Of a DNA stretch of 64,000 bases, positions 1-64,000 are shown one piece after another; position 1 is the stretch's first letter, and each line of letters begins with the position of its first letter. This DNA is from Clostridia bacterium (lineage in GTDB: Bacteria; Bacillota; Clostridia; Oscillospirales; CAG-272): positions 5,304-69,303 of the forward strand of contig JAFUQU010000001.1 in NCBI GenBank assembly GCA_017472255.1, in the 5' to 3' direction. The position numbers were made by a program, and so were the translations under genes. The notes below the pieces were generated by a model that was not told the DNA's origin, did not search any database, and worked only from the letters and a program-made list of their open reading frames with translations.

Positions 1-4
1 AGTG

Positions 5-13
5 TGGTATAAT
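5..13 (+). promoter_or_regulatory. extended -10 box (TGgTATAAT) for the tRNA cluster; the -35 lies outside the window
   Basis: TGGTATAAT at 5-13, about 20 nt upstream of the first tRNA. Confidence 0.4.
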
Positions 14-32
14 ATTAAACGTTGTAAGCGAT

Positions 33-108
<76 letters not shown>

Positions 109-114
109 TTTCCC

Positions 115-201
115 GCCGGTGTGTTGGAATTGGCAGACGAGGAGGACTCAAAATCCTTTGCCAGCGATGGCGTGCGGGTTCGACCCCCGCCACCGGCACC
201 A
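115..201 (+). tRNA. tRNA-Leu (anticodon CAA), long variable arm
   Basis: Acceptor GCCGGTG/CACCGGC, anticodon loop CTCAAAA, 15-nt variable arm TGCCAGCGATGGCGT, T arm GCGGG-TTCGACC-CCCGC, encoded CCA. Confidence 0.9.
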
Positions 202-237
202 TTTCCCTTTGTCCCACCGTTCACACCGACTTATTCC

Positions 238-314
238 GGAGGCATAGCTCAGCTGGTTAGAGCGCACGCTTCACATGCGTGAGGTCGCGGGTTCGAGCCC
301 CTCTGTCTCCACCA
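238..314 (+). tRNA. tRNA-Val (anticodon CAC)
   Basis: Acceptor GGAGGCA/TGTCTCC (one G-U pair), anticodon stem CACGC/GCGTG with loop TTCACAT, T loop TTCGAGC, encoded CCA. The T stem GCGGG/CCCTC carries one C-U mismatch. Confidence 0.85.
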
Positions 315-318
315 AAAA

Positions 319-341
319 AGCACCCGTCGGGTGCTTTTTTT
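319..341 (+). terminator. rho-independent terminator after the tRNA cluster
   Basis: Hairpin AGCACCC-gtc-GGGTGCT followed by a run of 7 T. Confidence 0.85.
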
Positions 342-453
342 CGTGGAGACGGAGGGGCAGTTATATTCGCCTGCGGCGAGTTCTATGCGCCTTACGGCGC
401 GTGATATTGCCTACGGCAGTGATATGCGCTGCGGCGCGTTGGGGGCGTATTTC

Positions 454-1473
454 TTACAAGCCCAGCTCGTCCCGGAAGAAGCCGCGGGTGTCGGCGTAGC
501 GTCCGGCGAAATCGCAGACGCTGATTCGCACGTAGAGCGCGTTGTCTGGGATATCGAAGTCAGCGGCGGTGACGGGATGCGCTTCGTCGCCGACGAAATA
601 GCGGGTTTTCTTGCCGCCGATGAACATGGTGATCTGACGCGCCGGGGAGGTTTCCACGTGTACATGGCTGCCGTCGAAGGTCAGCGCTTCGATGGTCGGT
701 CCCATGGACGAGTAGAAGCGGCCCTCCTCCAGCGCTCTGATGACTGACGGGTAGGTCAGCTCCTCCGAAAGAACCATGGCAAAGCCGCCGAAGGAATCGC
801 TGGCGGGGGAATCCAGCGGCGCGCCGTTATGGTTATCGTCGGCGCTGTGGACGTAAAGACGCCGTCCCTCCCGCAGCAGACGGTCGTACAGCGGGGCGTT
901 GTATTCGATGCGGTTGCCCACGTAGCTGCTGTAGTTGCACATCTCCATGCTGAAAAAGCCCCGATAGGCGGAAATCATTTCCTGCGCTTCCATCGACCAG
1001 ACCGGATGATTGTGGGTACACATATAGCCGTTGTCGATGGCGGTCTGGACGAACTCGTTGATATATTCCGCCGTGTATTCACGCGGACGATCGGAGCCGA
1101 CCTTATGAAAGCCGTCGCGGATGGCTTGGTTTTTTACGTATTTGCAGTAGGGGTCGTTGAAGTTGACATAGGACACGTTGTGCGGGTCTTTGGCGATGAG
1201 GTTGATGTGTACCTCGGGGTTAAACTGATTGTACGCGCCGTCATGCGTGAGACGGATGTAGGCTTCGTAGCCGGTGAGCAGAAGAAAATCGGGGGTGGAC
1301 AGATCAGAGTGGTCGCAGGGGTATTCGTGATCGGTGATCGATAGAATGGAATAACCGTGGCTGCGATAGGCTTCCACCAGCTGTTCGGGAGTCAGCTTGC
1401 CGTCGGAAAGGGTGCTGTGGCAGTGCAGGTTGGCTTTATACTGCGGCTGCCCTTTTTTAATGTAGGAAATCAT
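454..1473 (-). CDS. PHP-domain metal-dependent phosphoesterase
   Basis: N-terminal HCHSTLSDG...ITDHE PHP motif. The track ORF starts at GTG 1482, which overlaps the SD. ATG at 1473 sits 8 nt after GAGG, so 1473 is preferred. Confidence 0.75.
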   Translation of the reverse strand: MISYIKKGQPQYKANLHCHSTLSDGKLTPEQLVEAYRSHGYSILSITDHEYPCDHSDLSTPDFLLLTGYEAYIRLTHDGAYNQFNPEVHINLIAKDPHNVSYVNFNDPYCKYVKNQAIRDGFHKVGSDRPREYTAEYINEFVQTAIDNGYMCTHNHPVWSMEAQEMISAYRGFFSMEMCNYSSYVGNRIEYNAPLYDRLLREGRRLYVHSADDNHNGAPLDSPASDSFGGFAMVLSEELTYPSVIRALEEGRFYSSMGPTIEALTFDGSHVHVETSPARQITMFIGGKKTRYFVGDEAHPVTAADFDIPDNALYVRISVCDFAGRYADTRGFFRDELGL

Positions 1474-1505
1474 GCGGTTCACCTCGTGAAATAAATATTA
1501 TGAAT

Positions 1506-1534
1506 ATTATACCACATGGCGGCGGGGATGTCAA
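1506..1534 (-). promoter_or_regulatory. sigma70-type promoter of the PHP gene (TTGACA-N17-TGgTATAAT)
   Basis: Reverse complement reads TTGACAtccccgccgccatgtggTATAAT. Confidence 0.65.
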
Positions 1535-1535
1535 T

Positions 1536-1562
1536 GAAAAAAGGAGCTGCCGCAGCAGCTCC
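1536..1562 (-). terminator. rho-independent terminator after the GNAT gene
   Basis: On the minus strand, GGAGCTGC-tgcg-GCAGCTCC is followed by TTTTTTC. Confidence 0.8.
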
Positions 1563-1572
1563 CTGAAAATGA

Positions 1573-2475
1573 TCACGTCAGATAGGGCGCGTACATCACA
1601 TCCGCGTCCACGCCTGCCGCAAGGGCGGCTTCGCGCAGACGCTCGGGATGAATCACCCGAAACAGGGTGGGCTGCGCTTCCTCTACTTTCGCAAAGTCCC
1701 GGCAGCGCGCCAAAGTTCCCGCGTCATAGCCCGACAGACGGACGGTCAGCGGTCTGCCAAGCTTCGCTGCCAGCGCGGCGAACACCTGCGGCTCGATTCC
1801 TCCCTGTATGGCGAATTCTTCCACAAAGGCTCCTTCCCGATTCAGCGACAGACAGCCAACCATACGGCTGGTTTTGCCGGGAGTATCGGCGGTGTAAACC
1901 GCCACAGCCTCCCGTCCGCCGCTGCGAAGGGCGGGAATCAGCTCATCCTCCCGGCGAACCACATAATCCGAGCGTGCTTCCGCCAGCGCCAGGCAGAAGG
2001 GAACCTCGCCCTGATTCAGCGGTAGAAAATCATAGCCGCCACCGGTGGGTTCGAAGGTCAGCTTGTACTCGATGCCGCCGCCGATATAGCCCCAGCGTCC
2101 GTATCGCACCGGATCTCCGTGAAGATAGCAGAGGTCGCCGCAGGAATCGCATTCCTCGTTGATGCGGTCCAGCATGACCGACATAACGCCCCTCCCGCGA
2201 AAATCCTCGTGAACCGCCACATTGCCGTTGGCGATCAGCCGGATATGCTGTCCGCCGACCACATAATCAATGGGGTACATGGCGGCGGTGCCGATCAGCC
2301 GTCCGCCCTCGAAGGCGCCGATGTGCGCGTTCATCATGTCCGCGCGGGGAGCGGTAAAGATGCGGGGAAAGAGCTTGGCGAAACGGGTTTCACGACCGTA
2401 TTTGCGGGAGAACACGCCGTCCAGCAGCTCCACCACCGCGTCAAAATCGTTGACCGTCAGATGTTTCAGTTCCAT
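1573..2475 (-). CDS. GNAT-family N-acetyltransferase (about 300 aa, with a C-terminal extension)
   Basis: GNAT-like core (VAVHEDFRGRGVMSVML). SD GAGGT lies 5 nt upstream of the ATG. The gene starts 8 nt after the upstream gene's stop. Confidence 0.6.
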   Translation of the reverse strand: MELKHLTVNDFDAVVELLDGVFSRKYGRETRFAKLFPRIFTAPRADMMNAHIGAFEGGRLIGTAAMYPIDYVVGGQHIRLIANGNVAVHEDFRGRGVMSVMLDRINEECDSCGDLCYLHGDPVRYGRWGYIGGGIEYKLTFEPTGGGYDFLPLNQGEVPFCLALAEARSDYVVRREDELIPALRSGGREAVAVYTADTPGKTSRMVGCLSLNREGAFVEEFAIQGGIEPQVFAALAAKLGRPLTVRLSGYDAGTLARCRDFAKVEEAQPTLFRVIHPERLREAALAAGVDADVMYAPYLT

Positions 2476-2483
2476 GGTTTACC

Positions 2484-4514
2484 TCAATTTATGTAAAGAA
2501 TTCGATAGCCGTATTTGTCAAGGGAGAAGGTGAAGCCCACGTCCTCCTTTTTCTCCATGTCCACCGCCCGGTTCACCGGCTCGTCGAAGGAAAGCGTCAC
2601 CTTTTCCACAGGCTGTGCGGAGATGTTCACCGCGAACGCCAGAAGCTGCGGTTCCCCGGTGAGGGTGGTATAGCGGTAATAGCTGACCTTCACCTTTTCG
2701 TGATCGGTGGTTACGGTATTGCTCCAGTAAGGGCACCAGTCGGATTTGTCGATGGGGAAGGCGTCGAAGATTTTCCAGACGCCGCTCATCAGTTCCAGCG
2801 GATGGCCGATGTCGTTGGGGCGGGGAAGAATGCCGTGGAGGATGGAGCTGGCCAGCGCCTGCTCAAAGCACCAGACCGGGCGGTTTTCGTAGGCGATGAA
2901 CTCCACCGGCACGCCCGTGTTCCGACCGATGTACTCGGCGCGGAAGTAGTCCAAATCCATGTCGTCGGTATTTCCCTTCATCAGCTTGAACTGGAGGTTT
3001 TCGCCGTACCAGTTCTGGTGGATGAAGGGGATGGCGGTGAAGTTGACGAAGCCGAAGGCGTGGACGTTGACCATGCCGCCCCGCTGTTCCACCGCGTCGT
3101 AGAGCCGCTTGAACAGGTGGCGGATGGCTTTCAGCGCATAGCTGCCGTGGAGATTGCCGTCCGCGTCGTACCAGCCGCAGCCATGCTCCGTATTGCAGCA
3201 AAGCCGCGCGTGATGGGTGCCGTCCAGATATACGCCGTCGGTGTGGCATTCGTCCATTATGCGGGTTACGCCGTCGATGAACAAATCCTCGTACTCCGTG
3301 TTGTAGCAGACCACATAGTCCCGCTGGAATGGGACACGCCACCATCCGCCGGAAATGTGCCCGTCGGCGTTTTTCACGGTTACTCTGTCGTGCAGCCCGC
3401 TCCAGACGGGAGCCATGGAGGACAGTTCATAGCCGAAGTAGGTCAGCACCCGAATGCCCCGCTTGTGGCACTCGTCGGCGATGAATTGAATCTGATGGGT
3501 TGTGAATTCGGACAGCTCATACCAGTTCTGGGATTTGTTCCACTTCTCGTGGAGAATCAGCGTGGTGACGCCCATCTCCTTCAATCGGTCGAAGCGGTTT
3601 TCGGCGGACAGGAAGTCGATGTAATTGCCCTTGATCTTGATGCCGCAGTCCAGATGCAGCGCGTTGTGCAGATAGGGCTGCTTCGGAAAGGGCTTGACGG
3701 GGGTCGCCTGAAAGCCGAAGTGGAAGTCAATGGGCGTGTAAAGATCCATGCCCCGGGCAGGATCGCCCTGCCATGAGCGGGGATGGCTGTCCAACAGACG
3801 GATGCGCAGGATAAGGGTATCGCCGTCCCGCACCAGCTCCATGGAGTGCATGGAATCGGCGGGCTGCCAGTTTCGGTCGTTCTCGGCGAACCAGCCGATG
3901 CCCCGTTCCTCGCTGCCCAGCCAGAGCAGCGCTTTGAAGGGCAGTCCGACCACGGCGGAATCCGGCAGCGCGCCGCTCATGGACATGGTGGTCAGCGGAC
4001 GCTGGGAACCGTCGTCCAACGCCATCCCGCTGTTGGGGTACATATGGAACAGCGACATGGCATCGGCGCGCAGGGGAAGTTCCAGCCAGAGGGAATCCAG
4101 CTGAAAGCGGGTGGGCTTTGTCTCGGCGATGCCGAAGACCTGCGCCACGGTTTTGCCCCGGGTCATCAGCTTGAAATCGATGTCGATGTTGCCGTCGTAT
4201 TCGATGGTATAGCAGAGATCGACGATGAAGCGGTCGGACTGCTTTGCGCCGCAGATAACGATCTGCTCGTCCGAGCGGCGCTGCACGAAGCTATCGCTCT
4301 CGTTGTCGGGATAGTTATCGTCCCAGTTGGCAGGTTCGCCGTCCTCCACGGCGACGATCCGCATGGGCGCGGCCAGCAGCTCATGCCCTTGGGAGACGAT
4401 GGAAGTGATCATACCATCCGGACCGATGGTATAGTCCCGGTCGATGACATGGATGTGGTGGGAAAGGTCGGTGGTCTCGGCGCGAAGCGGGATAAACGGA
4501 CGTGGAATTCTCAT
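2484..4514 (-). CDS. large glycoside-hydrolase-like TIM-barrel protein (GH123/DUF4091/DUF6067-like; family not certain)
   Basis: 676 aa from the internal ATG 4514, which is preceded by GGAGG at 7 nt. The track's 709-aa start has no SD. The central segment GVTTLILHEKWN...GVYLDGT...NVHAFGF resembles a hydrolase barrel, but the family could not be verified without a search. Confidence 0.45.
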   Translation of the reverse strand: MRIPRPFIPLRAETTDLSHHIHVIDRDYTIGPDGMITSIVSQGHELLAAPMRIVAVEDGEPANWDDNYPDNESDSFVQRRSDEQIVICGAKQSDRFIVDLCYTIEYDGNIDIDFKLMTRGKTVAQVFGIAETKPTRFQLDSLWLELPLRADAMSLFHMYPNSGMALDDGSQRPLTTMSMSGALPDSAVVGLPFKALLWLGSEERGIGWFAENDRNWQPADSMHSMELVRDGDTLILRIRLLDSHPRSWQGDPARGMDLYTPIDFHFGFQATPVKPFPKQPYLHNALHLDCGIKIKGNYIDFLSAENRFDRLKEMGVTTLILHEKWNKSQNWYELSEFTTHQIQFIADECHKRGIRVLTYFGYELSSMAPVWSGLHDRVTVKNADGHISGGWWRVPFQRDYVVCYNTEYEDLFIDGVTRIMDECHTDGVYLDGTHHARLCCNTEHGCGWYDADGNLHGSYALKAIRHLFKRLYDAVEQRGGMVNVHAFGFVNFTAIPFIHQNWYGENLQFKLMKGNTDDMDLDYFRAEYIGRNTGVPVEFIAYENRPVWCFEQALASSILHGILPRPNDIGHPLELMSGVWKIFDAFPIDKSDWCPYWSNTVTTDHEKVKVSYYRYTTLTGEPQLLAFAVNISAQPVEKVTLSFDEPVNRAVDMEKKEDVGFTFSLDKYGYRILYIN

Positions 4515-4650
4515 GTTGTGACCTCCTGTTGGTTGATTGTGCGCATGGCGGGCGACGGGGTGACTTGTTTTTCGAATATAGAGAGAGAAAATTGCGGCTG
4601 GTTTGCGAAGCAAATCGCTGCCGGAGGCGGCGAAAGCGGCAATTTCAAAT

Positions 4651-4690
4651 AGGTTTACAATTGAAAAGCTTGCTTTTCGATTGTAAACCT
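4651..4690 (-). terminator. 19-bp hairpin overlapping the stop codon of the upstream gene; possible intra-operon terminator or attenuator
   Basis: AGGTTTACAATTGAAAAGC / GCTTTTCGATTGTAAACCT with one G-U pair. On the minus strand it is followed by TATTTGAAATTG, only moderately U-rich. Confidence 0.45.
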
Positions 4691-6680
4691 AATGCATTCT
4701 GAAATCTACTGCCTTGGGCAGCGGATACTTTTCGTCGGCAGCCTTGCAGAGCGCGGCGTCCTTCTCATCGTAAGCCGCGCCGACCTCCTTCGCGTAAAGC
4801 CGGCGGTACAGCTCGAACCAGAGCTGCGATACCGAAAGCTCGCCCTCCTTGATGTCGGCCATGACGAAGCGCTCGTTGATAATCTCCGCCGCTTCCTCTA
4901 AACGGTTCGTGTGAATCAGCGCGATGGCGCGATAGAGACGGATTCGCCCCAGCGACCTGAGCGTGCCGGGCAGCCGTTCGTACAGCTTCAGCCAGATTTC
5001 GTCGCCGCCGTCCGAAGTAAGCTGAGCCGCTGCTTCGATGCAAAGGGAACGGCAGTCTCCCTTCAATCCCAGCGTCCGCAGAATGTACGCCCGGGCTTTG
5101 ATGGAATCGTGATACTCGTTTTTGTACAGCATGGACAGATTGCGAAGCGCCCACGGATTCTCCCGCAGCGATAGGGAGCGCTCCCACGCTTCCTTCGCGC
5201 CGCTTACGTTGCCGTCGGAGCTGACGGCGAGGGCGTAGCGAATCACGCCGATGTGCAGCTGGCTGTACCAGCTTTGCTCGGGCAGGGCTTCCAGACGGTC
5301 GAGCCAGAACCGCCCGGTCACATAGCTGACCGGCTCCTCGCCGATGTCCGGACAGGGGAAGCTGCCCTTCTGCAGCAGGTCACGCCACGGCGCGCTTTCG
5401 TCATCGACGGCGGGAAAGCGCAGCGTCCCGCTGATCGCTTCGCCGCGAACCGCTTCCTCCAGCGAACCCCAGCCGCTTCCGCTGTGCAGAATTTCGCTCC
5501 CGCAGACACTCTCATCGGCGGGGAAATACAGCTCGTCCGGATTGCCCACCCGATCGAGCATACAGCGCTCCACCGCCTCTGCCGCTTTCCGATAATCGCC
5601 GTGAAGCACAGCCGGGTCGCCGTCCAGCGCGGTGTATGCCTCCGTCCACTCCCAGACCGTGCGTCCGGGCATGGGAATATGCTCCAGCTGGGTATGGGTA
5701 AGCCCCGCCTGAATCTCGATGTAAGCCGAGCCTTCCTCGGACAGCCACTCGTTCCAATGGCGTCCGCCCTGACCCTGTCCCCAGACGAACAGCTTTCGCC
5801 CGAACAGGCGGCGGGTGGAGCATTGGAGCAGTCCCTGACCGTTTTCGTCGGCCGAGGCAATCCACTTGTGGGAGGCTTCGGGAATTTTGTAGAAGAAATC
5901 GCGGGAGGAAGGGATGGCGGCGGGATAGCTCACGTCCATGCCGCCGTGATGGGGGATGGACGCCTTATCCAGCACGTAGTGGTCGGCGTTGTAGAAGCAG
6001 AGGAAGGCTTCGTCGGCGGGAACGAGGACGCGGGTGCCCTTTGTTTCGGGGACGGCGATGTTCGACCACCAGTACATATGCTTTGTCTCGTCGGTGCGGT
6101 TTTCGATTCGGCAGCGCAGATGAAGCGCCGCCGAATCTTCCGGCAGCCAGGCGCTGACGCTGTAAACCACGCCCCGGATTCGCTCAAATTCGTAGAGCCG
6201 GAGCACGTCGCCGTCGGAGGTTTTGTCCACGGTACACCAGAGGGGCGAACAGGTCAGCGGATTGTGTCCCTTGATGCCTACGTTGAACTCCACGCCGCCG
6301 CTGAACCAGGCGTTGCGCAGTCCCAGATTCCCCGGCTGAAACACCGGGTTCACATAAAGCAGCTCGCGGTTTTTATCCTTATCAAAGAGCGACCAGAGCC
6401 GTCCGCCGACTTCGGGCAGAAAGACGGCGCGCATATGGTCGTTCTCCAGAACGGCGGCTTTGAAGGCGCGGGGCTGTTTGTCCCGGTCGTAGCCGTCCTG
6501 AAGCATATAAGGCAGCATGGTGGGAATCATGCCCTTGCCGATGTAGGTTTTTTCGTCCTCGCGGACGGCGGGGGTCATTTCGTAGCCCGCGTGGATGTAG
6601 CTGACGTTTTTGATGTCGGGCATGGGATTGGGCGCACCCATGGACGCGGCGGGGATGATCAGGTCTTCGAATCGAATCAT
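4689..6680 (-). CDS. DUF5107-like N-terminal domain plus C-terminal TPR-like repeats; unknown function
   Basis: 663 aa. The assignment comes from recalled family features and was not checked by search. The ATG overlaps the regulator's stop (ATGA). Confidence 0.4.
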   Translation of the reverse strand: MIRFEDLIIPAASMGAPNPMPDIKNVSYIHAGYEMTPAVREDEKTYIGKGMIPTMLPYMLQDGYDRDKQPRAFKAAVLENDHMRAVFLPEVGGRLWSLFDKDKNRELLYVNPVFQPGNLGLRNAWFSGGVEFNVGIKGHNPLTCSPLWCTVDKTSDGDVLRLYEFERIRGVVYSVSAWLPEDSAALHLRCRIENRTDETKHMYWWSNIAVPETKGTRVLVPADEAFLCFYNADHYVLDKASIPHHGGMDVSYPAAIPSSRDFFYKIPEASHKWIASADENGQGLLQCSTRRLFGRKLFVWGQGQGGRHWNEWLSEEGSAYIEIQAGLTHTQLEHIPMPGRTVWEWTEAYTALDGDPAVLHGDYRKAAEAVERCMLDRVGNPDELYFPADESVCGSEILHSGSGWGSLEEAVRGEAISGTLRFPAVDDESAPWRDLLQKGSFPCPDIGEEPVSYVTGRFWLDRLEALPEQSWYSQLHIGVIRYALAVSSDGNVSGAKEAWERSLSLRENPWALRNLSMLYKNEYHDSIKARAYILRTLGLKGDCRSLCIEAAAQLTSDGGDEIWLKLYERLPGTLRSLGRIRLYRAIALIHTNRLEEAAEIINERFVMADIKEGELSVSQLWFELYRRLYAKEVGAAYDEKDAALCKAADEKYPLPKAVDFRMH

Positions 6681-7786
6681 GACGGGTTCCTTTCTTCGTT
6701 TGAGCCGATAGCGCGGCGAATGGCATCCTCCAGCGCCGGACGGTTTTCAAAGCCGTACTGCTTCACCAGATTGGCAATGCGATAGCGGACGGCGCGGCTC
6801 GAGAAAAAGAGCCGCTCGGCGATGGCGTCGCAGGTTTCGCCCCGGGCAATTCCAAAGAGAATTTCCCGGTCGATGGTATCGCCGGCCTGCAGCATGGCTT
6901 CGGCGCGGATGATGTTCTGCACCATGTCGCTGTCGAAGTAGCTGCGCTGGGGCTGAGGGATAACAGGCGGGATGGGGCTTGCTGCCGGTTTTGAGCCGAC
7001 GGGAGCCGATTCGCGGACGATCAGGCGGCAGGGCAGCGAAACGGTCATATGACAGGGGAGGGGGCTTGCGCACAGGCTGTGATAAAGCCGCACCGCCGCT
7101 TCGCCCATCTGCCGATAGTCGAACATGACGCTGGTCAGCGGGATTTTCAGCTGGGCGCCCACATAGGAATTGCCCATGCCGATGATATGCAGCCGCTCGG
7201 GCAGCTTGCAGCCCAGCGCCAGCAGCTGCTGAACCAGACAAACCGCCACCGTGTCGTTGGCGCAGATGACCGAATCGAAGCCGGTTTCATCCAGCCTGTC
7301 GATGAAATCGGACACGCAGTCGTCCAGCCGTCCGGGCGACCAGATAATATCCTCCGGGCGTCCGAAGGCGTCCGCCTTCACGTGATCGGTGACTGAGCCG
7401 GGATTGACGCCCAGCAATACCGTTCGGCGGCGTCCCGACGCGTTCAGCCGCGCAAGACACTGGTCAAGCATTTCCTCCAGCTCGAACACCACGCCGCTGC
7501 ATCGGAACTGCCGGACGGGCAGCATACAGGCGTTGACGATGATCGGCTGCGCTCCACGGTTCATCAGCCGGGACAGCGCCGGTTCCAGCCATGCCGCATC
7601 GTTGCCCACCACCAGAACGCGGCGTTCGTTCAGATCGGGCAGCGTTTCGGCGCGGGCGGGATCGATGGCGCAGATGGCGTCCCGCCATTCCCGCGCCGCC
7701 TCGCGGATGCCGGTGCGGATGTTGTCCGCCCAGTAGGAATTGCGCGTTTCGGGCTGAATGAGCACATAAAGCGGCTCGTTGTTCAT
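6677..7786 (-). CDS. transcriptional regulator: LacI-type periplasmic-binding-fold sensor domain plus C-terminal LuxR/GerE HTH
   Basis: CANDTVAVCL...IIGMGNS...IPLTSVMFD (PBP1/LacI-type C-terminal domain). REILFGIARGETCDAIAERLFFSSRAVRYRIANLVKQYGFENR (LuxR-type HTH). No N-terminal HTH. ATG 7786 lies 8 nt after AGGAGG; the track start at 7795 is a GTG overlapping the SD. Confidence 0.65.
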   Translation of the reverse strand: MNNEPLYVLIQPETRNSYWADNIRTGIREAAREWRDAICAIDPARAETLPDLNERRVLVVGNDAAWLEPALSRLMNRGAQPIIVNACMLPVRQFRCSGVVFELEEMLDQCLARLNASGRRRTVLLGVNPGSVTDHVKADAFGRPEDIIWSPGRLDDCVSDFIDRLDETGFDSVICANDTVAVCLVQQLLALGCKLPERLHIIGMGNSYVGAQLKIPLTSVMFDYRQMGEAAVRLYHSLCASPLPCHMTVSLPCRLIVRESAPVGSKPAASPIPPVIPQPQRSYFDSDMVQNIIRAEAMLQAGDTIDREILFGIARGETCDAIAERLFFSSRAVRYRIANLVKQYGFENRPALEDAIRRAIGSNEERNPS

Positions 7787-7920
7787 CGCAGTCACCTCCT
7801 GCTTTTATTATATCATTCCGGCGTGCGGATTGCAAGGAAAAAAGAAAGGAGTTTTGGGACGGAATTTTTCCACACATCAAACGGGGCTGCTGCACCTGAG
7901 TGCAGCAGCCCCAAAAATAT

Positions 7921-8814
7921 TCACGCCTGCTTTACCGTTACCGATGTGCCCGCCTGAATGGCGGCAATCCACGCGGCGGCGGCGTCCGCTTCGGCGAAGC
8001 CAAGCTCGGGGAACGCATAATCAATACCCAGCCGCTCGCATTTGGATTTGCCCAGCGGATGGTAAGGCTCCACGTTCACCTCGATCACGTGGCGAAGCTC
8101 CTCCGCCATGGCGGCGATGCCAGCCAAGTGGTCGGGTCGATCGTTGCAGCCGGGAATGATGGGACAGCGCAGCACCGTCGCCGCGCCAAGCTCATCCAGC
8201 AGCCGCAGATTGGACAGAATCAGCTCATTGGTGACGCCGGTGAACTCCTGATGGCGGACGGGATCGGTCTCCTTATAGTCGAACAGGAAGATGTCCACAT
8301 AGGGCGCGACGGCGCGGATTCGCTCGGGCGGGGCGTAGCCGCAGGTTTCCATGCAGATATGCAGTCCCGCCGCCTTTGCCTTTTGAAGCAGCTCCAGCGT
8401 GAAGTCGAACTGCATCATCGGCTCGCCGCCGGAAACGGTCATGCCGCCGCCGTCGGTGTAGAAATCGATATCCTTCATCACCTCATGGAGCACCTCGTCG
8501 GCGGACATGGTTTTGCCGCAAAGCTCCAGCGCGCCCGTATAGCAGCGCTCGGCGCACTTTCCGCAGCCCCGGCAGGAATCGCGGTCGAAGGCGTGCAGAC
8601 CGCCGTCGAAGCTATGCCGTTCACAGACGGCGGCGCAGCTTTGGCAGCCGACGCATTTGTCCGGGTCGTAAAAGAGTTCGGGGACGGCGCGGTTGGATTC
8701 GGGATTGTGGCACCACTTGCAGCGAAGGGGACAGCCCTTCATGAAGACGGTGGTGCGGATGCCGGGACCGTCCTGAATGCTGAACCGCTGGATGTTGAAA
8801 ATGGTTGCGTTCAT
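7921..8814 (-). CDS. glycyl-radical enzyme activating enzyme (radical SAM)
   Basis: CPLRCKWC (CX3CX2C) at residues 28-35. Two ferredoxin-type CxxCxxCxxxC motifs (CVGCQSCAAVC, CRGCGKCAERC). Starts 7 nt after the GRE stop. Confidence 0.9.
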   Translation of the reverse strand: MNATIFNIQRFSIQDGPGIRTTVFMKGCPLRCKWCHNPESNRAVPELFYDPDKCVGCQSCAAVCERHSFDGGLHAFDRDSCRGCGKCAERCYTGALELCGKTMSADEVLHEVMKDIDFYTDGGGMTVSGGEPMMQFDFTLELLQKAKAAGLHICMETCGYAPPERIRAVAPYVDIFLFDYKETDPVRHQEFTGVTNELILSNLRLLDELGAATVLRCPIIPGCNDRPDHLAGIAAMAEELRHVIEVNVEPYHPLGKSKCERLGIDYAFPELGFAEADAAAAWIAAIQAGTSVTVKQA

Positions 8815-8821
8815 ATAATCC

Positions 8822-10930
8822 TCAAATTTCGTGCTCGGTGCGGAGCAGAACCTCTGCCTGCATTTCGGAAGAAATTTTCACAAAATAATCGCTGTAGCCG
8901 CCGATGCGCACCACCAGATCGCGGTAAGCGTCGGGATTTTCACGGGCCGCCAGCAGGGTTTCGCGGTCGGTGACGTTGATCTGCATCTCAAAGCCGCCCC
9001 GCTTCATGAAGGTGCGCACCACCGACGCGATTTTCGCGCAGGAGTCGGCGGTCATCGTCTTTTTCGAAAACTTCATGTTCACCGCCACGCCGCCGATCAG
9101 CTCGCGATGGGACCATTTGGTGCTGGACAACACCGACGCGGTGGGACCCTTCCGCTCCCTGCCCTGACAGGGACCGGAGCAGTCGCCCAGCGGGAAGCCG
9201 GCGAGGCGTCCGTCCGGGGTTGCGCCGGTTTCACGTCCGAAGTACTCGTGCATAATCCAGCAGAAAACGCTGGGAATCAGCCGGGCGCCTGACAGCATGG
9301 GCGTGTACTTTTTGCACTCGGCGACGATGAAATCCACGATGAGACCGAACAGGCTGTCCACCCGGTCGTCGTCGTTGCCGTATTTGGCGCAGCGCTCGGA
9401 CAGGCAGGTTCGCATGGCGTCGTATCCTTCGAAGTTGGCGTCCAGCATGGCTTTCAGCTCGGGCAGGGTCAGCGCCTGCTTTTCGTAAACCATCGTGCGG
9501 ATGGCTTCCAGCGAATCCACCAGATTGGCCACGCCCACAAAGCTGGGCATAATCCAGTTGTAGCGCGCGCCCCCCTGCTCCAGGTCGCGTCCGTTGGCAA
9601 GGCAGTCGTCAACGAAGCAGGAGAGCAGCGGCTCCATGCCGCGCTCAAACCGTTGGGCGCGGTTTGCGTTCTTTTCCTCGAAGTTGTTCCGGATATGTGC
9701 CGAAAGCCGGGCAAAATAAGCGTCCAGCAGCGCTTCGAAGGTGGGATAATCCCCGTCCAGCAGATCGAGCAGCAGCCCCGGCATATTGGTGTAGGGCGAC
9801 GCCACCCAGACGTTGGACGCGCCGATGGGCGTGATTTCCACGCAGGTGCTGTGGATGTACATCCGGGAATCGGCGGCGGGGACGCCGTAGAGCTGCAAGC
9901 CCTCCGCAATCAGGTCGTCGTTGAAGATGGCGGGATGGGAACGTCCGTGGGAGAGGATTTCGCAGGCCTTGCGTAAGAAGCGCTCGGGCATATCGGGCGT
10001 CCAGCAGAGTCCCACCGCCGGATAAACCAGCCGCACGTCGTCGATGACCTGCATCCCCATTTCGGTCAGCTCGTTGGCGACGGTCACGCCCTCCGCATCC
10101 CGTCCGCCCACCATCCAGCCGCAGGAAAGTCCGTGAGGAACGCGGTTGTTCACCTGAATCGCCAGACAGTCCAGCAGACACTGCACTCCCTCGTCGGTAA
10201 GGATTCCGGCGGCCTTGTCGCGCTGATAGAACGGGTACAGATAGCGGTCGGGGCGTCCCAGCTGGAACTGCTGCGACGCAAAATAGCGGAAGGGATCGAG
10301 GGTCAGGCAATGGCTGATGAAATGCACCGCCTGCACCGCTTCATGAAAGGTTGCGGCGGGCTGCATGGGGACGCGGCGGCAGATGCGGGCAATTTCGCGC
10401 AGCTCCCCGGCGCGGACTGCATCGGCGCAGGTGTCGGCAAGGGCGTCGGCGCGGTCGGCATAGCGGTTCGAATAGGCGGAAACCGCTTCCAGACAGGCGC
10501 GGCTGCATTGATAGAACGCGCGTTTCTCGGCGTCGGTTTCGCCGCAAAGATAGCCGTCGATTTCGGCGATGACGCCGGAAAGCCCCTTCGTGAGCAGCTT
10601 GTCGTAATCGATGGCCATGTGGGAATCCTGTCCCACCATGGCGATGCGCGGCTGGGCGACGGCGGCGCGCAGGTTTTCCCATTCGCGCTGTTCCTCGGCG
10701 GTCAGCGGGACGGAAACCTTGCCGACGATCAGTTCGCCGTCGTCGATGGTGACAGGCAGATCGGCAAAGGCGGCGGTATAAGCGGTCGCGTAACGCTCCC
10801 GGTCGGAAAGGTCGGGATTGGCTGCCCAGCTTCGCCAAAAGCGAAGATGAAAGGCGTCGGGGCAGATTGTGGGCGAGACGGCGGCGTCGCGCAGACGCTC
10901 GATGCGGGCAGTATCAGTTTGTGTCAGCAT
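8822..10930 (-). CDS. glycyl radical enzyme, PFL2/eliminase-like, 702 aa, substrate unknown
   Basis: C-terminal glycyl radical motif VVRIGGYSDYF (8882-8914). Thiyl loop HSTCVEITPIG (Cys363, Glu365; 9836-9850). SD AGGAGG upstream of the ATG. Confidence 0.85.
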   Translation of the reverse strand: MLTQTDTARIERLRDAAVSPTICPDAFHLRFWRSWAANPDLSDRERYATAYTAAFADLPVTIDDGELIVGKVSVPLTAEEQREWENLRAAVAQPRIAMVGQDSHMAIDYDKLLTKGLSGVIAEIDGYLCGETDAEKRAFYQCSRACLEAVSAYSNRYADRADALADTCADAVRAGELREIARICRRVPMQPAATFHEAVQAVHFISHCLTLDPFRYFASQQFQLGRPDRYLYPFYQRDKAAGILTDEGVQCLLDCLAIQVNNRVPHGLSCGWMVGGRDAEGVTVANELTEMGMQVIDDVRLVYPAVGLCWTPDMPERFLRKACEILSHGRSHPAIFNDDLIAEGLQLYGVPAADSRMYIHSTCVEITPIGASNVWVASPYTNMPGLLLDLLDGDYPTFEALLDAYFARLSAHIRNNFEEKNANRAQRFERGMEPLLSCFVDDCLANGRDLEQGGARYNWIMPSFVGVANLVDSLEAIRTMVYEKQALTLPELKAMLDANFEGYDAMRTCLSERCAKYGNDDDRVDSLFGLIVDFIVAECKKYTPMLSGARLIPSVFCWIMHEYFGRETGATPDGRLAGFPLGDCSGPCQGRERKGPTASVLSSTKWSHRELIGGVAVNMKFSKKTMTADSCAKIASVVRTFMKRGGFEMQINVTDRETLLAARENPDAYRDLVVRIGGYSDYFVKISSEMQAEVLLRTEHEI

Positions 10931-10963
10931 GAGAAATTCCTCCTGAAGGAAATGTTCAATGGA

Positions 10964-10991
10964 ATTATATCATAAGACCGATAAAATGCAA
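10964..10991 (-). promoter_or_regulatory. promoter of the GRE operon (TTGCAT-N16-TGaTATAAT)
   Basis: Reverse complement reads TTGCATtttatcggtcttatgaTATAAT, about 35 nt upstream of the SD. Confidence 0.6.
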
Positions 10992-11036
10992 GATGCGGGC
11001 GGAGAAATTCATAGATTGTTTACAAACCGCCCCCCA

Positions 11037-11065
11037 TTGACAGGCGGGGGATTCTATGATATAAT
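11037..11065 (+). promoter_or_regulatory. consensus promoter TTGACA-N17-TGaTATAAT
   Basis: Exact -35 and -10 hexamers with an extended -10. Divergent from the GRE promoter. Confidence 0.7.
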
Positions 11066-11093
11066 GAAGAAAAAAACATCGGAGGACACAGCT

Positions 11094-11900
11094 ATGTACA
11101 CAAAATCGCAGCTTCACGAACAGCTTGCCGAAATGGGCGTGCCCCAGGACAGCGTTGTGCTGATGCACATTTCGCTCAAATCCGTGGGCGAGACCGAGGG
11201 CAGGGGAGAGGGACTGCTGGACGCGCTGATCGAATACTGTACCGCGAAGGGCGGGCTGTTCTGCGTGCCCACCCACACCTGGGCGAACCTGAAGGATGTG
11301 GACACCAAGCCCACCCTCGACCTGAATTCGGACGAAACCTGCATCGGCGCGTTTCCGTCCATCGCCGCCCGCCGTCCCGACGGACACCGCTCGCTCCATC
11401 CCACCCATTCGATGATCGTCTTCGGCGACGCCGACCGCGCCGAGGCGTACATCAAGCCGGAGGAAACCAATCCCACTTCCACCGGTCCTTCCGGCTGCTA
11501 CGGACAGCTGGCTTCCCTGGGCGGCAAGGTTCTGCTGGTGGGCGTAGGGCACAACCGCAACACCTATCTGCACTCGGTGGAGGAAATGCTGGACGTGCCC
11601 AACCGCCTGACCGTTAAGCCGAAAAACGCCACCGTGAAGCTGAAATCGGGGGAGATTATTACTCACCCGCTTCGCTGCCACAACGCGGTGGGAATCGGCG
11701 ACGTGTCGGCGCGCTATCCCAAGTATGAACCCGCCTTCCGCTGGCATAACTGCATCGTGGACGGTCATGTGGGCGACGCGCCCGCGCAGCTCTGCGACGC
11801 GGTCGGGATGCGGGATGTGCTGACGCTGGTGCGTGAACGCAGCGGCGGCATTGAGCTGATGCAGGAGCACGACCCGCTGGACGAGAAATATTACAAGTGA
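11094..11900 (+). CDS. AAC(3)-family N-acetyltransferase (YokD-like)
   Basis: N-terminus MYTKSQLHEQLAEMGVPQDSVVLMHISLKSVG...PTHTW is typical of the family. GGAGG lies 8 nt upstream of ATG 11094. The track's longer N-terminus is rejected. Confidence 0.75.
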   Translation: MYTKSQLHEQLAEMGVPQDSVVLMHISLKSVGETEGRGEGLLDALIEYCTAKGGLFCVPTHTWANLKDVDTKPTLDLNSDETCIGAFPSIAARRPDGHRSLHPTHSMIVFGDADRAEAYIKPEETNPTSTGPSGCYGQLASLGGKVLLVGVGHNRNTYLHSVEEMLDVPNRLTVKPKNATVKLKSGEIITHPLRCHNAVGIGDVSARYPKYEPAFRWHNCIVDGHVGDAPAQLCDAVGMRDVLTLVRERSGGIELMQEHDPLDEKYYK

Positions 11901-11906
11901 AGTAGA

Positions 11907-11941
11907 AGAAGTACTGCCCGCCGGGCAGCACTTCTTTTTTG
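11907..11941 (+). terminator. rho-independent terminator
   Basis: 13-bp stem AGAAGTACTGCCC/GGGCAGCACTTCT (one mismatch) followed by TTTTTT. Confidence 0.8.
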
Positions 11942-11960
11942 GTAAAATATGAAATTAATA

Positions 11961-11989
11961 TTGACAAAAGCCTGGTAATATGCTATACT
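11961..11989 (+). promoter_or_regulatory. promoter of the tetR-giant protein operon (TTGACA-N17-TGcTATACT)
   Basis: Exact -35, near-consensus extended -10. Confidence 0.7.
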
Positions 11990-12003
11990 GGTATCGCATA
12001 TTA
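11976..12003. promoter_or_regulatory. 28-bp near-perfect palindrome overlapping the -10 box; candidate TetR operator
   Basis: TAATATGCTATAC-tg-GTATCGCATATTA. 13-bp arms with one mismatch, enclosing the -10 hexamer at 11984-11989. Confidence 0.55.
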
Positions 12004-12057
12004 TTACACGTTATAAATCACGGTATAGAGCATATAACAAAAGAAAAGAGAGCGTAT

Positions 12058-12777
12058 ATGAAAGAAAACACATCAAGCAGGCGGATGGATGAAATGAGAG
12101 CCAGACTTATCAGCGTCTCGGCAAAATTGTTTCTGCGAAAGGGATATTCCTCCACCTCCCTGCGTGAAATCGCGTCGGAGGCGGGGGTGAATATTGGTTC
12201 GCTGATGCACCTGTTCCAGACCAAGGAAACTCTCCTGTGTGAACTGGTGAATTTCGTTCTGGAAGGGCAATTCCGAGCGGCGGAGCAGCTGCTTGACGGA
12301 ATTACGGACGACAAGCAGCTGTTCTGGGCGGCAGAGACGACACTTCAGCTATATATGGCGGAAAGCGATGAAAAGATTCGCGAGCTGTACGATGCGGCGT
12401 ACTCCCTGCCCAAAACCTCCGCAATCATTTATCAGAATATTGCGGAAAAGATTCATCATTACTTCGGCGAACTGCATCCGGAGTATGAGAAAAAGGATTT
12501 TTATGAGCTCGAAATCGCGTCCGGCAGCATCATACGCGGCTTTATAGCCGTCAGATGCGATGTATATTTTACCATGGAGCGGAAGGTTAAGCGGTATATT
12601 GAAACTGCTTTCCGCGTATATGGAGCGGATGACGGACAGATCGCCCGGGCCATAGCCTTTGTATCGCAGTTTGATTTCAAAAAGATTGCTAGTCAGACAA
12701 TCGATGCCATGCTGGCTTATCTCGAAAATCCAATGCACAGCAGTATATTCATCGAAAGAAAGGATCAAAACCAATGA
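12058..12777 (+). CDS. TetR/AcrR-family transcriptional regulator
   Basis: N-terminal HTH ARLISVSAKLFLRKGYSSTSLREIASEAGVNIGSLMHLFQTKETLL. Starts at ATG 12058. The stop overlaps the next gene's start (ATGA). Confidence 0.85.
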   Translation: MKENTSSRRMDEMRARLISVSAKLFLRKGYSSTSLREIASEAGVNIGSLMHLFQTKETLLCELVNFVLEGQFRAAEQLLDGITDDKQLFWAAETTLQLYMAESDEKIRELYDAAYSLPKTSAIIYQNIAEKIHHYFGELHPEYEKKDFYELEIASGSIIRGFIAVRCDVYFTMERKVKRYIETAFRVYGADDGQIARAIAFVSQFDFKKIASQTIDAMLAYLENPMHSSIFIERKDQNQ

Positions 12778-15700
12778 ACACAAAGAAACGAGTGACATCA
12801 GCGCTGATCACGGCGTCCGTGCTGTTTGGTATGCTGTCGCCTCTCGGCGGGTTTGCGCAGAAGGTCAGCGCCGCGACGGTACAGGAAAAACTGTTCGATG
12901 CCAGTGTGCTTTCATCGCTGCATCTACAGCCCAGCGATTTTATCAATGATGGATCCAGCCATGCTTCTGCTACCATCGGCGGCAATTTTTCGCATACCAG
13001 CAACAACCATACCTATGTCGCCAACGCCAATGAAGGCGATTATGCGGGAAGCTCCAGATATTATCCCGGCGGAAAGAGCTATTACCGCTCCTCCGATCAG
13101 GGCGTGAATGACGCCTGGTCAGTGGCAACAAAATGGACACCTTCCTCCGCACAGCGGGAGATTCTTTCGCGGCTTGTTACCTCCCAAAATCAGCTGCAAA
13201 TCAGTGCCCGGTACGACGGCTGGTATGATACGCAGGGTGGTAAGAGCGCCGGTCGCGCCTATGTGACTGTCGGTGACACCGCGAGCACAACCACGGATAC
13301 GCTGCCCACCAACGTCAGCAAGACAACCTATCACAACAGAAATACCAGCTGGGTCAATGTGACAAAATATGACGCTTTTATTCTCAACATCGGCGGTACG
13401 AAGGGCTCCACTGGTATTGTGAAGCATCGGAACTATGCCCGCGTCGCCTCGCCGGAGGTCTATCTCAAGGATATCACCGCGCCTTGGGTGGAGAGCATCA
13501 CCGTCGTGGACAATGGCTATAACAAGAACTACACGACGGGCGATGTGATCACTGTGGAGGTGAAGTTCTCCGAGCCGATCCGCGTCAAAAACGGTTACAG
13601 CTCCGCTTTTTCGCTGAACGGCTCCGGCATCAGTTCCTTTACCGTGACGAAGTACGACGATTACACCCAGACCGTGACCTTTCAGGCGACGGTGGGCGAC
13701 AACAGAAACCAGCAGATCAGCAAGGGCAATTTCAGCCTGACCCTGAATAGCAGCACATCGAACATCACCGACCTGGCGGGCAACGCACTGAACACCAGCA
13801 GCGCGGTCAAGAGCGCTGTGGATGAAAATGTGATCATCAGCGGCTATGTGCCGCGAGTCACGCGGGTTGTGTATTCCCACGCGCAGATCCTGAATAATAT
13901 GGGCGGATACGATGTCAGCTACGCTGTGCAGGGCAGTGTCAAGGCAAAGGATTTTCTGTATATCAGCCTGTACTTCAATCAGGAAGTTTACTCCCCGAAC
14001 GGCAGTGAAGCTTCGTCCAAGCTCAATGTGAAGATCGGCAACACGACAACGACTGCCAGCCTGTCCAGCAGGTACAAAAACGGCAAGCCGGTCACAAAAG
14101 CCGGGGATTCGTTTGACTGTCTGACCTACATGGTACAGATTCCCGAGGGGATCAGTGACGGCTCGGCTGTCGTGCTTCCCGCGTCGGAGGAAAGCGGATA
14201 TTGGACGCTGACAGACAACCAGGAATGGTTGAAATACTTCAAGGGCAATATGATTCTCACCAACACTGACAAAAAGCAGACGATCAACGCCAGAACGGAG
14301 ATCGTGACCAGCGGAAGCGGCATTCTTCCCGTGATTAAAACCGATTCCACCGCTCCCGTCCTTACTCTCACCGATCTGAACGGCACGATGGCTTCGGTCT
14401 ATCAGACGGAGAGTGAGGCCGCGTCGGGTACGCCCATCAACAGCTATACGCTGTATGTGAAATCGGATGAGGAAGTGCGCGGAAATGTGGAAGCGGTTCT
14501 GAAGTACGCTCCCAAATCCAACCGCAGCAATGTCAAGGATGCAACCGACACACTGTATACCGGTGCTTACACGGTATCTCCTGTCAAGGGTATGTGTCTG
14601 ACGTTCAGCATTCCGGCGGGCATCGATTCGGCGGATTACGATATCTGGCTCGAAGTGACCGCACAGGATGGTATTTACAACAAAGATACGACAAAATTTT
14701 ATCTGTGCGCGGATACATCCGCACCGACTGTGACGATCGAGAACGATCAGATGATCACGCTGGACGGCGGCATGAAGGCCTGGGAATATGATTTCAATAT
14801 CTCCGACAAGCTGTCTCAGACCGGTTCTGTCCTGCGCTATCGTTTTGATTCGTCCAAGAATGAATTCTTCTCGGATTCGGACACGAGTTTCAAGGTTTTG
14901 TCCGGGGCTTATGAAAACAGCGCTATTGTCAGCGGTACTATCGAATATTACGGCGTGGACGGCATGGGCAATGCCTCAGCCGTCATGACGGATCGCTTTA
15001 TTATCGGCGATATCTCCGAGCTTTGCAAGCCGGTGGATGCTGAATCCGCCAGTGATTATTCCAAGCCGCCCCGCTCGATTGCGTTTACAGATTTCGATGC
15101 GCCCCAGACTGTAACCGGCGGCACGCTGTACGATTATCTCGTTTACCGGATCAACGCGAACGGGGCGGTCAATGTAATCTGCAGCAAGGACGGCGGCGAT
15201 GTTTCGATTCCCGAAGACCAGCTGCAGAACAACTGCATAATCTATTATCAGAAGCTGTCCTCTACGGAGCAGGAGCTTAAAGCAAATCTAGCCAACGAAG
15301 AGCTTATGGCGGCCCTTCCGATGAGTGAGCTGCTATATCGCTGCGATAATACGGCGCCCAGTCTGAAGGCTAAGATAGTGGAAAATCACGTTGGCAATGC
15401 GGAATATCTGAGCATTACGGCACCCAACGAGGAGCATCCCGCCAATATCACGGGCATAAGCTTCGCGCTGTATGATTATACCGGCAAGCTGCTGGGCGAG
15501 CAGGATATGAGCAGCAAGTTTGTACACAACGGAACGGTTGTGGCAAGTATTTCGCTGGAAGAAATGCTGAATAAATTCTCACTCCCGTCCGGTGAGTACA
15601 CCATGATGGTGACGCTGACCGACGCGAACGGTCACAGCGGCACATATACCGTTTTTGAAAACGTGGCGATCATCAAGGATACGCCCACGCTGAGCAATCT

Positions 15701-18700
15701 GACGATTCTAAACGCAGATGAGACCATTGTGTGCGGCGAGGCTGACGCAGACAGTGTGTCTGTAGACAATGAAGCACTGTCTGAGAAGGCATATGCCTCC
15801 GCTTTCGCGGACGGATATCTGCTGCGCGCGGACGTCCGGATGCGTTATCAGGGCAATGCGTTCCCGTCGGGCAGCAGGCTTTCCTATGTGGTTTCCACGG
15901 ACGGCGGTCTGAACTGGACGGAGTACACGGAAGACGGTATCGTATATGAAAACGAGGAGCCCGTCATCGTTACGGAAAACGGTGAGCGGTATGTCGTTTA
16001 TACCATCACGCTTCCTCTTCCCGAGCAGAATGTGGACGGCGAAGCCAGCTGCCTTGTGCGGGTAAAGTGGGATGTAAACCCGTATGTAACGGACGGTGTG
16101 CGCGTCAGCACGCTGTACGATATGTCGGCGCCGCTCATTTCCGTGACGGAAACGGCGGTGGGCAGTGATGCCTCCGGCTGGAGCGATGTGATTGACTACA
16201 CCAACGACTATGTAAAGTTGTCCCTTCCGGTGTCCGACAGCGGCATCTGCCCGAACGCTCTGAAGGTTACTGTCAGCGAAGTGCGGGATGTGGACGGCAA
16301 TGTGATCGCCCCTTCGGCATATGCTTCCTATGTTGAGCTGACAGACAGCACTTCGTCGGCTCCCACGGCGATTGTTAAGGAGAGCGGCCGCGTGACTTTC
16401 ACGGTGACGGACGCATGGGGCAACACGGCGAACGTGACTTATGTCTGCGCGTGGATTGACGATATCGAGACGGGCTGCCATGTCTATACCGACGCAGACA
16501 CGGAGCTGTACACCTATTTCACGCTGAAGAATTATTCGGATTACACTCTCGCAGCAGTTCCGTCGGGCACGGAGCTTACCGCTGACAGTTCCGAAGAAGA
16601 GCTGGCTGCGGCTGCCGCGCTGTATCAGACGCTGCTGAATGAGGATTACTTGGAAACCGAATCCCTTGCGACCATGGCTGCTGCTCGCAGCGGCGACCTG
16701 AACTCTGCGCTGCGCATCTTCCAGCGCAGACTGACAGAGGAAGCCTATGACATCATCTGCATCGTATACGATCGCAGAGGCGGCTGGGAAGCGTACAATA
16801 TTATGACAGCTGTCAATGAAGCGACAGCCATCGAGGCAGAGCCGTTCACAAGCACCGTAACCAATCGCGGCAATGTGGTCAATGTGGTACAGACGCTGAC
16901 CTTCAATAAGATGGTGGCGCAGCTGGATGACGATCTGGTGGAAGAAATCATTCAGGACGGCTACACGCCGGATCGCGACGATATTTTCTTCGGCGAGCTT
17001 GCCTTCTCAAAAACCATCGAGGCCGTGATCGAGGATGATAACGTCCGCGAGGGTTCGACGATGGCGGAGGTATATGTTACCGACATCTACGGTCAGATTG
17101 CCATGGTTCCGGTTGATATCACCGGCACGACGATCATCGACTACGCGGGCTATACCATTACATATCTGGACAACGGTGAGCAGGTGGACGACGACCATAT
17201 TTTCGGCGGCAATTCTGCGATCACACTGGAAATCGTCGGAAATGACGGCATCAGCGTTCTTCAGGTGGATGCGTCCTATATGGACAACGTGGTTACGGAA
17301 GGCGTCGTGACCTATGACGGTGAGGAATATTACTCCAAAATTACCCTGACGATGGAAGCCGGCAAGCTGAACGGAGAGGGCTATTATCACGCGGCGGATA
17401 TCCGCATCCGGAACATTGCCGGTACGGAGAGCGAAGAATACGTGGACGAAATTGCCATTCAGTATGACACAAAAGCGCCGGTGTTCGTGGACGCGGTTGA
17501 GATGATTCGCCGGGACTCCTACGACCCCGGCAAGGTGGTCTACCTGTTCTACGACCGCCGCGAGGTTGTGAGAGTTCTGGAGAATACGGACGGTGAAGGC
17601 GGAGAATTCACGGCGGTTCCATCAACCAACGGTATCTACTATGCGCAGTATCTTGCCAACACCACACCGATGGTTGCCGCTGAGGACTGCGACGGCAATA
17701 CCACCGCAAAAATCACTGGTCCTGTGATCGAAGACATCGTGGTAAGCACGACTTTGACGGAGGGTGTGGATTTTGTACTGAATGTTTCAGACGAAAACGG
17801 AGAAGCGCTCGAGGACGGTGCGTATTACACCAACGTGATCGCCGAAATCCAGGCATTGGAGGGCGGCAAGTCCTTTACGGCAGAGCCGGACGGAGCAGTG
17901 ACCATTGAAACGGAAAACCCGTTCATTTTCCGTCTGACTGACGAAAATGGAAACACAACCATTTATTCCTATACCGCGCCCATTGACCGCACGCCGCCGA
18001 CGGTATCGACGGTGCAGGACAACGCGGGCAGTCTGGTAAAGCGCATCATCTATACCATCACAGCGACGGATGAAAAATCCGGCGTGGCGCAGGTGTACAT
18101 TGCGGGCGCCGGAAAATACGGGGAGGATGTCGTTCTTGATATGGACGAGGAATCCGGCGCGTATATTTTCACAACAAGCAGTCCGGATACTTACACGCTC
18201 TGCGTGGTTGATGCGCTGGGCAACCGGACGGAAAAGAAGATCTCCTCCAACTCCTCGGTCGTGGGCGATCTTGAAATTACGGTTACTTATCATACCCAGG
18301 GAAAGACCAACAGAGGCTCCCGCGTCAGCCTACAGTCGGCGGACGGCAGACGCATTTATTCCAGGGTTGTTGACAGCACGATATCGGAAGCTGACTATTT
18401 CATCTCCGGCAATACGATCTATGTGATGAAGAACGGTATGCTGACGGTCAGCTGCTCGGACGAAATCGGAAATGCGGCGACAGCCAGTGTTGTGATCATC
18501 AATATCGACACAACCGCTCCCAAGGTAATATCGACAGTAACTGTGGCGGAAAATGAGGATGGGACGATCGATACCACACGCGCATATGTCACCTTCAAGG
18601 CCGAGGGTGAGGATGCGGACGCGGATGGCAATACCATCCCCGAAAGCGTGTATCTGCTGCGCATGACCGATCAGGATGTCACCTTTACCGACAACTGGGT

Positions 18701-19853
18701 CTGGGAGGAATGCGGCGGCAATCCCAAGGTGCTTTGGGCAAATTACACCGCGAATCCGGATCGGTATCGAGACGACGAGGACTTCCTTGCAATCTGCGAA
18801 ACCCTCTTCCGTCGGGATATCAGCGTAGGCTCGACCTATGTTGAGGTTACGACAAACGGTTCCCACACCTTCTATTTTGTAGATAACGCGGGCAATATAA
18901 CGACGACGACGGTCGAGGTTGACTGCATCGACGATACGGCGCCGGTTGTCGAATCTGTGAAATGGAACTTCAGCTATCTCACCGGCGAGCGGTTTGATAC
19001 GCTCACAGCTGCGCAGGGAAGCGTAACGGTGGAAAACGGACTGTATCTGATTGACAAGGATGTGACCAAGCATCTTACCAATCAGCCTGTTACTGTCACC
19101 ATTACCACGGATGAGCCGGTGGTTCTCCACGGCGGCGCCAGCACCAACTATAGTACCGTCATCAGCAAGACATTCTCCGAAAATGGTTTGTACTCCTTCA
19201 ATCTGGCGGATAAGGCGGGCAACATCCGTCAGTTGAATGTGGAGATTGCCAATATCCTGAAGCGTGAGATTCACATCAGTTTGGAGGATCCCGACGATCT
19301 CATCCTGATCGAGGGACAGGATGCGGGTACCAAACTGGAATCGCTGGCGAAGTTCAGCGTCTACACCTACGTTGATAAGGTGAAAACGGCGGTTTCCAAC
19401 GTGACATCCTATATCGATTACGGCAGCTTTGATTATACGGACATCACTAAGAACAAATTCAGCCGCAGAACACCATATACGATCCGGTATACCGTATGGG
19501 ATGAGGTCGGCAACAGCGCGACACTTTCCAAACAGATCATTCTGTGCGCGAAGGATGATATCCTTGTTCTGGTGGACGGAATTCTGCCCAATGAGTCCGG
19601 CAATGTTTATCTGACCAACGCGTCGGCGAAGGTGAACATCCAGAATTATGGCAGTCAGCCGGCCAGCGTACGCTTTGAAGCCGGACAGTACAACGGCGCG
19701 CAGATGAAGACGCGCGGCGAGCTTTTGAAGATCAACGATGACGGCACCTACACGCTTGAATTTTCCAAGGGTGACGGCTGGTACACATTGTACGTTCGCA
19801 CACTGTATCAGGATATGTATGTTGTGCATATCTACGTCAAAACATCCAATTAA
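12774..19853 (+). CDS. giant secreted multi-Ig-like-domain protein (2359 aa); no recognisable wall anchor
   Basis: Signal peptide MNTKKRVTSALITASVLFGMLSPLGGFAQKVSA. Nine D-x-[TS]-[AP]-P domain-boundary motifs (DITAPWV, DSTAPVL, DTSAPTV, DNTAPSL, DMSAPLI, DTKAPVF, DRTPPTV, DTTAPKV, DDTAPVV). No LPXTG, SLH or choline-binding end. Confidence 0.8.
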   Translation: MNTKKRVTSALITASVLFGMLSPLGGFAQKVSAATVQEKLFDASVLSSLHLQPSDFINDGSSHASATIGGNFSHTSNNHTYVANANEGDYAGSSRYYPGGKSYYRSSDQGVNDAWSVATKWTPSSAQREILSRLVTSQNQLQISARYDGWYDTQGGKSAGRAYVTVGDTASTTTDTLPTNVSKTTYHNRNTSWVNVTKYDAFILNIGGTKGSTGIVKHRNYARVASPEVYLKDITAPWVESITVVDNGYNKNYTTGDVITVEVKFSEPIRVKNGYSSAFSLNGSGISSFTVTKYDDYTQTVTFQATVGDNRNQQISKGNFSLTLNSSTSNITDLAGNALNTSSAVKSAVDENVIISGYVPRVTRVVYSHAQILNNMGGYDVSYAVQGSVKAKDFLYISLYFNQEVYSPNGSEASSKLNVKIGNTTTTASLSSRYKNGKPVTKAGDSFDCLTYMVQIPEGISDGSAVVLPASEESGYWTLTDNQEWLKYFKGNMILTNTDKKQTINARTEIVTSGSGILPVIKTDSTAPVLTLTDLNGTMASVYQTESEAASGTPINSYTLYVKSDEEVRGNVEAVLKYAPKSNRSNVKDATDTLYTGAYTVSPVKGMCLTFSIPAGIDSADYDIWLEVTAQDGIYNKDTTKFYLCADTSAPTVTIENDQMITLDGGMKAWEYDFNISDKLSQTGSVLRYRFDSSKNEFFSDSDTSFKVLSGAYENSAIVSGTIEYYGVDGMGNASAVMTDRFIIGDISELCKPVDAESASDYSKPPRSIAFTDFDAPQTVTGGTLYDYLVYRINANGAVNVICSKDGGDVSIPEDQLQNNCIIYYQKLSSTEQELKANLANEELMAALPMSELLYRCDNTAPSLKAKIVENHVGNAEYLSITAPNEEHPANITGISFALYDYTGKLLGEQDMSSKFVHNGTVVASISLEEMLNKFSLPSGEYTMMVTLTDANGHSGTYTVFENVAIIKDTPTLSNLTILNADETIVCGEADADSVSVDNEALSEKAYASAFADGYLLRADVRMRYQGNAFPSGSRLSYVVSTDGGLNWTEYTEDGIVYENEEPVIVTENGERYVVYTITLPLPEQNVDGEASCLVRVKWDVNPYVTDGVRVSTLYDMSAPLISVTETAVGSDASGWSDVIDYTNDYVKLSLPVSDSGICPNALKVTVSEVRDVDGNVIAPSAYASYVELTDSTSSAPTAIVKESGRVTFTVTDAWGNTANVTYVCAWIDDIETGCHVYTDADTELYTYFTLKNYSDYTLAAVPSGTELTADSSEEELAAAAALYQTLLNEDYLETESLATMAAARSGDLNSALRIFQRRLTEEAYDIICIVYDRRGGWEAYNIMTAVNEATAIEAEPFTSTVTNRGNVVNVVQTLTFNKMVAQLDDDLVEEIIQDGYTPDRDDIFFGELAFSKTIEAVIEDDNVREGSTMAEVYVTDIYGQIAMVPVDITGTTIIDYAGYTITYLDNGEQVDDDHIFGGNSAITLEIVGNDGISVLQVDASYMDNVVTEGVVTYDGEEYYSKITLTMEAGKLNGEGYYHAADIRIRNIAGTESEEYVDEIAIQYDTKAPVFVDAVEMIRRDSYDPGKVVYLFYDRREVVRVLENTDGEGGEFTAVPSTNGIYYAQYLANTTPMVAAEDCDGNTTAKITGPVIEDIVVSTTLTEGVDFVLNVSDENGEALEDGAYYTNVIAEIQALEGGKSFTAEPDGAVTIETENPFIFRLTDENGNTTIYSYTAPIDRTPPTVSTVQDNAGSLVKRIIYTITATDEKSGVAQVYIAGAGKYGEDVVLDMDEESGAYIFTTSSPDTYTLCVVDALGNRTEKKISSNSSVVGDLEITVTYHTQGKTNRGSRVSLQSADGRRIYSRVVDSTISEADYFISGNTIYVMKNGMLTVSCSDEIGNAATASVVIINIDTTAPKVISTVTVAENEDGTIDTTRAYVTFKAEGEDADADGNTIPESVYLLRMTDQDVTFTDNWVWEECGGNPKVLWANYTANPDRYRDDEDFLAICETLFRRDISVGSTYVEVTTNGSHTFYFVDNAGNITTTTVEVDCIDDTAPVVESVKWNFSYLTGERFDTLTAAQGSVTVENGLYLIDKDVTKHLTNQPVTVTITTDEPVVLHGGASTNYSTVISKTFSENGLYSFNLADKAGNIRQLNVEIANILKREIHISLEDPDDLILIEGQDAGTKLESLAKFSVYTYVDKVKTAVSNVTSYIDYGSFDYTDITKNKFSRRTPYTIRYTVWDEVGNSATLSKQIILCAKDDILVLVDGILPNESGNVYLTNASAKVNIQNYGSQPASVRFEAGQYNGAQMKTRGELLKINDDGTYTLEFSKGDGWYTLYVRTLYQDMYVVHIYVKTSN

Positions 19854-19871
19854 GACCAGGGAGCATACACA

Positions 19872-22800
19872 ATGAGAATCGTGAAAAGAATCATCTCAGC
19901 CGTTCTGGCAGCAGCAATGCTGCTGCCGGGACTAACGGTTGACATATTGGGTACCGAAACAGCGTCTGGTACGGTATCCTTACAGAGCGGAATGAGCATC
20001 AGCAATGACTACATGGAGTTTTCCATCAACAAGGATACTGGCTTTTTCGCAATCACCACGCTGGAGGGACATCCTCAGAAGAAGGGGGACAATAATATAG
20101 CGCTGCTGTACGATGGGGATTCCATCGAGACCTCCTTCACGACAGTACGCATCGACGGCACCGACTATATCTTCGGACAGGAATACGGCATCTTTGGCAT
20201 TGACACCAAAATGGAAGAACCCAAGGTGGACGTTGTCAACAACATCATCTCGCGGACATGGACGATTCACAGCATCTCCATCACCGAAAAGGCGCAGCTC
20301 TCCCGGACGGACAACACGTCCACCACGGGCAGTGTGCGTCTGTCCTATGAGGTTGTGAACAACGCCGGCAAGGCACATACGGTCGGAATCCGCGTGATGC
20401 TGGACAACGCGCTGGGGACGATTGACGCGCCGATTACCATGACGCAGAACGAGCTGGCGCCCATTTCCAAGGAAGCGGAGTTCTTTGTTAAAAATGCGGA
20501 CGGTACCGTTCGTGATCCCGGTATGTATATCCGCTATATTGACAGCTATGAGAATCCGACCAAGGAAGCGTACATAACCTTCAGCGGTCTGGAGACGCCG
20601 GATGTGAGCCGTATGGTTGTCGGTCACTGGTATCATCTGGCATCCTCAAAGTGGCAGTGCACGCCGGATACCGATCTCGCTTTCGACAACGGCTTCAACA
20701 CCTACGGTACGGCGGATACGGCTACGGCGCTTTACTGGAATGAAACCACGCTGAATCCCGAAGGAAAGCTCATCCGCAGCCTTACCTACGGTGTAGGCGA
20801 ATTCACGGCAGACGCGGCGAGTGCCGAGTTTAACATCTCCCTTTCGCTGAACGGCGAGCTTGAATTCAATGAAGCGGGCGAATATAAGAATGATATCTAT
20901 GATGCAACGCTCCAGGTTTACAACAATGTGGACGGCAGCGTTGATATCCAGAACGCGACGCTGAATCTGGCGGTGGACAGCGGGCTGAAGATTCTGCTGC
21001 CCGCAGATGACGAAACCTTCGTTTATCTTGACGAATACACCTCGCAGCTCGGTTTTATGGCGGCGGGCACGGTGGAGACATATACCTTCCAGATTCAGGT
21101 GGAGGAACAGATTGAACTGACTCCGCTGGAGGTACGGGCGACGGTGCGCGGCAATTCGGATACAGATTCTGTCCGTGCATCGCAGTACATTCTCGCGCCC
21201 GGACGGAAAGCCACGGAGTATTCCGTCAGCGTTGAGACCATCACGGACAAGACCTATCACTGTGAGGGACAGCGCGTCATGATGGCGTTTGGCTCCTTCC
21301 CGTCCGCGCTGATGGAGGACCGCACCCTGTGGGCGGCGGCATTCGTGAACACCCAGGACAAGAGTATCCGCTATGAAATCGATACCGATAGCATTGTGGT
21401 GGACGATAAGCGGATGACCATCCAGTACACAGGCGATATGGTGATTGGTCAATATGCGCTGGAGCTTGCCTTCTACGGTGCACTGGAGGAGCTTGTCGGC
21501 AATGTCTATACCTCGTCGGCAACATTCAGCATTGTGAACAATCCCTCGCTGATGACAAACCAGTACGCATATGTGGTTGCATACCGTTCCGGTGCGGGAA
21601 CAGCATCGCAGTATTACATTCAGAGCCTGAGCTCCGACGCGGCGCTGGAAGCCTTTAAGCAAAGTCTGGAAGCGAAGAACGATGCGAACAACGATAACGT
21701 TGCGGAAGCCATTCTGGTGCTGAAGGGCAGCTTTGAGGCGATTCGCAATGATGATGAGCAGATTGTCGGTTATTCCGCGCTTCAGGATTTTACGGTCAAC
21801 GATGTGATAACGGGCAAAAAAGGCTCCACGTTGACGTATGGCGATTTTACCGAAAGTTCGAAGAACCCGGGAACCTTTTACTGGAATTATGTCATCCTGA
21901 ACGGTGTGGGTGAGGTTCGCACGGCGACCTCTCCCATTATGGACAGCGACTGGCATATTATACTGACCAATAATGTCTTCTACTCGATTTCTTCCAAAAA
22001 CGTCAAGCTGGAAGCGACCGGACTTCCGGGATATATGATGGATATAGCCGGCGGTCTCATCAATCTGAAGTACGGCGTTTTCGGCAAGGATGCTGAGCTT
22101 GGCAACTATATCAGCTTTGGCGGCAGCTTTACGCTGACCGGCTACGGCGTAGCCAACGGCGATTATATGACGACAGACGCACCTCCGGTCAACGATCTCG
22201 GCTTCAACGCCGCGAAATATCAAACGCCGGAAAAACTGAAGGTCAACAAGAAAACCATATATGCCGGTGCGGCAATTGACGACGTGATTTTCAACAAGGA
22301 CGGCTTCTGCGGCATCAACACCACCATTGAAATCGGTGTTGGTGCGTCGAATATCCTGCGTACCAGCAACAAGGAAATGTTCTCGCTGATGCTCTACATC
22401 AATACCTTCGACAACATGACGGTCGGCGGTGAGATTACATTCTCGGTAAAAAGCTATACGGTCGTTCTGGGAATTGAGTTCAGAATGGCCACGACCAAGC
22501 TGGGAGAGAGCCAGTTACTGATCAATTCCATTAAAGCGTCGGTGGCGATACCGCCCACAGCGCCGTTGGATCTCATCCCGCCTTATGTGGGGCTGACATC
22601 GGCAGGCTTTGCCCTGAACGGTCTGGTGGACGCGATTGAGCTTACCGGTATGGAGGCTCAGGAGGCGGTGGCGGCGGTCAGCAGCCTGACGTCGAACATC
22701 ACCGTCAGCATCGGTGCCATCATTGTGCGCGTCCTGTCAGCTACCGGTATACTGGAATTAAGCCCCAATCATTTTACCCTCACGGTAGTACTTGGCAGCC

Positions 22801-25800
22801 CGTATCTGCCTGGATTGACTGGTACTGTCTCCGCAGGCATGAAATGGCGTGTGGCTGTGCGGGATAAGGATGGCAATGTCCTGTCTCCGCTCAAGATCAG
22901 TGCATTTCTTTTCCTAGGCGCCAACATTTTTGATATTGCACTTGTGAACGGAACGTTAAGCATTTCCGCTGCCGGTGAAACGGGCAATCCGGAAGAAGCT
23001 TTCGCGAACGAATCGGTTCACGGCGGATTGCAGATATATGGTGTAGTTAAGGTTCCGGCTGTGGTTCCCGTGTTCGGCGGGATGGAGCTTTTCGACGGTA
23101 CGGGTATCATCAATGATATCGGTTTTTCCCTTGCAGTCAATGTGTGCGGTGTTGAATTCATTGTATCGCAGGGCTGGGACGATGAAGACGTAGCGTTCAC
23201 CTATGCGGTTGGCGAAGGGGAAGATGAGAAGATATCCTTCGGCAATATGCAGATGCTTCTTGTAGAGGAAGTGCCCGAGGAGCCGGCGTCGGTCTTTGCA
23301 CTCCGCAGAACCATGGCAGAGCTGCCCACCATGACGTCCTACATTACCACCGTGGACAGCAGCGATGCGGTCATTGCGGTCAGATATACCGGCGAGCATC
23401 CCAGCGCAGACGGATTGGCTCTTACCATCGACGGTGAGGAATATCCGCTCACAGAAGCCACCGCTGACGATTATTACGGCAACGGCAACTGCGCGATTGT
23501 TCCCGATGCAGACGGAGAGGGCGGCAGAATCATCATCGGCGTGAAGAATCCGGGGGCAGGCAAGAAGACCTATACCATTACCTCCGCGTCCGAGCTGATA
23601 TTCACCGGCATGGAAGCACTGGCACTCCAGGGCAGCGCATCGATTGAAAGCGTTGCGGTCAACGCGGACGAATCCATCACGGTAACAGCCGACAGAAGTC
23701 TCAAGGGCAGCACCGTGAATCTCTACTACACGGATTCTCCCGATCTGTACGAAAATATCCGCACGGATACCTATGAGGAAGACGGCGAAACCAAGCTTCG
23801 CGTTTACTCTGTGGATGCGGACGGACATGAAATCGATCTGGACATGAACGGAATGTCGAAAATCAGCGAGCATTGTGTCTACACGGAAACCGTGACTGCG
23901 GACAGCGATACGATCACGATTCCCAAGTCCGCTCTGGATGTGGATGAGAACATGAAGTCCGGCGAATATTATGTCCTGGCGGCTGTTATCTCCACAAATA
24001 GAAGGGTTACTCGCGCGTCTGACAAGACGAGCCGGATGATTCATGAGAATGCCAACGAGCCGGAGCAGGTTGCTTCCGCGTCTCTGGTTGATATCGGTGA
24101 CGAAACGCTGGAGCTTGTGATCACGGATGGCGAGTCCGCTGACTACGATGGCTACTATATCAGCGTTTATGACTCCGAGGGCGAATATCTCATAGAGGAT
24201 ACCTATTACTCGACCGACGAAGTGATCACTTTCGACGGTGAGGCCGGAAAAACTTATCAGGCGGAAATCTATACCGTGAAAACGGTGTCGGACGGAGACA
24301 CGTCCGATGTGGCAGTCTCGGGCAGTGCCTATACGACGGAGCCGGTTACGCTGCATAAGCCGACCACGGTGGAAATCACCAGCTTTGTGATGAACAACGA
24401 CACGGTCTCCGGCAGCTTCACCCGCATGGATGAAACCGGCGAAAATGTGACCGACATGGTTGACTACATCAGCGGCAGAACAGCTTCCTTCACAGTAACA
24501 ACCGCTGAGGATGTGCAGGGCTACTTTATCATCGACGGCATGGAAGCCATAATGAACGCCCCGGATAAGCTGACAAACCAGTTCTTCTACTACGGTGAGT
24601 TTGATGAAGGCGTTCACACGGTTGCCTTCCGCGCAGTCAATTCGCAGGGCGACAGCACGGTAACGGAGGGGATCACCTTCGGCGTCAATGTGTCCGAAGC
24701 GTCCATTCTGGTGGAATCCGCTATCATTCCTGTGGCGGAGGATGGAACGATCACCATCCGCGGTCTGGCGCACAATACGGAGACGATCGCTTTCCAGGGA
24801 AAGACATACACCCCTGCAGCGGACGGTACGTTTGAAATCACGGAAGCTGTCAGCCTTGACCGTTTCGCACAGCGCTATATGCTGACAGCGACCGGTCCTT
24901 CCGATCTGACCGCCGTTTCCAGCATCCTCGTTGTGGATACATCCTATGAGCCGATTTCCTCCGTGGATATCCTTGTGGACGGCGTGTCCGAGGATCAGAT
25001 CACAGCGGAGCCGGGCGATACACTGACTCTTTCTGCGGTAGGCTATGCGGGCAGTGAGATACGCGATGTTAGCGACGGCGCGGAGCTGTCCGTCGTGAAG
25101 GGCAGCAATGTGGCTGTGCTGGACGGCAATTCGCTGAAGCTCACCGCTTCCGGTACGGCGTTTGTGAAGCTGACCTACAATATGGGCAGCTATATCCTCG
25201 ACAGCCGGACGGATGATTATCGCTTTGAGGATATCATCGAAATTACCGTATCGGAGCGTTCCTCCGGCGTGACCGCGTCCATCCCGAACGGCGCGACGGT
25301 AGAGAAGGGAACACTGCTGACGCTGGAAGGCGATGGTACCATCTATTATACCACCGACGGTTCCGAGCCGACTACCGATTCGCTGCGCTATACCGGACCC
25401 ATCGAGATCACGGAAAGTGTCATCATCAAGGCGCGTGCGTACGCGGACGGCGAGCTGGCGAGCGAGATTACGACCATCACGGTCAACGTGTCCGACAACT
25501 CCGATGGCGGCGGCATTTTCATTCCGATTCTGAAGCCCAATGAACCTGTAATTGGCTCCTCCGTGACGGATACGTCCGTGGACGAGGGATATCCGGTCGA
25601 GCTGACAACAGACGCGGACGGCGTGATCTGCTACACGACGGACGGCACGACGCCGGACAGAAATTCGGCGAAGTATGAAGCTCCGATAATCCTGACAGAG
25701 GACACTGTGATCAAGGCGGTCGTATGGTACGGCGGCGATCGCTACAGCGAGGTGCAGACCTTCACCTATACGATCAATACGTATTGGATCCGCCTGAACG

Positions 25801-26336
25801 GCGAGATTCAGAAGACGCAGCTGATGAACGGCTATCCCGACGGAACCTTCCGCCCGGATGACAAGCTGACCCGCGCAGAAGCGGCGACCATCCTGCGGCG
25901 CGCGACCATCATGACCGGCTATCATATCTCTGACGGCGTGTTCAGCGATACGGAAATGTGGGCGGAGCAGTACATCAATGAACTGGCTGCTGCCGGTATC
26001 GTGAACGGTTATCCGGATGGCACCTTCCGCCCGGACAACACCGTGACCCGCGCCGAGTTCGTGACCATGCTGATGCGCATCATCGGTCAGGAAGGCGGTC
26101 GGAATGGATTTGCGGACGTTCAGGGACACTGGGCGGAGAAATATGTCGCCAAGGCGGCTGAATACGGTTATGTGGGCGGCTATCCCGACGGAACCTTCCG
26201 CCCGGACGCATCAATCACCCGTGCGGAGGCATTCAAGATTATGTCCACCGTGTTCGGATGGGAAGCGGACGGTACAGAATCGCGGTTTACCGATGTAACG
26301 GAAGCGCACTGGGCGTTCGGTTATATCGCTGACTGA
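19872..26336 (+). CDS. giant S-layer-homology-anchored surface protein (2154 aa)
   Basis: Signal peptide. Big_2-like segment. Two chitobiase/hexosaminidase-C-like modules (GTIYYTTDGSEPT, GVICYTTDGTTPD). Three C-terminal SLH repeats (NGYPDGTFRPD x3, about 25800-26333). Starts 18 nt after the previous gene, with SD AGGGAG. Confidence 0.85.
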   Translation: MRIVKRIISAVLAAAMLLPGLTVDILGTETASGTVSLQSGMSISNDYMEFSINKDTGFFAITTLEGHPQKKGDNNIALLYDGDSIETSFTTVRIDGTDYIFGQEYGIFGIDTKMEEPKVDVVNNIISRTWTIHSISITEKAQLSRTDNTSTTGSVRLSYEVVNNAGKAHTVGIRVMLDNALGTIDAPITMTQNELAPISKEAEFFVKNADGTVRDPGMYIRYIDSYENPTKEAYITFSGLETPDVSRMVVGHWYHLASSKWQCTPDTDLAFDNGFNTYGTADTATALYWNETTLNPEGKLIRSLTYGVGEFTADAASAEFNISLSLNGELEFNEAGEYKNDIYDATLQVYNNVDGSVDIQNATLNLAVDSGLKILLPADDETFVYLDEYTSQLGFMAAGTVETYTFQIQVEEQIELTPLEVRATVRGNSDTDSVRASQYILAPGRKATEYSVSVETITDKTYHCEGQRVMMAFGSFPSALMEDRTLWAAAFVNTQDKSIRYEIDTDSIVVDDKRMTIQYTGDMVIGQYALELAFYGALEELVGNVYTSSATFSIVNNPSLMTNQYAYVVAYRSGAGTASQYYIQSLSSDAALEAFKQSLEAKNDANNDNVAEAILVLKGSFEAIRNDDEQIVGYSALQDFTVNDVITGKKGSTLTYGDFTESSKNPGTFYWNYVILNGVGEVRTATSPIMDSDWHIILTNNVFYSISSKNVKLEATGLPGYMMDIAGGLINLKYGVFGKDAELGNYISFGGSFTLTGYGVANGDYMTTDAPPVNDLGFNAAKYQTPEKLKVNKKTIYAGAAIDDVIFNKDGFCGINTTIEIGVGASNILRTSNKEMFSLMLYINTFDNMTVGGEITFSVKSYTVVLGIEFRMATTKLGESQLLINSIKASVAIPPTAPLDLIPPYVGLTSAGFALNGLVDAIELTGMEAQEAVAAVSSLTSNITVSIGAIIVRVLSATGILELSPNHFTLTVVLGSPYLPGLTGTVSAGMKWRVAVRDKDGNVLSPLKISAFLFLGANIFDIALVNGTLSISAAGETGNPEEAFANESVHGGLQIYGVVKVPAVVPVFGGMELFDGTGIINDIGFSLAVNVCGVEFIVSQGWDDEDVAFTYAVGEGEDEKISFGNMQMLLVEEVPEEPASVFALRRTMAELPTMTSYITTVDSSDAVIAVRYTGEHPSADGLALTIDGEEYPLTEATADDYYGNGNCAIVPDADGEGGRIIIGVKNPGAGKKTYTITSASELIFTGMEALALQGSASIESVAVNADESITVTADRSLKGSTVNLYYTDSPDLYENIRTDTYEEDGETKLRVYSVDADGHEIDLDMNGMSKISEHCVYTETVTADSDTITIPKSALDVDENMKSGEYYVLAAVISTNRRVTRASDKTSRMIHENANEPEQVASASLVDIGDETLELVITDGESADYDGYYISVYDSEGEYLIEDTYYSTDEVITFDGEAGKTYQAEIYTVKTVSDGDTSDVAVSGSAYTTEPVTLHKPTTVEITSFVMNNDTVSGSFTRMDETGENVTDMVDYISGRTASFTVTTAEDVQGYFIIDGMEAIMNAPDKLTNQFFYYGEFDEGVHTVAFRAVNSQGDSTVTEGITFGVNVSEASILVESAIIPVAEDGTITIRGLAHNTETIAFQGKTYTPAADGTFEITEAVSLDRFAQRYMLTATGPSDLTAVSSILVVDTSYEPISSVDILVDGVSEDQITAEPGDTLTLSAVGYAGSEIRDVSDGAELSVVKGSNVAVLDGNSLKLTASGTAFVKLTYNMGSYILDSRTDDYRFEDIIEITVSERSSGVTASIPNGATVEKGTLLTLEGDGTIYYTTDGSEPTTDSLRYTGPIEITESVIIKARAYADGELASEITTITVNVSDNSDGGGIFIPILKPNEPVIGSSVTDTSVDEGYPVELTTDADGVICYTTDGTTPDRNSAKYEAPIILTEDTVIKAVVWYGGDRYSEVQTFTYTINTYWIRLNGEIQKTQLMNGYPDGTFRPDDKLTRAEAATILRRATIMTGYHISDGVFSDTEMWAEQYINELAAAGIVNGYPDGTFRPDNTVTRAEFVTMLMRIIGQEGGRNGFADVQGHWAEKYVAKAAEYGYVGGYPDGTFRPDASITRAEAFKIMSTVFGWEADGTESRFTDVTEAHWAFGYIAD

Positions 26337-26351
26337 ACACATTGACCAAAT

Positions 26352-26391
26352 AAAGAATGAGCAGCTACACAAACGTGCAGCTGCTCATTCT
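26352..26391. terminator. bidirectional terminator hairpin between convergent genes
   Basis: Perfect 14-bp stem AAGAATGAGCAGCT/AGCTGCTCATTCTT with a 12-nt loop, flanked by A/T runs. Confidence 0.75.
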
Positions 26392-26402
26392 TTCATCGGT
26401 GC

Positions 26403-27254
26403 TTATGCTTCGCCGCGCTCAATCCGTTCGATCAGATCGGCGATTGCGCCGTCGTTGCAGTGGCAGAGGTGAATTTTCGCGATGGCTTTCACCTTGTCGA
26501 TGGCGTTGGAAGGGCAGGCGGAGATATCGCTGGCGGCCAGAAGCGGCAGATCGTTCTCATAATCGCCCGCTGCCCAGACGCGCAGCTCACTGTCATCGCC
26601 CAGCGAGCGCAGATGGGCTTTCAGCCGGGCGATGGCCGAGCCTTTGGTGGCGGTGATGTCCTGAAACTCGTAGATCGTCTCCTCAGCGAAGGAAAAAGCG
26701 AAAAATTCCGCATAATCCGCTTCAAAGCGCTCGCGCACCTGATTCAGACGTCCGGCGTCGGCGCGGAACGCCACCCGGAACCAGCCGTTGTGGGGGATGG
26801 CGCCGCCCTCTGCCTCATGATACAGCCCGGCGCGCTTCAGCTTTTCCCAGCCGTCGGCGGACAGCTCGCTGCGGATGTAGTTGTTGCTTCGCACGATGAG
26901 ATAGCCCTGTTGAGTGGAGATGCGGACGCCCACGTCCGGGAATTCCGCCATGACCCGGCGCATCATTTCGTCGGTGCGGTCATAGTCCAGCAGAATCTCG
27001 CTGTGCCGCTGATTGGCGGTGAAATCGTAGAGATAGGCGCCGTTGCAGACAACGCAGGGGCTGTTGACCAGTTCGCGGAAGACCGGCTCCAGCGGCCCCA
27101 TGCATTCGGGCACCCGTCCGGTGGCGATGGCGAAGCGTCCGCCGTTTCGCTTGAAATATTCCACCGCTTCCAGATTCCGCGCCACCGGCTGACGGTGCTC
27201 GTCGAGGAAGGTGAAGTCGATGTCGGAAATAATGATCTTGCCTGTGAATTTCAT
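26403..27254 (-). CDS. Cof-type HAD-IIB family hydrolase
   Basis: DIDFTF (DxDxT) motif near the N-terminus. ATG 27254 overlaps the rluD stop (ATGA). The track's 322-aa extension is rejected. Confidence 0.75.
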   Translation of the reverse strand: MKFTGKIIISDIDFTFLDEHRQPVARNLEAVEYFKRNGGRFAIATGRVPECMGPLEPVFRELVNSPCVVCNGAYLYDFTANQRHSEILLDYDRTDEMMRRVMAEFPDVGVRISTQQGYLIVRSNNYIRSELSADGWEKLKRAGLYHEAEGGAIPHNGWFRVAFRADAGRLNQVRERFEADYAEFFAFSFAEETIYEFQDITATKGSAIARLKAHLRSLGDDSELRVWAAGDYENDLPLLAASDISACPSNAIDKVKAIAKIHLCHCNDGAIADLIERIERGEA

Positions 27255-28183
27255 GTGGATTCCTTTCGCAGTAAATCGAGGATTTGGGAGAAATAGCCGG
27301 GCAGCTCGGATTCCAGCCGCAGATGTCCGCCGGAGGGATGCTCGAAGCCGATGAGCTTGGCGTGCAGGCATTGTCCCGACAGCAGGGAAGCGTGCCGCTG
27401 CTCGAACTTCGTGTGCCCGCCGCCATAAACCTCGTCGCCCAGCACAGGATGACCGAGGGAAGCCATATGCACGCGGATTTGATGGGTGCGCCCGGTTTCA
27501 AGCACCAGCCGCAGGTAGGTGTAGCTGCCGCCGGGAATGGTGAAGCGTTCCAGCACCTCGTAATGGGTGCGGGCGGGGCGTCCGTCGGGAACGACTGCCA
27601 TCTTTTTGCGGTCGCGGGGATTGCGTCCGATGGGGGCGTCCACCACGCCGCTGTCATCCTTGATCGTGCCGACCACGATGGCGCGGTATTCCCGGTCGAA
27701 GCTGTGTACCTTAATCTGCTCAGCCAGCGAAAGATGGGCTTTATCGTTTTTTGCCACGATCAGCAGACCGGAGGTGTCCTTGTCGATGCGGTGGACGATG
27801 CCGGGGCGGATGACGCCGTTGATGCCGGAAAGGGAACCTTTGCAGTGATACAGCAGAGCGTTGACCAGCGTGCCGTCGGGATTGCCGGGCGCGGGGTGAA
27901 CCACCATGCCCTTGGGCTTGTTGACCACCAGCAGGTCGCTGTCCTCATAGAGGATGTCCAGCGGAATGTCCTGCGGAACGGCGTCGTCGGACACCGGCTC
28001 GGGCAGCTCGGTTTCCACCTCGTCGCCCGGACGGAGGCGGTAATTTTTCGCGGGGATTTTATCGTTCACGGTGACGCAGCCGTCGGCGATGAGCTTCTGC
28101 GCCGCCGAGCGTGTGCAGCCCTCGCTCTCGCTGATGTAGACGTCCAGCCGTTTGCCCGCGTCGGAAGGGGTGATGATGTTCAT
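27251..28183 (-). CDS. rluD: 23S rRNA pseudouridine synthase, RluA/RluD family
   Basis: N-terminal S4 domain plus the HRIDKDTSGLLIVAKN catalytic motif. Confidence 0.9.
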   Translation of the reverse strand: MNIITPSDAGKRLDVYISESEGCTRSAAQKLIADGCVTVNDKIPAKNYRLRPGDEVETELPEPVSDDAVPQDIPLDILYEDSDLLVVNKPKGMVVHPAPGNPDGTLVNALLYHCKGSLSGINGVIRPGIVHRIDKDTSGLLIVAKNDKAHLSLAEQIKVHSFDREYRAIVVGTIKDDSGVVDAPIGRNPRDRKKMAVVPDGRPARTHYEVLERFTIPGGSYTYLRLVLETGRTHQIRVHMASLGHPVLGDEVYGGGHTKFEQRHASLLSGQCLHAKLIGFEHPSGGHLRLESELPGYFSQILDLLRKEST

Positions 28184-28230
28184 GGTCTCTCCTTAGTCAG
28201 ACAGCCCCCGGCTTGCGCCGGGGGCTGCGG

Positions 28231-28710
28231 TCATTGATTCTCCTTTTTCCCTTCGATGACAAGCACCCAGATCACAACCAGCGCCGCGCCGACACAGACA
28301 AAGCTGTCCGCGCCGTTGAAAATGGCGAAGTTGATGAGCCGGAAGTCGATGAAGTCCACCACATAGCCTGCCAGCACCCGGTCGATCATATTGCCGATGC
28401 CGCCGCCCACGATAAAGGCGAGACCGGTGTACAGCAGCGGATGATAGAATTTATCCCATGCCGCGTACATGAAGATCGTGATGCCGATAACAGCGGCGGT
28501 GGAGGTGATCATGAAAACCCAGCGGTGGTCGGCCAGCATACCGAAGGCCGCGCCCCGGTTTTCCAGATAGGTCAGGTGAAGCACGCCCTCAATAAGGGGC
28601 TTGGTGTCGATCGGCTTCAGATAGGTCACCGCCAACTGTTTGGTCAGCTGGTCGATGCCCACCACGGCTGCGGCGATAATCAGCCACAGCGCCTTTTTCA
28701 GAATACCCAT
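28231..28710 (-). CDS. lspA: lipoprotein signal peptidase II
   Basis: GIDQLTK...NRGAAFG...IGGGIGNMIDR motifs. ATG 28710 overlaps the ileS stop (TAATG). Confidence 0.85.
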   Translation of the reverse strand: MGILKKALWLIIAAAVVGIDQLTKQLAVTYLKPIDTKPLIEGVLHLTYLENRGAAFGMLADHRWVFMITSTAAVIGITIFMYAAWDKFYHPLLYTGLAFIVGGGIGNMIDRVLAGYVVDFIDFRLINFAIFNGADSFVCVGAALVVIWVLVIEGKKENQ

Positions 28711-31532
28711 TAACCTTCGATTGCCGCCTTGCAGCGTGCGCACAGACAGCCGTCGCCCTCGTGAATCGGAGCGGTGGTGTACTTCCAGCAGCGGTCGCAG
28801 CGCTCGCCGTCGGCAGTCTCAACCTTCACGCCGATGCCATGTACCGTCTCGGTAAAGGCGTCTGCGGGAGCGGCTTCGTTCTTCACGGTGACGCCGCTGA
28901 CGATGAATACCGTCTCAAGCTCGTTCTCGAAGTCCGCGAAGGTCTGGTAGGTTTCGGCATCCTCTGCCCAAATGGTGACTTTGGCGTCCAGCGACTTGCC
29001 GATCAGCTTGTCGGCGCGCGCCAGCTCCAGCGCTTTCATCACGTCGTCGCGCAGGTCGAACAGGCGGTCCCACTTGTCCTCGGCTTCGCCAAGATCCAGC
29101 GCGGGATCGTACTTCGGCAGATCGTTGAGGAATACGCTGCGGGTGTCGTCGCTGTCAATATGCTTCATAGCCTGCCAGATTTCCTCGGCGGTGTAGGAGA
29201 GCAGCGGCGCGATCATGCGGGTCAGCGCAGACAGAATGTGATACATGGCGGTCTGTGCCGAGCGGCGCTCCTTGGAATCGGTCTTTTCCACGTAAAGTCT
29301 GTCCTTGGTGATGTCGATGTAAAGCTTCGACATATCGATGGTGCAGAAGTTGGAGATTGCGTGGCAGATGATGTGGAACTCGTACTCGTCGTAGGCTTCG
29401 ATTACAGCCTTTGCCAGCTTGTTCAGGCGGGACAGCGCCCACTTGTCGATTTCGAACAGCTCGCCATAGGGCAGCAGATCGGTGGAAGGATCGAAATCCT
29501 CGCCCTTCTTGCCAAGGTTTGCCATAATGATGCGGGCAGTGTTGCGAATCTTTCTGTAAGTCTCGCAGAGCTGCTTGAAGATCGGATCGGAGACGCGCAC
29601 GTCCACGCGGTAATCGCTGGAAGCGACCCACAGGCGGACAAGATCTGCTCCGTACTTCTTGATCATATCCTCGGGCAGGATGGAGTTGCCCAGAGACTTG
29701 TGCATGGCCTTGCCCTCGCCGTCAACGACCCAGCCGTGGGTCAGAACCTGACGGTAGGGAGCGCCCTCGCCCTTCGCGCCGATGGCGGTGAGCAGGGAGG
29801 ACTGGAACCATCCGCGGTACTGGTCGGCGCCCTCCAAATAGAGGTCGGCGGGCCAGCGCATATTGCTCCACTTGGACAGCTCGTCGTTCTCCAGAACGGC
29901 GAAGTGGGTCGAACCGGAGTCAAACCAGCCGTCCAGCGTGTCGGTTTCCTTGGTGAAGCCGTGATCACAGCCGCAGTGCGGGCACTTGAAGCCGGCGGGA
30001 AGCATTTCCTCGGCGGTGAAATCAAACCATGCGTTGGAGCCTTTCTCGGCGAAAATCTTCGAGATGGCGGCGATGGTCTCGTCGGTGGCGATGGGCTTGC
30101 CGCAGTCGGGGCAGTAGAACACGGGAATCGGCAGACCCCAGTGACGCTGACGGGAAATACACCAGTCGGCGCGCTCGTTGATCATCGAAACCATGCGATC
30201 TTTACCCCATTCGGGCATCCAGCGCACGTCGTCGCAGGCCTTGACCGCTTCGGAGCGGAAGGCGTCCACCGAGCAGAACCACTGAGGCGTTGCGCGGAAG
30301 ATGATGGGATTTTTGCATCTCCAGCAGTGGGGATAGCTGTGGGAGACGTTTTCGGAAGCCAGCAGCGCGCCGGTTTCCTTTAGATCGGCGAGGATAACCT
30401 CGTTGGATTTTTCGTAGTAAAGTCCGGCGAACTTGCCCGCGTCCTCGGTCTGATAGCCGCGGTCGTCCACGGGAACGATGATGTCCATCTTGTAGCGCAT
30501 ACCGGTCACATAGTCGTCGGCACCGAAGCCGGGCGCGGTGTGAACGCAGCCGGTACCGCTGTCCATAGTGACATACTCGGCGCAGACCAGCAGGGAATCC
30601 CGCTCAAGGAAGGGATGCTGCGCGGTCATGTATTCGAAATCCTGACCGCGGAACTCGGCGATACGCTCGAAGTTCTCAATGCCGGCCGCCTTCATGGTGC
30701 GCTCGGCCAGCGCGTCGGCGAGAATGTAGGTTTCGCCGTTGTCAGCCTTCACCGCCACGTAGGTTTCGCGGGGATGAACGGCGATGGCCAGGTTGCCGGG
30801 AAGCGTCCAGGTGGTGGTCGTCCAGATCACGAAGTAGGTCTTGTCAAGGTCGAGGGCGGGGAGCTTGCCCTGATCGTCCTTCACCTTGAACTTGACATAG
30901 ATGGAGGTGCAGTCGATGTCCTTGTATTCGATTTCAGCTTCGGCGAGGGCGGTTTCATCGTGGGGGCACCAGTAAACCGGCTTCAGACCCTTGTAGATGT
31001 AACCCTTCTTGAACATTTCGCCGAAAACCTTCACCTCGCGGGCTTCGAACTTGGGATCCATGGTCAGATAGGGATTTTCCCAGTCGCCCAGAACGCCCAG
31101 ACGCTTGAAGGAAGCCATCTGAATGTCCACGAAATCCTGCGCGAACTTATGGCAGGCGGAACGGAATTCGGACACGGACATCTTCTTGCGGTCGAGCTTG
31201 TTCTTCTTGATGATGGCCGACTCGATGGGCATACCGTGGTTGTCCCAGCCGGGAATGTAGGGGGTCTGATAGCCCTCCATGGACTTGGACTTGTTGATGA
31301 TATCCTTGAGCACCTTGTTCATGGCGGTGCCCATGTGGATGTTGCCGTTGGAGAAGGGAGGGCCGTCGTGCAGGATGAACTGCTCGTGACCTTCGTTCTT
31401 CTTCAGCATTTCGTGATAAACATCTGTGTCGCTCCAGACCTTGCCGATCTCAGGCTCGCGCTGGGGAAGGTTGGCGCGCATGGAGAATTCGGTATTCGGG
31501 AGGTTCAGCGATTTGGAATAATCCTGTGGCAT
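28710..31532 (-). CDS. ileS: isoleucine--tRNA ligase
   Basis: 940 aa. HIGH-type motif PPFSNGNIHMGTA, KMSKS-type KAMHKSLGN, C-terminal zinc-finger cysteines CDRCWKY...CARC. Confidence 0.95.
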   Translation of the reverse strand: MPQDYSKSLNLPNTEFSMRANLPQREPEIGKVWSDTDVYHEMLKKNEGHEQFILHDGPPFSNGNIHMGTAMNKVLKDIINKSKSMEGYQTPYIPGWDNHGMPIESAIIKKNKLDRKKMSVSEFRSACHKFAQDFVDIQMASFKRLGVLGDWENPYLTMDPKFEAREVKVFGEMFKKGYIYKGLKPVYWCPHDETALAEAEIEYKDIDCTSIYVKFKVKDDQGKLPALDLDKTYFVIWTTTTWTLPGNLAIAVHPRETYVAVKADNGETYILADALAERTMKAAGIENFERIAEFRGQDFEYMTAQHPFLERDSLLVCAEYVTMDSGTGCVHTAPGFGADDYVTGMRYKMDIIVPVDDRGYQTEDAGKFAGLYYEKSNEVILADLKETGALLASENVSHSYPHCWRCKNPIIFRATPQWFCSVDAFRSEAVKACDDVRWMPEWGKDRMVSMINERADWCISRQRHWGLPIPVFYCPDCGKPIATDETIAAISKIFAEKGSNAWFDFTAEEMLPAGFKCPHCGCDHGFTKETDTLDGWFDSGSTHFAVLENDELSKWSNMRWPADLYLEGADQYRGWFQSSLLTAIGAKGEGAPYRQVLTHGWVVDGEGKAMHKSLGNSILPEDMIKKYGADLVRLWVASSDYRVDVRVSDPIFKQLCETYRKIRNTARIIMANLGKKGEDFDPSTDLLPYGELFEIDKWALSRLNKLAKAVIEAYDEYEFHIICHAISNFCTIDMSKLYIDITKDRLYVEKTDSKERRSAQTAMYHILSALTRMIAPLLSYTAEEIWQAMKHIDSDDTRSVFLNDLPKYDPALDLGEAEDKWDRLFDLRDDVMKALELARADKLIGKSLDAKVTIWAEDAETYQTFADFENELETVFIVSGVTVKNEAAPADAFTETVHGIGVKVETADGERCDRCWKYTTAPIHEGDGCLCARCKAAIEG

Positions 31533-31561
31533 TGTAGATGTGCTCCTTATATAATGTAGCT

Positions 31562-32596
31562 TTATTTTTTCTTTTTCGGTTCGTTGGAGAAAAGCATATC
31601 GAAATCGGCCGATTTGCTGGCGGCTTTTTCCTTTTCCTTCTCATCGATCTTGCCGGTGACAGACTTGACAAAATCCAGATAGCTTGCGTCATCGCCCAGA
31701 TCGCTGTCCGGGGTGTTGATGACCTCCTCCGCCTCCTTGTACTGGCGGTTCAGCTCCTGAATGGAATCCTTCAGCCCGCCCTTGCTTCTGGCGGGAGCGG
31801 CGATCAACGGTTCGCGGTCGATCTGAAGGGCGATGTCCTCCACGTTTTCATCCTCCGTGGGGATGCTGTTGAACATCTGGGTGGCGTCTTCGGTGGTTTC
31901 GATGCCCTGCGGCTCTGCGTCGATGATCTCGTCCAGCTCCTCAGGCTCAATTGCGGGATTTTCAATTGCGGAAATATCCGCTGCGGATACTTCCGCTGCG
32001 GAAGCATCTGCTGCGGGCGCTGCCTCGGAAGGCGCTTCCTCGGGTTCAGGCTGAGCGGGCGCTGCCTGATAAGCGGCGGCGATGCTGGATTTCAGCGAGT
32101 TCACGGCTTCCCGGCGGAGCGCGTCGGTGTCGGGAATTTCAGCTTCCTCGATGCCGTCGGTGAGACGATCGAGATAGCGGATGTGCTCGCTGTAGCGGTC
32201 GAACAGCTCGCGCTTGAGGGCGTAAGTGTCGTTCTGGATGGCAGCCAGCGTATCGCGTCCCTCCTCGATTTTCGTGTTGAAATCGGAGAGGATGGCGTTG
32301 CAGGAGGATTTCGCCGAGCGGATAATGGCTTCGGCGCGCTCCTCCGCGTCGGATTTAATTTTTGCTGCGGCACGCTTAGCGTCGATGAGGGCGCTGCGGA
32401 TAGAATCCTCGTCGTTTTTAATCTCCTCGAGCTTGGTGACGGTGGACTTGAGCTTGCGCTCCAGCTCATCGTTTTCGCGGTATAGCTCGGTGTATTTTTC
32501 GATGAGAAAATCTATATATTCATCGACCTCAACGGTGGTATAGCCGCGCATCGATTTTGTGAAGCTGTGGTTCTTTAATTCGTGCGGAGAGAGCAT
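31562..32596 (-). CDS. divIVA: DivIVA-domain cell-division protein with a long low-complexity C-terminus
   Basis: N-terminus LSPHELKNHSFTKSMRGYTTVEVDEYIDFL is canonical DivIVA. Confidence 0.85.
   Translation of the reverse strand: MLSPHELKNHSFTKSMRGYTTVEVDEYIDFLIEKYTELYRENDELERKLKSTVTKLEEIKNDEDSIRSALIDAKRAAAKIKSDAEERAEAIIRSAKSSCNAILSDFNTKIEEGRDTLAAIQNDTYALKRELFDRYSEHIRYLDRLTDGIEEAEIPDTDALRREAVNSLKSSIAAAYQAAPAQPEPEEAPSEAAPAADASAAEVSAADISAIENPAIEPEELDEIIDAEPQGIETTEDATQMFNSIPTEDENVEDIALQIDREPLIAAPARSKGGLKDSIQELNRQYKEAEEVINTPDSDLGDDASYLDFVKSVTGKIDEKEKEKAASKSADFDMLFSNEPKKKK
31950..32039. repeat. six imperfect tandem 15-nt units inside divIVA (pentapeptide-periodic linker)
   Basis: ATTGCGGGATTTTCA / ATTGCGGAAATATCC / GCTGCGGATACTTCC / GCTGCGGAAGCATCT / GCTGCGGGCGCTGCC / TCGGAAGGCGCTTCC. 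Confidence 0.6.
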
Positions 32597-32621
32597 ATTT
32601 TCCTTCCTTTCATTTGGTAAT

Positions 32622-33458
32622 TCACGTGTATTTGCGCGCCTTCAGGCGCACGCGCCCCTTGGCGGAACGCTCATCGAGACTGTCAATGCGGAACTTTCCG
32701 CCCTTGCACTTGCCGTCCCGTCTCACGGACAGCACATCGCCGTTTCGAACCGGGGCGTCCGGATCGGCGGCGGTGAAATGATTGTGCTCCACGAAGCCGC
32801 GGCGGATCATTTCCTTGGCGGATTCGCGGGAAAGCCGCGCCACCTCGGCCAGCACCGCGTCAAGCCGCGGCGAAGCGATGGTGCCGGCGACCGGCTCAAA
32901 GGTGCGGGTATAATTGAAATCTTCGGGCAGGGAAGCGTCGATGGTTTTTACGCGGTCGCGTCCAATGCCCGTCAGCTCGCTTTTGAGAAAATCGGCGATG
33001 GAAGGCAGCACGAAGATAATCGCGCCCTCCTCGTCGGGCAGAATATCGCCCAGCACCGAGCGTTCCAGCCCTAGTCCCAGCAGCGCGCCCATATAGTCCC
33101 GGTGGGACAGATTCACAGAGCCGCTGGCTTTGATGCGCAGCGGGGTGATGGGAAGCTCCTCCCGAACCAGCGGCGCCAGAAGCTCCGGCGTTGGGGAAGC
33201 GCCTTCCTCCAGCTGATAGCTGTAGTAGGAAGGCAGAAAGCAGGCGAGGGTGCGTTCGGCGTCGCCGTAGCCGCCCCAAAAGAAGCGGATGACGTCGCCG
33301 GATGAACCGGACTGCTCCAGAATAAAGCGCTCTCTTGGGGAGAGAAAGGGCGAGAAGGCGGGCGCGCCGTCCTCGGCGCGGGCTGCAAGCTCGTCGATAT
33401 GACGCATGAGCATCCGTTCTTCGTCGGTGAGCTGACCGAAAAGTCGTGTGTCAAGCAT
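32622..33458 (-). CDS. ylmH: YlmH-family RNA-binding S4-domain protein
   Basis: C-terminal S4 motif RLDAVLAEVARLSRESAKEMIRRGFV. Conserved position between yggT and divIVA. Confidence 0.75.
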   Translation of the reverse strand: MLDTRLFGQLTDEERMLMRHIDELAARAEDGAPAFSPFLSPRERFILEQSGSSGDVIRFFWGGYGDAERTLACFLPSYYSYQLEEGASPTPELLAPLVREELPITPLRIKASGSVNLSHRDYMGALLGLGLERSVLGDILPDEEGAIIFVLPSIADFLKSELTGIGRDRVKTIDASLPEDFNYTRTFEPVAGTIASPRLDAVLAEVARLSRESAKEMIRRGFVEHNHFTAADPDAPVRNGDVLSVRRDGKCKGGKFRIDSLDERSAKGRVRLKARKYT

Positions 33459-33459
33459 A

Positions 33460-33744
33460 TCAAATCAGGGTAGGGAGAAGCATCTGCACAACACTGAGCA
33501 GCATAAAGGAAATGATGAATGCCAGATCAATGGGCATTCCGTCCAGTCCCTCAAACCGCTCCAGCAGAAGTCTCACGGGATAAACCACCGGCTCGGTCAT
33601 GACATAAAGAAAGTTCGAGAGGTTGGAATCCTCATCGATGGGCAGCCATGACATCAGGGCGCGGAACATCATGAGCACCTGCAATATCGACAGAAAAAGG
33701 CTCACAATGCGGGTGATGACGTAGATGAAGCTGATCAAGATCAA
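33460..33744 (-). CDS. yggT: YggT-family membrane protein (YlmG)
   Basis: About 92-94 aa, two hydrophobic helices, conserved position. Non-ATG start: TTG at 33744, or TTG at 33738 which has better spacing to AAGGAG. Confidence 0.75.
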   Translation of the reverse strand: MILISFIYVITRIVSLFLSILQVLMMFRALMSWLPIDEDSNLSNFLYVMTEPVVYPVRLLLERFEGLDGMPIDLAFIISFMLLSVVQMLLPTLI

Positions 33745-33840
33745 ACTCCTTTAGAAATTGCATAACAGCTACAGCCGAATCACCTATAGCTGGTAAAACC
33801 TGCCATAACCGATTCGGCGGCGCTATGGTCGGATATACGA

Positions 33841-34341
33841 TCAGATATCGCTATCGTTGTTGTAGAGGTCAGCGCTTTCTTCCTTGGGACGCTTGTCGCG
33901 GAGCTTGTCGCCGGAAACATCCACATTGCAGGGAGTAATGACATAAGTATTGTTGGCGACTCGCTTCAGGTTGCCGTTGATCGAGTAAGCCACGCCGGAG
34001 AGGAAGTCCAGCAGACGGCGAGCCGTCTCCTTGTTGGTTTCCTCCAGGTTGAGCACGACGGTGCGGCGGTTGAGCAGATGGTTTGCGATCTGGGGAACGT
34101 TGTCGAAGCGTTCGGGCTTAACAACCTTCAGCTCCAGAGAGCTGCCGCTGACCTGCATTCCGGCGTCGGGAGCGGGGGCGGCGTACTGCTGCGCGTCATA
34201 CTGCTGCTGAGGCTGGGGCTGACCATACATATTCTGGTCGTTGAAATCATTCTGAATCTGCTGTGTATAGGGGTCCTGTTCATCGTATGCGGGATCGTTC
34301 TCGGGGTTGATGCCCTGCTTGATTTTGTCAAAAAGTCCCAT
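33841..34341 (-). CDS. sepF: cell division protein SepF
   Basis: C-terminal SepF core VVKPERFDNVPQIANHLLNRRTVVLNLEE...LDFLSGVAYSINGNL. Confidence 0.9.
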   Translation of the reverse strand: MGLFDKIKQGINPENDPAYDEQDPYTQQIQNDFNDQNMYGQPQPQQQYDAQQYAAPAPDAGMQVSGSSLELKVVKPERFDNVPQIANHLLNRRTVVLNLEETNKETARRLLDFLSGVAYSINGNLKRVANNTYVITPCNVDVSGDKLRDKRPKEESADLYNNDSDI

Positions 34342-34372
34342 TCTATGTTACCTCCAAAATTTTATACGAAAT

Positions 34373-35143
34373 TTAATTATTAGGAATTCCAGCGGGATCA
34401 GAGATCCCATGGGGGCGTCGTCGTCCGAAAATCGAACTGCCGAGGCGAACCTCGGTGGCGCCCGCCGAAACGGCTTCACGGTAGCTGTCGCTCATCCCCA
34501 TGGAGAGCGTATCGAAGTCCCTGCATATATTATGCGGGTTTTTTTTCGAAATGTCAAGATAATATTGATAAGTTTCCGAAAAATATTTCAGATAATCTTC
34601 TTTTTTGTCGCTTTTCGGCGCGATGGTCATCAGTCCGCGCAGCCGCAGCGAATCGAAGGGCGCCAGCGAATCGATGAAGGAATACAATTCCTCGGGAAGA
34701 ACGCCGCCCTTCTGAGGCTCGCGTCCGATGTTGACTTCGATGAGCACGTCCATGATGCGCCCATGCTTTTTTGCCTGCCGATCGATTTCGGCGGCCAGCT
34801 TCAGGCTGTCCAGGGATTCAATCATGTCCACCTTGTCGATGATGTACTTGACCTTGTTGGTCTGGAGACTGCCGATCAGGTGAATTTCCAGCTTTCCGCC
34901 CTTTGGCTGATGGAGCGAATCGTATTTTTCCAGCAGCTCCTGCACCCGGTTTTCGCCGATGCAGTCGATGCCAAGCTCGTCGATGGTGTAGTTGATCACG
35001 TCAACCGGGACGGTTTTGGTGACTGCGGTCAGCTTAACGGGGGCGCGCCCTTCGGTAAGGGCGGCCAGCTCCGCTCTGGCTTCGGTCAGGCGTGCGGCGA
35101 TGAGACCATGCTCAAAGCGCGGTTCGATGGTTTGCGTATCCAA
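34373..35143 (-). CDS. yggS: YggS-family pyridoxal-phosphate homeostasis protein (YlmE)
   Basis: VTKTVP...GENRVQEL...HLIGSLQTNKVK...SMGMSDSY motifs. Apparent TTG start at 35143. Confidence 0.85.
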   Translation of the reverse strand: MDTQTIEPRFEHGLIAARLTEARAELAALTEGRAPVKLTAVTKTVPVDVINYTIDELGIDCIGENRVQELLEKYDSLHQPKGGKLEIHLIGSLQTNKVKYIIDKVDMIESLDSLKLAAEIDRQAKKHGRIMDVLIEVNIGREPQKGGVLPEELYSFIDSLAPFDSLRLRGLMTIAPKSDKKEDYLKYFSETYQYYLDISKKNPHNICRDFDTLSMGMSDSYREAVSAGATEVRLGSSIFGRRRPHGISDPAGIPNN

Positions 35144-35164
35144 TGTGTATCACAATCCTTGCTA

Positions 35165-36436
35165 TCAGGAAATCATTTTTCCCACGTACAGATTCTTGCC
35201 GCCGGTGATGATGACGTCATACAGCGCCAGCTTGCTCATGTAATCGGGGTCGTTTTTTATATCCTGCGGAGCGACGATATAATAGCCGTCCAGCTCCAGC
35301 AGAATGTCGATTTTACGGAAGTCCACGGTGTTGCCCACCAGAATGTAGACGCCCTGCTCGCCGTCCAGCAGACGCACTGCCGAGATCGGCACCTTGTAGC
35401 CGGTATAGGAGCTGCGGATGACCTCGATGGGCTGCATCCGGCGGAAGCTGAAATCCTCGGGAATGCGGGAGCATTCGAAGACCAGCAGAACCCGGTTTTT
35501 GCCGGCGGAGCTGACGATATTGATCAGCTTCATATCCAGCTGCAGGTCGTTGTTGTAAGGGAAGGCGACGGTGTAATAATAGCCGCTGTTGAAGAAGCGC
35601 AGGCTGTCGCGGTCGGTTTCGGCGGCGACGTACCACTTGAAATCGGTGGCGATTTTGCCCACCGTGTTGGCGGCCACATTCTTCGGCTCGGCGGCAATGA
35701 TCTCGTCGAACTGCTCAAAGGTGAGCGTGGACGCGATGCTGCTGGTGAAGATATCCTCATACCCGTCGGGCTGAGAATAGAAGTAGCCGGATACGGGCGC
35801 GTTTACCGTTTCGGAGATGCTGTCCATGGTGTTGGTCAGCAGGGCGCGCTCGGTCTCGAGGGAAGCGATTACATCGGCATAGCCCTCGGTGACGCCGGTG
35901 ACGATCTGCCGCTTGTTAAGCAGGGTGAGCAGATCGTCCCGCCGCTTGGGAAGGGTGGAATAAACCCCAGCCTCGGCATTCTGGCGGATGGTCAGATAAG
36001 AGTCCTGGATGCGCAGGTCGAGCACCGAGGTATCGGACGCGGCCAGTCCGTCGGTGACGCTGCTTTTTTCCAGCAGTTCGAGCTTTTTATCCAGGTTGAT
36101 GATGTCCTCCCGGACGGAAGGAGCGGTGCCGCTGTAGATGTTTGCGATGGCGCTTCCCACGGCAACCTTCGTGCCGTCGTTTTGCAGGGAGGCAATGCCG
36201 CCCGTGGTGGAAGCGTAAACGACCGTCTCGTTTCGCAGAATATAGCCGTCGAGGGCGATGGTGTCGCTCTCGGTGACTTGAATGGCGAATTCGGTCTCGA
36301 GGTCAGAGCTGAAGCTGTTGACGAAATGGTACCCGAGGTAAAGAATCACGGCGGCGGACAAAACGATCGAAAAAAGATAGATCAGAAAATTAGCCAGCGC
36401 GCTTTTCTCCTCGATGGATTTTTTCTGTTTGGGCAT
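35165..36436 (-). CDS. membrane-anchored protein, HlyD/barrel-sandwich-like; function uncertain
   Basis: N-terminal TM helix LANFLIYLFSIVLSAAVILYLGY followed by a long extracytoplasmic region. ATG 36436 is preferred over the upstream TTG 36472. Confidence 0.45.
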   Translation of the reverse strand: MPKQKKSIEEKSALANFLIYLFSIVLSAAVILYLGYHFVNSFSSDLETEFAIQVTESDTIALDGYILRNETVVYASTTGGIASLQNDGTKVAVGSAIANIYSGTAPSVREDIINLDKKLELLEKSSVTDGLAASDTSVLDLRIQDSYLTIRQNAEAGVYSTLPKRRDDLLTLLNKRQIVTGVTEGYADVIASLETERALLTNTMDSISETVNAPVSGYFYSQPDGYEDIFTSSIASTLTFEQFDEIIAAEPKNVAANTVGKIATDFKWYVAAETDRDSLRFFNSGYYYTVAFPYNNDLQLDMKLINIVSSAGKNRVLLVFECSRIPEDFSFRRMQPIEVIRSSYTGYKVPISAVRLLDGEQGVYILVGNTVDFRKIDILLELDGYYIVAPQDIKNDPDYMSKLALYDVIITGGKNLYVGKMIS

Positions 36437-36508
36437 CCTGACACCTTGCCATTTGTTAAAAAGCGTCGGCAAAAGACCGCAGGCATCCGCCGACGACTGC
36501 TTTATTCA

Positions 36509-37462
36509 TTACATTATAGCACAAAAACCGCGTTTCGTTAATAGCTTTTCCGCATTGTTTACAATAACTTCAAAATTTGCGTCGGCGATTAACCAGTTTA
36601 TGTCAGAATTCCGTCGGAACCAGGTCAGCTGACGCTTGGCATAGCGGCGGGAATTCAGCCGGATGGCGTCCAGCGCCTCCGCTTCGGTGCAATCGCCGTC
36701 CAGATGGGCGATTATTTCCTTGTAGCCGATGGCCTGCGCGGCGGTGGAATTCCGGGGAAGCCTGCCCGACTCCAGCAGCGAGCGGACTTCGTCCACAAGC
36801 CCCATTTCGGCCATAACGGTGACGCGGCGGTCGATGCGGTCGTAGAGTGTCTGCCGGTCGGGATGCTCGATGGCGAGCAGCGTGACATCGTAAGGGCGAG
36901 GATGGCTGCGGGAGCGTCGGTCCCACTCGGATTTTGGAATGCCGGAGGAGAGATAGATTTCCAGCGCCCGGGCGACGCGCTTAACGTTGTTGGGATGGAT
37001 TTCGGCGGCGGATTGGGGATCGACGGCGTAAAGCCGTTTCCACAGATCATCGGCGCCGTAGCGTTCGGCGTCCGCCAGCAGAGAGGCGCGAAGGCTGGGA
37101 TCGGTGTCGGTGTCGGCGTACTGGTTGGCGGTGATCACCGCGTCCAGATAAAGCCCGGTGCCGCCGCACAGGATGGGCAGCCGTCCACGGGCGAGGATAT
37201 CGTCGATGGCGGCTTTGGCCAGCGGCGCGTAATCGGCGGCGGAGAAGGGTTCGGCGGGATCAACCACGTCGATGAGATGGTGGGGGATGCCTTCCATTTC
37301 GGCGGGGGAGGGCTTGGCGGTGCCGATGTCCATGCCGCGGTAAATCTGCATGGAATCGCAGGAGACGATCTCTCCGCCGAAGCGCTTCGCCAGCTCCACG
37401 GCCAGCGCCGACTTGCCGGATGCCGTCGGTCCCACGACGGCGACGATACGGGGTGGGGTCAT
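36509..37462 (-). CDS. miaA: tRNA dimethylallyltransferase
   Basis: P-loop VVGPTASGKSALAVELA plus SCDSMQIYRGMDIGTAKP. Confidence 0.95.
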   Translation of the reverse strand: MTPPRIVAVVGPTASGKSALAVELAKRFGGEIVSCDSMQIYRGMDIGTAKPSPAEMEGIPHHLIDVVDPAEPFSAADYAPLAKAAIDDILARGRLPILCGGTGLYLDAVITANQYADTDTDPSLRASLLADAERYGADDLWKRLYAVDPQSAAEIHPNNVKRVARALEIYLSSGIPKSEWDRRSRSHPRPYDVTLLAIEHPDRQTLYDRIDRRVTVMAEMGLVDEVRSLLESGRLPRNSTAAQAIGYKEIIAHLDGDCTEAEALDAIRLNSRRYAKRQLTWFRRNSDINWLIADANFEVIVNNAEKLLTKRGFCAIM

Positions 37463-37485
37463 GGGTAATGTCCTTTCTCGGTGGA

Positions 37486-37740
37486 TCAGAATGACTTGTA
37501 GATGTCGCCGCGATTTCCAATATGAATGATGCGGATGATCAGAAGGTCGTTATGAACGGAATACAGAATTCTGAAATCACCGACACGCAGACGAAAAAGA
37601 TCAGAACTGCCTTTCAGAACCTTGATGTCGCCATGATCGGGTAACTGCTTGATTGCAGCTAAAATTCGTTTCTGCTGTGAAAGCTGTTGTTTAGCGATAA
37701 ATTTTTGAGCGGGTTTCTCAATAACAATTTTATAATTCAT
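37486..37740 (-). CDS. type II toxin, RelE/ParE family
   Basis: 84 aa. LRVGDFRILYSVHNDLLIIRIIHIGNRGDIY is typical of RelE/ParE. Overlaps the upstream small gene by 11 nt. Confidence 0.75.
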   Translation of the reverse strand: MNYKIVIEKPAQKFIAKQQLSQQKRILAAIKQLPDHGDIKVLKGSSDLFRLRVGDFRILYSVHNDLLIIRIIHIGNRGDIYKSF

Positions 37741-38008
37741 TCAGATCGACCCCGCACAATGCAGCCATTTCTTCCAATGTTACAGATTCGCCTTTGTCCG
37801 GATCGTTTTCATATTCACGGAGAAGCTGTTCACAGAAAGCATCATCTTCGGCTTCTTCCTGCATTTTTTTTGCGGCGCGGAGCATAATCATGATGCCTTC
37901 CAGCTGAGAACTCAATTTTTGAGAGGCTTCCAGCATGATGAGTAAGCTTTCGAGCTGAGGCTCATTCATCCCATCAATAATTGCGGCGCATTTCTCACGA
38001 TTGCTCAT
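37730..38008 (-). CDS. cognate antitoxin (small acidic protein)
   Basis: 92 aa and acidic. Sits immediately upstream of, and overlaps, the toxin gene. SD GGAGG lies upstream. Confidence 0.6.
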   Translation of the reverse strand: MSNREKCAAIIDGMNEPQLESLLIMLEASQKLSSQLEGIMIMLRAAKKMQEEAEDDAFCEQLLREYENDPDKGESVTLEEMAALCGVDLNEL

Positions 38009-38066
38009 AGGAATTTAACCTCCTTGGAGATTGTATTAACCTGAAATTCTATTCCTTATATAATAT

Positions 38067-38095
38067 AGTATATCACAAATTATACAAAAAGTCAA
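38067..38095 (-). promoter_or_regulatory. promoter of the TA pair (TTGACT-N17-TGaTATACT)
   Basis: Reverse complement reads TTGACTttttgtataatttgtgaTATACT. Confidence 0.6.
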
Positions 38096-38111
38096 CAGCC
38101 CCGCAGGCACC

Positions 38112-39176
38112 TCAATAAATAAAGCAGGCATCGCCGAAGGAGAAGAAGCGGTACTGTTCCTTGATGGCGGTCTGGTATGCGTTCAGCATGATGTCGCGGG
38201 AAGCGAACGCCGACACCAGCATCAGCAGCGTGCTTTCGGGAAGGTGGAAGTTGGTGATCAGCGCGTCCACCGCCTTGAAGCGGTAGCCGGGGTAGATGAA
38301 AATGCCCGTGTCGCCGTGAAGGGGATGCACGATGCCGTTCTCGTCAGCCACGCTTTCCAGCGTGCGGCAGGAGGTTGTGCCCACTGCGACGATGCGCCCG
38401 CCCGCAGCGCGCCGTTCGTTAATCAGCGCTGCCGATTCCTCGGGGACGGAAAAATACTCAGAGTGCATTACATGATCCGTGATCGAATCCACCTTCACCG
38501 GACGGAAGGTGCCAAGCCCAACGTGTAGCATCACCGGCGCGATGGCAACACCTTTGGCGCGGATCTCGTCCAGCAGCTCATCGGTGAAGTGCAGACCGGC
38601 GGTGGGAGCGGCGGCGGAGCCTTCGGTTTTGGCGTAGACCGTCTGGTAGCGGGACTTGTCCGCCAGACGCTCGGTGATATAGGGGGGCAGGGGCATATTG
38701 CCGATCTTGTCCAAAATGTCGTAGATGTTGGATTTTTCGTGGTCGTAAACAAACTTCACCAGACGGTTGCCGCCCTCCAGCGTTTCAAGAACGTCGGCAC
38801 GAAGCAGACCTTCCCCGAATACAATGGAAGTGCCGGGCTTCACACGCCGTCCGGGGCGCACCATCACCTCCCATGTGTCAAGCTCCTGCTGACGGAGCAG
38901 CACGAACTCGATCTCGGCGCCGGTTTCGGCCTTGACGCCGTAAAGCCGGGCGGGGATGACCTTGGAGTTGTTGATAACCAGTACATCGCCCGGGTTCAGC
39001 AGGTCGATGATGTCGTGGAAGATTTTGTGGGAAAGCTCGCCGGTGCGGCGGTCGATGGTCATGAGCCGGGAGTGGTCGCGCTGCTCGGCGGGATGCTGGG
39101 CGATCAGCTCCTGCGGCAGGTCATAATAGAAATCTTTGGTAGTCAGCTGGGTTGGAATACGGTCGTTTGTAATCAT
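38112..39176 (-). CDS. queA: S-adenosylmethionine:tRNA ribosyltransferase-isomerase
   Basis: [24 protein letters not shown] and conserved C-terminal regions. ATG 39176 is preferred; the track's 41-aa N-terminal extension is rejected. Confidence 0.9.
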
Positions 39177-39225
39177 TGCACAAAAATATGCTCCTTGTGT
39201 GGCGGAAATTTTTATTGGTTGGGGT

Positions 39226-39254
39226 TTGACAAAGACGGATAAATGTGATATCAT
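39226..39254 (+). promoter_or_regulatory. promoter of the L-box/dapA transcript (TTGACA-N17-TGaTATCAT)
   Basis: Exact -35 and an extended -10, about 30 nt upstream of the riboswitch P1. Confidence 0.6.
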
Positions 39255-39286
39255 AATAGTGGTACGTAATATACGTGCTGTTGAAT

Positions 39287-39526
39287 GATAGAGGCGCATT
39301 TTCCGATGAGTAGGCAGATCAGGCGTGATTGACCCATCCGCTGCGGCGCACCGTGGCCGTTAAGACCTTCCGAAAGGCCGAAGATGCCGAAGATAAGCAG
39401 CGGCGGGCGCTGCCTGTCTGGTTCCAGCGCGAATCCCGTTTCGCGCACGAAAGCGTTGCTTTCAGGCGAACAGCCATGGAACTGTCATCATATTGCCGCC
39501 TTCGCGCGGCTTGATGGAGAGCTATC
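39287..39526 (+). promoter_or_regulatory. lysine riboswitch (L-box) aptamer
   Basis: Conserved L-box blocks in order: GATAGAGGCGC, GATGAGTAGGC, GATGCCGAAG, CTGG, ACTGTCA, TGGAGAGCTATC. P1 is GATAG/CTATC. This matches the B. subtilis lysC and T. maritima L-box patterns as I recall them. Confidence 0.85.
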
Positions 39527-39592
39527 TGAATGTATCAGAATATTGCGGTGGGCGCCGATACTGTCCTCCTTAATATTATAGTACATAGATAG

Positions 39593-39620
39593 CTGGTTTT
39601 CAACCAGTTTTTTTATTTTT
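39593..39620 (+). terminator. riboswitch expression-platform terminator
   Basis: CTGGTT-ttc-AACCAG followed by TTTTTTTATTTTT, 100 nt upstream of dapA. Confidence 0.7.
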
Positions 39621-39725
39621 GATGCGGTCGGACGAAACTTTTCAGATTTTGTGCAGACAGGACGAAAAAACACGAATCTGATTGTACATATTGCCGACCG
39701 TCCGAGAAAGGCAAGGAGAATTGTT

Positions 39726-40619
39726 ATGAGCACACAGAAATCCACCATCTTTACCGGCGCCGCCGTCGCCATCGTTACCCCCTTTACGAACAACCAGGTC
39801 AACTATGACGAGCTGGGCGCTTTGATCGAACGCCAGATCGCCGGTTCCACCGACGCCATCGTCATCTGCGGCACCACCGGCGAATCCTCCACCCTCACCG
39901 ACGAGGAGCACCGCGAGTGCATCCGCTTCTGCGTGGAAAAGGTTGCAGGACGTGTCCCGGTCATCGCGGGCACCGGTTCCAACGATACCGACTACGCCAT
40001 CGATCTGTCCCGTTACGCCTGCGACGTGGGCGCGGACGCTTTGCTGCTGGTGACTCCCTACTACAACAAGGCTACTCCCAAGGGTCTGATTAAGAGCTTC
40101 ACCGCCGTCGCCGACGCTTCCAGCAAGCCGATCATCCTGTACAACGTGCCTTCCCGCACCGGCGTGGGCATTACGCTGCCCGTTTACAAAGAGCTGGCCA
40201 AGCATGAGCGCATCGTCGCCGTCAAGGAAGCCAGCGGCAATCTTTCGGCCATCGCCGAGCTGTTCGCCGAATGCGGCGATTCGCTGGACGTCTACAGCGG
40301 CAACGATGACCAGATCGTGCCGATCCTGTCTCTGGGCGGCAAGGGCGTTATCTCGGTTCTGTCCAACGTCATTCCGAAGGAGACCCACGATATCTGCCAG
40401 AACTGGTTCGACGGCAACGTGAAGGCTTCCGCCGACCTCCAGCTGAAGTACCTGAAGCTGGCCAATGCCCTTTTCTACGAGGTCAACCCGGTTCCCGTCA
40501 AGACCGCCATGAGCCTGATGGGCTTCTGCAATGAGGAAATGCGCCTGCCCCTGTGCGAGATGGCGGACGAGAACAAGGCGAAGCTGATCGCTGTCATGAA
40601 GGAATACAAGCTCATCTAA
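39726..40619 (+). CDS. dapA: 4-hydroxy-tetrahydrodipicolinate synthase
   Basis: AIVTPF...ICGTTGESSTLTDEEH...YNVPSRTG motifs. AAGGAG lies upstream of ATG 39726. Confidence 0.95.
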   Translation: MSTQKSTIFTGAAVAIVTPFTNNQVNYDELGALIERQIAGSTDAIVICGTTGESSTLTDEEHRECIRFCVEKVAGRVPVIAGTGSNDTDYAIDLSRYACDVGADALLLVTPYYNKATPKGLIKSFTAVADASSKPIILYNVPSRTGVGITLPVYKELAKHERIVAVKEASGNLSAIAELFAECGDSLDVYSGNDDQIVPILSLGGKGVISVLSNVIPKETHDICQNWFDGNVKASADLQLKYLKLANALFYEVNPVPVKTAMSLMGFCNEEMRLPLCEMADENKAKLIAVMKEYKLI

Positions 40620-40716
40620 ATTTGTAGGGGCGCCATGCGGCCTTCGGTCGCGTATGACCGCCTGAGAACGATCTACAATAGAATTACACGAAACAACAAT
40701 TCAAGGAGAAGAAAAA

Positions 40717-41472
40717 ATGCCGGAAATTAAAATTCTCCTCTCGGGCGCCATGGGACGGCTCGGCAGAGCCGTCACCGCCGCCTGCGAGGAAAGCGATGTT
40801 TATAAGGTTGTCGCGGGCGTGGATATTCAGCCTGCGGCGGAGAAGTTCCCCGTTTACGCAAAGCCCGCTGACTGCGACTGCGATGTGGATGTGATCATCG
40901 ACTGTTCCCATCACACGGCGGTGGGACCGCTGCTCGATTACGCCATTGAGAAGAAGCTGCCGGTTGTTATCTGCACCACCGGTCATACGGTCAGCGAAGT
41001 GACCCGTATCCATGAAGCTGCGGCAAGCATCCCGGTCTTCTATTCGCGCAATATGTCCGTGGGCATCAATCTGCTCATCGAGCTTGCCAAGAAGGCGGCG
41101 AAGGTGCTGGGCGAGGATTTCGACATCGAGATTATCGAGAAGCATCACAACAAGAAGCTGGACGCTCCCAGCGGAACGGCGCTGATGATCGCCGACGCGG
41201 TGGCGGATACGGTTTATTACGAGCCGGAGTATGTCTACGAGCGCCAGTCCAGACGGCAGGCGCGGGATAAAAAGGAAATCGGCATCCATTCTGTGCGCGG
41301 CGGCACCATCGTCGGCGAGCATGAAATTCTGTTCGCCGGCACCGATGAGGTCATCACCATCAGCCATCAGGCGGCATCCCGCGATGTGTTCGCAAGGGGC
41401 GCCATCCGTGCGGCAGGCTACGTCGTTGGCAAGGAGCCGGGCTTCTACGATATGTCCACCATGCTGGCTTGA
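40717..41472 (+). CDS. dapB: 4-hydroxy-tetrahydrodipicolinate reductase
   Basis: GAMGRLG dinucleotide motif and EKHHNKKLDAPSGTA catalytic motif. Confidence 0.95.
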   Translation: MPEIKILLSGAMGRLGRAVTAACEESDVYKVVAGVDIQPAAEKFPVYAKPADCDCDVDVIIDCSHHTAVGPLLDYAIEKKLPVVICTTGHTVSEVTRIHEAAASIPVFYSRNMSVGINLLIELAKKAAKVLGEDFDIEIIEKHHNKKLDAPSGTALMIADAVADTVYYEPEYVYERQSRRQARDKKEIGIHSVRGGTIVGEHEILFAGTDEVITISHQAASRDVFARGAIRAAGYVVGKEPGFYDMSTMLA

Positions 41473-41483
41473 GGAGGACGGGG

Positions 41484-42071
41484 ATGAAGAAAATCCGCAT
41501 TCTGACGCTGGTTCTGCTGGCAGCGCTGGTACTGTTCGCCGTAAGCTGCGGCACGCAAAAAGCGTCGGGCAAATATGAAGCGGTCATCGAAATCGCCGAT
41601 TACGGCACCATCAAGCTGACGTTGGACGGCGACGCGGCTCCCATCACGGTGGCGAACTTCGTGTCGCTGGCTGAGGACGGCTTCTACGACGGGCTGACCT
41701 TCCATCGGATTGTAGAAGGCTTTGTGATGCAGGGCGGCGACCCGGAGGGAACCGGTCTTGGCGGTTCGGACAAGAAGATCAAGGGGGAGTTCAGCATCAA
41801 CGGCTGGGACAATCCGATCTCTCATGTGCGGGGCGTCATCTCCATGGCGCGCAGCAGCGACCCGGACAGCGCGCGCTCCCAGTTCTTCATCGTACATCAG
41901 GACAGCACTTTTCTGGATGGGCAGTATGCGGCTTTCGGCTGGGTAACAGAGGGCATGGAGGTTGTGGACGCCATCTGCGAGGCGGCCAAGCCCTATGACA
42001 CCAACGGTTCGATTCGAGCCGAGCAGCAGCCGGTGATCACGTCCATTACGGTGACGAAGGCTGATGGATAA
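41484..42071 (+). CDS. cyclophilin-type peptidyl-prolyl isomerase, lipoprotein
   Basis: Lipobox LFAVSC. FHRIVEGFVMQGGDP motif. GAGGAGG lies 5 nt upstream of the ATG. Confidence 0.9.
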   Translation: MKKIRILTLVLLAALVLFAVSCGTQKASGKYEAVIEIADYGTIKLTLDGDAAPITVANFVSLAEDGFYDGLTFHRIVEGFVMQGGDPEGTGLGGSDKKIKGEFSINGWDNPISHVRGVISMARSSDPDSARSQFFIVHQDSTFLDGQYAAFGWVTEGMEVVDAICEAAKPYDTNGSIRAEQQPVITSITVTKADG

Positions 42072-42082
42072 TCAGATAAAAG

Positions 42083-42114
42083 AGAGCAGGAAATGCGTCA
42101 GCATTTCCTGCTCT
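42083..42114. terminator. terminator hairpin between convergent genes
   Basis: Perfect 14-bp stem AGAGCAGGAAATGC/GCATTTCCTGCTCT with loop GTCA. Confidence 0.65.
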
Positions 42115-42132
42115 TGTCGATTCAGGCGATGT

Positions 42133-43047
42133 TCAGATGTGAATTTCCTCCGAAAGGCGCATAACCTCGGCCTCGGTCAGACCGCAGACTGCGGCGATCT
42201 CCTGTGTGGTCAGCTTGCGGGATTTGACCAGATTGAGGGCGATGACCCGGCTGCGTTCGGCTTTGCCGGCGGCTTTTCCCTGCGCTTCACCTTCGGCTTT
42301 TCCCTCGGTTTTGCCCCTTGCCACTCCCTCGGCAATTCCCTGTGCTCTCGCTTCGGCAAAATCCTCCGCGTACAGCTCCCTGTATAATGCTGCTACTGCG
42401 TCGCTCATTTTATTCGCTCCTTTCCCGTCATCTTTCCAATAGCGTGCCCGCTCGGACAGCTCCCGATACACCATTTCCTCCGGCTTGGGGCAGAAAAAAT
42501 CGTGCATCAGCCGTCCAAGCTGCGTATCGTCCCGATTCTCGCCGTTCACATAGAGAATGTGAGAACCGTCTCCGAAGGGACGTCCGGTTTCCTCGATGGT
42601 TCTGTTAATGGTATACAACGGCAGGCGGTCGCCAAAAATATCCTTCTCCGTGATGAAAATCACATAGGTTTCGGCAAGCTCATCAAAGCTGTCGCCGGGC
42701 AGTGTGATGTCTGCGTCGATCAAGCTGCTGTTGTAGCGCGCTCGTCTGGCGCTGGCGCCCCGGCTGTCGCGCTGCACCTCGATGTTGTATTTTGTTCCGG
42801 CACTGTCGGTGGCCAGTACATCCAGCCGAACCGACCGCTTGTGAAGGTTTTGCAGGGAATACTGCACCTGCACGCTTTCGACGACCAGATCGTCAATGCC
42901 GAGTATAATTCGCAGCACAAACTGCGTACATTCCGGGCTGTCTTCAAAAAACTTTGACATGAAGATATCATCCATCAGACAAAGCTCATCAATATGACGC
43001 CGGATAAGCTCCTGCTTTCTGCGTTCTCTGTCCGTCAATTCCAACAC
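42133..43047 (-). CDS. PD-(D/E)XK nuclease-family 'transposase'-like protein (Rpn/YhgA-like), copy 1
   Basis: LDVLATDSAGTKYNIEVQ (D...ExQ nuclease core). Gly/Ala/Lys/Glu-repeat C-terminus. About 75% identical to copy 2 by eye. Non-ATG start (GTG 43047, TTG 43044 or TTG 43038). Confidence 0.7.
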   Translation of the reverse strand: MLELTDRERRKQELIRRHIDELCLMDDIFMSKFFEDSPECTQFVLRIILGIDDLVVESVQVQYSLQNLHKRSVRLDVLATDSAGTKYNIEVQRDSRGASARRARYNSSLIDADITLPGDSFDELAETYVIFITEKDIFGDRLPLYTINRTIEETGRPFGDGSHILYVNGENRDDTQLGRLMHDFFCPKPEEMVYRELSERARYWKDDGKGANKMSDAVAALYRELYAEDFAEARAQGIAEGVARGKTEGKAEGEAQGKAAGKAERSRVIALNLVKSRKLTTQEIAAVCGLTEAEVMRLSEEIHI

Positions 43048-43065
43048 ACCTCCGATGCTACTGTT

Positions 43066-43094
43066 ATTATAGCACAGTATGCCCGCGCTGTCAA
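43066..43094 (-). promoter_or_regulatory. promoter of Rpn-like copy 1 (TTGACA-N17-TGcTATAAT)
   Basis: Reverse complement reads TTGACAgcgcgggcatactgtgcTATAAT. Homologous to the copy 2 promoter. Confidence 0.65.
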
Positions 43095-43105
43095 CAGATA
43101 TTTTG

Positions 43106-44128
43106 TTAATTCAGCTCCTGCCGCCACAAATCAGCAATCCGACTGAATACTGCCAGATGCCGCGTATCCACCAACCGCCCGTCCGCCGTATACGTGGGGC
43201 AAATCCATCCGCCCTCCTCAAACTCATTCCAGGCGAAGGTCAGAATGTGCCCGATGGCGGCGTCACGGTGGGATTTTACCCATTCGCTCATACGCTTGGC
43301 GCCGGTCAGAAACTCCTCATCGTTCGCTTCGGGGGCGTAAAACTCCGAGGGATATTTCGTCCACGGCACCGGATTTTCGATTCGCGGCGAAGGCTCCCAT
43401 CCCATAGAGAACAGCGGAACCACGCCAAGACCGCTGGCGGCTCGGCGGTTATTTTCAGCTTCCAAACGGTCGGTCAGCTGGGCATAGCTGTTCACCTTGC
43501 TGGCGGTGCAGGCGTAGGCTGACAGACCTTCCACACGGCAGCTGTCATCCTTCGGCGCGCCGCCCAGCGCGACCACATAGGGATCGGCCACACCTTGTTC
43601 GGCGGCGGTTTGACGGATGCGGTTGATGATATCAGCGCGGGAGCCGCCGAAGATATAGACCAGCGGACGTCCTTCCGTGTGCTCGTAGAAGGGCTCCTTC
43701 ATCGTGTCCACCAGCCGTTCCACATCGCCGTCGGTGAAGGGATGGCTGCCAATGATGGCGCACATATTGAGTCGATGCCGCAGCTCACTTTTGGCGTACA
43801 TATGCCGTGCCCAGGTCAATTCCCATACATGACCGCTGCAATCCGATTCATCCCGGGGAACATATCCCAGCGCGGTTTGATTGTCGTCGCCGTACCAGAC
43901 ATAGGCGAAATAATCGATGCCCGCGTCGATGGCATATTGCAGCTCCCGATCGTATTCCGCCTGTGTGCGTTCGGGAAAAACGATGCGGTTTTCCGATTGG
44001 ATGGCGGCATAGTAGGGCGTGCGGTGCCGGAAGTGAACAGGGCTGAGGGCATTGGAATCGTGGCGGCCGAAGTAGGTGGACGGCGGCAGGGAGCAGTCCC
44101 AGTTGATGACGCCGATGCGTATTGACAT
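43106..44128 (-). CDS. WbsX/GH99-like domain protein (putative glycan-active; function unknown)
   Basis: C-terminal FAWNEFEEGGW resembles the NEW-x-EG motif of the WbsX-like family, recalled and not searched. ATG 44128 lies 6 nt after AAGG. Confidence 0.4.
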   Translation of the reverse strand: MSIRIGVINWDCSLPPSTYFGRHDSNALSPVHFRHRTPYYAAIQSENRIVFPERTQAEYDRELQYAIDAGIDYFAYVWYGDDNQTALGYVPRDESDCSGHVWELTWARHMYAKSELRHRLNMCAIIGSHPFTDGDVERLVDTMKEPFYEHTEGRPLVYIFGGSRADIINRIRQTAAEQGVADPYVVALGGAPKDDSCRVEGLSAYACTASKVNSYAQLTDRLEAENNRRAASGLGVVPLFSMGWEPSPRIENPVPWTKYPSEFYAPEANDEEFLTGAKRMSEWVKSHRDAAIGHILTFAWNEFEEGGWICPTYTADGRLVDTRHLAVFSRIADLWRQELN

Positions 44129-44386
44129 AATCATCCTTCTTTCGTTTTTTATATATTATAGCATGGCGGTTCCCGGGTGTCAAGGCAAAAAAGTGACCGC
44201 CGAGGACAAAAAACGACCGATTGAATTGGTCTTTTTTGTCTTTGTCGGGAAATGGTAAAGGCTATGAAAAAAATCTGAAAAAATGATTTTCCCACCAAAA
44301 TTCGACAGACGTTTGACGCCGTATATGATATAATAATGGCACCGAACAGTAAAGACTGTCGGAAAAGCAACCCGGAGGTTGAAAAA

Positions 44387-44848
44387 ATGGAAATAAATAA
44401 GTATTGTGCTATTATTGGCGAAACGCCGGAGGAGCTGAGCTTCGGTTATGATGAGGATTACCTGACCTGTGTGGAGATGAAGCGCGACCTTCTGATGGCG
44501 ATGGTGAAGCAGATTGAGCAGGGAGTGACCGGATTTCTGACAGCCGTGGAGCAGGGTGCGGAGATGTGGTGCGCCGAAGCCTGCCTGGCGATGAAATCCA
44601 AGGGTGGACAGATCGAGCTGATCTGCGCTCCTACCTGCGAGGAGCAGGCCAACCGCTGGCATCCCGAGCGCCGGGAACGCTACTTCACCATTCTTGAACA
44701 GGCTGACGATGTCTGCGAAGGCGGCGACGAATACATATTGTCTAATGCCGCGGTGCTGCTGGTGCTGGGACATCCCGCTGGAACCCGTGCCGCGCGGCTG
44801 ATTGATGCGGCCAGGAAGCGCGGGCTGACGCTTTGCCAGGTGAGCTGA
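44387..44848 (+). CDS. YpsA/DUF1273-like SLOG-family protein
   Basis: CAIIG...GVTGFLTAVEQGAEMWCAEACL...W...RYFTILEQAD parallels B. subtilis YpsA (ITGY...[21 protein letters not shown]...W...YEAVLAQAD). GGAGG lies 8 nt upstream of ATG 44387. Confidence 0.55.
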   Translation: MEINKYCAIIGETPEELSFGYDEDYLTCVEMKRDLLMAMVKQIEQGVTGFLTAVEQGAEMWCAEACLAMKSKGGQIELICAPTCEEQANRWHPERRERYFTILEQADDVCEGGDEYILSNAAVLLVLGHPAGTRAARLIDAARKRGLTLCQVS

Positions 44849-44885
44849 ACGAAGCCGCATGAGACGACAATTCACAAAATATCTG

Positions 44886-44914
44886 TTGACAGTTTAGACG
44901 ATTCATGATATAAT
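44886..44914 (+). promoter_or_regulatory. promoter of Rpn-like copy 2 (TTGACA-N17-TGaTATAAT)
   Basis: Exact consensus hexamers. Confidence 0.65.
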
Positions 44915-44939
44915 AGCAATAGCATCGGAGGTGGGATGA

Positions 44940-45809
44940 ATGACCGAAAAGGAACGGATCAGGCAGGAGTTTTTGCGCCAGCGCGTACAGGATTTATGCT
45001 TGATGGACGACGTGTTCATGACGAAGGTTTTCGGGGAAAGTCCCGCGTGTACACAGCTGGTACTGCGCATCATCCTTGGAATCGAGGATCTTGTGGTAGA
45101 ACGGGTGCAGGTGCAGTATTCGCTTCAGAATATGCATAAGCGGTCGGTGCGGCTGGATGTGCTGGCTACCGACAAATCCGGGAAAAAGTATAACATTGAG
45201 ATTCAGCGCGACAGCCGCGGCGCCGGCGCGCGGAGGGCGCGGTATAACAGCAGCCTGATCGACGCGGACATGACGCTGCCCGGCGATGATTTTAACAGCT
45301 TGGCGGAGGTTTACGTGATTTTCATCACGGAGAAGGATTACTTCGGCGACGGACTGCCGCTGTATACCATCGAGCGCACCATCCGCGAAAACAGCCGCGC
45401 GTTTGGGGACGGCTCGTATATCATCTATGTGAACGGCGAGAATCGTGACGATACGCAGCTGGGGCAGTTGATGCACGATTTCTTCTGTTCGAAGCCGGCG
45501 GAGATGGTGTATAAGGAATTGGCGGATGAGGCACGCTATTGGAAAGAAGATGCGAAAGGAGCGAATATCATGAGCGAATCGTTAAGAGCAATGTTTTTGG
45601 AGCTGATGGCCGACGAATGCGCGGAAGCGCGTGCGGAAGGTGTTGCCGCAGGTACGGCGGAAGGCAAGATTGAGGGCATCGAAATCGGCGTAAAGCTGCT
45701 GATCGAGGCTATGGCGAAATCGGGCAAGTATTCTGCTCAGGAGATTGCTGATTTGTATAAGCTCGGTGAGACGGATGTTCTGCACCGTTCGGACAGTGCG
45801 CAGAATTGA
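44940..45809 (+). CDS. PD-(D/E)XK nuclease-family 'transposase'-like protein (Rpn/YhgA-like), copy 2
   Basis: LDVLATDKSGKKYNIEIQ core. GGAGGTG lies 6-7 nt upstream of the ATG. Confidence 0.7.
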   Translation: MTEKERIRQEFLRQRVQDLCLMDDVFMTKVFGESPACTQLVLRIILGIEDLVVERVQVQYSLQNMHKRSVRLDVLATDKSGKKYNIEIQRDSRGAGARRARYNSSLIDADMTLPGDDFNSLAEVYVIFITEKDYFGDGLPLYTIERTIRENSRAFGDGSYIIYVNGENRDDTQLGQLMHDFFCSKPAEMVYKELADEARYWKEDAKGANIMSESLRAMFLELMADECAEARAEGVAAGTAEGKIEGIEIGVKLLIEAMAKSGKYSAQEIADLYKLGETDVLHRSDSAQN

Positions 45810-45829
45810 CGGCTTATTATAAATAAACA

Positions 45830-45860
45830 GGCGGCACCGCGTCAGCGGTGCCGCCTTTTG
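45830..45860. terminator. terminator between convergent genes
   Basis: AGGCGGCACCGC-gtca-GCGGTGCCGCCT followed by TTTT. Confidence 0.8.
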
Positions 45861-45863
45861 GGT

Positions 45864-46088
45864 TTATTCTTCCGGCGGGATATATTCGATCAAGTCGCAG
45901 ATATCGCATTCCAGCGCGGCACATAAGCGTGCAAGCACATCCAAATCAATTCGTGCAATATCGTTTTTACAATAACGATTTAATTGTGTGCGTTCCATCT
46001 CTGCCCGATGACATATTTTGCTCTTGCTGATTCCTGATTTTTTGATTTGCTCCTCTAATTTCAAACGAATAATTCCATGTGTACTCAT
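45864..46088 (-). CDS. XRE-family HTH regulator (74 aa), paralog A
   Basis: SKSKICHRAEMERTQLNRYCKNDIARIDLDVLARLCAALECDICDLIEYIPPEE. ATG 46088 is preceded by GGGAG. Confidence 0.75.
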   Translation of the reverse strand: MSTHGIIRLKLEEQIKKSGISKSKICHRAEMERTQLNRYCKNDIARIDLDVLARLCAALECDICDLIEYIPPEE

Positions 46089-46107
46089 ATAAACCGACTC
46101 CCATCGA

Positions 46108-46122
46108 ATAATTAACAATTAT
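46108..46122. promoter_or_regulatory. palindrome ATAATT-N3-AATTAT between the two XRE genes; candidate operator
   Basis: Perfect 6-bp arms, located 20 nt upstream of the paralog A start. Confidence 0.3.
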
Positions 46123-46151
46123 GAAATATCGTATAATGATATTACTTTGGT

Positions 46152-46376
46152 TTATTCTTCCGGCGGGATGAACTCCAGCAGATCGGAGATATCACATTCC
46201 AACACCGTACACATACGGGCGAGGGTGTCAAGATCAACACGAGCGATATCATTGTTACAATAACGGTTTATCTGTGTACGCTGTAACTCGGCACGCTGGC
46301 TGAATTTATTTTTGCTCATGCCAGACTTTTTCAATAAATCATCCAGCTTAAAACGTACAGTTCCATATTTATGCAT
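46152..46376 (-). CDS. XRE-family HTH regulator (74 aa), paralog B
   Basis: SKNKFSQRAELQRTQINRYCNNDIARVDLDTLARMCTVLECDISDLLEFIPPEE. ATG 46376 is preceded by GGGAG. Confidence 0.75.
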   Translation of the reverse strand: MHKYGTVRFKLDDLLKKSGMSKNKFSQRAELQRTQINRYCNNDIARVDLDTLARMCTVLECDISDLLEFIPPEE

Positions 46377-46543
46377 ATTATTGCTCCCATAGTTGTGTTG
46401 TTTATTATTTACACCTGTGAAATACATTACATATATATTATACACATTTATATCTTATAATGTAAGTTGTAAAATAAATATCAATAAAAATACATATATA
46501 ATAATATAGTATAATATCTTACACATACCAAGGAGGACACCCC

Positions 46544-46933
46544 ATGAAATCATACCCCACATCCTGCGCCATTATCGCAGGCTCATTCCCAAATCCCACT
46601 GACCGCAGCCGCATGGTACAGCTTTTTTCCAATATCATCGCCGACTTGGCGGAAGCGGGCATCGTCGATTTCTACGTCAATATCGATACAGAGCCGGGAA
46701 GACTTGCGGCGGACAGGGTGGCAGCACTGCGGAAAATTTTCGGGGAACTCCGCCTGCATACGATTTATTCGCGCAGGAGGAAGCATGATCCGCCGCTGAC
46801 TGATGAGCAGAAACATATCCTCACATGGTCGGATGAAGCGCTTCTGCTGAATATCGTCGGCGATCGGAACGCGGTGATTCATAGATGGATGACTGCGAAA
46901 GCCCAAACGACATTATCGATAAAAGGACTATGA
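46544..46933 (+). CDS. hypothetical protein, possibly a divergent SLOG/DUF1273-like fold
   Basis: 129 aa with a strong SD (AAGGAGG). Shares only a loose pattern (CAIIAG...AEAGIVDF...) with the 44387 gene. Confidence 0.3.
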   Translation: MKSYPTSCAIIAGSFPNPTDRSRMVQLFSNIIADLAEAGIVDFYVNIDTEPGRLAADRVAALRKIFGELRLHTIYSRRRKHDPPLTDEQKHILTWSDEALLLNIVGDRNAVIHRWMTAKAQTTLSIKGL

Positions 46934-47063
46934 TTCATAAAAAATGTGCCGCGCGTCAGCTTTATAGACAGCGGAAAATTTATGTTCTCAATTTTTGAAA
47001 AAGTGTATACAAAAGCGTTAATCTGTGATATAATACTACTATCACAAAAAGGAGAATTTTACC

Positions 47064-47441
47064 ATGAAACACATCACACGCATTCTAACTATCATGATGG
47101 CGACGCTGCTGCTGTTCGGCGCCGTGTCCTGCGGCAGCGGAATCACATTGGAGGGCAAGTATGTCCTCGACACCAAAATCAACGAGACCAGCTATACCTT
47201 CGAGAAAAACGGCAAAGTGACGGTTCAATCGATTTCGCTGGGCGTGGTGCTTTTCACGCTGGAGGGAACCTATGAAATCAGCGAGGATGGCAGCCAGATC
47301 ACCCTGTCTCTGCCCACAACGGATGGAACTGCCGCCGACGGTTCCGATCAATCCGCGCTGTCTGGCACCTTCACCTTTGAGCAGGGCGAAGCCAGCATCA
47401 AAATCGGTATGCTCGAGTATAAGTCCGCCGACGCGCAGTAA
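47064..47441 (+). CDS. small lipoprotein, unknown function
   Basis: Lipobox LLFGAVSC. SD AAAGGAG. -10 TGaTATAAT at 47026-47034. Confidence 0.7.
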   Translation: MKHITRILTIMMATLLLFGAVSCGSGITLEGKYVLDTKINETSYTFEKNGKVTVQSISLGVVLFTLEGTYEISEDGSQITLSLPTTDGTAADGSDQSALSGTFTFEQGEASIKIGMLEYKSADAQ

Positions 47442-47519
47442 ACGTTCATCCATCGAGCGTTTTTCCGGCGAAGCCGGCTTCTCCCGAAGACAAAAGCATG
47501 ACGAAATTCCCCGGTCCTG

Positions 47520-47548
47520 TTGACAGGAGCGGGGAATCGTGATATAAT
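47520..47548 (+). promoter_or_regulatory. consensus promoter TTGACA-N17-TGaTATAAT
   Basis: Exact hexamers upstream of the 47571 gene. Confidence 0.65.
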
Positions 47549-47570
47549 GGAAGAAAAATGGGAGGACATC

Positions 47571-47942
47571 ATGAAAACCATCATCCATATTGTATTTACG
47601 ATTGTCAAAATTCTCATCACGATCGGTATCTTAGTGGGACTTGCGGCGATGGCGATGGAGCTTATCACCGGACGCCCAAGGATGGACGGCGTATATGTAA
47701 ACGGCGAGGTGCGCTGGACGTTTGCCAAGGAGGAAACCGTGACGCTGGAAGCGGTTGGCGAGGACGGCGAGCCGTACACGCTGAGCGGGACGTATCTCTG
47801 CACCACATCGGGCAGCCACATCACGCTGAAGCTGGGCGATTCCGAGGAAGCCGCCGATTGGAACGGCACGCACGAATTCCGTTGGAAGCGCGGATCGGTC
47901 ACGATCGACGGCGTGGTGTACACGCTGGAGAAGGAAGAATAA
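47571..47942 (+). CDS. small N-terminally membrane-anchored protein, paralogous domain to the 47064 gene
   Basis: TM helix IIHIVFTIVKILITIGILVGLAAMAM. Shares the pattern W/YTF-K-x3-VT(V/L)...L-x-GTY...GSxITLxL with the preceding lipoprotein. GGGAGG lies 7 nt upstream of the ATG. Confidence 0.65.
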   Translation: MKTIIHIVFTIVKILITIGILVGLAAMAMELITGRPRMDGVYVNGEVRWTFAKEETVTLEAVGEDGEPYTLSGTYLCTTSGSHITLKLGDSEEAADWNGTHEFRWKRGSVTIDGVVYTLEKEE

Positions 47943-47979
47943 AAACGCAGGATTGCCGAAATCACGGCAATCCTGTTTT
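47943..47979. terminator. bidirectional terminator
   Basis: CAGGATTGCCG-aaatca-CGGCAATCCTG flanked by AAAAA and TTTT. Confidence 0.8.
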
Positions 47980-47983
47980 CACG

Positions 47984-49321
47984 CTATTCCTCCCCCTCAT
48001 CCACAATCCGCGTTTTGCCGAGCTTGGCGCGCTTGTAGTAGACGAAGGTCAGCGCGGAGCAGAGAAGCCATCCGGCGGGATAGCCCATGGCCAGCGGAAT
48101 AAAAGCGTCGGTCAGGCGGGAGACCGCGAACAGATACACCTGCCGGAACGCAACAAAGGAAGCGAGCATAATAATCATCGGCGTGCGGCTGTTGCCTGCA
48201 CCGCGAAGTGCGCCGGAGTAAATCTGATTCACGCAGCAGAGCACGTAGAAGGGCGTGATCCAGCGAATAAGCTGGGTGCCCACATCCACAACCTCCGGTT
48301 TATCGTTGAAGAACGCCACCAGATAAGGCGCGGCGGCAATTACCGGAATCATGATCAGCACGGTGGAAACCGCCGCCATGGCAAGGGCGGTGTTCGCGCC
48401 TTTGCGGGCGCGCTCCACGTTGTTTTTGCCCAGATTCTGCCCCACGAAGGTGGTGGACGCCAGCGACAGCGACTGCATGGGCAGGAAAATCAGCTGGTCG
48501 ATCTTATTGTATGCCGTCCAGCCGCTCATGTAGTTGTCGCCGAACACGTTGATGTAGCTTTGCACGAACACGTTTGAGAAGGAGGTGATGGTCATCTGCA
48601 ATGCCGCCGGAATGCCCACCTTGATGATTTTGCCGAGGATATCAAAGTTCAGCTGAAGCTTTTTGATCGACAGGCGGATGCAGCTGTCCGAGCGCATCAG
48701 CGTGACGACCACCAGCACCGCCGACACACCCTGGGCGATGATTGTAGCCAGCGCCACGCCGCCAACGCCCATCTTAAATACCAGCACGAACACCAGGTCG
48801 AGCACGATATTAATCAGCGCCGACACGACCAAAAAGTAGAAGGGACGCTGGGAATCGCCCACCGCGCGCAAAATGCCCGAGCCGATGTTGTAAATCATCA
48901 GCCCCAGCACCCCCGCGAAGTAAATCGTCAGATAAGCTGTGGATTCGGGCATGACGTTTTCGGGCGTTTTCATAAATTCCAGCATAAACGGGGTCATAGC
49001 GATGCCCACGCCGGTGAACAGCACGCCTAAAATCAGCGTCATGACGACGGAAGTGTGTACCGCGTCCTGAACCTTGTCGTGGAGCTTTGCGCCGTAATAC
49101 TGGCTGATGACCACGCCCGCGCCGCTGGAAAGTCCCATAAAGAAGCCGATGAGCATATTGATAATCGGTCCCACGGTTCCCACGGCGGAGAACGCTTCGT
49201 TGCTGACGTAATTGCCCACCACCCATGTGTCCACGGTATTGTAGAACTGCTGAAAAATGTTGCCGATCAGCAGCGGAATGGCGAAGGTGATCAGGTGTCC
49301 GGCGATGCCGCCTTCGGTCAT
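47984..49321 (-). CDS. MATE-family efflux transporter
   Basis: FAIPLLIGNIFQQFYNTVDTWVVG and 12-TM-like hydrophobicity. The start is uncertain. ATG 49321 (SD AAAGGA) is preferred. ATG 49387 and GTG 49396 would overlap the upstream gene. Confidence 0.85.
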   Translation of the reverse strand: MTEGGIAGHLITFAIPLLIGNIFQQFYNTVDTWVVGNYVSNEAFSAVGTVGPIINMLIGFFMGLSSGAGVVISQYYGAKLHDKVQDAVHTSVVMTLILGVLFTGVGIAMTPFMLEFMKTPENVMPESTAYLTIYFAGVLGLMIYNIGSGILRAVGDSQRPFYFLVVSALINIVLDLVFVLVFKMGVGGVALATIIAQGVSAVLVVVTLMRSDSCIRLSIKKLQLNFDILGKIIKVGIPAALQMTITSFSNVFVQSYINVFGDNYMSGWTAYNKIDQLIFLPMQSLSLASTTFVGQNLGKNNVERARKGANTALAMAAVSTVLIMIPVIAAAPYLVAFFNDKPEVVDVGTQLIRWITPFYVLCCVNQIYSGALRGAGNSRTPMIIMLASFVAFRQVYLFAVSRLTDAFIPLAMGYPAGWLLCSALTFVYYKRAKLGKTRIVDEGEE

Positions 49322-49379
49322 GTCCACATCCTTTTTGGAGCGGAAGAAGAAGGCGCGCAATCGGGACAATCGAGCGGTA

Positions 49380-51512
49380 TTAGCCATGATGGCCACACTT
49401 TCCGTCCTCGCACAGGATTGAGTAGTAGTAGACCGGAAGCGCCGACCAGCCGTGGCAGAGGCTGCCTGCCTTCGAGAAATCCTCCGCGCCCTCGATGGTC
49501 TCCCAGAAGGAGGTCGCGCCGCCGCGAAGCATATACAGGTAGTCCCGGTCGATTTCGTCGAGAATTACCGGGGCGTATTTCTCACGGTCGGCGGCCAGCA
49601 GGGCATCGAAGCGGAAGCAGTACATGGACAGGGTGGTGGGAATGACGCCCGGCACACTCCGTCCGTTGTCCGCGAGAATGGCAAGGGGCGCGCTTACATC
49701 CAGCCCATCCCCCGCGCCGCAGAGCAGGCAGAGAGCGTTGGTCAATACCGCAACGCCTTCGGTGCGGTCGTCGGTGGTGCGGAAGTATGTACCGTCCCAG
49801 AAGCGGGATGCGATGGCGGCGTTCAGCTTCACGGCGTCGGCGGAGAGGGTGTCGGCGCGGTCGTTTTTACCAAGCGCCCGGCAGATTTTCGCCATGTTCT
49901 GCATGGCCAGCGACACAAAGGCGCAGAGAGGCGCTTCATAGCGCTCCGGAACCTTGCCCCACAGCGCGCCGCTGAGGGTGGGCGCCCATTCGTAGAAGTT
50001 CCAGTAGCGCGTGTGTCCGCCGAAGCTGGGCAGCAGCCCGGTATCGTCGATGCGGCTGGTAAAGGTGGAAAGCAGCCGCTCCAGCCTGTCGTAAACCTCG
50101 GCGGCGAGGGTGGTGTCACCGGAATAATCGATGTACTCCGCCATTTGGATGAAGTAAGCGCAGGAGAAGGAGGGAATGCAGAGGTCGCTCATCGTCGGAT
50201 AGCAGATCGTCAGCAGCCCGAAGTCCCGCAGCCCCTCGGCAATCAGCCGCAAAGAGGAGCGGGCGAACTCGAACTCGCCTCGCCCGCCGTCCTCACGGTC
50301 GAAGGCGTAGTAGCCGCAAAGCATCTGATTGCGGGAATCCAGACAGTAGAGCGACTGTTCCCGCCACGGACAGTCTTCGTAGTGCTCGTGCATACAGCGC
50401 AGCAGCGTGTTCTGACAAACCTCATAGATGGTGTCCCGCAGAAGATTGCCGCTCGTCCATTTGTGGAAGATCACCGGGTAATCGGTGGGACGGATGCCCG
50501 CGTAATGGACGGTCACGTCCTTTGAGCGGATGAAAAGCTGGATATAGTGGCAGCCCAGACGGCGGAAGGGATTCATATACTGCCAGCGTCCGGCGGGGGC
50601 GTGGCATACGCAGTGGAAGCCGCGGATGGAGGTGCGCAGCCGTCCGTCATTGAGATGTTCGCCCCAACCGATATCGATGGTGCAGGCTTCGGGCAGCTCC
50701 AGATCAAGATCGAGGAAGCCGGCGGTTTCCGCGCCCAGATCGAACAGCAGATAGATGCCGTCGCAGACTTCCTCGGTGTGAAGGGGCAGCGGATTGTTCA
50801 CCAGACAGGTGTGGCTGTACATTTTGGAAATCTGCTGGAGCCAGCGGAAGGCGATGGGCGCGTACTGCATATTGGCGCTGGGGGAACGTTCCTCATGCCC
50901 GCTGTCCAGCGTGAACAGTCCCTGCATACAGAGCTTCGACGGAAGCCGGTCGCGAAGCACCAGCTTCTTGTTTGGGCGGGAATGAAAATTCCGCCCGATT
51001 TCGACGACGGCGGCGGGAGTGAAATCCTCCAGCCCCTCGCCAAAGAGGAAGCGGTCGTCGGCCTGCTGACCGTTCCGGCGGAAGGTCAGACCCAGCTGCC
51101 CGGAGATTTTGTCCATACAGCCGGGTATGTAACCCGGGTCGGGGCGGCAGAGGGTGGCGGAATTGGAGACGGCGAGAATTTTCCCGCCGGACGAAATCTC
51201 GTAAATCAGCCCCGCCGTACCCGTGGTGTAGCAGGAGGATTCCACGCCGTAATACCAGACGATGACAGCGAAGGTATTCTCTCCCGTACGCACGAAGGGG
51301 GTGATGTCCACCTCGTCGCAGACCTTATAGTGGGGATAATCGGCATACTGTCCGAAGGCGGCGAGCTGACCGTTCACATAGGCGGCGTAGTTGGAATCGC
51401 AGGCGATGGTCAGGCGGGTGGGAGCCGAATCGGCGGTGAAGCGGGCGAAGAAATCGGCGTATTGATCGGGATGAGGCTCGTCGAGCCAGATCCAGGACGC
51501 GGTATCGAGCAT
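49380..51512 (-). CDS. GH78-like (alpha-L-rhamnosidase family) glycoside hydrolase
   Basis: N-terminal WIW...YAAYVNGQ pattern and EDCPWREQ (DCPxRE-type) motif. ATG 51512 lies after AGGAGG. The track's 101-aa extension is rejected. Confidence 0.6.
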   Translation of the reverse strand: MLDTASWIWLDEPHPDQYADFFARFTADSAPTRLTIACDSNYAAYVNGQLAAFGQYADYPHYKVCDEVDITPFVRTGENTFAVIVWYYGVESSCYTTGTAGLIYEISSGGKILAVSNSATLCRPDPGYIPGCMDKISGQLGLTFRRNGQQADDRFLFGEGLEDFTPAAVVEIGRNFHSRPNKKLVLRDRLPSKLCMQGLFTLDSGHEERSPSANMQYAPIAFRWLQQISKMYSHTCLVNNPLPLHTEEVCDGIYLLFDLGAETAGFLDLDLELPEACTIDIGWGEHLNDGRLRTSIRGFHCVCHAPAGRWQYMNPFRRLGCHYIQLFIRSKDVTVHYAGIRPTDYPVIFHKWTSGNLLRDTIYEVCQNTLLRCMHEHYEDCPWREQSLYCLDSRNQMLCGYYAFDREDGGRGEFEFARSSLRLIAEGLRDFGLLTICYPTMSDLCIPSFSCAYFIQMAEYIDYSGDTTLAAEVYDRLERLLSTFTSRIDDTGLLPSFGGHTRYWNFYEWAPTLSGALWGKVPERYEAPLCAFVSLAMQNMAKICRALGKNDRADTLSADAVKLNAAIASRFWDGTYFRTTDDRTEGVAVLTNALCLLCGAGDGLDVSAPLAILADNGRSVPGVIPTTLSMYCFRFDALLAADREKYAPVILDEIDRDYLYMLRGGATSFWETIEGAEDFSKAGSLCHGWSALPVYYYSILCEDGKCGHHG

Positions 51513-51544
51513 GGGAAAACCTCCTTGATGTGAAGAATGTGGAA

Positions 51545-52216
51545 TTAAGGCTGCTTTTTTCTGGTGATCCGCCAGTAAATCAGGCAGGACAGACCCGCCA
51601 GCGTGCAGGAAAGCAGAATCGACAGGATAAACAGCGGGGACGTGGGATCGGTCAGCGACGTGCCGATGAGGGTGGCGGCGAGGATGCCGAAAAGCGCGCC
51701 CGTCAAACTGCCGGTGAAATAGGTTGCAAAGGGAAAATGTGCGCTCCCCAGATACATACTGACCAGATCGAAGGGCAGGAAATTGACGGCGCGCAGGATG
51801 TAGGAAACGAACCATTTGCTGCCGTCGCCGTCCACGATTGAGCGCACCTTGGGGAATTTTCTGAACAGCTTGTCCGCCGAATTGAAGCCCAGCTTCCGTC
51901 CCAGCCAGTAGGGAATGGCGATTTCTACCATCATGCAGAGGATGTTGACCAGAATCGCCGCCCAGGTGGGGAAGAAAAGTCCCACGGCGATTTGAAGTGC
52001 TGCCAGCGGCAGGAAAAAGACGATGGATTTCATGGCGTAGAGAGCGATCATGAAAAGGGTGGCGGCGAGATAGCTTTCGGGGGTGTAGCTGAGGATAGCC
52101 TCCACCGAGAACTTCTGCCCCGAGCCGAAATACCAGACGGCGGCGATGGCAATGAACAGCATCACCGCAGCCCGTGCCGCGAAAAGGACGCGGCTGCCTT
52201 TATCGTTTATATTCAC
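51545..52216 (-). CDS. TVP38/TMEM64 (DedA-related) family membrane protein
   Basis: Multi-TM protein with the FFLPLAALQIAVGLFF...YWLGRKLG motif. GTG start 9 nt after GGAG. Confidence 0.7.
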   Translation of the reverse strand: MNINDKGSRVLFAARAAVMLFIAIAAVWYFGSGQKFSVEAILSYTPESYLAATLFMIALYAMKSIVFFLPLAALQIAVGLFFPTWAAILVNILCMMVEIAIPYWLGRKLGFNSADKLFRKFPKVRSIVDGDGSKWFVSYILRAVNFLPFDLVSMYLGSAHFPFATYFTGSLTGALFGILAATLIGTSLTDPTSPLFILSILLSCTLAGLSCLIYWRITRKKQP

Positions 52217-52260
52217 GCGATTGCTCCGTATTCATGTTTGCCCGCGAGGGGGCTTTCACT

Positions 52261-52289
52261 ATTATAGCATATTTGTCCGGCGATTGCAA
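52261..52289 (-). promoter_or_regulatory. promoter of the TVP38 gene (TTGCAA-N17-TGcTATAAT)
   Basis: Reverse complement reads TTGCAAtcgccggacaaatatgcTATAAT. Confidence 0.6.
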
Positions 52290-52351
52290 GATGATTGGTG
52301 AAATCTGCGAAAAAAGTCCCGCCGGGCTTGGCGGTGATGCGAACTTAAAAA

Positions 52352-52387
52352 GCGGGGAGGGACTTTTTGAAAAAAGTCCCTCCCCGC
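52352..52387 (-). other. orphan 15-16 bp GC/AT hairpin, terminator-like on the minus strand
   Basis: GCGGGGAGGGACTTTT...AAAAGTCCCTCCCCGC. The minus strand continues with TTTTTAAG. No upstream minus-strand gene ends here. Confidence 0.4.
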
Positions 52388-52491
52388 ACCCCACCTCAAA
52401 AACTTTATAAAGTGAAAAGAGAAGGCGGGTTATTTTTCACGATTCTGCAAATCCAAGCCGGGAAGGGAAGCTTCAGGAGTGAAAAATTATC

Positions 52492-52520
52492 TTGACGCGC
52501 CGCCCGATCTATGATATAAT
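52492..52520 (+). promoter_or_regulatory. promoter TTGACG-N17-TGaTATAAT
   Basis: Near-consensus hexamers 33 nt upstream of ATG 52553. Confidence 0.6.
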
Positions 52521-52552
52521 GAAAGAAAACACCATCACGGGAGGACATCATC

Positions 52553-53761
52553 ATGCCAATCTTTCACTATATCGCCGACGGGCGGCTTTATGCCTGCACC
52601 GACAAGCAAGCCGCGGAAATCCGCTCGTCCGTGCTCGATACCTACCTGCGCCGGGTGAAGGAAAGCGCCGGGCGAAATGAGTGGAAGCATTCCGGCGAAG
52701 GCGCGGCGTTCCGGGGCGCGTATGTGCCGGGCGCGGACGCCGAAAGCCGGGTGGCAGCGGTTCATTCCCGCGTCTTCTGCGCCGTGGAGCAGGACGGCGC
52801 GCTGATCTATTCCCTGGCCATCGACCGCTCCACCGGCATCTACAGCAAGCGCCCGGACAGCGATACCGACGGCATCGTCATCAGCAGCGGCGACACCGCT
52901 TACGCCGACTTCGACATCCGGGGCGGGCGGATTGCGCTGACCTCCGCCTTCGCCGGGGAGAGCCACATCGGCGTGCTGGACATGGGAAAGACCAACTGCC
53001 AGATTTACACCGAAGGGCACACATGGGACAGCCAGCCGGTCTGGTCGGAGGCGCATTCCGATCAGATTTACTTCTGCTGCGCCGGGCTGCCGCTGAACAG
53101 TGGCGGGGAAGATGAACCGCCCACTATGGATTACAGCCAGATCATGACCCGGATGTTCGCCTCGCCGCAGCGATCGGTAAAGCGCGGACCGTCCTCCATC
53201 TGCCTTCTGGACATTTCCCGGGGAAGCATGGACGAGCTGCTGTGCGATGAGCGGTACGACTACGTCCGCCCGCAGAGTATGCCCGACGGCTCGCTTTACT
53301 ACATACGCCGCCCCTACCGTACCGACGAGGGCGGAAACAAGCTGGGCTGCCTTGCCGACGCTCTGCTGTTCCCGCTGCGGATGCTGCGGGCGCTGTTCGG
53401 ATTTTTCAACGTCTTTTCCGCCAAATATTCGGGCAAAACCCTGTCGAAATCGGCGGGCGTGAAGCAGCGGGACGAGGAAAAGCTGTTCATCGACGGCAAC
53501 CTGATCAACGCCGAGGCCGAACTGCGCGCCAACCAAAGCCGGGGCGACGAGCATCCGGGCATTATTCCGCACACATGGGAGCTGCACCGTCTCGCGCCGG
53601 ACGGCAGCGATACGCTGGTACGCCGGGGCGTGGCGGCTTATTTTGCCGAGGCGGACGGCAGTCTGCTGATCTCCAACGGCTCGGCGATTCTCCGCCGCAC
53701 GCCGGACGGCAGGGAGGAGAAGCTGCTTGACGCGGCGCGGGTCACGTTCATCCGTGGATGA
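52553..53761 (+). CDS. hypothetical protein, beta-propeller-like repeats; unknown function
   Basis: 402 aa. SD GGGAGG at 8 nt. Recurrent DG-x-L/I-Y blade-like motifs (DGRLYAC, DGALIYS, GGRIALT, DGSLYYI, DGSLLIS). Confidence 0.6.
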   Translation: MPIFHYIADGRLYACTDKQAAEIRSSVLDTYLRRVKESAGRNEWKHSGEGAAFRGAYVPGADAESRVAAVHSRVFCAVEQDGALIYSLAIDRSTGIYSKRPDSDTDGIVISSGDTAYADFDIRGGRIALTSAFAGESHIGVLDMGKTNCQIYTEGHTWDSQPVWSEAHSDQIYFCCAGLPLNSGGEDEPPTMDYSQIMTRMFASPQRSVKRGPSSICLLDISRGSMDELLCDERYDYVRPQSMPDGSLYYIRRPYRTDEGGNKLGCLADALLFPLRMLRALFGFFNVFSAKYSGKTLSKSAGVKQRDEEKLFIDGNLINAEAELRANQSRGDEHPGIIPHTWELHRLAPDGSDTLVRRGVAAYFAEADGSLLISNGSAILRRTPDGREEKLLDAARVTFIRG

Positions 53762-53892
53762 TGGACGGCGTTATCAATTCCGAAACAAAGTTTTTACAGG
53801 AAGCGGCGCTTTTGTTGATGCGCGGTTCAAGAAAATGATGTATAATAAATCCATACGAAAGCTTTTGCCTGAATCGAAACGGAGGATTTAAC

Positions 53893-54228
53893 ATGGCATA
53901 TTATTGTCCGAGCTGCGGCGCCGCTGTCAGCGGAACCGCCAACTTCTGCACCAACTGCGGCGCTCCGATGAATGGCGCGAACACACAGACAAATTCGCAG
54001 TTTTCCAATACCGCGAAGACGGCGGCAACCGTTGCGGGAGCGGCCATCGGCGCGTCTTTGCTGGGCGGGCTGCTGTTTGGGCGGAAAAAGAGAAGACCGC
54101 CTGTCCATCACGTCAGACCCCCGATGGGACGTCCGCCGATGGGCGGTCATGGTCCCATGGGTCATGGTCCCGGCAGAGGTCCGGGCGGCGGGCATGGCGG
54201 ACCCGGCGGTCATGGTCGCATGAGATAA
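53893..54228 (+). CDS. zinc-ribbon protein with a TM-like segment and a Gly/Pro/His-rich tail
   Basis: YYCPSCGAAVSGTANFCTNCG (double CxxC). Then AATVAGAAIGASLLGGLLF, then GRPPMGGHGPMGHGPGRGPGGGHGGPGGHG. Confidence 0.65.
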   Translation: MAYYCPSCGAAVSGTANFCTNCGAPMNGANTQTNSQFSNTAKTAATVAGAAIGASLLGGLLFGRKKRRPPVHHVRPPMGRPPMGGHGPMGHGPGRGPGGGHGGPGGHGRMR

Positions 54229-54235
54229 GAAAAAA

Positions 54236-54264
54236 GGAACGGCGCAAGCCGTTCCTTTCTCTTT
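54236..54264. terminator. bidirectional terminator
   Basis: GGAACGGC-gcaa-GCCGTTCC flanked by AAAAA and TTTCTCTTT. Confidence 0.75.
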
Positions 54265-54271
54265 GCATATT

Positions 54272-55720
54272 TTACCAGCCGGTGTTGTTGATTTCATCAA
54301 TGGCGGCTTTCAATTCGGATTCGTAGGAAGCAAAAATCGATGCCACCGCGCTGTCGCCTCCCTTGATTTTGGTTTCCACAGCGGTGCGCAGGGCAGTGCC
54401 GATGTTGTAGGTGAGAACCAGATCGGGAATGGCGGATGTGATGACGATATCCAGCATTTCAATGGAATCGTCGTTGCGCAGACCCTTCTGCTCCAGCGTG
54501 ATCTCGCGGAAGGTGGGGAGTACATCCGTATAGCTCAGGTAAGTCAGCGCGTCGCCGATGACGGCGGTGCTCTCCGGGTCGGTGTTGGTTACGGGAATGG
54601 CGAAGCATGGCGTGCCGTAGAAGGGCGCGGAATAGTAATTTTCCTGGTCCTCGTCGTATTTCGGGAAGGGAACGACGCCGAAGCTGAATTCCTTATCGCG
54701 CATACGGGCAGTCTTGGAAATTTCGGCGGTGACGAACAGGGAACGCTGTACCTCGAAGTTATTCAGGTAGTTGCCGATCTGATCGTCGGAGCGACCGGCT
54801 ACGCCGATAGCTACGCGACCATCCTCCATGCCAATGCCCAGCGTGGATACCAGCTTTTCTATCACGCCATAGTATTTTTCATCGCCCACGTTCAGTGTCA
54901 GCTTGCCGTCCTCGGATTTGAGAATCAGCTCGTCGGACGCAATCATGAACTTGGACAGCCCGGTTCCGGACATACCGTAGATGGCGCTTCCCGTATCGCT
55001 CCATGCAAAGGAGGTGTCGCCGTTCAGGCGTGCGCCCGCCTTCAGATACTCGCCCAGCTTATCGATCGTCCATTTGCCCTGGCGCACCAGATCGTAGGGC
55101 TTCTCCAGCTTCAGATCCTCCATCATATCCTCGTTGAAAAAGATGGCGCACAGCGAATCCACCACCATCAGCTGGGAATAGCCCGCAGCGGCGTAGAGCT
55201 TGCCGCCGATGGAATTGGCTTTGTTGTAGCTTTGCAGCCACCATTCGCCGTCGAAGTTGAAGCCATCCACCTCCAGCAGGTTGTAGAGATAGCCGCCGCT
55301 GACGAATTTGTACAGGTCGCGGGTGGGGATGTACATGGTATCGTAAACATTGTCGCCCGCCATGATAAGCTGCATGGCGTAGGATGCCAGTTCGGAGTCC
55401 ACGCCCTTGGTGTCCTCCTTGACCACGATGTTCAGCTTTTCTTCCAACGTGCGGCAGCGTTCGTACATGGCGTCATCAAGGGATTCGCCGGTGATTTCCT
55501 CACGGTCAATTTCGGCGTGCATACTATAGATGTCGCCCGCGTTGAGGATGTTGAATTCCTCGCCTCCAAAGTTGCCGTTGAATTCATAAACAAATTCCTT
55601 CGGGGCTTCGGTTGTGGTATCCGTGGAAGCAGACGTGGTGTCGGTCGGCACATCGCTGCTGCCGCAGGAGGCGGTCATGAGCATGGAAAGCAGAAGCAGT
55701 AGGGTGATTGATCGTTTCAT
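54272..55720 (-). CDS. extracellular solute-binding lipoprotein (ABC family-1-like SBP), SBP1
   Basis: Lipobox LMTASC. 482 aa. Close paralog of SBP3 and SBP4. Confidence 0.8.
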   Translation of the reverse strand: MKRSITLLLLLSMLMTASCGSSDVPTDTTSASTDTTTEAPKEFVYEFNGNFGGEEFNILNAGDIYSMHAEIDREEITGESLDDAMYERCRTLEEKLNIVVKEDTKGVDSELASYAMQLIMAGDNVYDTMYIPTRDLYKFVSGGYLYNLLEVDGFNFDGEWWLQSYNKANSIGGKLYAAAGYSQLMVVDSLCAIFFNEDMMEDLKLEKPYDLVRQGKWTIDKLGEYLKAGARLNGDTSFAWSDTGSAIYGMSGTGLSKFMIASDELILKSEDGKLTLNVGDEKYYGVIEKLVSTLGIGMEDGRVAIGVAGRSDDQIGNYLNNFEVQRSLFVTAEISKTARMRDKEFSFGVVPFPKYDEDQENYYSAPFYGTPCFAIPVTNTDPESTAVIGDALTYLSYTDVLPTFREITLEQKGLRNDDSIEMLDIVITSAIPDLVLTYNIGTALRTAVETKIKGGDSAVASIFASYESELKAAIDEINNTGW

Positions 55721-55759
55721 GGATATTCTCCTTTTTTGTTATTTTGTCCTGCTGCTTAT

Positions 55760-55788
55760 AGTATACCATACGGCTGCCGGATTTTCAT
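55760..55788 (-). promoter_or_regulatory. SBP1 promoter (ATGAAA-N17-TGgTATACT)
   Basis: The same geometry and sequence are conserved upstream of SBP2 and SBP4. Confidence 0.5.
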
Positions 55789-55829
55789 TGCATATGTTGA
55801 CCATATTTTTTGTTCGATTGCTCTTTTCC

Positions 55830-55858
55830 TTGACATTCGCCCTGTGCGATGGTATAAT
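55830..55858 (+). promoter_or_regulatory. AraC1 promoter (TTGACA-N17-TGgTATAAT)
   Basis: Exact hexamers. The SD begins only 10 nt after the -10. Confidence 0.65.
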
Positions 55859-55872
55859 ATTGCCATAGGGAG

Positions 55873-56751
55873 GTGGACGCACTGTACATCAATTACCATT
55901 GGACCGAATCTGCGCAGGACGTCATTCTGACGATTACCCGGCAGTATTATGACAGTCATTTTCTCACCGACTGCTTTATCCCGCACGTACACAGCATGGT
56001 GGAGCTGCTGCTCGTCTGTGACGGACGGCTGGATGTCAGCCTGAACGACGACAGCACAATTCTTGAACCGGGGGACATTCTGATATGCAGCCCCTTCGAC
56101 AAGCATAGCGGGCGGCTGGCCGACGGAACGGACGAGGCGTATTATTACTGCATGATCTTTGACCTCGCCGCCTTTTTTGCGCACATTCTGCCGCCGGACG
56201 ATGCGGACAGGCTGCACGCGATTATCAGCGGCAGCGCGCGCTTTTGCAGCGTCATCCGGGCAGGGGAACCGGAGGCGGCTTTCATTCACAGGCAGATTCC
56301 CTATTTGCAGTGGCTTTCGAACCGGTACGGAAGCCGCTGCCGGGCACGGTTTCATGCGGCTGCCTTTTCGCTGGTGTGTGAGCTGCTGGAGGGCTGCTAT
56401 GAGGACGGCGGGGTTGCCCGCAACCGCAACTTCGATTTTATTCGCGATGTTCATGCTTATGTGTCCGCACACTACAGGGAACAGATGTCAACCGCGTCCA
56501 TATGCGAAGCGTTGTCTTACAGCAAAAGCTATTTCTGCCGACGGTTTCGGGAGAGCTTTGGCGCCAACTTTTCCGACTATCTCTGCCGCTGGCGGGTGGA
56601 ACGCGCTGCCGAACTGCGCGGTCAGCCGGGGCTGACGCTGACCGATATCGCCGCGCAGTGCGGATTTCCCGATTATGCGTGGTTCTCCCAATCCTTCCGC
56701 AAATACAAACAAACCACGCCCCGCCGCTATTTCAGCATGGTGGAACAATAG
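55873..56751 (+). CDS. cupin-AraC family transcriptional regulator, AraC1
   Basis: Cupin-like N-terminal half and C-terminal AraC HTH (YFCRRFRESFGANFSDYLCRWRVERAAEL...GFPDYAWFSQSFRKY). The start is ambiguous: GTG 55873 overlaps the SD, and CTG 55882 aligns with the ATG of AraC2. Confidence 0.8.
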   Translation: MDALYINYHWTESAQDVILTITRQYYDSHFLTDCFIPHVHSMVELLLVCDGRLDVSLNDDSTILEPGDILICSPFDKHSGRLADGTDEAYYYCMIFDLAAFFAHILPPDDADRLHAIISGSARFCSVIRAGEPEAAFIHRQIPYLQWLSNRYGSRCRARFHAAAFSLVCELLEGCYEDGGVARNRNFDFIRDVHAYVSAHYREQMSTASICEALSYSKSYFCRRFRESFGANFSDYLCRWRVERAAELRGQPGLTLTDIAAQCGFPDYAWFSQSFRKYKQTTPRRYFSMVEQ

Positions 56752-56754
56752 AAA

Positions 56755-56788
56755 ACAGGGGCTGTTGCACTTTAGTGCAACAGCCCCT
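56755..56788. terminator. terminator hairpin between convergent genes
   Basis: Perfect 15-bp stem CAGGGGCTGTTGCAC/GTGCAACAGCCCCTG with loop TTTA. Confidence 0.7.
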
Positions 56789-56802
56789 GCTTGGTTGTAA
56801 TA

Positions 56803-58266
56803 TCACGAATTCTTGTACGTTTCCAGCAATCCGGTCAGCTTCTCGTTGAGCGCGGACTCGTTCGATGCATACAGGGCGGCGAAGGATTCCGTTTCCTTAT
56901 GCTGCATTGCGTTGCGGGTGATGAACACCGGGTCGCCAACCACCGTAGAGTTGATGGTCGCGAAGTCGTACCACGCGCCCTCCACGATCAGGTCGAACAT
57001 CCGCGCCGAGTCGTCGTCGCGCAGATACTTGCCCTTAACCGTGGTGTCGTAGTAAGCGGGGGTGATCTTCTTGTAGGAATACTCGCCCATCAGCTCAAGG
57101 AACGCGCCCACCAGCGCCGTGTCCTTGCAGGTGACGGGAACCATGATCTGGGAGTAGTGGTCGCTGACCATGGAGTAATAGTCCTCCTGATCCTCGTCGT
57201 ACTTGGGCATGGGCAGGATGCCGTAATCGTCGGACATATCGCGGAGCTTTTCAGCGTAGCTGAAGGGACGGGCGTAGAAGATGCGCAGACCGTCGATGAA
57301 GTTCTGCTCGTTGTGCTCGTCGATGAACCAAACGCCCTTGCTGTGGGTGCGGGTGTAGAAATCCTCGATGATGCCGTCGTTTTTCTCAGTGTTGAAGACC
57401 CATTCATAGCCGCCGTCGGAGGTCGCCTGGGTGTATTTCAGGTCGGCGCCGGTGGAGTAAGGGTCGAAGGCGCCGTTGGCGTCCCAGCCGTAGAAGTCCA
57501 ATTCATCCTCCTTGGTGTCGCCGTTCAGGTCCAGGTAAACGTCCTTGACGCAGCTCCAGAATTTGTCAAGCGTCCACTTGCCTTCGTCCACCAGGGCGTA
57601 CAGATCTTCATCGATGTACTCCTCCGCCTTATTCTTGTTGAAGAACATGGCGGTACGGTAGGAAACCGTGGACAGGCAGATGTCGCCCGCCACCAGATAG
57701 AGCTTGTCGTAAACCTCGGCGGCGTCGATGAAGCGCTGGTGCCACCAGGGCTTGTCCAGGCTCAGGTTTTCCACGTCGTAGAGATTCATCAGGATGCCTT
57801 CGGTGGCCATGACCGGCGCGGCGTAGGCGTAATAGGAAATCACGTCGTAGGTGTCGTCGCCCGCCTGGACGGCCGAGCGAACCGCATTCATGAAGGTGTT
57901 GCGGTCGTTATAGTTGCCGGGCTGGGAGATAACCTCGATTTTGCAGTTCAGCGTTTCGGAAACGTAGGAGTTGCGATCGTAAATCAGATCGTTAATAATC
58001 TCGCCGTTCTGCTCGTCTGCCCAGAATTCCTCCCGGAAGTCCTCGTCCGAACGGGTCAGCACGGTGACGGTGTCACCCTTGAAGTCAAGATTGTCCGGCA
58101 GATTATTCTGCACGGCGTCGCGACCGGTCAGCTCTGCGGTATCGGCGGTGGTGTCACTGCCGCCGGAAGCGGTGGTATCGGAGGGAGTATCGCTGCTGCC
58201 GCAGGACGCGGTCATGAACATGGCGGCCAGCAGGAGCAGGGCGGTGATTCGTTTGGAATGCAGCAT
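56803..58266 (-). CDS. extracellular solute-binding lipoprotein, SBP2 (divergent paralog)
   Basis: Lipobox FMTASC. 487 aa. Confidence 0.8.
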   Translation of the reverse strand: MLHSKRITALLLLAAMFMTASCGSSDTPSDTTASGGSDTTADTAELTGRDAVQNNLPDNLDFKGDTVTVLTRSDEDFREEFWADEQNGEIINDLIYDRNSYVSETLNCKIEVISQPGNYNDRNTFMNAVRSAVQAGDDTYDVISYYAYAAPVMATEGILMNLYDVENLSLDKPWWHQRFIDAAEVYDKLYLVAGDICLSTVSYRTAMFFNKNKAEEYIDEDLYALVDEGKWTLDKFWSCVKDVYLDLNGDTKEDELDFYGWDANGAFDPYSTGADLKYTQATSDGGYEWVFNTEKNDGIIEDFYTRTHSKGVWFIDEHNEQNFIDGLRIFYARPFSYAEKLRDMSDDYGILPMPKYDEDQEDYYSMVSDHYSQIMVPVTCKDTALVGAFLELMGEYSYKKITPAYYDTTVKGKYLRDDDSARMFDLIVEGAWYDFATINSTVVGDPVFITRNAMQHKETESFAALYASNESALNEKLTGLLETYKNS

Positions 58267-58306
58267 ATAAAATCTCCTTTTTGAAAAATTTTGACTTGCT
58301 GTTATC

Positions 58307-58335
58307 AGTATACCATACTATATTGGATTTTTCAT
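58307..58335 (-). promoter_or_regulatory. SBP2 promoter (ATGAAA-N17-TGgTATACT)
   Basis: Conserved with the SBP1 and SBP4 promoters. Confidence 0.5.
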
Positions 58336-58377
58336 TGAATATATTGCCTTCGTTTTGAACAGGATTGACTTTTTGCC

Positions 58378-58406
58378 TTGACAGACCGCCCGCCGGATGG
58401 TATAAT
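58378..58406 (+). promoter_or_regulatory. AraC2 promoter (TTGACA-N17-TGgTATAAT)
   Basis: Exact hexamers. Confidence 0.65.
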
Positions 58407-58424
58407 GGAGAGGGAGGTGGCGCT

Positions 58425-59282
58425 ATGTTTATCAATCATGAGCTGAGGCTTCCGGTGGAACTTTCGCTTCAATATTATAATGACAATCTGCACAGAAAAT
58501 GCTTTTCGACACACGTTCAGAACAACATCGAGCTGCTGCTTATCCGGGAAGGCGGGCTGGAAGTCAGCCTGAACGACCGCGTTGTGTCGCTGGAAAAAGG
58601 GGATATCATCGTTTTCAATCCCTTTGACAAGCATTACGGCGCACTGCCCGAGGGGATGCATTTCGGCTGCTATTACTGCCTGACCTTCGCCCCGGGCTAT
58701 TTTCTCCACAGCCTGCCCTTCGGGGCGGCGGAACGCCTGAACGCGGTGATCGGCGGAAGCGCCCGCTTCGTGTCGGTGATTCCCGCCGGGGATGCGCAGG
58801 CTTCCGTCCTGCGGGAACAGTTCCCGCATATGCTGCGGCTCTCCCGGCAGTACGGCATTCTGTCCGAAACGCGCTGCATCGCACGCTGCTTTACGCTGCT
58901 TTGCGAGCTGCTGGGACGGTACTACACCAACGACATCGGTTCTGCCAACCGCAACTTTGCGTTCATCCGCCGGGTGATCGATTATGTGGCGGAGCATTAC
59001 CGGGAACCGCTGTCCACCGCGTCCATATGCGAGGTGCTGGCTTATGATAAAAGCTATTTCTGCCGCCGCTTCCGGGAGAGCTTCGGCACCACGTTCAGCG
59101 ACTACCTCTGCCGTTACCGTGTGGAGCGCGCCGCCGAACAGCGCGGCAAGCCGGGTTTATCGCTTACCGATATCGCCGGACAGGCGGGGTTCACGGATTA
59201 TGCCTATTTCTCCCGGTCGTTCCGCAAATACATGAACGTGCCGCCAAGGCAGTATTTCAGTGCGGGAAAATTGCAGCCATAA
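58425..59282 (+). CDS. cupin-AraC family transcriptional regulator, AraC2
   Basis: ATG 58425 lies 7 nt after GGAGG. AraC HTH YFCRRFRESFGTTFSDYLCRYRVERAAE...GFTDYAYFSRSFRKY. Confidence 0.85.
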   Translation: MFINHELRLPVELSLQYYNDNLHRKCFSTHVQNNIELLLIREGGLEVSLNDRVVSLEKGDIIVFNPFDKHYGALPEGMHFGCYYCLTFAPGYFLHSLPFGAAERLNAVIGGSARFVSVIPAGDAQASVLREQFPHMLRLSRQYGILSETRCIARCFTLLCELLGRYYTNDIGSANRNFAFIRRVIDYVAEHYREPLSTASICEVLAYDKSYFCRRFRESFGTTFSDYLCRYRVERAAEQRGKPGLSLTDIAGQAGFTDYAYFSRSFRKYMNVPPRQYFSAGKLQP

Positions 59283-59287
59283 AAACA

Positions 59288-59327
59288 AACATACCGAAGC
59301 GTCCCATAACCGCTTCGGTATGTTTTA
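59288..59327. terminator. bidirectional terminator
   Basis: 14-bp stem AACATACCGAAGCG/CGCTTCGGTATGTT flanked by A and T runs. Confidence 0.8.
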
Positions 59328-59356
59328 TTGAGATGAAAGAGCTTCTTTTACTTAGT

Positions 59357-60127
59357 TTAGTGCTTCTTGCGCAGGATAAGCGCGGCTGCTGCCGAGCAGG
59401 TCAGCGCGAGAATGGCGATGGCGCTGGCATCGGCGGTGGAGGGAGCTGCTGCGGGAGCGGCAGGCTCAAGGCTTGCCATGGTGCCGTCGAAGGTCTTGGC
59501 GTCCGCTTCAGTCTTGAAGAAAGCGAGGTAATCCACCGAGTAGGTGATGGCGCTGTCCTTCGGGAAGTCAATGCGGAAGGAACGGATTTTGTCCGTGTTG
59601 TAGGACGCGGAGGACTCGTTGTTGTCCTTGTATGCCAGCCAGCCAAGACCGTCAGCCTTGGTCAGGTCGATGATCAGCTCCTCCCAGTTTCCGGAGAGAT
59701 TGAGATCGAAGGTCATGCTCGTGCCGTTGCCGGGCATCCAGTAGGTGGCGGCAGGGGCAAAGCTGCTGGCGGCGGAGGTCTTGTAGCGAATCTTCATGTA
59801 GCGGTATTCGTTGGTGGAGAAATGCCAGTTCGCGTCGATGATGACGCCTTCCAGCATATTTTTGCCGTTATCCTTGGGAACGATTACCAGATTGCCGTCG
59901 GCGTAGGTCATGCTGCCCGCGCCCCATGTGTAAAGGCTGACGATGGCGTCGTCGGCAGCGGTGGTCTTGTAGGGATCCGCTGAACCTTCAACGATGGTGT
60001 CAAAGCTGAATACGACAGCCTTGTCGTTCTTTTCGCACGCCGCCGATACGCCCAGCGTCATCGCGGAGATGGCCAGTGCGCAGAGGAGAATGCACGCGAG
60101 CAATTTGCGGGAATGAATTCTTTTCAT
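59357..60127 (-). CDS. secreted protein with a CBM-like beta-sandwich region and a C-terminal hydrophobic anchor
   Basis: Signal peptide LLACILLCALAISAMTLGVSA. C-terminus PAAPAAAPSTADAS-AIAILALTCSAAAALIL-RKKH. No LPXTG. Confidence 0.6.
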   Translation of the reverse strand: MKRIHSRKLLACILLCALAISAMTLGVSAACEKNDKAVVFSFDTIVEGSADPYKTTAADDAIVSLYTWGAGSMTYADGNLVIVPKDNGKNMLEGVIIDANWHFSTNEYRYMKIRYKTSAASSFAPAATYWMPGNGTSMTFDLNLSGNWEELIIDLTKADGLGWLAYKDNNESSASYNTDKIRSFRIDFPKDSAITYSVDYLAFFKTEADAKTFDGTMASLEPAAPAAAPSTADASAIAILALTCSAAAALILRKKH

Positions 60128-60225
60128 AATGGATTCCTTTCATACAGTTAAATTTTATAGGCGGCAATCTCCGGATTTTTATGGGAAATCGTAAATCGCG
60201 CCTTATATGCAGGTTGAGGCTTCTG

Positions 60226-61668
60226 TCAGCCGTTGACTTTGTCAATGGCGGCTTTCATTTCGGATTCGTAGGAAGCGTAGATGGATGCTATGGAGCTGTC
60301 GCCCTCCGTGAGTTTGCTTTCAACGGCGGTGCGCAGCGTGTTGCCGATGTTGTAGGTGTAAACCAGATCGGGCACGCTGGACGTGATGATGATGTCCAGC
60401 ATCTCGATGGAATCGTCGTTGCGCAGACCCTTCTGCTCCAACGTCACTTTGCGGAAGATCGGCAGCACATCCCGCCAGCTTAAATAGGTCAGCGCGTCGG
60501 CGATGACGGCGGTGCGTTCCGGGTCAGCGTTGGTCATGGGTATCGTGAAGCAGGAGGTTGCATAAGAAGGCAGCGAATAGTAGCTTTCCTGATTCTCATC
60601 ATATTTGGGGAAAGGCGCTATGCCGTAGGAAAAATCCTTGTCGCGCATCCGCTCGGTTTTGGAAATGCCGGCGGTGACAAAGAGAGAGCGCTGGGTTTCG
60701 AAGATGTTCAGGTAGTTGCCCACCTCATCGTCGGATTTGCCGGAAACGCCGGTAAACTGCCGTCCGTCGCCGATGCCCATGCCCAGCACGGATACCAGCT
60801 TTTCCGCCGCGCCGTAGAATTTCTCGTCGCCCGACGTCAGCACCAGCTTGCCGTTCTGGAATTCGATAATCCGCTCGCCGAACGCACCCAGAAAACGGGG
60901 AACCTTGGTTCCGGTGATGCCGTAGATGCAGGAACCGTTATCGCTCCAGCTGAAGGAGGAGTCGCCGTTCAGCTGCGCGCCCGCCTTCACGTACTCGCCC
61001 AGCTTATCGACGGTCCATTTGCCTTCGCGCACCAGATCGTAGGGCGCGTCCAGCTTCAGGTTTTCCAGCATATCCTCGTTGAAGAACAGGCATCCCAGCG
61101 AATCCACCACCATCAGCTGGGAATAGCCCGCCGCGGCGTAGAGTTTGCCGCCGGTGGAATTGGCTTCGTTGTAGGCTTGCAGCCACCATTCGCCGTCCAG
61201 ATTCAGTCCGTCCACCTCCAGCAGGTTGTAGAGATAGCCCTCGCTGGTGAATTTATTCAGATCGCGGGCGGGGAGATACATGGTATCGTAGGAATCGTCG
61301 CCCGCCAGAACAATCTGCATGGCGTATTTGGCCAGCTCCTCGTCCACGCCCTTGGTTTCCTCGACAATGACGATGTTCAGCTTTTCTTCAAGCAGACGGC
61401 AGCGCTCGTACATGGCGTCGTCGAGAGGGTCGCCGGTGGCTTCCTCTCGGTTGATTTCGGCGTGCATACTGTAGATGTCGCCCGCGTTGAGGATGGTGAA
61501 CTCACTTCCGCCGTAGTCGCCGACGAACTCATAGTCGGATTGCTGTGCGACAGTTGTGGTATCGGTGGTGCCAGCGGTTGTGGTGTCGCTGGCGGGGGTG
61601 TCGTTGCCGCCGCAGGACGCGGTCAGGAGCATGGAAAACAGAAGCAAAAGTGTAATGTTACGTTTCAT
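60226..61668 (-). CDS. extracellular solute-binding lipoprotein, SBP3
   Basis: Lipobox LLTASC. 480 aa. Roughly 85% identical to SBP4 by eye. Confidence 0.8.
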   Translation of the reverse strand: MKRNITLLLLFSMLLTASCGGNDTPASDTTTAGTTDTTTVAQQSDYEFVGDYGGSEFTILNAGDIYSMHAEINREEATGDPLDDAMYERCRLLEEKLNIVIVEETKGVDEELAKYAMQIVLAGDDSYDTMYLPARDLNKFTSEGYLYNLLEVDGLNLDGEWWLQAYNEANSTGGKLYAAAGYSQLMVVDSLGCLFFNEDMLENLKLDAPYDLVREGKWTVDKLGEYVKAGAQLNGDSSFSWSDNGSCIYGITGTKVPRFLGAFGERIIEFQNGKLVLTSGDEKFYGAAEKLVSVLGMGIGDGRQFTGVSGKSDDEVGNYLNIFETQRSLFVTAGISKTERMRDKDFSYGIAPFPKYDENQESYYSLPSYATSCFTIPMTNADPERTAVIADALTYLSWRDVLPIFRKVTLEQKGLRNDDSIEMLDIIITSSVPDLVYTYNIGNTLRTAVESKLTEGDSSIASIYASYESEMKAAIDKVNG

Positions 61669-61811
61669 GATTTAGCCTCCTTATAGTGACAAAATTGTTC
61701 TCTTTTTCGATTTGTGTTTACTCTAATATTATAGCATGATGTCGGAGACAAAACAAGAATTGTTTTGCTCGAAATATGGCTGATTTTGATTTCCGTCAGC
61801 AGCTGATATGG

Positions 61812-63254
61812 TCATCCGTTGACCTTGTCAATGGCGGTCTTCATTTCGGATTCGTAGGAAGCGTAGATGGATGCCACCGAACTGTCGCCCTCCGTGAGTT
61901 TGCTTTCAACGGCGGTGCGCATGGTCGAACCGATGTTGTAGGTGTAAACCAGATCGGGCACGCTGGATTCGATGATAATATTCAGCATCTCAATGGAATC
62001 GTCGTTGCGCAGACCCTTCTGCTCCAACGTCACCTCGCGGAAGATCGGCAGCACATCCCGCCAGCTCAGATAAGTCAGCGCGTCGCCGATAACGGCGGTC
62101 TTTTCGGGGTCAGAGTTGGTCACGGGAATCGTGAAACAGGGCGTGCCGTAGAAGGGCAGCGAATAATAGCTCTCCTGATTCTCATCATACTTGGGGAAGG
62201 GAACGACGCCGAAGTTGAACTCTTTGTCGCGCATACGAGCGGTTTTGGAAATTTCGGCGGTGAGGAAAAGGGCGCGCTGGGTCTCAAAGATGTTCACGTA
62301 GTTGCCCACCTCATCGTCGGATTTGCCGGAAACGCCGTTAAACTGACGTCCATCGCCGATGCCCATGCCCAGCGTGGATACCAGCTTATCCAGTACGCCG
62401 TAGAACTTTTCATCGCCCGACGTCACCACCAGTTTGCCGTTCTGGGATTCGATAATCCGCTCGTCGGACGCAGCCAGAAAACGGAGTACGCTGGAGCCGC
62501 TCATACCGTAGATGCAGGAGCCGTTATCGTTCCATGTGTAGGTGGAGTCGCCGTTCAGCCGAGCGCCGGCCTTCAGGTATTCGCCCAGCTTATCGATGGT
62601 CCATTTGCCTTCGCGAACCAGATCGTAGGGCTTTTCCAGCTTCAGCTCCTCCATCATGTCCTCGTTGAAGAACAGGCTCCAGAGGGAATCCACCACCATC
62701 AGCTGGGAATAACCCGCCGCAGCATAAAGCTCGCCGCCGATGGAGTTGACGTCATTGTAGCTTTGCAGCCACCACTCGCCGTCGAAGTTGAAGCCGTCCA
62801 CCTCCAGCAGGTTGTAGAGATAGCCTTCGCTGGTGAACTTGTACAGGTCGCGGGCGGGAATGTACATCGTGTCGTAGGTATCCTCACCGGCCAGCACGAT
62901 CTTCATGGCGTAATTTGCCAGCTCCTCGTCCACGTGCTTGGTTTCCTCGACAATGACGATGTTCAGCTTTTCTTCAAGGTACCGGCAGCGCTCGTACATG
63001 GCGTCGTCGAGAGGATCGCCGGTGGCTTCCTCCCGGTTGATCTCGGCGTGCATACTGTAGACATCGCCCGCGTTGAGAATGTTAAACTCCTCGCCGCCGA
63101 AGTCGCCGTTGAATTCATAGACAAATTCCTGTGCGGCGGTGGTGGTATCGGTGGTGCCAGCGGTTGTGGTGTCATTACCAGGGGTGTCGCTGCCGCCGCA
63201 GGACGCGGTCAGGAGCATGGAAAACAGAAGCAAAAGTGTAATGTTACGTTTCAT
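61812..63254 (-). CDS. extracellular solute-binding lipoprotein, SBP4
   Basis: Lipobox LLTASC. 480 aa. The first 21 residues are identical to SBP3. Confidence 0.8.
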   Translation of the reverse strand: MKRNITLLLLFSMLLTASCGGSDTPGNDTTTAGTTDTTTAAQEFVYEFNGDFGGEEFNILNAGDVYSMHAEINREEATGDPLDDAMYERCRYLEEKLNIVIVEETKHVDEELANYAMKIVLAGEDTYDTMYIPARDLYKFTSEGYLYNLLEVDGFNFDGEWWLQSYNDVNSIGGELYAAAGYSQLMVVDSLWSLFFNEDMMEELKLEKPYDLVREGKWTIDKLGEYLKAGARLNGDSTYTWNDNGSCIYGMSGSSVLRFLAASDERIIESQNGKLVVTSGDEKFYGVLDKLVSTLGMGIGDGRQFNGVSGKSDDEVGNYVNIFETQRALFLTAEISKTARMRDKEFNFGVVPFPKYDENQESYYSLPFYGTPCFTIPVTNSDPEKTAVIGDALTYLSWRDVLPIFREVTLEQKGLRNDDSIEMLNIIIESSVPDLVYTYNIGSTMRTAVESKLTEGDSSVASIYASYESEMKTAIDKVNG

Positions 63255-63292
63255 GAGGTATCTCCTTTTTGTGATTTTGTCTTTGCATTAAC

Positions 63293-63321
63293 AGTATACC
63301 ACATAAAACCTGATTTTTCAT
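63293..63321 (-). promoter_or_regulatory. SBP4 promoter (ATGAAA-N17-TGgTATACT)
   Basis: Conserved with the SBP1 and SBP2 promoters. Confidence 0.5.
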
Positions 63322-63361
63322 TGAGAATATTGTTCTGATTTTTAGTCAGATTGCTTTTTAC

Positions 63362-63390
63362 TTGACATCCGGCGCGCCGGATGCTATAAT
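63362..63390 (+). promoter_or_regulatory. AraC3 promoter (TTGACA-N17-TGcTATAAT)
   Basis: Exact hexamers. Confidence 0.65.
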
Positions 63391-63401
63391 GGTACAGGGA
63401 G

Positions 63402-64000
63402 GTGATTCCACTGCAATTTTTGAATCAGAACAGCATTGAGCCAGAGCAGAAAATACCGGCGACGGTCAGTCTGCAATATTACGATACATTTTATACAAGG
63501 GAGTGCTTTTCCCTGCACGTGCAGAACAATCTGGAGCTGCTGCTGATCTGCGGCGGAGAGCTGGAGGTGAGCCTGAACGACGAAACGTTCCTTCTTTCGC
63601 TGGGGGATGTGCTGATATGCAGCCCCTTCGACAAGCACGGCGGGTGGATTGCCGACGGCTGTAACGAAGTGTTCTATTACTGCGTGACCTTCGATCCCGC
63701 CTTCTTCATGCCCATGCTGCCGTCTGACGCTGCCGGGCGGCTTCACGACGTGATCGGCGGACGTACCCGTTTCCGCCCGATTCTCAGGGTAGGGGATGCG
63801 GAGGCCGCCTTCATGCACAGACAGTTTCCCCATATGATGCGGCTTCGGCGGCAGTATGGAACCCGCTCCGAAACGCGGCTTCTCACCTGCTTTTTCTCGC
63901 TGTTGTGCGAGCTGCTGGAGGGCTGTCTTGCGGATGGCGGCGAGAAAATCAACCGCAATTTTTCGTTTATGTGCGAGGTAATCGATTATGTGTCCGCCCA
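63402..64000 (+). CDS. cupin-AraC family regulator, AraC3 (3' end outside the window)
   Basis: Not in the ORF track because it runs off the edge. My translation gives ...LQYYDTFYTRECFSLHVQNNLELLLICGGELEVSLND...ICSPFDKHGG..., paralogous to AraC1 and AraC2. The start is ambiguous (GTG 63402 or CTG 63411). Confidence 0.75.
   Translation, partial: MIPLQFLNQNSIEPEQKIPATVSLQYYDTFYTRECFSLHVQNNLELLLICGGELEVSLNDETFLLSLGDVLICSPFDKHGGWIADGCNEVFYYCVTFDPAFFMPMLPSDAAGRLHDVIGGRTRFRPILRVGDAEAAFMHRQFPHMMRLRRQYGTRSETRLLTCFFSLLCELLEGCLADGGEKINRNFSFMCEVIDYVSA

Follow-up and report, generated by a model that had tools for sequence, protein, structure and literature searches.

Glycyl-radical enzymes (GREs) catalyse demanding reactions in the absence of oxygen, and several of those in the gut yield metabolites that matter to the host, for example TMA, p-cresol, skatole and H2S precursors. 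The described enzymes closest to the one analysed here are the B12-independent glycerol dehydratase of C. butyricum (GD; 1r8w/1r9d) and the GRE 1,2-propanediol dehydratases (PD; 9rco, 5i2g). They share with it a PFL-like barrel, glycine loop, Cys-x-Glu loop and β1 histidine, as well as an activase with three clusters. They are its best matches by sequence (E = 1e-94, for 1r8w, and 4e-86) and by structure (query-normalised TM-score 0.87–0.88), at an identity of only ~27–28%. CutC, HypD and the lyases IslA/IseG/HpsG have the same CXE eliminase scaffold (query-normalised TM-score 0.83–0.90). The isomerases YbiW/PflD (anhydrohexitol-6-phosphate) and HplG also carry the CXE motif and offer a precedent for GREs acting on sugar-derived molecules. 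Across the PFL-like GRE superfamily (IPR004184), a C-terminal fingerprint, RVxG[FWY], holds the radical glycine (PMC11528403). According to a GRE study, the identity level that divides most GREs of different function lies above the 40–50% found between two of them.

The window, a 64,000-nucleotide stretch of a Clostridia bacterium contig (JAFUQU010000001.1), encodes a short GRE and its activase:

10964–10991, minus strand: candidate promoter of the GRE and activase genes, read from sequence (TTGCAT, 16 nt, TGATATAAT, an extended −10)
8822–10930, minus strand: GRE gene, 702 aa, from a short uncharacterised clade; key residues His104, Cys363, Glu365 and Gly678
9836–9850, minus strand: Cys loop S361-T-C363-V-E365 (CXE motif), invariant across 28 family members
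8882–8914, minus strand: glycyl radical motif VVRIGGYSDYF, with Gly678 as the predicted radical site
7921–8814, minus strand: radical-SAM GRE activase, 297 aa, with a CX3CX2C motif and two ferredoxin-type CX2CX2CX3C motifs

The sequence-only reading had described a 702-aa frame with a VVRIGGYSDYF end and an STCVE loop. Both motifs mapped as listed, and Pfam supported the assignment (PFL-like, E = 1e-111; Gly_radical, E = 6.5e-24, 84.9 bits, cut-off 22.2). The radical fingerprint reads R675-I-G-G678-Y, with Ile where the superfamily has Val. As in other members, an invariant catalytic cysteine (Cys363) lies on a mid-protein loop within a modelled 10-stranded barrel, and a radical-SAM activase is encoded nearby, 7 nt downstream. 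The invariant C363-V-E365 fits the review definition of the CXE motif of GRE 1,2-eliminases and isomerases, in agreement with the loop type named earlier. The protein was also rightly called short, since ~103 residues precede the β1 His compared with 163 in glycerol dehydratase. Structure prediction, one of the proposed checks, gave a confident full-barrel AlphaFold model (pLDDT 86.7, pTM 0.90; low confidence at residues 559–590), so the enzyme is predicted to fold as a complete GRE barrel. Among the matches listed, Foldseek gave solved PFL-like GREs query-normalised TM-scores of 0.83–0.90, with 0.86–0.90 for GD, PD, CutC, HypD, PflD and YbiW at 24–28% identity. The shortened N-terminal helical region may alter the dimer interface.

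The three-cluster activase described earlier was equally sound. Its motifs are CPLRCKWC (CX3CX2C), CVGCQSCAAVC and CRGCGKCAERC, and it scored 331 bits against TIGR02494 (cut-off 174). An activase directly follows the GRE in 49 of the 75 homologous loci with room for one; about a third of the loci with downstream room have no adjoining activase.

Placement against characterised GREs, carried out with NCBIfam scores, PDB sequence matches and an active-site residue comparison, reached no family. The 702-aa GRE falls below every curated NCBIfam GRE cut-off, beginning with TIGR01774 (PFL2/glycerol dehydratase; 407.8 bits against 678.2). Equivalog cut-offs for HypD, CutC, PflD, HpsG/HpfG and the arylacetate decarboxylases lie at 1000–1150 bits; the scores were 347 of 1100 for HypD, 296 of 1050 for CutC, 314 of 1000 for HpsG and 319 of 1109 for the PflD model (PRK09983), with HpfG (283 bits) and the arylacetate decarboxylase models (233 and 200 bits) likewise below theirs. 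A pyruvate formate-lyase would carry Cys-Cys where this enzyme has Thr362-Cys363, and TIGR01255 gave 93 bits against 994. A June 2026 review of characterised GREs does not include it, and our literature search found no relevant paper on the clade. Together with the 24–28% identity to solved GREs, these results uphold the claim that it has no characterised close relative.

Many GRE clades are unassigned, this one among them. Like the aminoacyl radical enzymes (AAREs) and other unassigned clades from gut MAGs, it is uncharacterised, occurs mostly in Eubacteriales MAGs in varied contexts that share the activase alone, and has eliminases as its nearest relatives. Unlike the AAREs, in which Ala, Ser or Thr replaces the radical glycine, it keeps the canonical Gly678 invariantly.

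Relatives of the GRE occur in 312 species-representative genomes, and the best 80 loci all come from Clostridia MAGs of animal (gut/rumen) or human gut origin. Members measure ~695–715 aa. In 28 family members at 58–68% identity, H104, C363, E365, G678, WVASPYTN and PSVFCW do not vary. A divergent AraC regulator is the gene before the GRE in 38 of 79 loci, and in 26 of 36 the gene past the activase runs the other way. De novo clustering of the homologous loci found no further neighbour shared by more than five, leaving the activase and the AraC-type regulator as the only recurrent ones. The paired AraC regulators most resemble RhaS/RhaR-type sugar sensors, with scores below the cut-off. In the window this usual partner is not linked to the GRE; the only AraC genes there, at positions 55.9–59.3 kb, are distant relatives at 22–24% identity. 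Contigs of the nearest sister clusters (P0242, P0243) are short and their neighbours uninformative.

We conclude, with a probability of roughly 70%, that the GRE and its activase form a self-contained two-gene unit, that they belong to a large clade of uncharacterised GREs with a shortened N-terminus from gut and rumen Clostridia, and that the unit has no functional tie to the genes downstream.

Pairwise sequence alignments allowed us to compare the pocket with those of the dehydratases. The catalytic His, Cys and Glu (equivalents of His164, Cys433 and Glu435) are kept, on a known CXE scaffold, but the GD/PD pocket segments are not. GD and PD share GCVEPQ, GWHD(S/A)AFFN, GHSISPxRFDQY and PG(L/I)YP; the window GRE has TCVEIT, VWVASPYTN, RYFASQQFQLGRPDRY and PSVFCW. 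Relative to GD, the third of these is longer by 4 residues, at the His281/Ser282 loop, and 6 residues are missing at the Tyr339 loop. All four pocket segments that define the GD/PD comparison (GHSISP, GYxxxQNL, GWHD(S/A)AFF and PG(L/I)YP) differ. The position of GD Tyr640 is occupied by Phe556, with Trp558 after it, and Phe556, Trp558, Val376 and Ala377 stand where polar residues would be. Of the triad Arg/Gln/Arg that anchors the sulfonate, IslA Arg189 and Gln193 at the β1 positions correspond to Gly100 and His104, by an offset estimated from PDB match coordinates.

With the CXE eliminases and isomerases as mechanistic template (PMC13450708), the reaction is most likely a Cys/Glu-dependent radical 1,2-elimination, or an isomerisation, of a small hydroxylated substrate. 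On the model of the homologous glycerol dehydratase, CutC, IslA and YbiW (PMC13450708), the activase would abstract the Cα hydrogen of Gly678, and the radical would pass from there to Cys363. The Cys363 thiyl radical would then take a hydrogen from a carbinol carbon of the substrate, and deprotonation of that carbon's hydroxyl by Glu365 would leave a ketyl radical. An adjacent leaving group would be lost, most likely OH with the help of His104, which would amount to dehydration; alternatively, cleavage of a ring C–O or C–N bond would give isomerisation. Finally, the product radical would regain a hydrogen from Cys363. Glycerol and 1,2-propanediol are improbable substrates, because the compared pocket-lining segments differ from those of both dehydratases, and so are choline, hydroxyproline and sulfonates, because scores are far below the curated cut-offs of those families. 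The aromatic and aliphatic pocket residues suggest a small, weakly polar hydroxy compound. We put it at even odds that the short clade marked by the STCVE/WVASPY/FxWH signature, with ~60 fewer N-terminal residues and usually a stand-alone AraC–GRE–activase module, performs a radical reaction whose substrate, and perhaps the type of bond as well, lies outside the roughly twenty characterised GRE reactions.

An isomerase of the YbiW/PflD/HplG type, in which a ring C–O or C–N bond breaks after ketyl formation and the product is an isomer, is possible though unlikely. Such a reaction would account for the absence of linked genes that handle an aldehyde downstream. The CXE motif is common to isomerases, PflD and YbiW match the enzyme as well as the dehydratases do (query-normalised TM-scores 0.86–0.90), and the stand-alone two-gene layout with a sugar-type AraC partner fits a product entering central metabolism directly. 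Kinase, PTS and aldolase genes accompany PflD and YbiW. No such gene recurs near this clade, and no linked sugar-phosphate genes are present; the PflD model score is far short of its cut-off, and the pocket residues are others, mostly aromatic or aliphatic, with no phosphate-binding residues noted at the compared positions.

We regard as rather improbable a compact version of a known diol dehydratase that makes the aldehyde from glycerol, 1,2-propanediol or ethylene glycol and leaves the product to generic dehydrogenases encoded elsewhere. Rhamnose fermentation yields 1,2-propanediol, and the paired regulators look RhaS-like (below the cut-off). The top sequence and structure matches (1r8w, 9rco and 5i2g) and the conserved catalytic His, Cys and Glu also favour such an enzyme. 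Against it, four of the five pocket segments common to GD and PD differ, the TIGR01774 score is 408 bits against 678, and an identity of 24–28% to solved GREs sits well under the 40–50% already below most functional separations. Neither the window nor the homologous loci examined have a microcompartment, aldehyde dehydrogenase or 1,3-propanediol dehydrogenase gene nearby. The earlier statements that the window lacks microcompartment, aldehyde dehydrogenase and sulfite genes, and that the accessory genes of characterised GRE pathways are missing here, were borne out: BMC shell, aldehyde dehydrogenase and sulfite reductase families were absent among ~40 scanned window ORFs, and annotated homologous loci had no BMC shell or aldehyde dehydrogenase gene beside the GRE. 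Genes of the cut, BMC and sulfite-reductase kinds are likewise lacking, a difference from choline TMA-lyase CutC, hydroxyproline dehydratase HypD and the sulfonate lyases.

Downstream of the activase, the same strand carries four more genes and several putative signals:

7882–7913, minus strand: terminator-like hairpin after the activase, a 14-bp GC-rich stem followed by GUUUGAUGUGU
7807–7835, minus strand: promoter-like site, TTGCAA-17-TATAAT with an upstream TG, 10/12 in the consensus scan
6677–7786, minus strand: regulator with a LacI-type sugar-binding domain and a C-terminal LuxR/GerE HTH (Peripla_BP_3 and GerE)
4689–6680, minus strand: DUF5107 protein, 663 aa
4651–4690, minus strand: AT-rich hairpin overlapping the DUF5107 stop codon, −20.2 kcal/mol
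2484–4514, minus strand: putative glycoside hydrolase, GH123_N/GHL6-like, 676 aa, a weak Pfam match
1573–2475, minus strand: GNAT acetyltransferase (Acetyltransf_9)
1541–1564, minus strand: terminator-like hairpin with a T-run, 3′ of the GNAT gene

Pfam agreed with the neighbour types first named (Peripla_BP_3 and GerE, DUF5107, a weak GH123_N/GHL6 and GNAT). The same-strand run from 10930 to 1573 was reproduced with all its spacings: 7 nt between GRE stop and activase start, 134 nt to the regulator (given its start ATG at 7786), an ATGA overlap at 6677–6680 between regulator and DUF5107, 174 nt to the GH-like gene (given its start ATG at 4514) and 8 nt to the GNAT gene. The hairpins placed near 7883–7912 and 4651–4690 also exist. 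A PDB sequence search found no relative of the GH-like protein, and the literature on DUF5107 yielded one unrelated mention only. The DUF5107 protein had been termed TPR-like; TPR Pfam families are on record for some homologs.

The sequence-only reading had placed the GRE at the head of a single operon running on through the regulator, DUF5107, hydrolase-like and GNAT genes, and suggested that it acts on a small molecule released by this glycan machinery. Six genes with short gaps on one strand and RhaS/RhaR-like AraC partners of the clade (below the cut-off) are in keeping with such an arrangement, which we nonetheless judge very doubtful. Within 10 kb of the GRE, homologs of the regulator, DUF5107, GH-like, GNAT, AAC(3)-like and TetR genes were found in 0 of 85 homologous loci, the closest relatives (62–68% identity) included. 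This neighbourhood comparison also leaves unsupported the argument for a glycan-derived substrate, which had been drawn from those neighbours. The regulator adjoins DUF5107 in other loci, as does the GH-like gene (L086–L093 and further loci), and the regulator–DUF5107–GH-like trio is conserved in loci without this GRE. The GNAT gene is conserved with neither the GRE unit nor the DUF5107 module.

Signals between the two modules point the same way. A 56-nt stretch around the 7882–7913 hairpin folds at −32.5 kcal/mol, and this hairpin likely ends the GRE–activase transcript. Just after it and ahead of the regulator RBS, the 7835–7807 site likely starts a separate regulator/DUF5107 unit. The run had been credited with only one strong promoter, at 10964–10991; this site has a perfect extended −10 (TGATATAAT) and a −35, TTGCAT, matching at 3/6, and it fell below the pass mark of the consensus scan, in which the 7835–7807 site scored better. 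AGGAGG lies 8 nt upstream of the GRE ATG at 10930. Because the U-tract of the hairpin is imperfect, transcription may in part continue into the regulator and DUF5107 genes.

We considered whether GREs are enriched near DUF5107 modules and rejected the idea. In three metagenome loci (L096, L097 and L103) a GRE–activase module of some kind lies no more than 10 kb from a DUF5107 module, but these GREs are 24–31% identical to the window GRE and to one another. They belong to unrelated families and indicate no pathway link. Density is at background, at 1 GRE per 180 kb near DUF5107 loci compared with 1 per 156 kb in GRE-locus flanks, so there is no enrichment. Given the three loci, GRE modules and carbohydrate loci may be loosely associated in ecological terms. 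On our preferred reading, the self-contained GRE unit lies beside the DUF5107 module in this genome by chance.

A decayed or non-catalytic homolog, such as a spare radical domain carrier or pseudogene, might account for the short N-terminus and the sub-threshold family scores, but is extremely improbable given an intact reading frame, catalytic residues invariant in 28 sequences, a clade spread across 312 species, a dedicated activase and a confident full-barrel model.

The clade has a remodelled pocket, a shortened N-terminus and no assigned reaction, and more than 300 species of gut and rumen carry it. It offers function discovery a concrete target and is worth characterising, though one among many unassigned GRE clades. 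Substrate screening led by the DUF5107, hydrolase and GNAT neighbours would probably mislead. A more useful handle is the clade's usual companion, the AraC-type sensor, whose ligand would point to the substrate.

An Rfam scan of the window found no riboswitch or leader upstream of the GRE; its matches were three tRNAs and a lysine riboswitch, all far from the GRE. In the representative search, a distant short homolog (P0378) carries Ala at the Gly678 position.

The window carries a glycyl-radical enzyme (GRE) together with its activating partner:

8822-10930, minus strand: GRE open reading frame (ORF), 702 aa (Pfam PFL-like, E=1e-111; Gly_radical, E=6.5e-24)
9836-9850, minus strand: cysteine loop STCVE, read from the GRE ORF
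8882-8914, minus strand: glycyl-radical motif VVRIGGYSDYF, read from the GRE ORF
7921-8814, minus strand: radical-SAM activase, 297 aa, with one CX3CX2C and two CX2CX2CX3C motifs

A sequence-only reading had described this pair, and both halves of the description hold. ORF reading and Pfam matches confirmed the GRE and its two motifs at these coordinates. The activase, 7 nt downstream of the GRE stop, has all three cluster motifs and scores above the curated threshold of TIGR02494, the GRE-activase family (331 versus 174 bits). The same reading also gave the intergenic distances and the ATGA overlap correctly, and its two hairpins and its domain assignments for the four downstream genes held up. 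The unusual shortness of the GRE is also genuine, since AGGAGG lies 8 nt upstream of the start codon and homologs of similar length begin aligning at residues 1-9; among the matches listed are more than 100 homolog clusters, and nearly all full-length ones span 694-734 aa.

The GRE, accompanied by its activase, is genuine and intact, and it belongs to a large clade of short, uncharacterised GREs with the Cys-x-Glu (CXE) motif of eliminases and isomerases. The best 120 clusters in a protein database search shared 57-68% identity with the window GRE (its own entry aside), and their names were few, either "hypothetical protein" or a generic "formate C-acetyltransferase". Scanning one genome per GTDB species revealed a relative in 312 genomes. 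The best 80 of these were all Clostridia MAGs from the guts of chickens, ruminants, horses, deer and humans, with Candidatus Flemingibacterium the closest among the 80 loci (68%). Taxa named among the relatives, which are MAG-derived throughout and often on short contigs, include Oscillospiraceae, Flemingibacterium, Faecousia and Christensenellaceae. When 1.84 billion cluster representatives were searched exhaustively, the nearest 50%-identity cluster stood at 55% identity, followed by dozens of other short GRE clusters (680-750 aa, 32-49%); canonical GREs of 790-820 aa turned up only at ~30-36%. Of 127 full-length representatives, 77 have the short N-terminus and 119 the CxE, and the S[TSAC]CVE plus SPY signature occurs in 17, every one of them 680-731 aa. 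In one 706-aa short homolog from this search (P0378, 29% identity) Ala replaces the radical glycine and the CXE Glu is missing; it looks like an alanyl-radical-enzyme-type sequence inside short-GRE sequence space.

Profile searches left the window GRE under the cut-off of every curated GRE model: PFL2/glycerol dehydratase (408 versus 678 bits), HypD (347 versus 1100), PflD (319 versus 1109), HpsG (314 versus 1000), CutC (296 versus 1050) and PFL (93 versus 994). A June 2026 review lists as characterised GREs glycerol dehydratase (GD), 1,2-propanediol dehydratase (PD), HpfG, HypD, HpyG, HpzG, CutC, IslA/IseG and HpsG, also counts HplG, YbiW, PflD, decarboxylases, X-succinate synthases, PFL, RNR and AAREs, and describes whole GRE clades as still unvalidated (PMC13450708). 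Literature searches returned no paper on the short clade. The novelty claimed for the enzyme stands, with the clade being one of numerous GRE clades that lack an assigned function.

Among solved structures, the best matches are GD (1r8w, E=1e-94), PD (9rco), HypD, CutC and PflD. An AlphaFold model built from 28 family sequences was confident (pLDDT 86.7, pTM 0.90), with four well-predicted N-terminal helices and a poorly modelled stretch at residues 559-590. Because this model superposes on all five structures with query-normalised TM-scores of 0.86-0.90 at only 24-28% identity, the window GRE is predicted to be a complete GRE barrel, about equally far from each characterised eliminase and isomerase.

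Analogy with these homologs suggests a chemistry. The activase would generate a radical at Gly678, from which Cys363 would become the working thiyl radical. In all solved eliminases and isomerases the CXE Glu hydrogen-bonds a substrate hydroxyl, and it is the base in proposed mechanisms; in GD, His164 protonates the leaving hydroxyl (PMC13450708). Glu365 and His104, the beta-1 His that is residue 164 in GD, would take these parts. On these homolog roles, the preferred reaction is 1,2-elimination through a ketyl radical, with dehydration as its simplest form and isomerase-type ring opening as the main alternative. By an offset estimate from PDB hit coordinates rather than a residue-level alignment, Arg189 and Gln193 of IslA, the beta-1 positions of its sulfonate-binding Arg/Gln/Arg triad, map to Gly100 and His104.

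Glycerol or 1,2-propanediol is an unlikely substrate, since the window GRE departs from pocket segments that GD and PD have in common (GCVEPQ, GWHD(S/A)AFFN, GHSISPxRFDQY, the Tyr/Phe339 loop and PG(L/I)YP). In pairwise alignments it instead has TCVEIT, VWVASPYTN and PSVFCW, a 4-residue insertion with Arg215, Gln221 and Gln223, and a 6-residue deletion. Those three residues are invariant in the family alignment, as are His104, Cys363, Glu365, Gly678 and the segments WVASPYTN (375-382) and PSVFCW (553-558). The 213-223 loop may set substrate specificity, as the representative search showed it to set this subfamily apart from the rest of the wider short GREs.

A proposed promoter lies upstream of the GRE, and downstream of the activase the run continues on the same strand:

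10964-10991, minus strand: proposed GRE promoter, perfect extended -10, poor -35
7835-7807, minus strand: promoter-like site TTGCAA-17-TATAAT with upstream TG, between the activase hairpin and the regulator ribosome-binding site
2484-7786, minus strand: trio of regulator, DUF5107 and GH-like genes, also found at loci L086-L101, L104, L108, L109, L124 and L165
1573-2475, minus strand: GNAT (Acetyltransf_9), 300 aa

The GRE had been proposed to head one operon with these four genes, behind a single strong promoter and acting on a glycan-derived substrate. The promoter count is wrong, given the further site at 7835-7807, and locus comparison does not bear out the operon. Searching the regulator, DUF5107, GH-like, GNAT, AAC(3)-like and TetR proteins by tblastn against 85 homologous GRE loci (up to 10 kb of flank) gave zero matches. 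When all neighbouring ORFs were clustered de novo, only two recurrent partners emerged: the activase, adjoining the GRE downstream in 49 of 75 loci with room, and a divergent AraC-family regulator (cupin plus HTH_18), the gene immediately upstream in 38 of 79. No other cluster was common to more than five GRE loci, and in the closest relatives (L006-L012) all remaining neighbours are singletons. The GRE unit would normally end at the activase, since in 26 of 36 loci the next gene is encoded on the other strand. In the window, the activase is followed by a hairpin with a 14-bp GC-rich stem (its 56-nt surroundings fold at -32.5 kcal/mol) and then by the near-consensus promoter-like site.

The trio also occurs apart from this GRE. 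Among 28 loci with DUF5107 homologs of 46-88% identity, ~20 have the Peripla_BP_3/GerE regulator upstream and/or the GH123_N/GHL6-like gene downstream, and a metagenome scan confirmed at least 571 DUF5107 relatives. The trio is a widely conserved, uncharacterised three-gene module. GREs lie within 10 kb of DUF5107 in three loci (L096, L097 and L103), at only 24-31% identity to the window GRE and one another (L096 and L097 mutually <31%), and GRE density is 1 per 180 kb in DUF5107 loci versus a background of 1 per 156 kb in flanks of GRE loci; diverse GRE modules are simply abundant in such genomes. Given the absence of the downstream genes from all 85 GRE loci, the intervening hairpin and promoter, the retention of the trio elsewhere and this background density, the GRE unit and trio are best read as two independent modules side by side. 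Neither the operon nor the glycan-derived substrate proposed from adjacency is upheld. The GNAT gene is not a conserved companion of either module.

The trio regulator joins a LacI-type sugar-binding domain to a C-terminal LuxR/GerE HTH and lacks the N-terminal LacI HTH. The 660-aa DUF5107 protein, with TPR Pfam families recorded in some homologs, has 5cd6 as its sole PDB sequence relative; a PDB sequence search returned none for the 676-aa GH123_N/GHL6-like protein. In L096 (2500-18211) the trio sits between two different AraC-GRE-activase modules, one with an SDR and the other with an EamA transporter, and in L097 (469-12019) a GRE of a third kind lies beside the regulator-DUF5107 pair, accompanied by an EamA transporter, a PIG-L deacetylase and a GH20.

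The AraC partners of the GRE clade most resemble RhaS and RhaR (83 bits, below cut-off), which only weakly suggests that the effector is sugar-like. Clade GREs often stand in tandem with a second, divergent paralog of 25-30% identity (L001 5545-10935, L006 5680-13145, L007 1724-6977); in L001 the two flank a URO-D-family gene, with no activase adjoining.

Elsewhere, the window contains:

33-314, plus strand: tRNA cluster Thr-GGT, Leu-CAA, Val-CAC, at the window edge
11037-11065: perfect TTGACA-17-TATAAT promoter of the AAC(3)-like gene, divergent from the GRE
11094-11900, plus strand: AAC(3)-like Antibiotic_NAT acetyltransferase, divergent from the GRE
11980-12777: TetR gene, overlapping the start of the 2359-aa ORF
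12774-26336, plus strand: two giant ORFs, 2359 and 2154 aa
39281-39532, plus strand: lysine riboswitch (66 bits), directly 5' of dapA-like and dapB
39651-40619: dapA-like gene
40717-41472: dapB
42133-43047, minus strand, and 44940-45809, plus strand: PD-(D/E)XK transposase-like genes flanking ORFs without a Pfam match

The AAC(3)-like and GNAT acetyltransferases bracket the GRE region; as neither reaches a resistance-gene cut-off, they may act on amino sugars, not antibiotics. The giant-ORF stretch has a GC content of 51-55% versus ~60% in the GRE region. The 2359-aa ORF has no Pfam match, and the 2154-aa protein is probably at the cell surface, given the CHB_HEX_C/Fn3_assoc domains and three SLH domains at its end. 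Just past the PD-(D/E)XK genes lie a Cro/C1-type HTH gene and the window's lowest GC (0.47 at 46-48 kb); the stretch 42133-47965 may have been inserted as mobile or foreign DNA.

Follow-up and report, generated by a model that had tools for sequence, protein, structure and literature searches.

Repressors of the TetR and QacR type are helix-turn-helix homodimers, which bind a palindrome of approximately 15-18 bp at the promoter or the start of the transcript, and are released by a ligand. In Staphylococcus, IcaR, a repressor of the TetR family, controls icaADBC, and with it a surface adhesive structure. The icaR gene is transcribed divergently, and the products of icaADBC are enzymes that make a polysaccharide. 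In Neisseria meningitidis, a Gram-negative host, NadR belongs to the MarR family and is encoded apart from nadA. One published account (PMC2791445) describes NadR as a small-molecule-responsive repressor that gates the adhesin NadA from promoter-near operators.

The locus considered here lies in the window, the whole stretch of 64,000 nucleotides of a Clostridia bacterium that was analyzed. A tetR gene precedes the genes of two giant proteins, one secreted (G1) and the other anchored by SLH repeats (G2), and the arrangement is probably a self-repressed operon, acquired horizontally, that encodes a cell-surface structure of two proteins. A search of the literature recovered no account of the TetR-giant arrangement or of these protein families, and the locus is judged to be a real case of repressor-gated surface display, in a variant undescribed in the literature found.

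The Transcription Unit

One promoter, three genes, and one terminator had been described in an earlier note on this DNA, and each of these elements was recovered in its place (Table 1). That tetR, G1, and G2 are transcribed together, as one unit led by tetR, is supported because the genes are joined by a 4-nt ATGA overlap (tetR/G1, 12774-12777) and an 18-nt gap (G1/G2), both giants have a Shine-Dalgarno sequence (AAGGA at 12760-12764 for G1 and AGGGAG at 19858-19863 for G2), a single strong promoter and a single strong terminator enclose them, and the internal matches are at the level of chance, with 17 promoter-like matches vs 13.1 ± 3.5 expected, and 14 terminator-like matches vs 13.3 ± 4.2. 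Two weak promoter-like sites (9/12) within tetR, at 12541 and 12722, may conceivably act as internal promoters for G1. The translational coupling of tetR and G1 that had been proposed from the ATGA holds only in part, given that the overlap is present in the window, but is specific to it, with gaps of 13-42 nt separating tetR from G1 at the orthologous loci.

Table 1. Positions of the features of the locus within the window.
Feature	Position	Strand	Remarks
Intrinsic terminator of the upstream acetyltransferase gene	11905-11937	+	Hairpin then T-run; dG -19.1, z -4.4
Predicted promoter, sigma-A type	11961-11989	+	TTGACA-17-TATACT, extended -10 TG; 11/12 consensus positions
Second, imperfect palindrome, ATGCTATAC-TG-GTATCGCAT	11980-11999	.	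9-bp arms, 1 mismatch; overlaps the -10
Predicted TetR operator, 16-bp palindrome TTATTACACGTTATAA	12001-12016	.	Consensus TTATAAC-NN-GTTATAA
tetR	12058-12777	+	ORF, 239 aa
G1 gene	12774-19853	+	ORF, 2359 aa
G2 gene	19872-26336	+	ORF, 2154 aa
G2 N-terminal domain, about aa 40-310	19989-20801	+	Best conserved outside the anchor
G2 hydrophobic Gly-rich block, aa ~730-1100	22059-23171	+	About 20 long antiparallel strands in AF2
Two Fn3_assoc/CHB_HEX_C_1 modules of G2, aa ~1799-1965	25266-25781	+	PF13287 101.7 bits, PF13290 94.3 bits; 2 stretches each
Three SLH repeats of G2, aa ~1971-2154, wall anchor	25782-26333	+	PF00395 141.6 bits, 3 stretches
Hairpin terminator	26352-26391	.	15-bp hairpin; + strand dG -29.4 kcal/mol, z -9.2; - strand dG -38.8, z -10.3

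On the left, the unit is bounded by the separate terminator of the acetyltransferase gene, and on the right by a hairpin that can serve in both directions, for G2 and for the convergent HAD gene; this terminator was missed by the consensus scan because its T-tail on the + strand is short. The ORF scan found the tetR frame open from 11980, although the ATG at this position falls within the promoter, so that 12058, which aligns with the N-termini of the orthologues, is the real start. The comparison of the 5' UTR and the island with Rfam gave no family match, and thus no RNA leader or riboswitch, and no tRNA genes were found near the island. Antisense ORFs opposite G2 and G1 (1057, 525, and 499 aa) were rejected as artefacts, because the sense strand of G2 has only 10 TTA/CTA/TCA codons and the frame is closed in the lower-GC orthologues.

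The Predicted Promoter and Operator

The same type of promoter occupies the same position at the orthologous loci L002, L006, L008, L009, and L115. The predicted operator lies 12 nt past the -10 element, covering the expected start of the transcript, and is the sole match in the 64 kb, where 0 were expected (100 shuffles). This palindrome is conserved in the same place at L002, L005, L008, L009, and L096, and sits 9-17 nt past the -10 at L002, L008, and L009. At L005, the tetR ORF is cleanly missing, yet the promoter and the palindrome are both kept, directly before G1. Where TetR is only 27% (L006) or 52% (L115) identical, a different perfect palindrome is found in the same position, TTTAGGTCATGACCTAAA and GAAACGCGTTTC, respectively. 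The second palindrome of the window is not conserved among the orthologues. From the sequence and these comparisons, it is most likely that TetR, acting on the conserved palindrome at its own promoter, switches G1 and G2 on and off.

The TetR Protein and its Clade

The helix-turn-helix of TetR is recognized at residues 17-61 by PF00440 (TetR_N; 46.7 bits, against a cut-off of 24), and the length of the protein fits the two-domain type of about 190-250 aa. Conservation within the clade extends to the C-terminal domain, and the last 13 residues are a window-specific extension that arises from the overlap with G1. Among the solved TetR structures, the matches to the clade profile lie mostly in the helix-turn-helix, with the similarity reaching approximately residue 165 in QacR and residue 135 in IcaR (2zcm, 3geu), so that no ligand can be read across from them.

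The TetR orthologues that adjoin G1-G2 are 52-69% identical to that of the window (27% at L006). Relatives that are 46-57% identical lead about a dozen other operons, which encode unrelated surface proteins, either with a signal peptide or of the lipoprotein type, and the layout of promoter, palindrome, tetR, and surface gene recurs in about 12 unrelated operons. A surface operon led by tetR, which had been considered unusual in the earlier note, is thus the rule for this TetR clade, and not an oddity. It would be reasonable to suppose, from the biology of the TetR repressors and the position of the operator, that the surface structure is displayed only in the presence of a small molecule.

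The G1-G2 Pair across Genomes

G1 lies directly upstream of G2 at all of the distinct loci examined (12/12), from Paenibacillus to the uncultured Clostridia. The regulator is a TetR at 6 of the 12 loci, and otherwise a LytTR or MalT-like protein, or none; the loci that lack TetR are found in Paenibacillus, Bacilliculturomica, and several Clostridia MAGs. Depending on the locus, the SLH anchor is either fused to G2 or encoded separately. In Paenibacillus and Bacilliculturomica, for example, it is the product of a separate third gene, and the G2 of Paenibacillus has a dockerin. The Paenibacillus neighbour is a true homologue of G1 (pairwise E = 1e-49), and tblastn recovered the G1 homologues of Paenibacillus and Bacilliculturomica with E = 3e-42 and 2e-29. 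Because half of the G1-G2 loci do without it, TetR is accessory; the conserved core is the G1-G2 pair together with the SLH anchor. The comparison of the loci shows the pair to be an old, conserved Bacillota cassette, in which both the anchor and the regulator are interchangeable.

Where TetR is present, it diverges roughly in step with G1, with TetR and G1 identities of 61% and 72% at L002, 69% and 57% at L008, 67% and 52% at L009, 52% and 45% at L115, and 27% and 32% at L006. A PFL neighbour common to the window and L115 was considered a coincidence (43% identical, differently oriented). Approximately seven relatives of G1, four of them full-length, were recovered among 1.84 billion representatives; the profile search of G1 gave only partial Ig-like matches, and missed the known relatives owing to the word index. 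The G2 family comprises 72 clusters, with SLH repeats, a dockerin, or no module as the anchor.

Composition and Mobility

The island had been described as compositionally distinct, and the base composition bears this out. Between 12 and 25 kb the GC content ranges over 48-54%, while the sequence that directly flanks this part has 58-62%, and the cassette as a whole has 53.3%, compared with 51.6-51.9% in the nearest relatives and 57-62% in the host. At third codon positions, GC is 0.571 in tetR (z -7.0), 0.665 in G1 (z -3.6), and 0.668 in G2 (z -3.5), that is, 3.5-7 sd under the value of 0.764 ± 0.028 obtained for 11 host genes. Part of the deficit could derive from a composition rich in Thr, Ser, Asn, and Asp, although the third positions speak against this. 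The TetR-equipped copy appears to have come to this lineage from a lower-GC relative.

The presence of the cassette at the IleRS-LspA-RluD site, within 10 kb of IleRS, was examined in 80 related species, and it was absent from all of them (0/80). Among the 12 loci, the neighbouring genes differ in nearly every genome. At L006, the cassette and a CcrB/XisF-like large serine recombinase split feoB, the downstream fragment of which resumes at model position 363/594. This recombinase, of 536 aa with Resolvase, Recombinase, and Zn_ribbon domains, is matched best in NCBIfam by CcrB and XisF. In the window, the cassette lacks a recombinase, and a comparison of its two borders gave no direct or inverted repeat of at least 8 bp. 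A clean empty site was not found in the relatives, because even in the closest genomes the synteny breaks down past HAD. No relatives of G2 were recovered in IMG/VR, and the plasmids provided only a partial match in Bacillus cereus, with 24% identity.

The Giant Proteins

The signal peptides were read by eye, at about aa 1-33 in G1 (MNTKKR...LFGMLSPLGGFAQKVSA/A, cleaved at VSA/A) and about aa 1-30 in G2 (MRIVKRIISAVLAAAMLLPGL), and both have the basic n-region, hydrophobic h-region, and AXA-type cleavage site of Sec export; in the AF2 models, each N-terminus is a helix, followed by a low-confidence stretch. G1 is acidic (net charge -155) and has no anchor, and nine DxTAP-type inter-domain motifs follow its signal peptide. 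As had been stated from the sequence, most of both giants is without a nameable domain, given that the profile searches of Pfam, NCBIfam, and PDB matched only the anchor region of G2, and no part of G1. In the case of this anchor, the PDB profile search matched the SLH region to those of Sap and SbsB, and GYPDGTFRPD motifs lie at aa 1987, 2046, and 2103.

Both AF2 models, made for aa 1-1200 of G1 and of G2, are almost wholly beta, and that of G1 is a string of beta-sandwiches, for which Foldseek recovers only multi-Ig/FN3/MG chains, the matches including the adhesin repeats 6xi3 and GhpA 9flw. For the two giants together, the Foldseek matches are Ig/FN3/MG chains, adhesin repeats, and the Sap S-layer protein, all of them generic to beta-sandwiches. 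The Gly-rich block of G2 is modelled with a pLDDT mostly of 75-90; LptD was rejected as a relative of its fold, since the sole match was weak, extending over 1137 columns at an rmsd of 34 Å, which is not meaningful. An alpha-2-macroglobulin or thioester protein was rejected because CxEQ is absent from G1 and G2 and the MG matches are generic, a sortase-anchored adhesin because neither giant has an LPxT[GAS] motif, and a cohesin-dockerin assembly because Pfam finds neither module in the proteins of the window, the dockerin being restricted to the Paenibacillus homologues of G2.

Proposed Mechanism and Alternatives

A TetR dimer would bind the palindrome at 12001-12016, just past the -10 of the near-consensus promoter, and would block the transcription of tetR and of both co-transcribed giants, until a ligand released it from the operator; the loss of tetR, as at L005, would result in constitutive expression. 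G1 and G2 would be exported through their Sec signal peptides, and G2 would be tethered non-covalently to a wall polymer via its three C-terminal SLH repeats. G1 would most likely be held by G2, because it has no anchor of its own and the adjacency of the two genes is conserved. The two proteins would form a beta-sandwich fibre of roughly 490 kDa, for which an adhesin-like or glycan-binding role may be suggested, weakly grounded because the Foldseek TM-scores are low.

The pair might represent, instead of an adhesin, a cellulosome- or amylosome-like machine for the capture or degradation of glycans, in which a carbohydrate-binding or catalytic supersandwich would make up the N-terminal domain of G2, with the breakdown product as the signal for TetR. 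This domain has a mean identity of 59-63% among the orthologues, and 22 columns that are invariant in 50 family members, including D73, D98, R174, D178, E201, H252, W253, and D282, and these invariant Asp, Glu, His, Trp, and Arg residues speak for the glycan reading. Foldseek links it to the GH94 N-domains and OpgD with a probability of 0.99-1.0, but at very low TM-scores (at most 0.23 per target), and five diverse members gave no match in Pfam. The Fn3_assoc and CHB_HEX_C modules are typical of glycosidases, dockerins are present in the Paenibacillus homologues, and TetR repressors often sense substrates or products. A glycan machine is nevertheless unlikely, given that the profile searches of Pfam, NCBIfam, and PDB found no catalytic or CBM family, and that none of the loci has a sugar transporter or kinase in linkage with the cassette.

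A stress-induced alternative coat, that is, an S-layer-like shield against phage, host factors, or predators, with no specific binding, is distinctly improbable. The SLH anchoring, the acidic, Thr/Ser-rich composition, and the all-beta domains are typical of S-layer proteins, to which the weak Foldseek match with Sap also points, and the gene set is mobile and patchy in its distribution. The giants also diverge at a rate like that of variable surface proteins, with a mean identity per 100 aa of 37-58% in G1 and 33-49% in the middle of G2 among orthologues. Primary S-layer genes are usually expressed at high, constitutive levels, however, rather than gated by a repressor, the giants exceed typical S-layer proteins in size by 2:1, their beads-on-a-string model suits a fibre better than a lattice, and there is no match to the PADLOC defence models. 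An anti-phage defence system was rejected on the same absence of a PADLOC match, the NCBIfam "DUF499_antiphage" match being to the Fn3_assoc-like module only. That TetR is a passenger, with some other target or no target at all and with constitutive or internally promoted giants, and that the palindrome is a coincidence or an autoregulation site of tetR alone, would agree with the loci without TetR and the weak sites within tetR, but is very hard to credit, since the stop/start overlap leaves no space for a terminator, the orthologous tetR-G1 gaps are only those noted above, the promoter and operator directly precede G1 at L005 after the loss of tetR, and the same layout recurs in the unrelated operons of the clade.

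Significance

How the uncultured gut Clostridia choose their surface proteins is almost unknown, and the self-repressed operon favoured here offers a testable circuit, composed of a promoter, a 16-bp operator, and a repressor. The presence of the same circuit before many unrelated surface proteins makes a simple reporter screen of gut metabolites for ligands possible. The giant pair, conserved from Paenibacillus to the Clostridia, provides candidates for new domain families, because there is no Pfam or PDB coverage outside the anchor. Cultured hosts of the pair are available in Paenibacillus and Bacilliculturomica massiliensis, and natural comparisons in the loci without tetR (L005 and L007) and the recombinase-borne copy of L006.

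A broader reading, possible but on balance doubtful, is that the TetR clade is a modular surface-display switch in gut Clostridia, and, independently, G1-G2(-SLH) an ancient heteromeric surface fibre of the Bacillota that had gone unrecognised. Each TetR paralogue may then act on an operator of its own, presumably with a separate gut metabolite as its ligand, and its gene may come first in the operon, before that of a different secreted protein in each case (BspA-type LRR proteins, GLUG lipoproteins, beta-helix giants, or G1-G2), so that chemical cues would lead the cells to change their surface. In the case of the fibre, approximately 4,000 residues would represent new domain families, the conserved N-terminal domain of G2 among them.

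Comparison with Known Systems

The domain, size, and operator geometry of this TetR fit the classical TetR/QacR pattern, although its targets are neither efflux pumps nor catabolic enzymes, and its ligand domain has no close solved relative. The locus shares with the IcaR system a TetR-family repressor over a surface adhesive structure, but in the window tetR leads the operon, and its targets are the structural proteins themselves. NadR and NadA have no sequence relationship to the proteins of the window.

The three tandem SLH repeats are shared with Sap and EA1 of B. anthracis, SbsB of G. stearothermophilus, and the anchoring scaffoldins of C. thermocellum, whereas the other ~1950 aa of G2 and the whole of G1 are unrelated to these proteins in sequence. 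The separate SLH protein of Paenibacillus and Bacilliculturomica, and the dockerin of the Paenibacillus G2, are as in the anchoring of cellulosomes. Very long chains of Ig-like beta-sandwiches are also typical of giant adhesins of the SiiE, Ebh, MpIBP, and GhpA type, but the present locus has two different giants in a fixed order, which combine Sec export with an SLH anchor, rather than a T1SS or a sortase. No tandem DNA repeats were found in the island, so the domains are old and divergent. The association of the L006 cassette with a large serine recombinase that interrupts feoB recalls the Ccr of SCCmec, XisF of the fdxN element, and TnpX of Tn4451; in contrast with those elements, the recombinase accompanies the cassette in this one distant relative only, and the window copy carries neither a recombinase nor recognisable att repeats.

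Organization and composition of the unit

The three-gene arrangement described in the earlier note, in which a tetR gene leads the genes of a secreted giant protein (G1) and an SLH-anchored giant protein (G2), is borne out in the sequence of the window, including the ORF coordinates, junctions, promoter, and terminator. The stop codon of tetR and the start codon of G1 share the ATGA at 12774-12777, G1 and G2 are separated by 18 nt, and each of the giants has a ribosome-binding site 5' of its start. The start of tetR at 12058 matches the N-termini of the orthologues in the alignment; the ATG at 11980 was ruled out as a start, given that it falls within the promoter. The terminator of the unit faces the convergent HAD gene, and promoter-like or terminator-like matches are no more frequent inside the unit than in shuffled sequence. 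A second palindrome, which is imperfect and absent in the orthologous loci, extends over the -10 element of this promoter, where it might serve as a further binding site or have arisen by chance.

Coordinates of the features in the window and in loci retrieved from other genomes and metagenomes (L-numbers)
Sequence	Feature	Position	Details
Window	tRNA-Thr, tRNA-Leu, tRNA-Val cluster	33-314	Left end
Window	Antibiotic_NAT ORF, 313 aa	10959-11900	
Window	Sigma-70 promoter match	11037-11065	Perfect, 12/12; TTGACA-17-TATAAT with TG
Window	Terminator	11905-11937	Closes the upstream acetyltransferase gene
Window	Operon promoter	11961-11989	Near-consensus TTGACA, 17 nt, TATACT, with TG
Window	Imperfect palindrome	11980-11999	ATGCTATAC-TG-GTATCGCAT
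Window	Predicted operator	12001-12016	TTATTACACGTTATAA, 12 nt past the -10
Window	tetR	12058-12777	ORF list; co-oriented with G1 and G2
Window	G1, 2359 aa	12774-19853	ORF list; co-oriented with tetR and G2
Window	G2, 2154 aa	19872-26336	ORF list; co-oriented with tetR and G1
Window	Hairpin terminator	26352-26391	Very stable: dG -29.4 on +, -38.8 on -, z below -9
Window	Lysine riboswitch	39281-39532	66 bits
Window	Low-GC patch	44940-47000	41% GC at 46-47 kb
Window	PDDEXK_2 transposase-like gene	44940-45809	Within the low-GC patch
Window	Two small paralogous ORFs	45864-46118, 46152-46445	Minus strand; resemble helix-turn-helix DNA-binding proteins
L002	Alkyl-sulfatase gene	6984-9059	
L006	Insert in feoB	3249-21376	GCA_054267815.1
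L007	Alkyl-sulfatase gene	15850-16980	
L009	Alkyl-sulfatase gene	16825-18093	
L010	Alkyl-sulfatase gene	14532-16571	
L011	SLH-bearing clostripain (C11) peptidase	1248-2900	5' of the G1-G2 pair
L011	SLH protein, 533 aa	15688-17289	Start overlaps the G2 stop
L027	tetR and beta-helix gene	1-4311	Minus strand; also in L028
L114	LytTR-domain regulator and 81-aa ORF	1772-2868	Upstream of G1, in place of TetR
L114	Third large protein, 1295 aa, SLH repeats	16412-20299	3' of G2
L115	Split G1 orthologue	2981-9985	240 + 2065 aa

The compositional distinctness claimed for the island also held, with a GC content of 48-54% across the unit versus 58-62% in both flanks, and a third-position GC of 0.57 in tetR and 0.67 in G1 and G2, versus 0.764 ± 0.028 in the host genes (n = 11). 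The flanking genes are those for a PFL-like glycyl-radical enzyme with its activase, a protein of the aminoglycoside-N-acetyltransferase family, a Cof-type HAD hydrolase, RluD, LspA, and IleRS. Among the GTDB species representatives, the nearest IleRS sequences (79-81% identical) come from uncultured gut Clostridia, namely MAGs of Candidatus Flemingiibacterium. The order IleRS-LspA-RluD is kept in all 80 of the relatives retrieved, and none of these (0/80) has TetR, G1, or G2 within the 10-kb flank on the island side of IleRS; L027 and L028 do carry an unrelated tetR-clade gene, but on the opposite side of IleRS.

The sigma-70 promoter match lies within the 5' end of the Antibiotic_NAT ORF, whose Pfam match begins only from residue 68, and the gene, a member of the aminoglycoside-3-N-acetyltransferase family, probably has its true start at a position past 11065. 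The low-GC patch is possibly another small acquired segment.

The G1-G2 pair as the conserved core

In the 12 distinct genomic contexts retrieved for comparison, G1 is located immediately 5' of G2 without exception, and the accompanying regulator varies from locus to locus.

Identity of G1, regulator, and accompanying features in the loci compared
Locus	G1 identity	Regulator	Accompanying features
Window	100%	TetR	SLH fused to G2
L002-4	72%	TetR	Alkyl sulfatase upstream
L005	71%	None (tetR deleted)	Promoter and operator kept
L007	58%	None	Different promoter
L008	57%	TetR	
L009/10	52%	TetR	Alkyl sulfatase downstream
L115	45%	TetR	Stop codon interrupts G1
L114	42%	LytTR, upstream, co-oriented	Extra SLH protein downstream
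L013	34%	None	
L006	32%	TetR (27% identical)	Serine recombinase alongside, inside feoB
L011/12, Paenibacillus CP009284	28-29%, C-terminal region only	None	G2 with dockerin; SLH-bearing C11 peptidase upstream; separate SLH protein
L116, Bacilliculturomica massiliensis	29%, C-terminal region only	MalT/LuxR-like, neighbouring, opposite strand	SLH anchor as a separate 333-aa protein

The most divergent partners, found in genomes of the Bacilli (Paenibacillus) and Peptostreptococcales (Bacilliculturomica), are genuine homologues of G1, with tblastn E-values of 3e-42 and 2e-29, respectively, and E = 1e-49 in the pairwise comparison of the Paenibacillus partner; their identities were computed over only 340-720 aligned C-terminal residues. 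The conserved core is the G1-G2 pair rather than the TetR, and the system is thus formed by G1, G2, and an SLH anchor, either fused or separate, under interchangeable regulators. In all 12 contexts, G1 has no anchor of its own and never occurs apart from G2, which suggests that G2 may hold G1 on the wall.

The Paenibacillus layout suggests the processing of the giants, and their anchoring via a separate protein. In L115, an in-frame TAA in the first DxTAP motif splits the G1 orthologue; either the gene is a pseudogene or the assembly is in error.

The giant proteins and the TetR

A Sec-type signal peptide can be read from the G1 sequence, which is strongly acidic, rich in Thr, Ser, and Val, and contains nine DxTAP-like linkers, with neither an LPXTG nor a thioester motif. 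No significant match to G1 was found in Pfam, NCBIfam, or the PDB, whether by single sequence or by profile, and an exhaustive HMMER scan of its first 1200 residues against 1.84 billion representatives recovered only about seven true relatives, of which four are full-length. These 1200 residues were modelled as a string of beta-sandwiches (AF2, 8 sequences, pLDDT 68), for which Foldseek returned solely multi-domain Ig/FN3/MG chains and adhesin repeats.

G2 comprises a signal peptide, some 1750 residues with no Pfam domain, two Fn3_assoc/CHB_HEX_C_1 modules, and three SLH repeats. Its family is wider than that of G1, with 72 clusters, in which the anchor is SLH, dockerin, or none. The model of residues 1-1200 is almost entirely beta (AF2, 50 sequences, pLDDT 76), with an N-terminal sandwich (residues ~40-310) and approximately 20 long antiparallel strands at residues 730-1100, and the Foldseek matches all have low TM scores (GH94 and OpgD N-domains, transglutaminase sandwiches, MG domains, and, weakly, LptD). 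The N-terminal domain, which no Pfam model covers, is the most conserved region outside the anchor (59-63% identity), with 22 positions, including several charged or aromatic ones, that are invariant in 50 sequences. The giants are likely exported by Sec and may have an adhesive or glycan-binding role.

The TetR_N domain of the regulator is clear. Most of the solved TetR structures align with its HTH alone, and the alignments of QacR and IcaR extend to residues ~165 and ~135, respectively.

A predicted operator and its recurrence

The palindrome behind the operon promoter is the single match to TTATAACRYGTTATAA, with up to two mismatches, in the 64 kb, where none is expected by chance. It is found 9-17 nt past the -10 in L002, L008, and L009, and the more divergent TetRs are accompanied, at the corresponding position, by perfect palindromes of a different sequence (L006, TTTAGGTCATGACCTAAA; L115, GAAACGCGTTTC). 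In L005, the promoter, palindrome, and G1 leader are kept and the tetR reading frame is gone, which represents a natural deletion of tetR. The gaps between TetR and G1 in the orthologues, at 13-42 nt, are too short for a promoter. Such a geometry fits the expectation for a repressor shutting off its own operon, and the TetR would exert repression under the control of a ligand.

Alkyl-sulfatase genes (Lactamase_B, Alkyl_sulf_dimr, and Alkyl_sulf_C; 74-77% identical between loci) directly adjoin the cassette in three lineages, preceding tetR in one of these and following G2 in the other two, and none is present in the window. They might point to the nature of the ligand, or belong to an ancestral island of greater extent.

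The circuit recurs before other surface-protein genes. In L027 and L028, two goat-caecum MAGs, a tetR 57% identical to that of the window has the same promoter-palindrome layout, with the perfect palindrome CCGAAACGCGTTTCGG after the promoter, and the gene of a signal-peptide protein of >1170 aa with beta-helix repeats starts 20 nt downstream of this tetR, the two genes lying ~6 kb from IleRS. A metagenome scan with two ligand-binding-domain motifs recovered 20 loci (35-57% identity), and the next co-oriented gene begins with a signal peptide or lipobox in approximately 12 of the 14 informative cases (near-duplicate contigs pooled, goat-caecum locus included), the exceptions being L107 and L105, the latter with a membrane protein. 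Among the unrelated products of these downstream genes are a GLUG coiled-coil lipoprotein, a BspA-type LRR protein with FN3 domains, a Flg_new/MBG/PKD giant (>1774 aa), an M6-like lipoprotein, and several proteins with no Pfam domain. Most of these loci have a TTGACA-17-TATAAT promoter with a palindrome directly behind it, and the operator type of L096 is that of the window. This TetR clade appears to be specialised for surface-protein operons, the association being descriptive.

Mobility of the cassette

The flanking genes differ between most of the loci. In L006, feoB is split by the TetR-G1-G2 cassette together with a 55-aa ORF and a 536-aa large serine recombinase (Resolvase, Recombinase, and Zn_ribbon domains, with a DUF4368 tail; best NCBIfam matches CcrB and XisF). 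The N-terminal feoB fragment before the insert matches best over model positions 1-181, and the fragment past the insert picks up at position 363 of 594. The GC content of the cassette tracks that of the host roughly, deviating in both directions, and in the window (53.3%) it is nearer to that of the closest relatives (51.6-51.9%) than to its own flanks. The window copy has neither a recombinase nor border repeats, and the cassette was not found in viral contigs and had no real match in plasmids.

Comparison with known systems

No description of this arrangement, or of the G1 and G2 families, was found in the literature. The locus is classified as a repressor-gated display of SLH-anchored surface proteins, with two uncharacterised families of giant proteins and the TetR clade described above.
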